This document shows positions 1-34,366 of a stretch of 34,366 bases of DNA, one piece after another (positions within the stretch are counted from its first letter, which is position 1; the number at the start of each line of letters is the position of its first letter). The translations under genes and the position numbers were made by a program. Below the pieces are notes generated by a model that worked only from the letters and a program-made list of their open reading frames with translations, ran no database searches and was not told the DNA's origin. Origin of the DNA: a virus (lineage: Duplodnaviria; Caudoviricetes). Where the stretch lies: IMG/VR virus record IMGVR_UViG_3300044698_000197, positions 1 through 34,366 of that record; one strand, written 5' to 3'.

Positions 1-419
1 TGCTGCCCGGAGGAGTTCACCGTTGATGAGTCGCACCCATGCACATCCCCGCCCTGCAAGTTTTTAACAATATGGTTTCCTGATAAAAATATCAAAGAAG
101 GACGGACAATGTCTTTCAAGTCGTGTTCTGTGTCTTCGCAAAAAATGTGGTGTTTAGCCCACTGTTTTAACGCTTCACGACAGGCATTTTCGGCATTTTC
201 TGCGTTATACCACTCCGGGACTTCTTTTTGATCTGTTTTAAACTTCCACTTGTCAAAAAGAAAATTATACCTATCATTATAAGGAGATATTTCAACCCTG
301 ACAAAATTCACATCTCTGTCATCGAGTTTATTTTCTGAAATAATATCTTCGTGAGAATCAGACACTTCAGAAAATAAAACATCGTTTTGCGTTACTATAA
401 AAGATGCTGCTTTACACAT
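1..419 (-). CDS. Hypothetical phage protein, partial (runs off the left edge)
   Basis: Not in the ORF track. Hand translation from ATG at 419 (overlapping the stop of 412..645) gives MCKAASFIVTQNDVLFSEVSDSHEDII...VRVEISP...PEWY..., open to position 1. Confidence 0.8.
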   Translation of the reverse strand, partial: MCKAASFIVTQNDVLFSEVSDSHEDIISENKLDDRDVNFVRVEISPYNDRYNFLFDKWKFKTDQKEVPEWYNAENAENACREALKQWAKHHIFCEDTEHDLKDIVRPSLIFLSGNHIVKNLQGGDVHGCDSSTVNSSGQ

Positions 420-645
420 TTGCACTCCTTTTTTTTCTGTAATAATTTTTCATATATTCTTTTTGGTATAGACGTTTTTTTTCAATCTTTTCATCGACAG
501 ACCGCCCGGTTTGTTTTTTTTCTTTACAGCTACAACAAACCACTTTGATTTCTTTGATTTTGTCGGGCTCGAAAAAATCACCACATATTATACATTTTAT
601 TTTTACAATGTGGTTTATGAAGTTGTAATTTATTGCGGTAGTCAT
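412..645 (-). CDS. Small zinc-finger-like protein with basic C-terminus
   Basis: CIIC...CCSC motif; packed in the operon and overlapping the next start. Confidence 0.65.
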   Translation of the reverse strand: MTTAINYNFINHIVKIKCIICGDFFEPDKIKEIKVVCCSCKEKKQTGRSVDEKIEKKRLYQKEYMKNYYRKKRSANV

Positions 646-652
646 ATAGTTC

Positions 653-832
653 TCATTCAGTTATATACGTAACACCAGCCTTAAAACAATCAAAACAAAT
701 TTGAAAAGACCTTCTTGACTCAGGTGCTGAAAGAGTTATTACATCATGGGTATTTCCACAAACATCACATTTAAATGTAGGGCCGTAAAAACCAACAACC
801 TCGGTTTTTTCTATCTTTTCATTATCATCCAT
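653..832 (-). CDS. Small zinc-ribbon hypothetical protein
   Basis: CDVC...CFDC. Start moved from 883 to ATG 832 (MDDNEK), which has a GAGGA RBS; the track start lies inside a structured element. Confidence 0.7.
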   Translation of the reverse strand: MDDNEKIEKTEVVGFYGPTFKCDVCGNTHDVITLSAPESRRSFQICFDCFKAGVTYITE

Positions 833-861
833 TTTGTCCTCTGGTGGTTGGTAGGTTAAAA

Positions 862-966
862 ATGCGCCACACAGGGAGCACAACCGCCCCCTGGTATCGT
901 TTTGTTTTTACCATTCGATGGTAAGCGCAACGGCTGGAAGAGATACCAACTCCCTGTGTGGCACAC
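862..966 (-). ncRNA. Candidate structured RNA (nested stems, possible pseudoknot), family not recognised
   Basis: Perfect 13-bp inverted repeat 866-878/950-962; inner stem 892-898/942-948; hairpin 908-914/918-924; cross-pairing 881-886/931-936. G-U wobbles favour the minus strand. Confidence 0.6.
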
Positions 967-970
967 ATAA

Positions 971-2041
971 TTAATCTCCAAACAAATCAAAGTCTTCGTC
1001 TTCACCAACCGGAGGCTCGATCACGTTATCAGCTTGAACCGTTTCGTCCTCAACTATAATTTCTTCGACCGGAGGTTCGATCACCGGATCAAGATTAACC
1101 GCAGCGGTTTTTTTCTTCGACCTGGTACGCTTTGGCAGTTCCGGTTCTGGTTCGCGAATTTCGTTTTTGTCAGTTTCCTGTATCACATCCTCCGGGTAAA
1201 ACTCCTCTGCGTGTTCTACTTCATCGCCGCCGACAATTTCCTCATCAACCGAAGTCGTGAGCATTTTTCTTACCTCCTGCTCAACATCACCGAGTTTCAA
1301 CCGGTGTTTTGTGTCCTCAGTTGCGATCTGATAAGCAACTTCACGGAGTGTTGCCGGAGATCCGCGATAAATCAACGTCACAATGTAAATAGTAACAGGT
1401 TTTCCGTCTGTCGGGCTGGTCGTTTTTTTAGGCCTGACGATCATTTCCAGCGGCAACCCGGCAAGAAGCCCGCCTGTCTGGTTTTTAATCAACAGCAGGC
1501 TTGCAGTAATGGCCCGTACACTGTTGTATCCGGTAGTGCGATACTTCCACACGCCTCCGACGACTTCCGCGCCTTGAATAAGCACAGAGAGACAACCAGA
1601 GGCCTTACACTTGCCTTTGCCCTTGCCGTCTTCGCCGGGATAATCAGAGGCACACCGTTCACACGGACACTCGCGCTGCTCAAGAACGTTTTTTGCTCCC
1701 ACCCAGAAAGCCGTCACGCCGTCACCGCTGCACCATCTGGTTGCACCCCGGTAGCAGACATACCGCGAAATGAAGTTCATGTCGATATCGTTGTAGAGCA
1801 GAACAATCGGAATCGAGGTTATTTTCTCGGTTTTGTTATAAACTTTAACCTTGCCCATCAGTTCATCATCGAGGATAAAATTATCCTGATCGTCTTTCTC
1901 GGTTGTCGTGATAAGAAAATGGTCAAGCTTCTGCGGCATTCGGAATTGGTCCCGAATCAATTTACCCTTGTTGCCGATTTTGATTTTCCCGAACTCAAGA
2001 AGAGCCGGAACCAGGTTTTTGATTGACAGTGAGGTTTCCAT
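971..2041 (-). CDS. Gp3-like / recombination directionality factor-like protein (putative single-strand annealing partner)
   Basis: N-terminal LEFGKIKIG...PQKLDHF pattern, Cys cluster, GVWKYRTTG, acidic tail; next to an exonuclease. Start set to ATG 2041 (AGGAG RBS). Confidence 0.7.
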   Translation of the reverse strand: METSLSIKNLVPALLEFGKIKIGNKGKLIRDQFRMPQKLDHFLITTTEKDDQDNFILDDELMGKVKVYNKTEKITSIPIVLLYNDIDMNFISRYVCYRGATRWCSGDGVTAFWVGAKNVLEQRECPCERCASDYPGEDGKGKGKCKASGCLSVLIQGAEVVGGVWKYRTTGYNSVRAITASLLLIKNQTGGLLAGLPLEMIVRPKKTTSPTDGKPVTIYIVTLIYRGSPATLREVAYQIATEDTKHRLKLGDVEQEVRKMLTTSVDEEIVGGDEVEHAEEFYPEDVIQETDKNEIREPEPELPKRTRSKKKTAAVNLDPVIEPPVEEIIVEDETVQADNVIEPPVGEDEDFDLFGD

Positions 2042-2057
2042 AGTTACTCCTGTGGGT

Positions 2058-2864
2058 TTATAGTTTACAGAACTCAGTTCCAAACGCAGTACAATATTTT
2101 TCCCCGCATAAAATTGACATAGGATTACACGGAAACGCAAACGAACTTCCGGTTTTCCTGAATTTACGAACCGCTGCGGCGATTCTCAAAATGACATCAT
2201 ATGCCATACGTTCGCACAACTTGACGTTATATTCAACGGTTGTCGGTCCGGGAAACGTTTTTTTAACCGAAGTTCTCGGCAAAAAATCCAATATTAGCTG
2301 GTTCGTTTCTGATTTAAGCGACGCTTTACGCAGTAATGAATACCCGCCTTGCTGTGCCTGAAATGGTTTAATAGTGTACCCGGTCTTCACATCGCGAATA
2401 TCATTTTCTATTGTCTCGATATCGGTACTGCCGGTAAACAAAACATCGTCGGCAATTTTTGCCTGACGGTATTTTTCCGGGACTGCAACCGGTTTAATGT
2501 TCGGAGCGATCATCACGCAGTATGCGTTTATCATTTGTTTGCATTGCTGCTCGGCATCGTTTTTCGACGGGGTTGTTTGATCCCAAATAGTACCGGAAAT
2601 TATTTCGGACTTTATACTCTCGATTCCGATTTCAACACAGTCGGAAATTTTGGCATGATTCCCGGTTTTAATGTAGGTTTCGATTGTAAATTCAGTGCCC
2701 TTGTGGGTTCCGGTTCCGACTATACCGCCGATAACCGGGCGGCGTTCGCGAAGTCGGTAACCGGCTGCTGTTATCTCGGTTTTAAACTGAGCGGCAGCGG
2801 CTCGACGCATACAGTCGGCTGCGGACGGTAGCATTGACGCTCGGATGGAGATAATATTATCCAT
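2058..2864 (-). CDS. PD-(D/E)xK superfamily (RecB/Cas4-like) exonuclease
   Basis: GTGTHK, TGSTD...RDVKTG, Q...Y motif and C-terminal Cys residues. Confidence 0.8.
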   Translation of the reverse strand: MDNIISIRASMLPSAADCMRRAAAAQFKTEITAAGYRLRERRPVIGGIVGTGTHKGTEFTIETYIKTGNHAKISDCVEIGIESIKSEIISGTIWDQTTPSKNDAEQQCKQMINAYCVMIAPNIKPVAVPEKYRQAKIADDVLFTGSTDIETIENDIRDVKTGYTIKPFQAQQGGYSLLRKASLKSETNQLILDFLPRTSVKKTFPGPTTVEYNVKLCERMAYDVILRIAAAVRKFRKTGSSFAFPCNPMSILCGEKYCTAFGTEFCKL

Positions 2865-3111
2865 TGGTAGTAATTTTCCCGCCGAACTTCAGAGTACGCA
2901 ACCGGTTCCGGTCAGCTTCGGTAAACTCTGCGAACCTCGAGTGTGTCGGATTTTCCTTGAACAGATCAAATGTCAATTCTGACACCAGATTTTTAATGAT
3001 GTCGTTTTGATGTTTGAAATGCATGGCAATGTTGATCAACTGGCCTTTTGATACCATTGTTTCGCTTGACACATTGAGCATGTCAAGAAGTTTTTCAGTG
3101 TTTGTTTTCAT
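2857..3111 (-). CDS. Hypothetical protein
   Basis: GGAG RBS; overlaps the start of the nuclease gene. Confidence 0.75.
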   Translation of the reverse strand: MKTNTEKLLDMLNVSSETMVSKGQLINIAMHFKHQNDIIKNLVSELTFDLFKENPTHSRFAEFTEADRNRLRTLKFGGKITTNG

Positions 3112-3137
3112 GGTTTCTCCAGTTTTGTTCGTTTAAA

Positions 3138-3188
3138 GCGAGGATGTAGCCGGTAAACAGTCGCGACCAGATACCGGCATCACCTCAC
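3138..3188 (-). promoter_or_regulatory. Long imperfect leader hairpin
   Basis: Stacked pairings GUGAG/CUCGC, GAUG/CAUC, CCGGUA/UACCGG in the 5' UTR. Confidence 0.45.
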
Positions 3189-3255
3189 ACCACTTAGGCT
3201 ATATCATCGCCATTGGGTATATCGTTAACAAAAACTTTTTTTTCAGTTCTCAATC

Positions 3256-3284
3256 AATATATAACCAAACCTACAAAAAAACAA
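3256..3284 (-). promoter_or_regulatory. Putative sigma70-like promoter
   Basis: TTGTTT-N17-TATATT upstream of the recombination operon. Confidence 0.5.
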
Positions 3285-3296
3285 TCTTTTTTTTAA

Positions 3297-3677
3297 TTAA
3301 ATTTTAATATTTTCCAGATCATCAATAAAAACGGCGATACCACCGGAATATCGTACAATAGCCGACCAATTTTCCTGCTCTTCAGATCGTTTTCCGTCCT
3401 CGGATTTTATTTCAACCGACAAAAACACCGCCACTTTTTTGCCGACCATTTCCGGCGTTACGACCACAGATTTCCACCCGATGTAGTCCCCGCTTCCTAC
3501 AAGTAAGCCAAATTTTATCATTCGGAAATTAGTAATTAGTACACGGATCGGATTTTTGAAAAATTCTGCTTTACCCTGGTATCCCATCCCGACGTTGTTA
3601 CGGAAAATTCGTATTCCGGGGAGACGGCCTATTTTAAGAAGGCATTTTTTCATTAGAGGTGTTTCTTTGTGGCCCAT
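3297..3677 (-). CDS. VRR-NUC domain nuclease
   Basis: FRNNVG, GSGDYIG and VEIKSEDGKRSEEQ motifs. Confidence 0.85.
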   Translation of the reverse strand: MGHKETPLMKKCLLKIGRLPGIRIFRNNVGMGYQGKAEFFKNPIRVLITNFRMIKFGLLVGSGDYIGWKSVVVTPEMVGKKVAVFLSVEIKSEDGKRSEEQENWSAIVRYSGGIAVFIDDLENIKI

Positions 3678-3769
3678 TATTTTATTTCCTCGAAAAGGTC
3701 AAGATGTTCTATTTTTATCGGTCTGTTGGTTTTGTCGTAAACTCCGCTGTCAAGTTTGTCGAAGACTTT

Positions 3770-4150
3770 TTAAACTGGATTTTCTGGTATGTTTTCTATT
3801 TTGATTCCAGTTTCAAAAAAACCAAGTTGGCCTTTGTATTGGATAAACGGCAGCGATATAGGGTTTCTCAAAGCAAAACCGTGTTTCCCCAAAAACCATT
3901 TACTTTTGCTTGACGTTACACAATCCACAATTTCAACACTTCCGATAATTCCACCGGTAATTAACATTTCCTTACTTAATAAGATGCCGGTTTGGTATTC
4001 AATGAATTCAATGCCTTCTTTGTCAACCTTCTTTCCAGCGTGAATTAAGATTACACCTCTAAAATTTGTGTACCACGTTCTATTTTCAATATCCTTTCCA
4101 GCATGTAATATTGCCCACGCCCACGGCTGCCGTATGCTCAGAGCCTTCAT
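3770..4150 (-). CDS. ASCH domain protein (may extend to 3677 through an in-frame TAA)
   Basis: KALSIRQPWAWAI..GKDIENR.W...RG.ILIHA signature. Confidence 0.92.
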   Translation of the reverse strand: MKALSIRQPWAWAILHAGKDIENRTWYTNFRGVILIHAGKKVDKEGIEFIEYQTGILLSKEMLITGGIIGSVEIVDCVTSSKSKWFLGKHGFALRNPISLPFIQYKGQLGFFETGIKIENIPENPV

Positions 4151-4233
4151 TTTTTCTCCTCCATCTTAACTTCACATTTCGGACACTTTCGCAGTTCTCG
4201 TACCGCTGCTTTATCGAGATTGTTTTTAGCCAT
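4147..4233 (-). CDS. 28-aa micro-ORF (MAKNNLDKAAVRELRKCPKCEVKMEEKK)
   Basis: GAGGAGG RBS; overlaps the helicase stop and has an ATGA overlap with the ASCH start. Confidence 0.55.
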   Translation of the reverse strand: MAKNNLDKAAVRELRKCPKCEVKMEEKK

Positions 4234-5656
4234 ACCGCCTCCTCTGCTTTTTTAAATTCCACATCCGATGCGCCCACGCTTGATCGTATCCCCTGCGTGA
4301 AGCAATTGCCCGTAATTCATCAAATGTATTCGCTTGTCCGACTTCCATACGCTTTATTTTCTTGTAGTCTTCAATCTCGTTTCCGGTAATCAGTTTCAAC
4401 TCACCGGAAACCACTTCTATTTTTTTATCAATTGTAAAATACTCTTTTCCGCACTCCGGGCACTTCGACAGATACGCCGGATACATGGCAAAACATCCAC
4501 TGCACCGGCGCCCGGATGGAACCTTTTCCTCGTCAGTATTTTTCTTGCTGCGAACTTCTCCGTCGAGACTGTATTCAACATCGTCATCAACAAAACCATG
4601 CACCTTGCGCCCGAAGCGGTCGAAACTGTTCCCGACGTGATCTTGTATCACACATCTGGTTTTGCCGATCTGTGGTGCCGCCCGGAGCCCCCTGCCGCCC
4701 ATTTGTTTGTACCTCGAAAGAGACATCGTGCGCCGAAGCATAATAATATCAGATACTACCGGTACGTCTGTTCCTTCGCTGATCAATTCGCATGATGCAA
4801 GCATTTTAATTTTTCCGCTTGCCAGAGCATCTATTCGGTGGGATATCATGGATTCCTGCATTTTTCCATCAACAGTAGAACTCGGGATCCCCGCCTCGTT
4901 GAATTGCTGCGCTACGTGTTCGGCGTGTTTCACGGTTTGGCAAAATGCAATTGCCGGTTCATTCGGGCACAGTTTTAGATAGTGTTCTATTGCACATCCG
5001 GTAATCACCGGTTTATCGATTTTGGATGCAGCTTTCTCCCGGTTGTAATCGCCGCCGACAAGAGGTACGTCGGACATATCGACCGGCGCACCCGGAGCGT
5101 ATAAACATGACGGGGTAAGAAACCCGTTTTGGGTAAGGTATTTATAATCCGGCCCGTAAACGATGGTATCAAACGCCCCTCCATGTTTACGCCCGAGCGG
5201 CTTCCCGTCGTACCGGCAGGCGGTAGCGGTCATTCCAAGAACGTAAGAACCGGAAAAATGATTTATTATTTTCATCCAGGTTGTAGCCGTGGTATGGTGC
5301 GCCTCATCAATGATTATTATATTCGGCTTCTGTATTCTGTCAAGCCTGTTTACAGCGGTGAACACTGAAGCTACCTGTATCCGGTCACCGGTCATGGCAT
5401 GATCAGGGTCAATAATTCCGTGGTCGATTCCGATACGAGTAAAGTGTTTTGATATCTGAGACTTGATATTTGCTTTGTGGGTGAGCACCAAAACCTTGCC
5501 GTTTTTCTGGATGACTTTTTCGGTAACCAGGCCAATCACTCCGGTTTTTCCGCCTCCGGTCGGAAGAACGTATATCGGGGCCCAGAATCCTGAGCGGTAC
5601 GCGCTGTAGATATCGTCAAGGCCTTTTAGCTGGTGTGGCCAGGGGGTTATGTTCAT
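4226..5656 (-). CDS. SF2 DEAH-box helicase (RadD/YejH-like) with C-terminal zinc finger
   Basis: LPTGGGKT, DEAHH, TAT, EGTDVP, QMGGRGLR, CSGC..CPEC. Confidence 0.93.
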   Translation of the reverse strand: MNITPWPHQLKGLDDIYSAYRSGFWAPIYVLPTGGGKTGVIGLVTEKVIQKNGKVLVLTHKANIKSQISKHFTRIGIDHGIIDPDHAMTGDRIQVASVFTAVNRLDRIQKPNIIIIDEAHHTTATTWMKIINHFSGSYVLGMTATACRYDGKPLGRKHGGAFDTIVYGPDYKYLTQNGFLTPSCLYAPGAPVDMSDVPLVGGDYNREKAASKIDKPVITGCAIEHYLKLCPNEPAIAFCQTVKHAEHVAQQFNEAGIPSSTVDGKMQESMISHRIDALASGKIKMLASCELISEGTDVPVVSDIIMLRRTMSLSRYKQMGGRGLRAAPQIGKTRCVIQDHVGNSFDRFGRKVHGFVDDDVEYSLDGEVRSKKNTDEEKVPSGRRCSGCFAMYPAYLSKCPECGKEYFTIDKKIEVVSGELKLITGNEIEDYKKIKRMEVGQANTFDELRAIASRRGYDQAWAHRMWNLKKQRRRYG

Positions 5657-5823
5657 TTTGTTTTCCGAATAGAATTACGTGAAACGATTTCACGCTGACC
5701 GTTTTCAAATTCGATCATGCATGAGTTCATTGTACCGCGGGCAAGCATGGCGCATCTTCGGTTTTTCATAAATTTACGTTTTTCGTTGTTCCCCCATGAG
5801 TAAATGTATTTGTATTCAGTCAT
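5653..5823 (-). CDS. Small hypothetical phage protein
   Basis: MTEYKYIYSWGNNEKR...IEFENG...VSRNSIRK; ATGA overlap with the helicase. Start moved to ATG 5823. Confidence 0.7.
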   Translation of the reverse strand: MTEYKYIYSWGNNEKRKFMKNRRCAMLARGTMNSCMIEFENGQREIVSRNSIRKTK

Positions 5824-6175
5824 TATTATCTCGGTTTGGTTCCCATGATAACGTATTTTCATTATACACCCATCCGCAATCTTGACAAGTCAATAATCCG
5901 AGGCGTTCAAACCGTTTGTCGTGTCGGCATTCATCGTCAGAATACGGTTTTTTTAAGGCCTCATGATCTTGACCTGTTCCGTTACATTTCTCACATGTCC
6001 ATACTCCGCAACCGGGAGCTTCAGGGTCTTCCCAAAAGTTGTTAGGCCAGTTTTTTTTGGGATCAATAACAGTGCTTCCAATTATTGACCCTGTTTTTTT
6101 TATATCGTGTGAATGCGGAGCCATTCCGTAATGTGTCGGGCTTCCTCCGCAGTGTTTACAAATTGACATATTCAC
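5816..6175 (-). CDS. Cys-rich hypothetical protein
   Basis: Several CxxC pairs; overlaps neighbours at both ends. Confidence 0.7.
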   Translation of the reverse strand: MNMSICKHCGGSPTHYGMAPHSHDIKKTGSIIGSTVIDPKKNWPNNFWEDPEAPGCGVWTCEKCNGTGQDHEALKKPYSDDECRHDKRFERLGLLTCQDCGWVYNENTLSWEPNRDNND

Positions 6176-6381
6176 ACCTCCCCATGTTTCAAGTACCGAT
6201 GTTTTTTCTTACTCCACGTTTTTCCAGTTTGACCTTTTGTAAACGTCTTATCAGGCGAATCAAAACAAGTCGGACATACCTCCCCACACAGATTGCACCG
6301 CTGTATATTTGCATCGTTTGCAGTTCGATAAAACGAATTACAGCATAGAGAAGGTTGGTTGACTTGAATCTTTGTGTACAT
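6172..6381 (-). CDS. Small Cys-rich hypothetical protein
   Basis: GAGGAG upstream; CNLC..CPTC; GTGA overlap with the next gene. Confidence 0.55.
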   Translation of the reverse strand: MYTKIQVNQPSLCCNSFYRTANDANIQRCNLCGEVCPTCFDSPDKTFTKGQTGKTWSKKKHRYLKHGEV

Positions 6382-6385
6382 TTAA

Positions 6386-8455
6386 TCACTCTCCTCGCTT
6401 GATAATCCAAACCCGATCTTTCCCGTCTCTTGCAGCTTTCACCCGATCTGGATATTTCTTTGCCAATCTTCCGAGATACGTCCCGCAAGTTGTCGTCCAT
6501 GTCAACAGTTTCCCGGTCTCATTGTGCGTCTTGCTGTTTTCGTGCAGCTTACTTTCAAGCTCATGAGCCGAAAGCTCGTATTCATTTACAATTGACATTT
6601 CATCTTTGGCAAACAACCCCATATCGATCAGGTCAAGCAGTCGTTTTTCGGGAGATAGCTGGTTTATCTCATTTAGAATATATCGATTGTGATAAAACCC
6701 TACTCCATAACGCTGGTCAACCATGTCTTCAGGTATTATCGACGTTGTCAAAAAATGAGCGAATGCCGGTAGTTGACTCAAAATAGTATTCCAAAATTTT
6801 TTTCTGTCTTCTGTTTTTGCAGTTGGCATCGGCATAGGTTTTTTAAACGCCCTCAATATTATCATTTTTGCTTCGAGACTTTCGTCAATTGGTGGTAGTG
6901 TCAACAGGTTTTCAGGTTCGTCATTGACTGAAATTGACACTCGCCAAAAAGGCTTTAATTCAATTCCTTCTCGGTGCATGGCCCTACATTTGATTCCCTC
7001 ATTTGCCGCCATTTCCTTTATTTTGGATCCGAATGCCCGACGACTGCGGATGTCAGTACTTGGCATTTCATCTTCAATCGGCAAATGTTCAGCACTAAAA
7101 AGATCGCCGTTAAACTCTGTCTGCTCTGTCATGTACTTATATGGCCTTGCTGATCGTCCCCCGAGCATTTCGGTAATTATTTTCTGTAGCAATGATTTTC
7201 CGCAACCGGCAGGACCGGCTAAAACAATAACCTGTCCCGGCCTGAAATCTCCGTTTACAAGAGATTCATACGCAATTTTCAACCAACACAAAAAATAATG
7301 AAGTTGCTTACCGGTTTCATCCTCTTCATCATTGAGTAAATTATCAATTATCTGCATTACCAAATCACAGTTACCCGGTTTAGAATATATTATTTTTGGC
7401 CCATGAGTAATCAATAAACGCTGGTCACCGAGCTGATAAAATCCCGCCTTGTATCCGGCAAGACCACCGACATAATCAACGTCGTGGTTTTCTCTTATAT
7501 CGAGTATTTTAAATTCAACCTCAGACATTTTTTCAAGCCTTGGCTTTGTCTTTTTATATCCGAGATCGATCAGGTTCATTTTAAATTTACCTTCATCAAG
7601 AAGAAGCCATTTCCTTTTATTTTTGTAAAGATATTCTTTTCGTCCTGAATCATAATAAAATTCTATTTTGTCATTTTTTTTGACAGTCTCATACAGCGGT
7701 GCGGAGGCAGCGAGTTCGATAAGTTTTTCTTTTGTTCCGCCGGCTGCAACCCACTCTTCAATATCTCCTTTTTCCGGGAGGTCTGGCAGCTCTAAAATGC
7801 GTAGTGTTTTTGTGCAGTTTTTCAAACTTTCCGCAACTTTAATCGAGTGTTCCCTTCCCGGTGCGTCGTTATCGGGTAATATTACCACGTTCGCCCATGT
7901 CAAACACTCAGAATATTCATCCTTCCATTTCCCGGCACCGTTCGGATTGCAGGTTGCCGTTATGCCCCACCGTTTGTATAAAAAATCGCAGTGCTTTTCG
8001 CCTTCTGGTAGGAATATTAATTCTGATTTTGTAATTGCAGCTTGTATTAAATGTAAATTATATATAATCGGCGTTACGCCGTTGAATCCTTTTTTGTCGC
8101 CCACCATTATGCAGAACGTTTTTTTCTCTCCGGGAATATCAATTCTGACGCTATCGTACTGATAAATGCCGTTTGCATCGAAATATGGAAAGCGAGTGTA
8201 TTTTTTTACTGTGCCTGTGTAAATTTTCTTTGATGGTAAATCAGTTTGAAACAAATCAGATAATTTTAGCCCCATGGCAGAGACTACCGAGTCAATGCTG
8301 CATCCAGCGTGACACCTGACAACGATATTACCGTTTGTGCCGATGCTAACCGACAGGCTGGCATTGTCATCGTTATGAGCTGGACAATGGCACTGTGCGC
8401 CTGTGGCTGTCTTACGCCTCGTTTTTAATCGAGAGATAAAATCGTCAATGTGCAT
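6386..8455 (-). CDS. DNA primase-helicase (zinc-binding domain, TOPRIM, P-loop NTPase)
   Basis: CPAH..D..SLSV..CHAGC; EGEK and ILPDND TOPRIM motifs; Walker A GPAGCGKS. Confidence 0.9.
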   Translation of the reverse strand: MHIDDFISRLKTRRKTATGAQCHCPAHNDDNASLSVSIGTNGNIVVRCHAGCSIDSVVSAMGLKLSDLFQTDLPSKKIYTGTVKKYTRFPYFDANGIYQYDSVRIDIPGEKKTFCIMVGDKKGFNGVTPIIYNLHLIQAAITKSELIFLPEGEKHCDFLYKRWGITATCNPNGAGKWKDEYSECLTWANVVILPDNDAPGREHSIKVAESLKNCTKTLRILELPDLPEKGDIEEWVAAGGTKEKLIELAASAPLYETVKKNDKIEFYYDSGRKEYLYKNKRKWLLLDEGKFKMNLIDLGYKKTKPRLEKMSEVEFKILDIRENHDVDYVGGLAGYKAGFYQLGDQRLLITHGPKIIYSKPGNCDLVMQIIDNLLNDEEDETGKQLHYFLCWLKIAYESLVNGDFRPGQVIVLAGPAGCGKSLLQKIITEMLGGRSARPYKYMTEQTEFNGDLFSAEHLPIEDEMPSTDIRSRRAFGSKIKEMAANEGIKCRAMHREGIELKPFWRVSISVNDEPENLLTLPPIDESLEAKMIILRAFKKPMPMPTAKTEDRKKFWNTILSQLPAFAHFLTTSIIPEDMVDQRYGVGFYHNRYILNEINQLSPEKRLLDLIDMGLFAKDEMSIVNEYELSAHELESKLHENSKTHNETGKLLTWTTTCGTYLGRLAKKYPDRVKAARDGKDRVWIIKRGE

Positions 8456-8463
8456 AGTCGTTT

Positions 8464-8667
8464 TTAAACGGTAAAATTGTTGACGAATTTAGCAGCTTTG
8501 TCGTAGACTTCTTTCGGCATTCTTCGGTTATAGATGTAGTTGTAAATTAGCTGCCGGGAAACGTCAATTTCGTCGGCAACTTCCCGCTGTGAGAGGTGTT
8601 TTCTTTTCATTGTAGTAGCAAGTTCGGATATAGTGGATCCGGTTATCATTTTATAAACTATAGGCAT
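8464..8667 (-). CDS. Cro/XRE-like helix-turn-helix regulator
   Basis: LSQREVADEIDVSRQLIYNY. Start moved to ATG 8667 (GGAG RBS). Confidence 0.8.
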   Translation of the reverse strand: MPIVYKMITGSTISELATTMKRKHLSQREVADEIDVSRQLIYNYIYNRRMPKEVYDKAAKFVNNFTV

Positions 8668-8692
8668 GATTATTCTCCAGGTGTGGTTAAAC

Positions 8693-8710
8693 GCGCCGGT
8701 TTCCCGGCGC
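8693..8710 (-). promoter_or_regulatory. GNRA-tetraloop hairpin (boxB-like or RNA stabiliser)
   Basis: GCGCCGG-GAAA-CCGGCGC in the intergenic gap. Confidence 0.5.
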
Positions 8711-8728
8711 TGCTGATACGGCCGCGAG

Positions 8729-9418
8729 TTACAATTCAACGTTTGCATCAATCCAGATCTTCACTCGCTCGTAAATGTCTTTTCGGAACTCGGTTTTGAT
8801 GCGCCCGAGCGTCGCAATTGCGGTATTTCCGAGCTTTACGGCAAGATCGCTTTCGGTTGTGTTGCCGGTTTCTTTTTGTATCTCCTGGTGAGCCTGGTCA
8901 AGGGATTTTTCCCCTGATTCAATCTGTTTTGCTTTTTCGGGTGATATTTTGAGCACCTTTTTTGCTTTCTTGACAGATGCTGGGGAGACGTTCATTTTTT
9001 TTGCGGCGGCGTTAACAGATGTTTTTTTCTTCGCCGGAGGTTTCAGGGTTGCCGGGTCGGTGGTCGTCGGGTTAGGATCGGCTTTTTCTTCATCCGGTTT
9101 CCCGACAGTCATATCGGAAATTCTTGCGGCGATCATCGCCCGCTGGCTTGCCGACAAGTGACGCCGGTGCAGATTGTGAGACGCGACAAACTGCAACGCC
9201 TCTTCATCGGTGCCGGTGAATATCTTGATTTTCGGCATAACACCGGCAATCTTGCAGGCAGAATACCGGTTTCGTCCGTCAAGAATGTCATTTTGATAAA
9301 TGACAACCGGCTCTTGAAGGCCATTTTTTTTGATGTCTTCGGCCAGCTCCTGCAGTTCCGCTTCCGGCAGCATCGGGAAAATATCGGCATACCGATGCGG
9401 TTTTCGATCTGTGGACAT
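8729..9418 (-). CDS. ParB/Srx N-terminal domain protein with HTH
   Basis: LAEDIKKNGLQEPV...ILDGRNRY..C, NLHRRHL. Start moved to ATG 9418 (GGAGG RBS). Confidence 0.88.
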   Translation of the reverse strand: MSTDRKPHRYADIFPMLPEAELQELAEDIKKNGLQEPVVIYQNDILDGRNRYSACKIAGVMPKIKIFTGTDEEALQFVASHNLHRRHLSASQRAMIAARISDMTVGKPDEEKADPNPTTTDPATLKPPAKKKTSVNAAAKKMNVSPASVKKAKKVLKISPEKAKQIESGEKSLDQAHQEIQKETGNTTESDLAVKLGNTAIATLGRIKTEFRKDIYERVKIWIDANVEL

Positions 9419-9476
9419 AGTACCTCCGTTTTTTTGTGGTTTGAGAAACAACACTATCAATATGTATTAATCCTCG

Positions 9477-9499
9477 ATTAAAAAAAAGATTATTTTTTT
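9477..9499. repeat. 23-bp element with an inverted copy at 3275-3297
   Basis: ATTAAAAAAAAGATT(A/G)TTTTTTT, 22 of 23 identical; both copies lie in promoter regions. Low complexity. Confidence 0.5.
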
Positions 9500-9573
9500 A
9501 AGGTAGTTATTTTGTAGCTGTAAGTCATTGATTTTTATGGTGATATTTTTTATAAAAATAATTGTTTTTTTTG

Positions 9574-9602
9574 TTGAATATCATATTACGATAGTGTATA
9601 TT
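9574..9602 (+). promoter_or_regulatory. Putative sigma70-like promoter for the plus-strand cassette
   Basis: TTGAAT-N17-TATATT, followed by an AGGAG RBS and ATG 9644. Confidence 0.6.
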
Positions 9603-9643
9603 ATAAGATCAAGCAGAACAAACCAAACCAAACAGGAGGAAAA

Positions 9644-9856
9644 ATGAAACGAGCAATCCAGTACAAAAACGGTAATGGTGATACGACCTCGGTCAGTGTT
9701 AACGATCGTAATCAAGCCGACATACACTCGGTCCGGGTTGCTGTGCGCCGTATATCCGGCCCCGTTGGTGATCGGATCGTGTTGTCCGCCGACGACCGCA
9801 AAAACGGCGAAATAACGGTATATGACGGACAAACGGCGGTAATGATCATTGCGTAA
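9644..9856 (+). CDS. Hypothetical early protein
   Basis: Strong AGGAG RBS; downstream of the promoter. Confidence 0.8.
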   Translation: MKRAIQYKNGNGDTTSVSVNDRNQADIHSVRVAVRRISGPVGDRIVLSADDRKNGEITVYDGQTAVMIIA

Positions 9857-9866
9857 CAACTAACCA

Positions 9867-9880
9867 GCCCGGCAACGGGC
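9867..9880 (+). promoter_or_regulatory. GNRA-tetraloop hairpin (boxB-like)
   Basis: GCCCG-GCAA-CGGGC; no U-tract after it. Confidence 0.5.
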
Positions 9881-9897
9881 ACAGAACGGAGCGATTT

Positions 9898-10062
9898 ATG
9901 ATTCCCTTCATAGTTCCTGGAGTTTTTTTTCTGATAATAATTTTCCTGTTTTTATTCTGTACTGTGAAGAAAAAACCTGTCAACAGTCAAGTAGAAACAA
10001 CCTTCGACCGTGACCGAATCGTCGCTCATAGAGACAAAAAAACACTCATCATCCCGGAGTGA
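9898..10062 (+). CDS. 54-aa single-pass membrane protein
   Basis: Below the track cutoff; GGAG RBS; MIPFIVPGVFFLIIIFLFLFCTVKKK. Confidence 0.65.
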   Translation: MIPFIVPGVFFLIIIFLFLFCTVKKKPVNSQVETTFDRDRIVAHRDKKTLIIPE

Positions 10063-10065
10063 AAA

Positions 10066-10254
10066 ATGAAAAACACAACTGATTGCTGGCTGTCCTGTGA
10101 ATGGGATAATTCAAAAGAGTTGGTAAGGTGTCGGAAATGTCAAGAAATACCTGATAAAATTTACTACCGACAGGACAAGCCAGGCTCAACCACGGGCGAT
10201 TACTGGTGCCGGAAGTGCGCCGAAACGACAGAACAGGAGATTGTTGATGAATAA
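10066..10254 (+). CDS. Small zinc-ribbon protein
   Basis: CRKC...CRKC; GGAG RBS. Confidence 0.7.
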   Translation: MKNTTDCWLSCEWDNSKELVRCRKCQEIPDKIYYRQDKPGSTTGDYWCRKCAETTEQEIVDE

Positions 10255-10465
10255 AACTATAGAGATAATCCGCTTTTTGCGGCATAATCCGATGTCTTCG
10301 ACTTCGGAAATATTACTACATGTAAATATTTCTCAAGCCGGTTTCTATCGACACAAGAAAACCGCACTTAAAATTCTTGGTGTTGAGATATCTTTTTCTA
10401 CCCATGGCAATAATCAAGGGTACGAAATAACCTCTTACGGTATCATAGATAGGTACAAATTATGA
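10247..10465 (+). CDS. Winged-HTH-like protein
   Basis: STSEILLHVNISQAGFYRHK...LGVEI...GYEI, resembling an HTH_11-type domain; start at ATG 10247. Confidence 0.65.
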   Translation: MNKTIEIIRFLRHNPMSSTSEILLHVNISQAGFYRHKKTALKILGVEISFSTHGNNQGYEITSYGIIDRYKL

Positions 10466-10638
10466 TAAAAGCTGAAATAACCGGAAGAAAACAAAACTTG
10501 TATTCAGCAATAAACACACCGAGGTTTTGCGGGAACTGTGTTTATTGCGGAAACAATTGTATGAAAACTGCAAAATGTCAAGCTTGTTACTCTTCAACCG
10601 ATCCTAAAAAGCCACATTATAAGAGAAAAAAGTTATAA
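10462..10638 (+). CDS. 58-aa Cys-rich protein
   Basis: Below the track cutoff; ATGA overlap; CGNCVYC...CQAC. Confidence 0.6.
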   Translation: MIKAEITGRKQNLYSAINTPRFCGNCVYCGNNCMKTAKCQACYSSTDPKKPHYKRKKL

Positions 10639-10670
10639 GGCAGACTTTAAAATCACTTAGTGGGGAAACG

Positions 10671-10790
10671 ATGCAGGAACTAAACCAGATTGCAAAAGCC
10701 ATTGCATCCATCGAAAGAATCATTTCTGAAATGGATGAGCAGATCAAAAAAAACGAAGCTGTCTTAGGCGTCATTCACGAAGAAATTTGA
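10671..10790 (+). CDS. 39-aa coiled-coil-like micro-ORF
   Basis: GGGGA RBS; MQELNQIAKAIASIERIISEMDEQIKK. Confidence 0.45.
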   Translation: MQELNQIAKAIASIERIISEMDEQIKKNEAVLGVIHEEI

Positions 10791-10793
10791 ATG

Positions 10794-11597
10794 TTATATT
10801 TTTGCCACCCATCGAGTGTCATCAATCCATTTCATTTCCGCTTTCATTTGACGCGCTTTACAATAGTCGTAGAGCGCGTCGAATACTGAGCTATATGCAT
10901 GGCCCATGACAAGGCGTCCAATCAAGCCGCGCTTACGTATGGCCTCGGAGCGTACCTTCGGTAGCTTAAGTTCAATTCCAACGTGTTTCAGCAGTGGTAT
11001 TCCTACCGAGTCAACCAAATCGTTGTACATAACTGGCCGAACAGTAACCGATCCAAGCACGGATTTGTCATATTCGTCCGCTGCCGATGCAATGAAAACC
11101 GGTGGGGAGCAATATGGTATAACACGTTTAGGCATTGCCCCGAGTTCACGAAGTGCCCACCGTGCAGCCGGAATAGTTCGGTTTCGCGAATGTCCAATAA
11201 TGTAAAAACCATCACGGTATTTGTCTATTTTATCGGCAAAAAACCTTGCAGCGTGTTCTCCCGCTTTGATAAAATCGACGTGTCCCCCAAGCTCGTAATA
11301 TTCTGGCCGCTCGATCTGCGGTGAAAAGTCAGAAACCCAACCAGGTTCAAAAAGTCCTCCTTCGGTCCCTAGGTTGGCAATCAGCAGTTTTCCTTCATGC
11401 TCGATCGAATACGAAAAGTCAAGCTTTGATGATATCGGCATCTTCGTAACTACTGCACTGGGGAGCCACTTTTCAACCAGGTCATCGATGTAGTCGAACC
11501 GGTCGCCGTCGCCGTCGCCTGAATCTTCTTTGTGTCGCGCCGCAAGTGCAACATAAGGAAAGAAATAGGCTACATCCCACATGTTAATCTTATTCAT
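10794..11597 (-). CDS. Class-3 lipase-like alpha/beta hydrolase
   Basis: Motifs in the expected order: LGTE, H..F, IIGHSR (Ser), YCSPPV, NDLV (Asp), HVG, HAY (His). Confidence 0.75.
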   Translation of the reverse strand: MNKINMWDVAYFFPYVALAARHKEDSGDGDGDRFDYIDDLVEKWLPSAVVTKMPISSKLDFSYSIEHEGKLLIANLGTEGGLFEPGWVSDFSPQIERPEYYELGGHVDFIKAGEHAARFFADKIDKYRDGFYIIGHSRNRTIPAARWALRELGAMPKRVIPYCSPPVFIASAADEYDKSVLGSVTVRPVMYNDLVDSVGIPLLKHVGIELKLPKVRSEAIRKRGLIGRLVMGHAYSSVFDALYDYCKARQMKAEMKWIDDTRWVAKI

Positions 11598-11839
11598 TTT
11601 TTCCCCACTGCATTCCGAAGTCCATCTGCACCGATTTTAAGCCCGACAAAGGCCATGGCAAAACCGACGGTCGTAAGCCAACCAGGAAGAGAGATCGTCA
11701 ATCCTGCCCCTGCTGCTGCAGCGGGGAAGGCAACTATCGCCCCTCCTGCGGTAGTGAGCCATGATCCGACTTTAGACCATGAGATTGTACCGTCTTCACG
11801 GAGCAGAGTTTTTGCCAGTGTTTTTTTTAGTGCATTCAT
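11594..11839 (-). CDS. Holin-like protein with two hydrophobic segments
   Basis: Start moved to ATG 11839 (GGAGG RBS, ATGA overlap); basic C-terminus; lysis position. Confidence 0.6.
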   Translation of the reverse strand: MNALKKTLAKTLLREDGTISWSKVGSWLTTAGGAIVAFPAAAAGAGLTISLPGWLTTVGFAMAFVGLKIGADGLRNAVGKK

Positions 11840-12084
11840 TTGAATTCCTCCAGTGTATCGGTTGAGGTTACGCGCCATTTTCCATTTTCGCGGACAATCC
11901 AATCAACTATGGTGCCACTGTTAGCTGACCGGAAAAGGGTACATGTGTCTACCGTCATAGGGATTACTGCCGGTGCCAATGCTCCGGGAGATATCATCAC
12001 GCAGCCCGGAGAGCAAATAGCGACAACCAGTAATAGTATTGCATAGGTAACCACAATGATTATTCCGGCGATTGCTGTTTTCAT
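11836..12084 (-). CDS. Membrane-anchored or lipoprotein-like protein (possible spanin component)
   Basis: Long N-terminal hydrophobic helix followed by CSPGC. Confidence 0.5.
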   Translation of the reverse strand: MKTAIAGIIIVVTYAILLLVVAICSPGCVMISPGALAPAVIPMTVDTCTLFRSANSGTIVDWIVRENGKWRVTSTDTLEEFK

Positions 12085-12455
12085 TTAATAGCCGCCTTCA
12101 ACAGTATATTCACTTTCTCATCAACACCGTTTATATGCTCTTTCAGATCGGCCCTAGTCTCAGATATTGCTCGTTGTAAAGCTTCAATGTTTCCGTGACA
12201 ATCGGCCCTCAATACAAATTCTGATCTTTTCGGTATGCTTTCAAGGGTTTCTATGGCGTCGGACAATGATTTTTGTAGGACGTTAATATGTGCATTAGAA
12301 TCGGATCTTGAAACGAAAGAGGCACGACTCGAAAACATCTCCTTCATCGCCCCGCTTTTCCAGAGCGTGAAAATTACAAATGCGAGTATTACGTACTGAG
12401 GGCCATACGAACCAAGCATTTTAAATATTTCTGCCAGTTCCTTCATGATCTCCAC
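12081..12455 (-). CDS. Holin-like protein (N-terminal transmembrane helix plus coiled coil)
   Basis: YVILAFVIFTLW, then a heptad-rich region. Confidence 0.55.
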   Translation of the reverse strand: MEIMKELAEIFKMLGSYGPQYVILAFVIFTLWKSGAMKEMFSSRASFVSRSDSNAHINVLQKSLSDAIETLESIPKRSEFVLRADCHGNIEALQRAISETRADLKEHINGVDEKVNILLKAAIK

Positions 12456-12491
12456 TTTCTCCTCTTATTCCATGCCCATTGTTTTGAGCGT

Positions 12492-12529
12492 CGCAGCATT
12501 TCGGCCCCGGTTGCTGCATCGGTCCGGGG
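12492..12529 (-). ncRNA. Candidate H-type pseudoknot upstream of the lysis cluster
   Basis: CCCCGG/CCGGGG and GCAGCA/UGCUGC stems are interleaved. Confidence 0.5.
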
Positions 12530-12540
12530 TCACTTTTGAT

Positions 12541-12825
12541 TTACCAATCCTCAGTAGTTACAGCTTTTTTCGCTTCCATTTCTTCCCACCGTCGAACCTT
12601 TTTACTCAATTCGTCAATAACAACAAATCTTGACCACTGCAACGCTGTACATGAGTCCACCCATACCGGATTCTCTTCGGTGCCAGTATTAATCTGAGGA
12701 ATAGGTCGGAATCCGCACACTGCAGACGAAAGCCTGCTTGCCTTATTTGCTGTCAGGTTGATGGTGAGCGTTACCTGTGCGGTAGCGGCAAACGATAATA
12801 GTAAAACAACAATCATATTTTTCAT
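12541..12825 (-). CDS. Exported small protein with signal peptide
   Basis: MKNMIVVLLLSFAATA|Q, a typical AxA cleavage site. Confidence 0.75.
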   Translation of the reverse strand: MKNMIVVLLLSFAATAQVTLTINLTANKASRLSSAVCGFRPIPQINTGTEENPVWVDSCTALQWSRFVVIDELSKKVRRWEEMEAKKAVTTEDW

Positions 12826-13043
12826 TTCCGTTTATTCCAGTCTATGCGAGTTATTTTGCCGCGCTTCTGGATTACGGGCACGTCGTATTTTTTCTCATTC
12901 GCAAACGTTCCGACGTCGTACTCGGTAACGGTTGCAGTTACTTTATGACCTGTTCGAACGATGTTTCGTTCCTGAACCCTGGTACCGTTAATCGAGATAA
13001 ACAGTGCGAAAACTACAATTAATAATTTCAATTTGTCCCCCAT
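12822..13043 (-). CDS. Small protein with signal peptide or N-terminal anchor
   Basis: MGDKLKLLIVVFALFISING; overlaps neighbours at both ends. Confidence 0.65.
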   Translation of the reverse strand: MGDKLKLLIVVFALFISINGTRVQERNIVRTGHKVTATVTEYDVGTFANEKKYDVPVIQKRGKITRIDWNKRK

Positions 13044-16000
13044 GTTATAGATGTTCCGTATAATGTAATATACTCTGAAAAAAAGGTTGAAGCGTCTGGT
13101 GTTTCAGATAATTTAAACGAACTGACGGTGCCATCGTGGTAGAGCGTCGCTTTCATTGGTCCCGAAGACGACTGCAGTACATCAACAGTATAATACTGTC
13201 CAATACCAGCGCCATAAAAACCACTACTTGGCAAACGAATGTAAGCGGTAGAATCCTCGTCAATTATTCCTGATAATGTTGGTAGTTTAACCGTAAAAAT
13301 AGCTCCAGATCTGGCAATTTTCCCGGTACCGGCCGATACAAAACGTGTTCCTGAAAATAACGAGCAGGCCACATTTGCAGATGTAATATAGTGTCCAATT
13401 GAATCATCAAAATTTGAATTATTCAACTTCGTTCCAAGTTGCGTTTGTATAGATGAGGTAACCCCGCTCACGTATCCTATTTCGGTAGATGTTGTAGCTG
13501 AAGAAACAAGCCCCTTACTCGGATCAGTTACTACCGCCCTCAAGGCTGTAAGAACGTTAGAAGTTATTTTTCCTTTTGCCGTAAAATTGCTATCGAATGT
13601 TACAAGGTTTGTCGATACCGTAAATGGTGCATCACCTATTTCATTAGTCGCAGTAAACATGGTACCTCTATTTGCCGTGCCCGATCCGCTTATGTTTGCA
13701 AAGGACGTTCCGTAACCGTACAGGGTGCCGTTTATCCATAAGGAATCCTGCCGTGTCTCAATGGTTGGAACTGTGTTTGTACCACCAACCCCGCTGCCGA
13801 TCTTAACACTTCCTGTTGACGGCTGCAATGTTATATTTCCGGTATCGAGCACGACGATTGTAGCGTTTGCTTTGTTTACTACAAACTGTGCCCCCTTAGC
13901 TGTCTTGATATCCCAATAATCAACAATGTCGTTATAAACTCCTTTTCTCACGGCACCGGCAAAGCTTCCAGCGGCATAGGTGTGGATATAATCGGAGTCG
14001 CTGGTCGCCCCAAAGTTGCTTACAAACGAACCGTTCATTGAATATGTCACCCCACCATCATTGCTTCCCCCGTAATTATTACCGATATAGGCTATTTGAG
14101 GTCCAGAATCAGTAGTTGCATTGCCACTGCCATCAACAAACCCCTGTAGTATTAAGCCGCCTGATCCTTTTTTACCAATTGTAAAAGGCGTGTCGTTGTC
14201 TGCAGAGTATAGATACCTTGGAATTGTCACGTCCCCGGTAGTGCTGTCGTATAGTATTCGTGCGGAGTTTATTTTGTTTGCGCTCTTGAAGAATGATAGC
14301 CTTCCTGGGGTACCGCTTATGTAACTTGCTACTGAATCATCAAAATCACTTTTCGGTAATTTGGTCCCGGCAACGTACAAGGCGTATGAAGAGTCATTAA
14401 CGAATCCGGTGTCGGAACCAGCCGGGTAGGTTGTCAAGGTGTCTCCAAGTCCATTAAGGATAGTCGCCGTTGTGCCCGTTCCAAAGGTGTGGTAATGGAT
14501 TTCAACCGGCACCTGATCAACATAGCTCAATCCGCATTGTATCCACAATTGTATAGTATCGGGATTGCTTGCTGATTTTTGGAGTAACACAGCATTGGAA
14601 AACGTTTTTCCGGTCGCTGTCGTATTTACATTGTCAATTTTTAAATAGCGTTCACTCCACAGTGCTGTTGCTCCATGTTTAACAGATGCCATTAAATTCT
14701 GTTGCCTGTAACCAGGATCAGCCCTTCTTCCATACGAACGTAAGTCAATCAAGCAGTTGGCATAGTTACCATTTAAAACAACGGTAGCAGCTAAAAACCA
14801 TTTATTTAAAACTAACCCGCTTGATCCTCCCAATGCACCCCACAAAACATAGGCATGATTATTGTATGATCCGTAATCGTAGTTAAATGGTATTTTACGT
14901 GTACTATCAGAAAGTGTCGCCGTATCAACTCGCGAGTGCTTATGTAAAGCAGTGTATCCAGCGTCGGTTAGATCGGTATGGCTTGTAGCTGTCAGGTGGG
15001 TGTAATTCGCGCTGTTAAGATTGTTCAGGTTGGCATGGTCTTTATATTTTCCGAGAGTATCAGCGTGTTTATCGAGGGAATCTCTTACCCATCCGTTCCC
15101 TACAGTATCGTAGTATGATTTTGTCAAACCTCCAAGCCTTGCTGCACCTCCGGCACTGTCTACACGCATAGTAGTTGACAACCGTTTTTTCAAAGTCCCC
15201 GCACTGTCAATAACAACGGTATCCATACCGCTCGTCGGTATGTTTTCAATATTTACCGTTCCACCGGTAAAATTATGGTTCCCGGTTCCAATAAGACGGC
15301 TGTTATAAATTGCATTTGATCCATCGTAGGAATACCCGGCATCGCCGGCAGCTCCGACAGTTACGCTTTTGTTGTCTGCGAGTATATTTAAATTACCCTT
15401 GACAACATTATCAGCGGTCCCATTGCAGTATATATTATAATTTGTTGCTGCATACGCATTATTCAGATAGACACCATAATTATTAGTGCCAACACTTTGA
15501 GCATCGACACGCAATCCATAAGTGTTTGTTACAGCCCCTCCACCACTATTTGTCATGGCAGAAATCCAGTCACCCGCCAAGTTAGTTATGGTACCTGCAC
15601 CCAAATTACGAATATCATATTTCGCTCCGGCAAACCATGTTGTTGTGCCTGTATTATAATTAAAGGCGCTACAGTCAAGAGCCTTGCAGCCCTTGGCACT
15701 TGTTGACCCTTGAGCCCCGTAATATTTGAGCGCCATCTGTAAGCCTATCGCCTGAAACAATGCTACATTATCATTTATTGGCGAGCACCCAAAATAGCCC
15801 GCAATATCCTGTGCTTCACTAACCACTGTCGGCTCAAATAAAACATTTAGTTTGATTAAACTATTATAAGATGATGCACCGACGCCTAAATTTCCAACGA
15901 AATTTGCATAGTTGGTTGTCGTATTGATATATAATATGCCCGTAGTCCCATCGGCTTTTGTAATTTGTATGGCTGCTGCTCCATCTGAGGCCGGATACCA

Positions 16001-16468
16001 TCTCGGTCCGCGCAGGCCCAGATTGAAAAGTGGAGCTCCGTTGACAACTGTTTGCGGAGTAGTCTGATCAAGCCTGAGAAACAAACCGTTTTGAGCACCA
16101 TCACCTACCGTATCCCAATAAGTTGTGTCATGCCCGCCGAGGCGGTAAGAGTTCCAGGATAATGCCGACACCCTTACTGAATCAGGAGTATTTAGGGCTG
16201 TATCTGCTACGTGTGAAGCTCGAACACTGTCCGGGGTATGTAGTGCCGTGTCCGCTGCTCCTGCCGCCCTTGCAGAATCAATACTTCCTATCGTAACCCC
16301 GAGAGAATCAACCTTGACAAGCCCCATGGTATCGCCGTCAGCGTTAAAGCCGACGACATAAACAGGGCTGTTTATTGTATCTTTGTTAAGCAGTAAAACT
16401 TTCCCGAAGTGCCTGTCAACAGGAAATACTGCAAACGAAATGGATAATATTAGCGCAAAGATTTTCAT
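13028..16468 (-). CDS. Large mosaic tail-fibre/adhesin-like protein with N-terminal signal peptide
   Basis: G/T/S/N-rich beta-type modules; a fibre-like EIGYVSGVTSSIQTQL segment; position after the tail gene; MKIFALILSISFAVF N-terminus. Confidence 0.7.
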   Translation of the reverse strand: MKIFALILSISFAVFPVDRHFGKVLLLNKDTINSPVYVVGFNADGDTMGLVKVDSLGVTIGSIDSARAAGAADTALHTPDSVRASHVADTALNTPDSVRVSALSWNSYRLGGHDTTYWDTVGDGAQNGLFLRLDQTTPQTVVNGAPLFNLGLRGPRWYPASDGAAAIQITKADGTTGILYINTTTNYANFVGNLGVGASSYNSLIKLNVLFEPTVVSEAQDIAGYFGCSPINDNVALFQAIGLQMALKYYGAQGSTSAKGCKALDCSAFNYNTGTTTWFAGAKYDIRNLGAGTITNLAGDWISAMTNSGGGAVTNTYGLRVDAQSVGTNNYGVYLNNAYAATNYNIYCNGTADNVVKGNLNILADNKSVTVGAAGDAGYSYDGSNAIYNSRLIGTGNHNFTGGTVNIENIPTSGMDTVVIDSAGTLKKRLSTTMRVDSAGGAARLGGLTKSYYDTVGNGWVRDSLDKHADTLGKYKDHANLNNLNSANYTHLTATSHTDLTDAGYTALHKHSRVDTATLSDSTRKIPFNYDYGSYNNHAYVLWGALGGSSGLVLNKWFLAATVVLNGNYANCLIDLRSYGRRADPGYRQQNLMASVKHGATALWSERYLKIDNVNTTATGKTFSNAVLLQKSASNPDTIQLWIQCGLSYVDQVPVEIHYHTFGTGTTATILNGLGDTLTTYPAGSDTGFVNDSSYALYVAGTKLPKSDFDDSVASYISGTPGRLSFFKSANKINSARILYDSTTGDVTIPRYLYSADNDTPFTIGKKGSGGLILQGFVDGSGNATTDSGPQIAYIGNNYGGSNDGGVTYSMNGSFVSNFGATSDSDYIHTYAAGSFAGAVRKGVYNDIVDYWDIKTAKGAQFVVNKANATIVVLDTGNITLQPSTGSVKIGSGVGGTNTVPTIETRQDSLWINGTLYGYGTSFANISGSGTANRGTMFTATNEIGDAPFTVSTNLVTFDSNFTAKGKITSNVLTALRAVVTDPSKGLVSSATTSTEIGYVSGVTSSIQTQLGTKLNNSNFDDSIGHYITSANVACSLFSGTRFVSAGTGKIARSGAIFTVKLPTLSGIIDEDSTAYIRLPSSGFYGAGIGQYYTVDVLQSSSGPMKATLYHDGTVSSFKLSETPDASTFFSEYITLYGTSITWGTN

Positions 16469-18186
16469 TTACAAGACTCCTCTAACATTTTCAAGCGATC
16501 GCTAAGCTGTTTGATGTGGACTGCCTGTATTTCGACAACCTCCCATAGTTTTTGTATCATTGCTCCGGTCGAAGGAATATTGCCGGTGCTCTCAACATCC
16601 TCGAAGGTCGGCAACATTTTCCTTGATGCGATAAACTCGTTATGCTTGTCAATGTCAAGTATCCAATCTGCCCGTTTCTCAAACTCTTCTGAGTGTACAG
16701 GATTTTTCTTTTTCCAGTCAGCAAGGGTATAATCCGGATTGAAAGCTTTGTCAAGGACATATCCAGTCAACAGTATGTTGTCATCGTAAATAGCAACGGC
16801 GTTTATCGTCCCGGCTCCCTTCCCGCCTCCAGTGGGAGCACCAACCACAAACGACCCGTCAGAGCCGAAATATCCGCGTTCAGTACCTTGTAGCGTTACG
16901 GCGTCAGCTGCGGTATAAAAGCCTATTTTTGTTGCTGCATTTTTTGTGCTGTCGCTTCCACCAATGGCAATAACAGCATTTCCGACAGCGTTATCATATC
17001 GCAACACAGTGGTATTTTCTTCATCGGTATCGTATGCCGGGGCTGAAACAGAGGCAACTTTCTCGGTGTCGTCTGTTCTGGTGGCCGCTCCAACGTCGGC
17101 ACCTATCACAATGCCGTCAGAAGTACCGCTTTGCATATTTACATCTGCGCGAATATCTGCCCCAGCCGTTCCGTATATTTCCTCTTGCACTGTAAACGAT
17201 CCGCTTTGAAAATTTACAGCCCCGGCAATATCTGCACCGGCTTCACCGACAATTTGTCCATTAACGGTTAGAGAGTCGTAAACTTCTGTTTCGTAAAGAT
17301 ATTTTGTTTTTGTGTTAGTCAAAGCAGAAAAAACTGCAGTAGTAATAGGATGGCTTGTTATGTCCTCCCCAAACCATGCGGGGTAAAGCTCGTTTACATT
17401 GAGAACTGGAACAGAACCTACTCCGCAGTTGAAATGTTCTGTTTTGTCGTTTTTGTCAATAACGACATCGATCACAGGGCTAAAATCACCATATCTGAAC
17501 TGAGCAGAAGGAAGTAATTTTATTTTACACGTAAGCGTCGGGTTGGTTTCGATATATATCGAACTGTCAATAATAATTATACAACCGTTCGTGTCGCACC
17601 AATCATCACAAGCCTGCAACTCTGAAACGTCGCCGGTTACCCCGTCGCAAACAGCGCCGAATACCCGAACGTTCATTTCTCTGTTGAAAGGTAACATTGC
17701 CAACCATCTACCGGTAGCAGGGAGACTGTCTGGCTGTATGGTGCCTCCTCCGTCGTCGGTTGCTGTTGAAGTCGCGTCCCAATGGTACCACCATCCACCG
17801 CCATCATTTACGGTATGGTAACCAAGCGTTTGTACAATAGGAAATTCTCCGGCAGCAAGAGCGCGCAAATCGTCTACAGTGTCAACGTTTGTGGTGTTAT
17901 TGAGGGAGTTGATACCCTCAACTGTTGCTATAAGGTTGTCATCGGCATCATAAACGTAAAAATCATACGGCCCGGCCTGTAGGAATATCGGCCCGGCGTC
18001 AGGCATGCCCGAGGCGTCAAGGTCAATGGGGTTGTCGTAAGGAGTGGTACCGGCAGCATCGCTGTAGGTAGCCTTGTCGTTACTGGTTCCGGCGTACCTG
18101 GTTCTGATGTAACCACCGGCAAGCGGATCTCCGTTTCCGTCACAAAACTGCTGATAAAACCACGGTGAAGAAAATACAGTCGGCAT
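16465..18186 (-). CDS. Tail spike/fibre protein with virion-binding N-domain and chaperone-like C-terminal coiled coil
   Basis: QF.DGNGDPLAGG...TYSDAAGT...NPIDLDASG; GY...NDGGG; NVRVFGAVCDGV; C-terminal QKLWEVVEIQAVHIKQL. Confidence 0.78.
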   Translation of the reverse strand: MPTVFSSPWFYQQFCDGNGDPLAGGYIRTRYAGTSNDKATYSDAAGTTPYDNPIDLDASGMPDAGPIFLQAGPYDFYVYDADDNLIATVEGINSLNNTTNVDTVDDLRALAAGEFPIVQTLGYHTVNDGGGWWYHWDATSTATDDGGGTIQPDSLPATGRWLAMLPFNREMNVRVFGAVCDGVTGDVSELQACDDWCDTNGCIIIIDSSIYIETNPTLTCKIKLLPSAQFRYGDFSPVIDVVIDKNDKTEHFNCGVGSVPVLNVNELYPAWFGEDITSHPITTAVFSALTNTKTKYLYETEVYDSLTVNGQIVGEAGADIAGAVNFQSGSFTVQEEIYGTAGADIRADVNMQSGTSDGIVIGADVGAATRTDDTEKVASVSAPAYDTDEENTTVLRYDNAVGNAVIAIGGSDSTKNAATKIGFYTAADAVTLQGTERGYFGSDGSFVVGAPTGGGKGAGTINAVAIYDDNILLTGYVLDKAFNPDYTLADWKKKNPVHSEEFEKRADWILDIDKHNEFIASRKMLPTFEDVESTGNIPSTGAMIQKLWEVVEIQAVHIKQLSDRLKMLEESCK

Positions 18187-18494
18187 TATTGTCTCCTTCT
18201 CAAATACGGCATCTGGTACGGTCCGGATTGTTGATTGTTCTGTTGTAAAGAATTCACGGTACCGGCAATGTTTCCGATTGTTTGAACAGTGTTCATGGCG
18301 TTACCGCGAGGCTGCTGCTGTCCGCCTGCCGGTTGCAGTCCTTGAAGCGTCCCGAGACTACCTTGCTGCTGCGGTTGCTGTCCTCCGGTACCATCACCAT
18401 ACCCCTGCGGTTGCGTTATCGGCTGCTGTCCACCGCCTTGGCTGTTTGCTGATCCGATAGCTGAGATTATCGCTAAAATTGCTGGTAGTGCCAT
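18186..18494 (-). CDS. Q/G-rich small virion protein (putative ejection-associated)
   Basis: GAGG RBS; TAATG overlap with the tail gene. Confidence 0.65.
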   Translation of the reverse strand: MALPAILAIISAIGSANSQGGGQQPITQPQGYGDGTGGQQPQQQGSLGTLQGLQPAGGQQQPRGNAMNTVQTIGNIAGTVNSLQQNNQQSGPYQMPYLRRRQ

Positions 18495-18496
18495 GG

Positions 18497-20398
18497 TTAC
18501 CTCTTCTTATTTTTGTTTTTTGCAGCCGCGCCTATTGTCAACGCTCCACCGGCTCCGGCTGCGGTTCCGGCCATTATCCCTACATTGTGGAACATGGCAA
18601 CGGGTGATCTCGGAACGCTTGCAAGTTTTTCTGCTTCTGCTCTTGTAACAAAATTACCTTTTTTGTCAATAAACCCTACGTTGTTTGTGGGCTTGTTTGT
18701 GTTGTCAAGAAAATGCTGGTATTTAAGCCTTTCTTGAATTGCCGAACTTTCGCCTTTGACAATTGCGTCTTTATGTCAGCGCCATCCACCGGTATATATT
18801 TTCCCTGTTTGCGGATCACGGATCGCCGGGGTTCCGACAAGGTCATCTGATACGCCGCCTATTGCACCGGTTTTATTTTTCAGGATGGATGGCTTTTTGC
18901 TGGTGGCAAGCTCGCTGATAGTAGAGTATTTTTTTTTGCCCTGCAGTATCTTACCCGTCTTAATCAATGCCGAAGCCCCACGAGCATCGCCGACTATTTT
19001 TTTCCCAGCCAACATTGCACCCGGAGCACCTGCCGCCATTGCCGGTAATCCTACGTTATGCGCCAGACTCGGGCCTCCAAAAATCAACGCCAGATCGGTA
19101 ATGCCAAGTACGTTTCTGTTACCTGCAAGTTTTTGAGCTTGTTCCATTGCCTCTTTTACGGTAATTAGATCGTGTACTGCTTTATTTGCGGTAATAACTT
19201 CAGGTATTCTATCCCCAAGCTCTTTGTTAAGTCTTAAATACGACAATTCACCTATTTTTGAAGGAAGAGGATCAATTTCAATGCTTTTTGAACCTTTTTT
19301 AAATAGGTTCATTCCTTCATCAATCGTTCTTTTGATTTCAGGAAGCTTTGAAACCGGTTGAATACCGTCAAGCTTTCTTCTGTTAAGAGCATCGCCGATA
19401 CTTAACGCAATTTCAGCAGCCTTGTCTTCATTCAAAAAAATAGACTTCTCTTTACCTTTTGTAATATCGTCGGCAAGCTCTAATATTGTTTTGTCAACAT
19501 CTACGGTTGCGGTAGGATTTTTCTTAGAAAAACTTGAAATGGCGTCTTCGGCTCTGTTCATTTCCGAGTTGATTCTCTTTTGTGCTTTTTCGGCGATACC
19601 CTTAAACCCGCCGCGCACAGATTCAACATCATACTTTGAAATGTCATCGGTTATTTTTTGGACACCCTTGAGAGGGTTTTTCCCGGCGAGCTTTGCAATT
19701 GAGTCCCTGATTTTTGCATCACGGGCTATAATGCTTTTTCCTGCACCTTCGAGAGCTTTTCCAGTGCCTTTTGTCGCTTTCACCGCCGTACCAGGAGCAC
19801 CGATTGCGCCGCGAACACCGAGAGCTTCAATTCCTGCTTCGGTGGCGGTAATATTGGCCTGTGCCGCTGGAGATTGTTTTTCTTTCCATCCTTTATATTT
19901 CCAGGCAATGTTTCCGATAAAATCACCAACCCCGGTATTTTTTGCTGCACTTGACAACGCCTTACCAGCACGACCACCGGTTGCAGCGTTTGCAAGGTTC
20001 ATTCCGATACCTATCGGTACCCCGGCAGCGTCGGCAACGCTCCCCACGCCACCGAGAACAAGGCGAGATGCGCGTTCAGGAGTCCCGGCAATAGCGTCGG
20101 CCACAGATCCAGGTTTTGCCCCTACAGCGTCCCCGAGAGCGGTAGGAGCGTACACTGCGTCGGATCGTTTTTGAAGGCGGTCGGCAAAATTTGAAAAGGG
20201 CTGTTCGATGTTTTTCTTGAAGAATCCCGATTCTTGCTGTTGAAGGGTTTCACGTGAAACCTGTTCTGGTTGTTGCTCCTGCTCGAATACCTGGTCGTCA
20301 AACCCGCCCGAAGCCTCGATGGAATCGTAAACTTTACGAATTTCTTCTTTTGGCTTCCCGGCTGCAATTGCTTGCTTGATAAAATCTTCACGTTTCAT
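18497..20398 (-). CDS. Ejection/DNA-transfer protein interrupted by an in-frame TGA at 18776-18778
   Basis: The 540-aa ORF continues in frame for 92 more codons to TAA 18497-18499, two bases before the next ATG. A/G/K-rich; third gene of the ejection cluster. Confidence 0.75.
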
Positions 20399-21969
20399 TC
20401 TTTACCGCCGTGAGTTTTCCATAGGTTGTCGAATTCGTCCCCGCCTCCGCCGTCCGAACCGCCACCGATAAACGCATTATAAGCATTGGTTCCCATCGTG
20501 TTTTCATAAAACTGTTTCACATCACCGGAAAAAGTTTCTTTAATTGCATCTATCAACGAAGTGTTCAAGGCTCCGGTTTTGTCGGTCGAAGGAAAAATTG
20601 CCTTGTATTCTGCTGATTCCGGAACGCTAAACGCCGCGCCCGACATTGACCGACGATATTTCATTATCGCCGTGTGTATTTTTTCTGCGATTTTTCGCAT
20701 TTCAGGATCTTTTACATATCCAAGTTTCTTTCTTACATTTTCGGCTTTACCTGAAAATATATTTGTACTACCTCCGTTGGCCTCGAAATTAGTTAAATCT
20801 TCCTCAATCTCGTTTATAAAGTCAAGTGCCCGTTCAGTACCCATTACCTGCTGCTGCATTTCTGCAGGAGCTGATTTTCTCGCCGATGCTCTCAGGTAGT
20901 CGGACGCTGCCTTTTTGTCTCCTTTGGCAAGTATATCGTCAAAATATTCAAATGCTGAATCGACTGCCTTTCCTGATTTTCCGGCGTAAATCTGCTGCAT
21001 ACCTTCACGGGCAGGCCCGGAAAATTCAGAAGATTGCTGCGAAAACCTTGTTTCATCCGCGATCTGATCGAGCGTGTACCCCTGTTTTAATCTCGATATT
21101 ATTGACGGGTATATTTTGGCTGCGGAACGTTGGCCACCACCGAGCTTAACGGCCATCGACCACGCCGCAATCTGTGTGCCTTCGTCAACTCCTGCCGTGT
21201 CCGTTCCACCGGCACCACCACCTGCACCACTCCTGTTCTTCTGGTTAATTTCCGCACTCTTCAACCGGTCAAACCAACCGAGTTCTTTTTCAGATTTCGC
21301 AATACCGAGTTCCTTTTCCTTCATTGTCAATGAGTTTATCTTTTCATCGTTCTGCATTTTTTGCTTAACCAGATAATCGTAGAATTTCCCCGGATTCTGG
21401 TTGAACTGTTCTTCGGTCGGAACGTTCGCCTCTACACCGAGGGCTTTGATCTTGTGGACAGCATCGGCATAACTCTGTTTCCCTTCCGCGACGAGAGCAA
21501 ACTGATTGCCGACAATGCCTTGCTGGTACTCAAGATCCTTGAGAAAATCACGGTTGAACGTTAACTGTGAAGAATACGAGTCAATCTGTTTTTTCTCATT
21601 GTCAAGTATATTTGAATCGAGGTCGATACCCTGTTCAATTCGTCCATACATGGCATCTTCAATTGTTTTTGACAATCCGAGAGTTTTCCCGAACAGTTTC
21701 GGCTTTGTCTTCTGAACTTCAAGCTCAATAGCCTGTTTCCTTCTCTGGAATTCAGCAGGGTCGCGGCCGTCCCATCCGGCAAAGTTTCGGGAGTACGTGT
21801 CGTTGATAAAAGCGTCGTCTTCGGTAAGCTGCTCTTCTCGTTTTTGCGCCCTGGAATTCTGAACCATGCCCTGAATGCCTTGGACGGCTCCAAGTACTTC
21901 CCCGAGGCTTGTTTCGTTTTTACGGAATCCGTTATACACGTCTGTACTGAATGGTGTTCTGATTGGCAT
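20395..21969 (-). CDS. Putative ejection/DNA-transfer protein
   Basis: Helical, Q/K-rich; P22 gp20-like position. Confidence 0.65.
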   Translation of the reverse strand: MPIRTPFSTDVYNGFRKNETSLGEVLGAVQGIQGMVQNSRAQKREEQLTEDDAFINDTYSRNFAGWDGRDPAEFQRRKQAIELEVQKTKPKLFGKTLGLSKTIEDAMYGRIEQGIDLDSNILDNEKKQIDSYSSQLTFNRDFLKDLEYQQGIVGNQFALVAEGKQSYADAVHKIKALGVEANVPTEEQFNQNPGKFYDYLVKQKMQNDEKINSLTMKEKELGIAKSEKELGWFDRLKSAEINQKNRSGAGGGAGGTDTAGVDEGTQIAAWSMAVKLGGGQRSAAKIYPSIISRLKQGYTLDQIADETRFSQQSSEFSGPAREGMQQIYAGKSGKAVDSAFEYFDDILAKGDKKAASDYLRASARKSAPAEMQQQVMGTERALDFINEIEEDLTNFEANGGSTNIFSGKAENVRKKLGYVKDPEMRKIAEKIHTAIMKYRRSMSGAAFSVPESAEYKAIFPSTDKTGALNTSLIDAIKETFSGDVKQFYENTMGTNAYNAFIGGGSDGGGGDEFDNLWKTHGGKE

Positions 21970-21977
21970 ATTACCAC

Positions 21978-23180
21978 CTATTTCCCGAGAAGAGAATTAA
22001 GAAATCCGTCGTTTCCAGATTTTGCCGCCTGAGCCGCAGCAAAGGCGTTTGCCGTACCGATGCTTATATCTGCCTGAGACCCCCAATAATCACCAGCTGC
22101 GGTTCCAAGGTTTTGCCTGCCGACAACTCCCATGTTTGCAAGATCGCCGATCATTCCGTAATTCTGCAAACCGCTTGCCTGATCTCTTGAATACTGATCT
22201 GTCAACAGCCCATATCTTAAAGCGTCTTGGTTCTGATTGAGCTGATTGTTGTACTGCAAAGCTCCAATGTCAAAGTTTCGATTTTCATTGAACTGGCCGA
22301 CGTTTGTCTGATATTCACCAAGCCCCATACTTCGATTGTTTGAATACTGCCCGTAATTCTGCCCTTGCACTGCAAGAGCGTTTCCGAGATTCTCTGTTGA
22401 CGCCGCCTGCCCAAAATTTCGATTTGTATTAAACTGGTTCAAGGACCGATCAGCTTCACCGGTGCGAATTCCTGACATATCCAAAGATCGGTTATAGGTG
22501 TCGCTGTTCTGGTAATTCATTGCGCTCTGGAGGCGGTTCTGTTGATCTGCGTATCGTCCGTAAGCAGTAGCGCCTTCTTCCCCGGCTATGGTGCTGGCGT
22601 TCTGCTGGAGAGCTTTGAGGTTGGACCCTGACAACTGCATACCCTGAGCAGCGGCAGATGCTTCTGTGGCACGGTTTGCAGCCTCGATACGATTCTGATA
22701 AACTGGATCGTTTTGAACGTTGAATTGCTGCTGGTTAGGATCATAGTAATTCCCACCGGCAATGTCTGGTGTTATGTAAATATCCGGCTGCTGCTGTGTT
22801 TGTTGATACGGTGAAAATTGGTTCTGAGAATACCCGACCTGTCCGGGCGCCTGTTGTCCCTGGTATTGATACGGCACTGGAGCCTGCTGCCCTTGGTAGC
22901 TCTCAGGAGTGCTTAACTGATAGCCTTGGAAAATACTGTTGTCGGGCAAGAAACGTCCGTCATTAACACCAGTTTGGAGGTGTTGAAGTTGTTGGTCACC
23001 GACTTTGATTAGAGGCTGATTTATTTCTTTTTGATAATCGAATTGTTCCTGCATTCCGGCAGATGCGCTTTGCCCTGCACTCTTTTGCTCTTCATACGCC
23101 TTGTCAATATCATCATCATTATACATGCCGGCAGATGGAGGAAACAAAAATTTCCCTATACTTGTTAAAAAATTAGCCAT
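21978..23180 (-). CDS. DNA-transfer (pilot, gp7-like) protein
   Basis: DPVYQ.R...A.EASAAAQG..LSGSNLKALQ motif; Q/N/G-rich. Confidence 0.75.
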   Translation of the reverse strand: MANFLTSIGKFLFPPSAGMYNDDDIDKAYEEQKSAGQSASAGMQEQFDYQKEINQPLIKVGDQQLQHLQTGVNDGRFLPDNSIFQGYQLSTPESYQGQQAPVPYQYQGQQAPGQVGYSQNQFSPYQQTQQQPDIYITPDIAGGNYYDPNQQQFNVQNDPVYQNRIEAANRATEASAAAQGMQLSGSNLKALQQNASTIAGEEGATAYGRYADQQNRLQSAMNYQNSDTYNRSLDMSGIRTGEADRSLNQFNTNRNFGQAASTENLGNALAVQGQNYGQYSNNRSMGLGEYQTNVGQFNENRNFDIGALQYNNQLNQNQDALRYGLLTDQYSRDQASGLQNYGMIGDLANMGVVGRQNLGTAAGDYWGSQADISIGTANAFAAAQAAKSGNDGFLNSLLGK

Positions 23181-23190
23181 AACCTTCTCC

Positions 23191-23601
23191 TTAAATTCCA
23201 GCTACCTTGTAAAACCCTTTAATAATAGCCGTTTCGTCATCAACAAAATATTCTTTTACATTTAACACACCGGTGCTTAAATCTACTTTTGCAGTACCAA
23301 GCGTACTATTGTCAGTTAAGCTATGAATTACTGCGACACCATACCCGACCGGATCAAGCGGTAAACTGATCGTTGCATCTTCAAGGTGCTGTGTTCCCTC
23401 AAGTATAATCGTGAAATTACACTCAATGCCGAATCTTTGAAACCATGCCGTAACGGTAGGGGTCCCGGTCATACCGGTAATTACCGGTATCCAGTCTCCA
23501 TTATCGTAGTTTTTTGCCGATAAGTGGTTCATAATGTCAATAAACCATCCTTGAAGCTCAAAGATGGATTTCGCCATGAAGTTTGCAGGTGATAAAGACA
23601 T
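23191..23601 (-). CDS. Hypothetical tail/virion protein
   Basis: TAATG-coupled to the gp10-like gene. Confidence 0.65.
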   Translation of the reverse strand: MSLSPANFMAKSIFELQGWFIDIMNHLSAKNYDNGDWIPVITGMTGTPTVTAWFQRFGIECNFTIILEGTQHLEDATISLPLDPVGYGVAVIHSLTDNSTLGTAKVDLSTGVLNVKEYFVDDETAIIKGFYKVAGI

Positions 23602-25019
23602 TATACAGCCTCTAAAAAAGCATTAGTGAACACCCATTTTACCGGGTCGCTCACGGTAATTTTATATACCCGGTCACGAGAGCTTCCGAGACGGCGCAAT
23701 ATTGCCCGTTGTGTGTATTCTCCTATTGCGCCAGGGGTCATTGACCGTACCAGTTTTGACCAGGTGTGGCCACCATCATCGGAGTGAGACAATAAAATTA
23801 CCGGAGCATCTTCACCTTCAAGCCCGACCCCTTTTTCTAAGTCAATTTCAAAATATGGATGTCGAAGCAGGTTATTATTATATGCAATGTGGCCGGTAAC
23901 TATTTCACGAACAATTGAACTTCCGTCATCAGTGTAAAAGTCAAGAGACATTTCATACAGGTTTCCGTTCAGATATGAACCGACAAGGTGTTTACCATTA
24001 AAAAACGCATACCCTTGAGAAAAATGCCTCTGATTCATACCAGAGCTTGAATTATAAGAAGCTCTGATATGCCACTCACCGGTATTAATGTCATAAGCAA
24101 ACGTCTTTTCACTACCGAAACTTACGATATAAAAACTATGACCCTCATCAGAATAGGTATAAGCGGTCGCATTGTTTATGTTGGCAATCTGCTTTATCTG
24201 AAACTCTATTGCGTGCGAACTGATTCTCTGTACATCATAACCAACACCCATAAACACCGAACCGTATCCGTTTTGTCCGTTGCCGATCCAGAACACACTA
24301 CTACCGTTTGTCGCAACTGAATACGGAGCAGTGCAACCTATTTCTTTCACTGTCCCGGCAATCCTTCGCCAAGGAAGGTTTGCGGTACCCACATTGTTCC
24401 AGAGTTCAAGGGATCTTTTGCCGATCATCCAGATGGTTCCATTGCTCGTTTTAGAAATAGCCTGCAAAGTATCTGCCGAATATTCAGCAGTGGCAAAATC
24501 AAGCCCGCTCCAGCTTGTGCCGTCGTAAGAAGCTGAGAAGTAGAATTGCCCGCTTGCCGATGCATTTACAACAAAATAACCATCTGTAAATATACAATGG
24601 GTCGTTCCTGAAGGAAAATCTGTGTCCGCTATAACAGCAAACACGCCTGTATTCATGTTATAAATATAGCCACTTGAACCGTCAACAATAAGTATCTGCG
24701 TACCGTTGTCGCACATTTGACAAACAGTATAAGACGAATTAAGCGTTCCTATTGTAGTAATGGTATAATTTAAGCCTATTTCAACAAGCTGGTTGGATAT
24801 TACCGCAAAGAGTCTTTCTGTACTGGTTGCATAAAGCGCCCGGCAGTGTCCGCTTGAATACATTTCAACAGCGAGATCATAGCCAGGTGTTCCGATGAGA
24901 GCCTTGATATATTTTGATTTTTCGCCGACTTCAATTTCAGGGTAAAAGTTTACAAGCTCAACAGGAGAGATAATTTTAGCCCGGCCGTTGTTTGTTCCGT
25001 GTACGATATCGAAAATCAT
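23601..25019 (-). CDS. P22 gp10-like packaged-DNA stabilisation / tail hub protein
   Basis: DNGTQI..VDG, DGYFV, DFATAE..AD, SDDGGHTW, LG..RDRV....SDPV. Confidence 0.88.
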   Translation of the reverse strand: MIFDIVHGTNNGRAKIISPVELVNFYPEIEVGEKSKYIKALIGTPGYDLAVEMYSSGHCRALYATSTERLFAVISNQLVEIGLNYTITTIGTLNSSYTVCQMCDNGTQILIVDGSSGYIYNMNTGVFAVIADTDFPSGTTHCIFTDGYFVVNASASGQFYFSASYDGTSWSGLDFATAEYSADTLQAISKTSNGTIWMIGKRSLELWNNVGTANLPWRRIAGTVKEIGCTAPYSVATNGSSVFWIGNGQNGYGSVFMGVGYDVQRISSHAIEFQIKQIANINNATAYTYSDEGHSFYIVSFGSEKTFAYDINTGEWHIRASYNSSSGMNQRHFSQGYAFFNGKHLVGSYLNGNLYEMSLDFYTDDGSSIVREIVTGHIAYNNNLLRHPYFEIDLEKGVGLEGEDAPVILLSHSDDGGHTWSKLVRSMTPGAIGEYTQRAILRRLGSSRDRVYKITVSDPVKWVFTNAFLEAV

Positions 25020-25033
25020 ATTTCGAGTCCTGT

Positions 25034-25726
25034 TCAGTACCCTGTATTAATATTAAATATACTACCATTTCGACCGGAAAAAATGAATTTAATTGGCATA
25101 GGACGCTTTTTATTGCTTGATCGTATCAAGTCAAGAGTTTCCATGGCCTTGGCTATTACAATTTGATTTATCTGCACGTCTGGAAACTCAGGAGACATTG
25201 AAATCGCAAGATTGTAGATAAGTGCCGATATGTAGCCCTTTGGCAATTCAACATCGACAGTAAGGTTTGTGCAAGGAGTAAACATTCTGCTGTTAAGAAT
25301 GGTTACCGTTCCAGCCTCTGACGGGACCGGGTACAGTTTTACCGTTCCAGTAAGGTGTGAAGGTGTATATGTCAAGTACTCAGGAATACTCGATGTGTCT
25401 TTAACATCGATATCCATGTACTCTCTTTCGGGGATAATTGTAAGCGGGTAATCAACTCCCTCAATGGTTGTAAATGCCGCTTCAATTGATAGTGGCTTGT
25501 TTCCATCCCATGTTTCTCCGTCCCCGACCGAATATGAAGCAGTTCCGGCAACCGAGTCAAATGTCTGCTGTTCGGTGAGCGCAAGGTCAGTGTCGTTTTC
25601 CCATTCATCAAGCAGCATATTAAGAGCGGTTTTTCCGTCGGTCTTCATCTGAGCCGACAACGTTTCACCTTCACCGGCAATCCCGAGCTTACGATATGCA
25701 GCGGTAATCAGTTCGAGGTAAGTCAT
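25034..25726 (-). CDS. Head-to-tail adaptor (P22 gp4-like)
   Basis: LITAAYRKLG...LNMLLDEW, LYPVP, ALIYNLA. Confidence 0.8.
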   Translation of the reverse strand: MTYLELITAAYRKLGIAGEGETLSAQMKTDGKTALNMLLDEWENDTDLALTEQQTFDSVAGTASYSVGDGETWDGNKPLSIEAAFTTIEGVDYPLTIIPEREYMDIDVKDTSSIPEYLTYTPSHLTGTVKLYPVPSEAGTVTILNSRMFTPCTNLTVDVELPKGYISALIYNLAISMSPEFPDVQINQIVIAKAMETLDLIRSSNKKRPMPIKFIFSGRNGSIFNINTGY

Positions 25727-26514
25727 TTTTTAGTTCCGTTCTCTTTGAGATAATCGGAAAAACGCCCACGCTTCGGCAGAGTACCGAAGTGAATAAATTC
25801 AATTGTGGGATCACAATACACTTTTATACCGCAGGCGTTACACAGCTTGCAAAACCAAACATCTTCACCGTAATACCTGTTGTCAAGCCCTGTGAATGGG
25901 TGATTGATGTCAACAGTTACCGAAGCATCGTGAGCCATTCCCCGGTACTTTCTCACCTCGTTAACTAGTCGGAGAATTGTGTCCTCATACATTGCCGTTT
26001 GCCCGGTTGCGAAGAACTGATACACGCCTTTATCATCAACCAGGTGCGGGTATTTATCCGCGAGCGTTTCAATGGTTTTTCGGGTAATCCGCATAAACCC
26101 GGTAGGGATATGTTGACTCTCAATAAGCTTGAGCTTGAAGTCGGTTACCGGATAGTTGTTCTTGTCAAGCTTTATATCTATAGGAAATCCGTGGTCATCT
26201 ATTTCCCGGTAAGGGTACGCACCGCCGATAACGTCAACAGGCTGCTCAAGAATCTTTATCATTGCATCATATTCAAAGGCAATGTCGGCATCAATGAAAA
26301 GCAGATCGGTAAACGACCCGTCCATAAATTGCTTTACGATCTTATTTCGGTTGAGATCGAGGTACGCGCCCTTGATCTGAGCCGTAAACGAAACATCATA
26401 CCCTTTGAGCTGTAAAGAATTGATGTTGTTAAACAGTGACACCATTGTGTTGACGCACACTTTACTGTCGTAAGCCGGTATTCCTATCAAAATACTGCGA
26501 TTGTTTTTTTTCAT
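25723..26514 (-). CDS. GT-A fold glycosyltransferase
   Basis: IGIPAY, RNKIV, LLFIDADI (DxD), TGFMRI, GEDVWFC, H.G. Confidence 0.85.
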   Translation of the reverse strand: MKKNNRSILIGIPAYDSKVCVNTMVSLFNNINSLQLKGYDVSFTAQIKGAYLDLNRNKIVKQFMDGSFTDLLFIDADIAFEYDAMIKILEQPVDVIGGAYPYREIDDHGFPIDIKLDKNNYPVTDFKLKLIESQHIPTGFMRITRKTIETLADKYPHLVDDKGVYQFFATGQTAMYEDTILRLVNEVRKYRGMAHDASVTVDINHPFTGLDNRYYGEDVWFCKLCNACGIKVYCDPTIEFIHFGTLPKRGRFSDYLKENGTKK

Positions 26515-27011
26515 TTTAGCGCCCTAAGAATGAAGTAAAAGTTTCCGTTGTCAACTTTACCGTGAATCAATTCAAAGTCGCCTTTGTAGCACCACCGGTA
26601 ATCCGTCATTGATGTTTTTCCTACCTCTTCGTATGATTTCTGAGATAGAAAATGAAGAGTTCCGAAGTTTATAACTCTGGTATGTCCAGGGTCGCCGAAA
26701 GTCCAGATAGTATCAAAGTGAGGAACAATAGCGCAGAAAAAACCATCAGGTTTCAGCATTCGCCAGAAGTCTTCAAACTGAGCAAAGAAAAAACGGAAAT
26801 CTCCTTGAATACCGATATGCTCAAGGACATTATACATATGTATTTCGTCAACACTGTTATCGGCAAACGGAAGAGGAATGTTATTAAGGTTCCACTGAAG
26901 ATCAGATTTTACGTTAAGGTCAATATCGACAGTGATAAGGCCATTCCACTCTTTACGAATAGGACTTATCATTCTTGTGAGATTGTTACCACATCCAAGT
27001 AGCAGGTCCAT
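26511..27011 (-). CDS. Class I SAM-dependent methyltransferase
   Basis: LLLGCG, VDID, LPFADNSVDEI, VLEH, WRMLKPDG, DPGH. Confidence 0.9.
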   Translation of the reverse strand: MDLLLGCGNNLTRMISPIRKEWNGLITVDIDLNVKSDLQWNLNNIPLPFADNSVDEIHMYNVLEHIGIQGDFRFFFAQFEDFWRMLKPDGFFCAIVPHFDTIWTFGDPGHTRVINFGTLHFLSQKSYEEVGKTSMTDYRWCYKGDFELIHGKVDNGNFYFILRALK

Positions 27012-27020
27012 GATTTTTAT

Positions 27021-27070
27021 CCTTCCGGGATATACTCAACCGGTAGGGGCCGAAGCCCCATCCCGGAAGA
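27021..27070 (-). promoter_or_regulatory. UUCG hairpin inside a stem that covers the methyltransferase RBS
   Basis: GGGGC-UUCG-GCCCC flanked by CUUCCGGGAU/AUCCCGGAAG. Confidence 0.55.
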
Positions 27071-27080
27071 GACAATTTGA

Positions 27081-27296
27081 TTAAGTGTCCATTAACCCAA
27101 GTTCCTGCAGTGCCGCCTGTATTTCCGCAACTGCGGTATTACAAACAGTAGTCGTAGCTCCCGCCGTTACAGCTGCTGCTGGCGCGGCCGGTTGGTCACA
27201 AGGAGTGGTCCCATAAAACGCCAACTTTGAAGTCGATGCTGAGCCAATAATGGCCCCGTCATCCTTTTCACGCAGAGGGTATTGATAATCTGCCAT
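27081..27296 (-). CDS. Small head-associated (decoration-like) protein
   Basis: Directly after the coat gene; G..IG....KLAFYG.TP...L..LGL pattern. Confidence 0.7.
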   Translation of the reverse strand: MADYQYPLREKDDGAIIGSASTSKLAFYGTTPCDQPAAPAAAVTAGATTTVCNTAVAEIQAALQELGLMDT

Positions 27297-27327
27297 AATG
27301 ACCTTTCGTTGATTTTTGAGTAACTAA

Positions 27328-27345
27328 GAGGGGCCGAAACCCCTC
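27328..27345 (-). terminator. Hairpin after the coat gene (weak terminator or stabiliser)
   Basis: GAGGGGU-UUCG-GCCCCUC with only a short U tail. Confidence 0.5.
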
Positions 27346-27357
27346 ATTTACAACAGG

Positions 27358-28593
27358 TCAGCTGATGACTCGTGATGCCCAACCGAGCTGCATCGGACGA
27401 ATGCCGAAGTAAGCGTCAAGCCGGTTGATCAAGCTCCGGGTATTGATGTCAAACCCCCTGACATAGGCAATTGACACCCCGTTTTTCGTGTACGTCTTCG
27501 CAACCTCCATTCCCTTCGGCTGGTAAAGCTCTGCGAAACAGAGAGCAAAAGCCTTTTTGTGCAGTATCAGGTCATTCTGCACAACCTGTCCGCTGGTGGT
27601 CTGGTGAAATGTTACCGTTGAAGCTACCGGGGTTCCGCTTACCGTCTGGTTCGGGCCGCTGATAACGATATCAGGTTTTACCGATACGGTTACATTGGTA
27701 CCCGAAGCCGTGGTGTCGGAAACAACGGTAAACCGCTGACCGCTGCTGTAATTTGCTTTGGTTTCAAAATTAACCGGATAGCAGGCGCTCAGATAAAACG
27801 AATCACCGGCCTTAAGGGTGCCGCCACTGGTAACACCGCTGATTGTCAACGTGCTCGCCGTAGTGCCGGACGGTGCGGTGTATCCGGAAACAGTCGGTGA
27901 AGTTCCGGTTGTGCAGGTGCCGTGCGTGTGTGCCGGAAGATTCTGGCTGCAATACCAGTCCATTCCTGCAGCTTTTGACATCTGACCTTTTTCGTTCATT
28001 TCAGAAATGATTCCGCGGGGGTTATACTGCCCGGCCATTGCGTTGACCATCGAGTCCTCACTGCGAGGACTGAGAATACAACTGATCGGATCGCCTTCAG
28101 GAGCCAGAGATTCTCTGATCATGCGACGCCCGGCAGAATAAAACGACATGCTGTTCGGAGCGGTCCCGAGCGTAGTGACCGGCGAAACCTGGTAGATCTG
28201 GTTTTTCATGTACGACGCGCAGAATGCGTCGATCGTTGCCGAAAGCTGCGAAACTTTAGGTTCAATAAACTGTTTACTGAACTCTGCAGCCTCATCGAGA
28301 CTGAGCGCCCTTTCCGCTTCTGTAAACTCGAAATCGATGCCGCGAATGGTATCGATTGCAACCGGAGCGGTGGTCTGCCCGTCGTCGGCAACGTTGATAT
28401 TCCACGTTGACCGAACGGTACCGAGAGACGGTTTCGGAACATAAATTTCAGTCCCGCCTTTTTTTACCTCTCCCATCGGCTTGAAATACTTGCTATAACT
28501 CGTATCGCAGGCTTTTATCACCTGACAATTCGAGAACAGCCCCATCATTACTTCCCTCACTACGAGGGTTGAAATAGGTATAGTATTAGACAT
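27358..28593 (-). CDS. Major capsid protein (P22 coat protein family)
   Basis: Follows the scaffold; FTEAERALSLD, SQNLPAHT, HKKAFAL, RLDAYFG. Confidence 0.9.
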   Translation of the reverse strand: MSNTIPISTLVVREVMMGLFSNCQVIKACDTSYSKYFKPMGEVKKGGTEIYVPKPSLGTVRSTWNINVADDGQTTAPVAIDTIRGIDFEFTEAERALSLDEAAEFSKQFIEPKVSQLSATIDAFCASYMKNQIYQVSPVTTLGTAPNSMSFYSAGRRMIRESLAPEGDPISCILSPRSEDSMVNAMAGQYNPRGIISEMNEKGQMSKAAGMDWYCSQNLPAHTHGTCTTGTSPTVSGYTAPSGTTASTLTISGVTSGGTLKAGDSFYLSACYPVNFETKANYSSGQRFTVVSDTTASGTNVTVSVKPDIVISGPNQTVSGTPVASTVTFHQTTSGQVVQNDLILHKKAFALCFAELYQPKGMEVAKTYTKNGVSIAYVRGFDINTRSLINRLDAYFGIRPMQLGWASRVIS

Positions 28594-28608
28594 TTAATAC
28601 CTTCCTTG

Positions 28609-29562
28609 TTAAAATTTACCGATTTTTGCTTTTGCTTTTCCCATTAACTTGAGGTAATCAGCGTCGTTCATTTTTTCAAAATCAAGACCTCCGCTCCCGC
28701 CTTTTCCACCTTTCGGCTTGCTTACTGGAGGTTTGGATCCACTCGGTTTTGCCTTCTGCCGAGCCTTTGCCGCCTGCAGCTTGAATGATATCTCTGCAAG
28801 TTTCCTTGCTTGAGAATACCCTTTCATGCTGAAAACCTCTTCAGCAATTGAATGATGCTTCGGATTTCCGAGAAAACAGAACAGGTCAGTATTATTGTCG
28901 TCATGGGAAAGAGCCTCGTGTAGCTCAGGGGTCATTTTGAACGACCCGAGGGTACGGACGGCGGTATCATAATCACCGTAAAATGACTTCTCAGAAGCCA
29001 TTTTCGAAAAATACCGCTGTTGTTCCTTCTGAACTCTCTGAGTTCCCCGGCCTTCATGTTCAGATTTAACAGTCTCGCACTGAGCCTCCCATTTTCCGAC
29101 GTCCTGGTAATACTTGGCCTGTGCCCGCTCGAAGTCACCTTTGATTCTTTTGTCAAATGTGTACTTATTCGGGTCAGGAGCAGGAGGAAGCTCTGGGGGT
29201 TTGCTTTCAATTTGCGCTTCGAGTTCTTCAAGTTTTTGACGAAGCTCTCGATTTTCTTGTGTCTTATAATCAATGCGCTCCTGAAACCTGTTTTTTTTCG
29301 GCTTCGGCTGCTGATCTTGTTTTTGGGTTTTGTCGTCTTCGTCAATAACCTCATCGGTTACATCTGAATCGTCAAGATCGTCGTCGTTACCGTCTGTTTC
29401 GCCATCCTGCTCACCACTCTCGGCAGGTTTTTTCTCCTTGTCTTCGCTCTCGCCTGTTTTTCCCTCGATGGTTTCATCAATTGACGCGTCAGCATCATCA
29501 CTGCCGCCGTCGTTCGTCGAGATAAAACCGTTGATTGCTTCGTCAAGTAATTCTGTACTCAT
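28609..29562 (-). CDS. Scaffolding protein
   Basis: Acidic N-terminus, FQERID coiled coil, basic C-terminus; lies between portal and coat. Confidence 0.8.
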   Translation of the reverse strand: MSTELLDEAINGFISTNDGGSDDADASIDETIEGKTGESEDKEKKPAESGEQDGETDGNDDDLDDSDVTDEVIDEDDKTQKQDQQPKPKKNRFQERIDYKTQENRELRQKLEELEAQIESKPPELPPAPDPNKYTFDKRIKGDFERAQAKYYQDVGKWEAQCETVKSEHEGRGTQRVQKEQQRYFSKMASEKSFYGDYDTAVRTLGSFKMTPELHEALSHDDNNTDLFCFLGNPKHHSIAEEVFSMKGYSQARKLAEISFKLQAAKARQKAKPSGSKPPVSKPKGGKGGSGGLDFEKMNDADYLKLMGKAKAKIGKF

Positions 29563-29594
29563 TTCGTCCTCCTAAGAGTCGTATTTTTCACGGG

Positions 29595-31673
29595 TTAAAA
29601 TTGTCGGCTGCCGCCCGGTCCCGCTCCCGGTGGCATCGAAGGGTTAAAACGTTGACGGATCACCTCTTTTTGGATCTCCGCTCCGGATTTAATTTTTTCT
29701 TTTGTAATGTCGGCTTGTGCCTCAATCTGAGTTTCTTCAATACTGAACTTTCCCACAGCCTGCTTGAGCTTTTTATTCTCTTCGGCCATTCCCTGAAGCA
29801 TCTTTCCGGCCTGTTGAAGCTGTTGCTGTACCATTTGAAGTTGAATCTGCTCAGGTGATGCTCCTTTTTGCATCATTTCAACTTTCATCAGTAGCTGAGG
29901 GTCAAGAGCAGCCCGCAACCTCATAGCCAGTTCGTCAGATTTTTCAAAATCGAGATTTCCTACAATCATATCAGCTCCAAGCTCCCCTGCCTTTGGTATC
30001 ACCCTTGCAAACTCAAGAAGGTTTTCTGCCGCATCCATGCGGCGCGTTGTGCTGCTTGCGCCAATGTCAATTTTAATATCATATTCGCCGACCGTTAAAT
30101 CAAAAAGCTTTGTCTCTCCGTGCTTGTCGATGAAGCTTTGATTGATTTTGATTACCTCATCAGCCATATCATCACCGAGGATTCGGACGGTACGGGCGGT
30201 ATCGTAAATGTGAGGAATAAGGTCAATAATTACCACACCACCACGATACATAGCAGAGTTGAACGCCATTGTATAATGAAATGTTGATATATCACCTTGC
30301 TGTTGACGTGCAAGAATGGCCCTTGCTGCAACTTCGTTTCCCTGCTGCCCGAGGCTCGCGTCGAAAATACCGACACACGCCTTTATTTCGTCGCTTGCCT
30401 GGGTAATATTAGCGTAATATCCCTGTGAAGGCATCGGAGGGGCCACACGCTGCGGAGGAGGGGCCATTACTCCATTATTAACCACAGGATTGTATTCAAG
30501 GCGAGCGGTTGCCACAAGGTTTGCTTCATCATAATCACGCTCGAAACCTTTAAAAGATCCCTTTGCCCCCATCCATGTCGATTTGGGCGCCTGCTGCATG
30601 AGTTCGGCGTCTTGACTTTTGTAAAAATTATATATACGTTGAGGGTCAAGTGCGTCCTTGATAATGGCTTTAAGAAACTTTTCACCAGTTTTAAGGGTGT
30701 GTTCTCTGGCGTATGCTCCGATAATAGGAACGTATTTTCCCGGCCAGTCATCAACAGAAAGTTGATCGTCGCCACTGAATAGATAACGCTTTACAGTAGG
30801 AAGTTTTGTTGTGCGCTGTTTAATTATCTCATAAGTACCTTCAGGTATTTCGTCGAGTTCAGACTGTGTGACAGTGCGAAACTGTGTGTTTTGTTGTTGT
30901 GGTGTTATGGTTTCTTGAATGGCAACATCGATATTATTCTCTTCAGGTGAAGAAATTATTTCGGGAATCATTTCAATCTGGTAAAGTTCCGTTTTCTCCC
31001 AGGTGCGTTCCCAATACTCAACCCGCATCACATCATCAACATGTGGCTTGTTAAGCTCGCTTGAAGCGTCCCAATCTCCTCCTGAAACTCCGTCATACTC
31101 ATCTTTAAAAATTTCCTTGTCAACAAAATCAATAACAATAGCGAAATCACCATCAGGATCAAGATAAACGCTAAATGGATCACCTATCTTTTTTATCAAG
31201 ATCTCCTGATCCATTGATTTTTCATTACAAAACTCAGTATCTATGCGAAAAAACCCAAATCCGCAAGACCCGAGATGAAAGAAAGTATTCGAAAACGCTT
31301 CTCCTGCGTCTGACTTCTCACTACCCTGGATATGTCGAAGTAAGCCGTTGACAACCTTACCTTTATCAACATCAGCATCTTCAAACGGAACCGCCTTGAT
31401 TCTGGCGCGTTCCATGCTGTTTTTATTTACAACTTGATTTACAAACGGAGATAGTCTGTTTATGGTAATGACCGGCCTGCCGGTTTTGATTCTGGTTTTA
31501 AGTTCAGCGTCGTCCCACTGGTCACCAGCAACCGCCTCCATGCACTCGCGGCCGATTTCGTGGGTCTTTGACAGTTTGGTAACCATGCGACTAAGGCGAG
31601 TTTTTGCACGGTCGATAATTTCGTTACCGGATGATTCTGTGCTTTCTTTTTCGTTATCCACGCCAACCGCCAA
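29595..31673 (-). CDS. Portal protein (P22-like)
   Basis: GDQW...RPVITINRL, WPGKYVPII, DPQRIYN, ARQQQG, IPHIYDTARTVRILG. Confidence 0.93.
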   Translation of the reverse strand: MAVGVDNEKESTESSGNEIIDRAKTRLSRMVTKLSKTHEIGRECMEAVAGDQWDDAELKTRIKTGRPVITINRLSPFVNQVVNKNSMERARIKAVPFEDADVDKGKVVNGLLRHIQGSEKSDAGEAFSNTFFHLGSCGFGFFRIDTEFCNEKSMDQEILIKKIGDPFSVYLDPDGDFAIVIDFVDKEIFKDEYDGVSGGDWDASSELNKPHVDDVMRVEYWERTWEKTELYQIEMIPEIISSPEENNIDVAIQETITPQQQNTQFRTVTQSELDEIPEGTYEIIKQRTTKLPTVKRYLFSGDDQLSVDDWPGKYVPIIGAYAREHTLKTGEKFLKAIIKDALDPQRIYNFYKSQDAELMQQAPKSTWMGAKGSFKGFERDYDEANLVATARLEYNPVVNNGVMAPPPQRVAPPMPSQGYYANITQASDEIKACVGIFDASLGQQGNEVAARAILARQQQGDISTFHYTMAFNSAMYRGGVVIIDLIPHIYDTARTVRILGDDMADEVIKINQSFIDKHGETKLFDLTVGEYDIKIDIGASSTTRRMDAAENLLEFARVIPKAGELGADMIVGNLDFEKSDELAMRLRAALDPQLLMKVEMMQKGASPEQIQLQMVQQQLQQAGKMLQGMAEENKKLKQAVGKFSIEETQIEAQADITKEKIKSGAEIQKEVIRQRFNPSMPPGAGPGGSRQF

Positions 31674-33114
31674 GCTTTACAGGTTGATAGTTTTTTGCCT
31701 TACTTTTAGTGTATTCAAGCTCACCCATACCAGCAAGCATAATTCTCATCATGTCGGATGGATCTTTGTATTTTTCGTCTTCCTTTTCGGTGCCTTCGAC
31801 ACATCTATGACACTCAAGGGATTGAATTATGTTTTTGCAGTGAGGCATAACATAAAAATCAGGAGAGTTGAATTCATTTACCGGCAATAAAACATTATAT
31901 TTCATCATGTCAATCAACACATTACGCTGTCGGTCAATTGCTGTTTCTGGGGGAAGCTCAAACATCAAACCGCCGTTCTCTGGTTTTGAAAACTCGTGAA
32001 CGATACCAACAGTTGAGGTGCTCCAGTTTTCCCCACCTGCTCCTTTTGCAAATCGAGTATCGAGAAACCGCTTTTCAATGCTTATACCATACTCTGCGGT
32101 GCCATCATAAAGGTAAATTTGTTTCGCCAAGTCTTTGTGTGACCCGTCAAAGTAAAGTTTTTTTCTCAATTCAGAATAATAATCACCCATCGAATTTACA
32201 GTCGGCCATTCATTGTAGAACACATAATAAAACTCATCACATCGGCTATTTTTCGGTATTTTCGCAAGCCATCCACAAAAAGGATAATATTTGCTATGTG
32301 GGTCCATTGCCATATAGCAATCACCCTGATCGCGTATTCTGTCCATGGTAATTGTATTGTACAACCAATGATCTTGAGTTATCACATGAACAGCGCGATT
32401 AAACGAGGTCCATATTTTTGCACCTACACCGATAGGCTTGTTAAGGTAGAAGTGTTCATACGTCATTAACGTAGGGTCACGCCTCTTGCAATCATCAATT
32501 TCATCTGCAAGTATTTTCGGAATGTCTTCAAGGTTATAGACATCATCGTAATTTATTTCTTTAATAATGCTGTTTTCAGGAGGGTTTTGAACGAAACGCT
32601 TGTCGGTTTCATCGTCCAGGTATTTTCTGTTGAAAGTGATAATAATTTCAGAGCTTTTTTTGCGGATAGTCGGGGTTAGATCGTCCCACGATTCCTTAGA
32701 AACGTTTTGAGCCTCTTCAATCCAACAGATATCAACATCGTCAAGTGATTTTATATTGTGAACGTTACGGAGTAGTCCGTCAAAAAAAATATGAGTACCG
32801 TTTTTTCCTTTGATCGCTGCCGACTCTATTTCATATAAATCACCAGCGCCAATTTTTTTAATCTGTGAGGCAATAAGATGATGAACAGATTCTTTAATTG
32901 ATTTTTGAGTTTCTCGGGCACACAAAACTCGAATAGGGCGCTGTACTCCTCGTATTGCAATGTACCTGGCCACCGATGTGCTCTTCCAGCTCCAACGGCC
33001 ACCATGTGCCACTTTATACCGTGCCGGTTGCCATAACCACTCAAACGATACCGGAAAATCAATATTGAGTTTCAACAGTAACCCCACAATTATAATGAGT
33101 AGTATTCTGTTCAT
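31654..33114 (-). CDS. terL: Terminase large subunit (PBSX-type ATPase) with aberrant Walker A
   Basis: RYKVAHGGR..., LCARETQKSIKESV, IKSL, WIEEAQ, LTPTIRK..SEI..TFN. Confidence 0.92.
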   Translation of the reverse strand: MNRILLIIIVGLLLKLNIDFPVSFEWLWQPARYKVAHGGRWSWKSTSVARYIAIRGVQRPIRVLCARETQKSIKESVHHLIASQIKKIGAGDLYEIESAAIKGKNGTHIFFDGLLRNVHNIKSLDDVDICWIEEAQNVSKESWDDLTPTIRKKSSEIIITFNRKYLDDETDKRFVQNPPENSIIKEINYDDVYNLEDIPKILADEIDDCKRRDPTLMTYEHFYLNKPIGVGAKIWTSFNRAVHVITQDHWLYNTITMDRIRDQGDCYMAMDPHSKYYPFCGWLAKIPKNSRCDEFYYVFYNEWPTVNSMGDYYSELRKKLYFDGSHKDLAKQIYLYDGTAEYGISIEKRFLDTRFAKGAGGENWSTSTVGIVHEFSKPENGGLMFELPPETAIDRQRNVLIDMMKYNVLLPVNEFNSPDFYVMPHCKNIIQSLECHRCVEGTEKEDEKYKDPSDMMRIMLAGMGELEYTKSKAKNYQPVKLGGWRG

Positions 33115-33485
33115 TCATCAGTGGCCTTGTTTGTGAAGTTAATTTCTATTCCGTCCGGGAAGTGGTTGGTCTGGTCTATTTCTTGAGTTTCCTTCCAACC
33201 AAAATTATTCTGAAGATCAAACTTCATTCCATTTACATTTTTTGTTTCTGCGTTTACAAGCAATTCATTGCGCTGAAGTTCAATTTTTAGTTTCGCGCGC
33301 AATATAGTGTGGGAATAACGCGGCATTCCTGAATAGTCATTTATACTAAATCTTGAGGCGAACCCTAAAAAATAAGCAAGTCCTGGAACAGTGTAAGGAG
33401 TACCTTTTTTATCACACTCTTTGAAGTACTCGTTAATTTTGAGTTCCATTTCTTGAGGTGACTTAAACTTAGCCGGTTTACTCAT
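33111..33485 (-). CDS. terS: Terminase small subunit (gp3-like DNA packaging protein)
   Basis: KFKSPQEM..KINEYF, TVPGLAYFLG, FDLQNNFGWK; ATGA overlap with terL. Confidence 0.85.
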   Translation of the reverse strand: MSKPAKFKSPQEMELKINEYFKECDKKGTPYTVPGLAYFLGFASRFSINDYSGMPRYSHTILRAKLKIELQRNELLVNAETKNVNGMKFDLQNNFGWKETQEIDQTNHFPDGIEINFTNKATDE

Positions 33486-33670
33486 TACTTACCTTTTTTC
33501 TTAGGCGTAATATTATCCAGCGAATTATCTACCGGCTGCATGAGTGCAACCAAGATATTAAGAGAATCTTCAATATTGTCGAGAGTCTTCTGACAGACGG
33601 TAGCCGAGCACTCGCTCGGATTACATTCGAGACGATACTGACAAGAGATTGAAGGTTTTATGCAGTTCAT
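33485..33670 (-). CDS. Small hypothetical protein, probably leaderless
   Basis: TAATG overlap with terS; -10 box 7 nt upstream of the ATG. Confidence 0.6.
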   Translation of the reverse strand: MNCIKPSISCQYRLECNPSECSATVCQKTLDNIEDSLNILVALMQPVDNSLDNITPKKKGK

Positions 33671-33677
33671 AACTAAG

Positions 33678-33705
33678 AATATAATCTTTTTCTAAATAAA
33701 AACAA
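33678..33705 (-). promoter_or_regulatory. Putative late promoter
   Basis: TTGTTT-N16-TATATT, the same hexamers as at 3256-3284. Confidence 0.5.
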
Positions 33706-33720
33706 TATTTTTCTGCAAAC

Positions 33721-33754
33721 ACACTTACCAGATGTTAATAAATTTGGTAAGTGT
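33721..33754. repeat. Perfect 10-bp inverted repeat (operator or hairpin)
   Basis: ACACTTACCA-N14-TGGTAAGTGT. Confidence 0.7.
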
Positions 33755-33775
33755 CAAAAATGACTATTTAACGTT

Positions 33776-34027
33776 AAGTGGCGATTCTGTTGAAATTTGA
33801 AGGGGAGCACTTTTTCCTATTTTCTGTATAAACCACTTAATAATAAAAAAAATATATTATTAGATAGTAATAACTATTAATTACCATTTCTACCTATTAT
33901 TTGTTGTTAGTGTATATTTATATTTAATAACTATTATTATTATTTATTATTATATTATTTTATAAAATAAAATTATCAAAATATAAGCAAAAGTGTACTC
34001 CTTCATATTATTGTTTAAACGCCACTT
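33776..34027. repeat. Tripartite inverted repeat around an AT-rich core (candidate origin)
   Basis: AAGTGGCG-N14-TGAAGG-N4-CACTTTT at 33776-33814, with its reverse complement at identical spacing at 33989-34027. Confidence 0.65.
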
Positions 34028-34315
34028 TTTTTATGATATGTAAATTTTGCTATCAAGTTGTGAGGTTATATTGTTATCTGAATATAGTTTCGTTTTGGTA
34101 ATATAAACCAACGTTGTTATTGTTGTTATTAATTTATTGTTTAAAAATCTATTTTAAACTTATAGATAAAAAGATATTTTTTTGGTAACGTTGATAATGT
34201 AGTTGTGGCCTATTGTTAATTGTGTTGTTGTGTTAGAAATTGTTTAAAAAAGTAATTGCTATTTATTAGTAATAAATATATTTTTATTAGAACGTTTCTC
34301 AACGAAAGGATTTTT

Positions 34316-34366
34316 ATGTCAAGTAAAGAATTAAAGTTTCGAATGAAGGCTTGCGGTCTTACTATG
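34316..34366 (+). CDS. Partial ORF, possibly an HTH regulator
   Basis: AAAGGA RBS; MSSKELKFRMKACGLTM runs off the edge. Confidence 0.5.
   Translation, partial: MSSKELKFRMKACGLTM

Follow-up and report, generated by a model that had tools for sequence, protein, structure and literature searches.

The window, by which we mean the whole analysed stretch of 34,366 nucleotides (IMG/VR record IMGVR_UViG_3300044698_000197), belongs to an uncultured P22-like podophage. Among cultured phages the 1146-aa fibre found a single weak match, capsid identity did not exceed 30%, and neither the 83-aa family to which the 94-aa gene belongs nor the lipase-like gene was matched. The genes discussed here are listed in Table 1. 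The start of the fibre ORF, which begins with the residues quoted in an earlier, sequence-only reading of this DNA, overlaps the stop codon of the 573-aa spike gene (ATGA), so the two genes are coupled. The same reading described two further coupled genes with signal-like N-termini downstream, and both proved to be coupled and to open with hydrophobic segments according to a heuristic rule.

Table 1. Features of the fibre cassette and its surroundings (positions in the window)
Feature	Positions	Strand	Remark
Lysis-position genes past the cassette, encoding a pair of small membrane proteins, one lipoprotein-like and one lipase-like product	10794..12455	-	
94-aa leader-bearing member of a ~83-aa phage family that is mostly leader-less	12541..12825	-	
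73-aa coupled gene, hydrophobic N-terminus	12822..13043	-	no homologue seen
Mosaic fibre protein, 1146 aa, signal-like leader, 25 sequons, C-terminal knob	13028..16468	-	
Predicted receptor-binding knob, residues ~1021-1146, folded like the heads of reovirus sigma1 and of lactococcal/Listeria phage RBPs	13031..13408	-	
Short module, residues ~964-1017, behind most of the best 150 database matches, mainly to leader-less fibre-like proteins	13418..13579	-	
Second sequon cluster, residues 416-523, 8 motifs (1.3 expected)	14900..15223	-	
Predicted intertwined homotrimeric beta-helix, residues 164-429, nearly sequon-free, common to leader-less phage proteins	15182..15979	-	
N-terminal low-complexity stretch, residues 30-121, 10 sequons (1.0 expected), including short repeats	16106..16381	-	
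Sec signal peptide (predicted), first ~16 residues, cut after residue 13 or 16	16421..16468	-	heuristic
Leader-less tailspike/fibre, 573 aa, N-terminal domain as in tailspikes of cultured podophages	16465..18186	-	

Signal peptides were called by a crude charge/hydropathy rule combined with alignment, and this heuristic errs: 3 of the 13 flagged members of the 94-aa family carry no extension at all, so that the 13 labels on the tree include three false positives and the count of changes derived from it was discarded. In the fibre family, a basic n-region followed by a hydrophobic h-region at the true start made the heuristic positive in all eight members. The hydrophobic N-terminus was expected to be kept in homologues, and it is present in 7/7 close ones, the starts being unlike in sequence; six of these seven also show an excess of the glycosylation motif described below. 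In the window fibre, Pro precedes the conserved mature start, and the source run offers no alternative letter at this site; three homologues have Ser there. Contigs of that run left about 13350-15150 uncovered, a gap from which nothing follows. Because Pro occupies the usual -1 site, cleavage must move to the alternative site present after residue 13, leaving a short 13-residue leader, or it may fail. The latter outcome would suit a model in which the leader, cleaved late or not at all, tethers the glycosylated fibre to the inner membrane on its periplasmic side, to be taken up by crossing particles or left with membrane fragments. The lipase-like gene at the lysis position speaks for such a tether, as does the conserved hydrophobic 13-residue leader of the terminase large subunit, which suggests membrane-associated assembly. 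We nevertheless consider the model very unlikely, as ordinary small residues precede the mature start in the homologues and the hydrophobic stretch is too short for the 19-residue membrane-span test, which it fails. The terminase large subunit must act in the cytoplasm, and since it has such a leader too, hydrophobic leaders in this phage lineage do not all prove export.

The fibre ORF contains 25 D-[S/T]-[AILVMT] motifs (2.2 per 100 aa), compared with 6.16 ± 2.32 in shuffled sequences, and none of 2000 shuffles reached 25. The earlier hand count of about 25, with 10 in the first ~120 residues and none in residues 125-410, turned out to be right, and the motifs are distributed as described: 10 in residues 30-119, none in 120-415, eight in 416-521, and seven further on. 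The motif-free gap at 125-410 alone is not significant (0 vs 0.82 expected). The suggested enrichment relative to both shuffled sequence and other virion proteins also held, at around four times chance in the fibre and at chance in the others: 12 other virion-module proteins pooled have 15 motifs against 14.6 ± 3.6, and the 34 remaining ORFs of the window that were tested show no enrichment (lowest p 0.16). The excess depends on Asp: z is 7.9 for D and does not exceed 2.1 for any of the 19 remaining residues, and E-[ST]-x stands at 0. It persists when two short internal repeats are left out (21 vs 5.8). As described in the available text of a 2025 review (PMC12871550), O-glycosylation at this motif takes place on non-cytoplasmic proteins, and Glu is not accepted in place of Asp. 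The predicted export signal together with the fourfold motif excess make it likely that the fibre is matured and sugar-coated outside the cytoplasm.

The motif excess follows the leader among related proteins. Of 151 proteins sharing a module with the fibre, 12 of the 33 with a leader and none of the 118 without one show the excess (Fisher 1.9e-9), counts that are not independent because 11 of the 12 enriched proteins belong to one family. Unrelated leader-bearing proteins of sister phages are motif-rich as well, with six motifs in 125 aa (L004), six in 129 aa (L046) and three in 179 aa (L086). These observations bear on the simplest alternative, an ordinary cytoplasmic fibre in which the hydrophobic start serves structure or regulation and the D-[S/T]-hydrophobic triplets are turn-forming or capping elements that repeats have multiplied. 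The hydrophobic start of the cytoplasmic terminase and the location of part of the motifs within short repeats would fit that explanation. It appears quite improbable, however, given that the D-specific excess outlasts repeat removal, is missing in 118/118 leader-less proteins and recurs in the unrelated small leader-bearing ones, and that the leader of the 94-aa protein directly precedes a sequence that is a complete family member without it.

This 94-aa protein belongs to a family in which 35 of 45 members have no leader and start at the predicted cleavage site. It is likely a co-exported fibre accessory protein or chaperone. Its AlphaFold monomer is of low confidence (pLDDT 62), and neither it nor the 73-aa protein contains a canonical sequon. 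A metagenome scan with the 94-aa alignment recovered at least six loci; L048-L050, among the matches listed from the metagenome, and L052 and L053 from viral scans were rejected as relatives since they look like chance matches.

Residues 164-429 of the fibre, for which trimer modelling had been proposed, are predicted to form an intertwined trimer. The model scored 0.94 (best of three controls 0.00) against a mark passed by 20/30 solved pairs and 1/23 single chains, a two-copy calibration that is unlike the trimer job, and the score may owe to resemblance to solved fibres. Contacts agreed between runs at 97% or more, with pLDDT of at least 91. The predicted C-terminal knob matched the sigma1 head (Foldseek E 4.7e-5), Zav_19 (Z 10.1, rmsd 3.1, 122 aligned) and the bIL170 RBP head (Z 7.8), as well as the PSA gp15 head; the model of residues 890-1027 is of low confidence. 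The 1146-aa protein is thus predicted to be a trimeric tail fibre that carries a receptor-binding knob and lacks an anchor. The window fibre (P0001) itself gave no PHROG, Pfam or PDB sequence match (PDB to E 1), and its homologues P0004, P0006 and P0007 match PHROG tail fibre or spike families. The mature N-terminus differs among family members, and no docking domain common to the family was found.

Relatives of the fibre were searched for more widely. Scans of viral contigs with a single fibre or 94-aa sequence gave none, and alignment queries were needed. The short DQTTPQT module was rejected as a family marker because of its generic nature: an ORF lies at the match in 34 of 37 viral loci, four of these were flagged as leader-bearing (the flag of L020 looks false), and only L004 is sequon-rich. 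A scan of a genome collection returned four weak matches, all to this module, and no host. Matches in the ESM Atlas were all below 0.9 and therefore serve as leads only.

As to the host, SD-like motifs precede 17 of the 29 genes in the window, against a background of 13%, which speaks against Bacteroidetes/Chlorobi and agrees with Fibrobacterota. Sigma70-like promoters occur at chance level (26 vs 20.6 ± 5.3, positions 8000-20000), as does the Bacteroidota promoter pattern; not being above chance, both were left out of the host inference. The proposed FCB host outside Bacteroidota therefore stands on SD usage and the published motif distribution, while the sigma70 argument for it falls away. 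Together, the two remaining lines make Fibrobacterota the likely host phylum. The available text of the O-glycosylation review reports similar motif enrichment in Fibrobacterota, the enrichment alone being given for that phylum, and leaves open whether its members glycosylate the D-[S/T] motif (PMC12871550).

Trimeric phage fibres and RBPs are synthesized in the cytoplasm and attach to the virion by an N-terminal domain. The window fibre resembles them (the heads of bIL170, p2 and TP901-1, Listeria PSA gp15, Dettilon gp208, R-pyocin tips) in its predicted beta shaft and knob and in closing the tail operon, but it opens with an export-type leader followed by a variable, sequon-rich, low-complexity base. 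Mycobacteriophages reportedly modify capsid and tail-tube proteins with their own glycosyltransferases; the window fibre would likewise carry glycans on a tailed-phage structural protein, except that a host periplasmic system would modify it after export. It shares D-[S/T]-[AILVMT] motifs in a predicted non-cytoplasmic protein with the general O-glycosylation substrates of Bacteroidota, as far as these are described in the available text (PMC12871550), and differs in being phage-encoded and in its likely Fibrobacterota host. No paper describing exported or glycosylated tail fibres was found in listings of openly accessible literature; the word 'phage' is absent from the main text of the review (PMC12871550), as are 'signal peptide' and 'glycosylat' from that of the crAss001 structure paper (PMC10172136), in the text available of each.

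A further parallel is provided by the MAT fibres of Bdellovibrio bacteriovorus, which also combine a signal peptide with a mosaic, intertwined trimeric beta-helix shaft, the latter predicted in the window. According to PMC10769870, MATs form a cellular family of 21 members; a domain of ~130 aa is conserved behind the signal peptide, the adhesive tips vary and are related to phage fibres, and 13 members have S74 chaperones. The window, in contrast, has a single late gene, of a phage, whose product combines a sequon-rich base with a predicted sigma1/RBP-type knob, and which is accompanied by a small, putatively co-exported protein. Fibre genes of the window family stand singly in late operons of phages (the window, L004 and L046), so they do not constitute a cell-encoded multigene adhesin family.

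The fibre could be exported and glycosylated and never join the particle. It would then stay in the periplasm or be released, masking or sequestering the receptor at lysis, for which T5 Llp is the comparison case, or be displayed on the infected cell. Export keeps the fibre apart from cytoplasmic particles, the family lacks an identified docking domain, and the window phage retains a leader-less spike; moreover, cellular MATs show, in the text available, that signal-peptide trimeric fibres can work at cell surfaces (PMC10769870). On the other hand, the fibre has no transmembrane segment beyond the leader and no lipobox by inspection, its gene belongs to a coupled run of late structural genes where the promoter signal does not exceed chance, and the window yielded no integrase. 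In the siphophage G001 the same cassette supplies the only long fibre gene. This genome has direct terminal repeats, in spite of which CheckV puts its completeness at 65%, and small receptor binders might be encoded by two of its tail genes that lack annotation (150 and 174 aa); a 466-aa ATPase-like gene of its early region with a weak 'tail fiber' match (E 0.002) was dismissed as coiled-coil noise. In another phage, L054, a leader-bearing gene follows the adaptor, and its identity as a nozzle was not confirmed by sequence.

Also against a fibre kept off the virion, the Cellulophaga phage phi18:3 (Pachyviridae) has leader-bearing proteins in its particle proteomics. Its gp085, gp086 and gp087 are, as in the window, consecutive fibre/depolymerase-like genes with Sec-type, signal-like starts directly ahead of lysis-region genes, and the record (KC821620) annotates them as structural from MS/MS on particle preparations, which may include co-purifying proteins. 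Unlike the window fibre, they have one motif each and no excess, and they are non-homologous to it (no BLASTP match at E 0.01); their phage has a Bacteroidota host and no SD usage (2/30 genes). No paper remarking on their leaders was found. The sequence-only reading had left the choice between virion and cell surface undecided; taken together, the evidence leans towards the virion, given a trimeric knobbed fibre without anchor, a coupled late operon and the role of the cassette as the only long fibre of G001, and we regard a fibre that stays off the particle as unlikely.

The sequence-only reading of an exported, glycosylated module is thus supported, except that no homologue corroborates the 73-aa gene as a part of it, and from the data we infer export, glycosylation and virion binding. 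Export of the 1146-aa protein is very probable, and export combined with glycosylation is probable; the full route, Sec export, O-glycosylation in the periplasm and docking on the virion at lysis, is the reading we moderately favour. The fibre is encoded in a coupled late operon, from which it would be translated, and the leader would send it, along with the 94-aa accessory protein, into the periplasm. There, a Bacteroidota-type O-glycosylation system of the likely Fibrobacterota host may decorate the flexible base and linker, where selection would have multiplied the sites now seen as an excess. The shaft is predicted to trimerise and the knob to be directed at a receptor. Once lysis opens the inner membrane, the mature N-terminus would bind a part of the tail assembled in the cytoplasm; the simplest candidate for this docking platform is the 573-aa spike. 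As this second spike/fibre is leader-less, the exported fibre is not required as the only adhesin. Homologues of the lipoprotein-like and lipase-like genes adjoin the cassette in L004. Candidate purposes of the glycan are solubility, protease shielding and avoidance of re-adsorption to host glycans.

Tailed-phage particles are, in the textbook view, assembled entirely in the cytoplasm. A broader proposal, which we hold at even chances, is a two-compartment assembly in which heads and tail cores are cytoplasmic and receptor-binding modules (the fibre and its accessory protein, with further tail parts in some lineages) have acquired Sec leaders on several occasions, fold in the periplasm, are glycosylated by the host and are joined to podo-, sipho- and myo-type particles at lysis. 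To this the window adds a likely non-Bacteroidota host, a cassette common to a podophage and a siphophage, and the gain of a leader by an accessory protein. It is now testable whether the leader-bearing proteins of the cultured phi18:3 are processed and virion-bound, and whether Fibrobacterota glycosylate the D-[S/T] motif. If the proposal is true, the window would extend the two-compartment route to a likely Fibrobacterota host and provide phage-side evidence for Bacteroidota-type O-glycosylation operating in that phylum. Pipelines that call signal-peptide genes non-structural would mislabel virion parts, and recombinant receptor-binding proteins of such phages would need periplasmic expression. 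Virions would bear a host-made glycan coat on their organ of host recognition, and therefore the last host could affect adsorption, stability and range.

The phage is a P22-like podophage with a linear genome of 34,366 bp (93% by CheckV). Its minus strand encodes the terminase subunits, a P22-type portal, scaffold, coat, adaptor and head-closure proteins; needle and ejection proteins, read by position, come next, followed by a 573-aa spike/fibre, a 1146-aa protein (the fibre), two small genes and the lysis-position genes. No close relative was found among cultured phages, capsid identity being at most 30%. Both sequencing runs listed for the window, one possibly its source, are sediment metagenomes.

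The fibre contains 25 D-[ST]-[AILVMT] motifs (sequons), compared with 6.16 ± 2.32 in shuffled sequences, where 25 was reached in 0/2000. The sequence-only reading had proposed a signal-peptide-bearing, sequon-rich and possibly periplasm-matured, glycosylated protein, and its motif counts were borne out on this recount. The excess is specific to Asp (z 7.9), the Glu version being absent, and it persists when repeats are removed (21 motifs vs 5.8). No enrichment was found in the 34 other window ORFs tested, and 12 other virion-module proteins show no excess (15 motifs vs 14.6). Motif clusters lie at residues 30-119 and 416-521; the motif-free stretch is by itself not significant. According to the available part of PMC12871550, Bacteroidota O-glycosylation modifies this motif in non-cytoplasmic proteins only, and Glu is not tolerated in the B. 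fragilis motif.

A basic-hydrophobic leader of varied sequence is present in all seven close homologues of the fibre, and six of them have a sequon excess, the exception (P0005) having a leader and 1 motif. Among 151 module-sharing proteins, a crude rule flagged a leader in 33; sequon-rich proteins (z over 3) made up 12 of these 33 and 0 of the 118 leader-less ones (Fisher 1.9e-9, a value that exaggerates independence, since a single family supplies 11 of the 12). Sister phages have small, unrelated proteins that also bear a leader, and in these the motif occurs 6 times in 125 aa, 6 times in 129 aa and 3 times in 179 aa. The residue preceding the conserved mature start is Ser in the homologues P0002, P0004 and P0016 and Pro in the window fibre, with no variant at this site in the source contig; cleavage would thus have to occur after residue 13 or may be inefficient. 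A membrane-tethered fibre is one reading of such a leader, and a very unlikely one; no membrane span was found downstream of it.

The large terminase subunit also begins with a hydrophobic leader of 13 residues, which is translated and coupled to the stop of the small subunit. The related locus L003 keeps this leader, differing by 6 synonymous changes and a single conservative one (Val/Ile), and 13 of 13 other terminases inspected are without it. TTG/GTG at codon 14 may serve as a second start giving the normal form, and the packaging motor is possibly membrane-tethered or two-form. Hydrophobic leaders in this phage are therefore not proof of export by themselves, a point on the side of a cytoplasmic fibre in which the motif is structural; on the other side stands the association of sequons with leaders, and we regard this reading as very unlikely.

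The fibre itself, a mosaic built from modules of fibres, had no match in family and PDB sequence searches. Database representatives matching it number 1563 at E 0.001 or better, and the best 150 of these mostly share its residues 964-1017 or 200-365. Its homologues P0004, P0006 and P0007 match PHROG tail fibre or spike families, and P0007 has a module in common with the window's own leader-less spike (E 8e-12). Modelled in three copies, residues 164-429 scored 0.94, whereas the best of three controls scored 0.00; at least 97% of contacts agreed between runs, and pLDDT was at least 91; the score mark was reached by 20/30 solved pairs and 1/23 single chains in a calibration with two copies, and resemblance to solved fibres may account for the pass. 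In the model, chains touch one another at offsets of 13-14 residues, which suggests that the shaft is an intertwined triple beta-helix. The last ~125 residues have the predicted fold of the knob of viral attachment proteins, resembling the heads of reovirus sigma1 (E 4.7e-5), Zav_19 (Z 10.1, rmsd 3.1, 122 aligned), Dettilon gp208 (Z 8.4), bIL170 RBP (Z 7.8) and PSA gp15 (Z 6.9).

The 94-aa protein encoded downstream, inferred from gene position to be an accessory or chaperone, belongs to a family of 45 proteins found by profile search. Of these, 35 lack an N-terminal extension and align with it from the first residue past its predicted cleavage site; for the L047 member, a stop lies in frame five codons upstream, too close for a leader to fit. 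Eight of the ten leader-bearing members, the 94-aa protein included, form one group (support 100/100), and the other two fall among leader-less proteins in the unrooted tree; L054 has an additional one. The simplest reading of this unrooted arrangement is that leaders were gained repeatedly. In L055 a member without a leader comes immediately after the C-terminus of a fibre whose start is cut off. In the database protein P0197 this 83-aa family is fused behind a fibre-like C-terminal motif, which could reflect a genuine fusion or the loss of a stop codon. No homologue was seen to corroborate the 73-aa gene.

The fibre and its small neighbours form a cassette that passes from one morphotype to another. 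The closely related L046 contains a spike-like end, a fibre of 1226 aa with 29 motifs, a 98-aa homologue, a leader protein of 129 aa and lysis genes. The same cassette is present in G001, a 42.8-kb siphophage with a major tail protein, tape measure and direct terminal repeats (65% by CheckV despite these repeats). An ORF survey of G001 revealed no long fibre gene besides that of the cassette; two unannotated tail genes (150 and 174 aa) could encode small binders. In neither the window nor G001 could an endolysin be recognised. Further features are listed in the table.

Coordinates of the cassette and other features in the window and related loci
Feature	Location	Observation
Fibre	window 13028-16468(-)	
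94-aa gene	window 12541..12825(-)	
73-aa gene	window 12822..13043(-)	unrelated gene in place of the 125-129-aa leader protein, which the window lacks
Spike	window 16465..18186(-)	
Terminase large subunit	window 31654-33114(-)	
Terminase leader	L003:306-344	
Terminase Walker A region	window about 32990-33000(-)	Trp at two positions, mostly small residues in relatives; L003 same
125-129-aa leader protein	L004 (in G001):12863-13240; L046:4434-4823	6 sequons; conserved in these cassettes
179-aa leader-bearing gene	G001 L086:13605-14144(-)	3 sequons; adjoins HTH regulator, outside structural operon
Leader-bearing fibre	L005:9275-12009	no sequon excess; baseplate-wedge phage; second leader gene follows
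Leader-bearing fibre	L016:3671-7378	no sequon excess; unrelated phage fragment
Structural-region genes with signal-like starts	L054:1977-13291	156 aa, about 141 aa, 1067-aa fibre, 498-aa beta-helix, 112-aa small-family member; one polytopic membrane protein; signal-like start also in gene after SU10-type adaptor (candidate nozzle by position); no evident sequon excess by eye
Lipase-like gene, lysis position	window 10794-11597(-)	
Lipase-like gene, lysis position	L004:14397-15131	weak Lipase_3 match, E 0.01
Lipase-like gene, lysis position	L046:5110-5919	DUF5675 gene in addition
phrog_1574 gene and SAM methyltransferase (PF08241)	window 25723-27011(-)	between coat and adaptor; phrog_1574 gene glycosyltransferase-like by eye; similar genes in L001, L058, L062; possible phage-encoded particle modification, apart from host system

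SD-like motifs precede 17/29 genes in the window, 11/20 in G001 and 5/8 in L046, compared with 2/30 in phage phi18:3 and a background of about 13-15%. In the available parts of the sources, SD is described as absent in Bacteroidetes and Chlorobi and present in Fibrobacteres (PMC3155529), and motif enrichment in Fibrobacterota as resembling that in Bacteroidota (PMC12871550). SD usage and this enrichment together make Fibrobacterota our best guess for the host from sequence, other SD-using FCB groups being also compatible; promoter scans were uninformative.

We lean towards a reading in which the fibre and the 94-aa accessory would pass through Sec, the fibre would be glycosylated and trimerised in the periplasm, and it would dock on the cytoplasmic particle once the membrane is permeabilised. 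A precedent for late docking is P22, whose tailspikes attach to completed heads spontaneously. A fibre that is exported and not virion-bound is a rather unlikely alternative, favoured by the presence of a leader-less spike in the same phage; no docking domain was identified in the fibre. As to known systems, gp085-087 of phi18:3 resemble the window fibre in their signal-like starts and are marked structural from MS/MS in the record, but they are not homologous to its family and have one motif each. The fibre would work like a tail fibre, yet its predicted export leader departs from the cytoplasmic synthesis that is canonical for such fibres; it is built like the Bdellovibrio MAT fibre, as described in the available part of PMC10769870, yet is not a MAT. 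A search of the openly available literature turned up no account of tail fibres that are exported and glycosylated by the host. The leader-bearing, sequon-rich fibre is a real feature, and its pairing of leader and sequons is the outcome expected if selection came from host machinery that acts on proteins after export.
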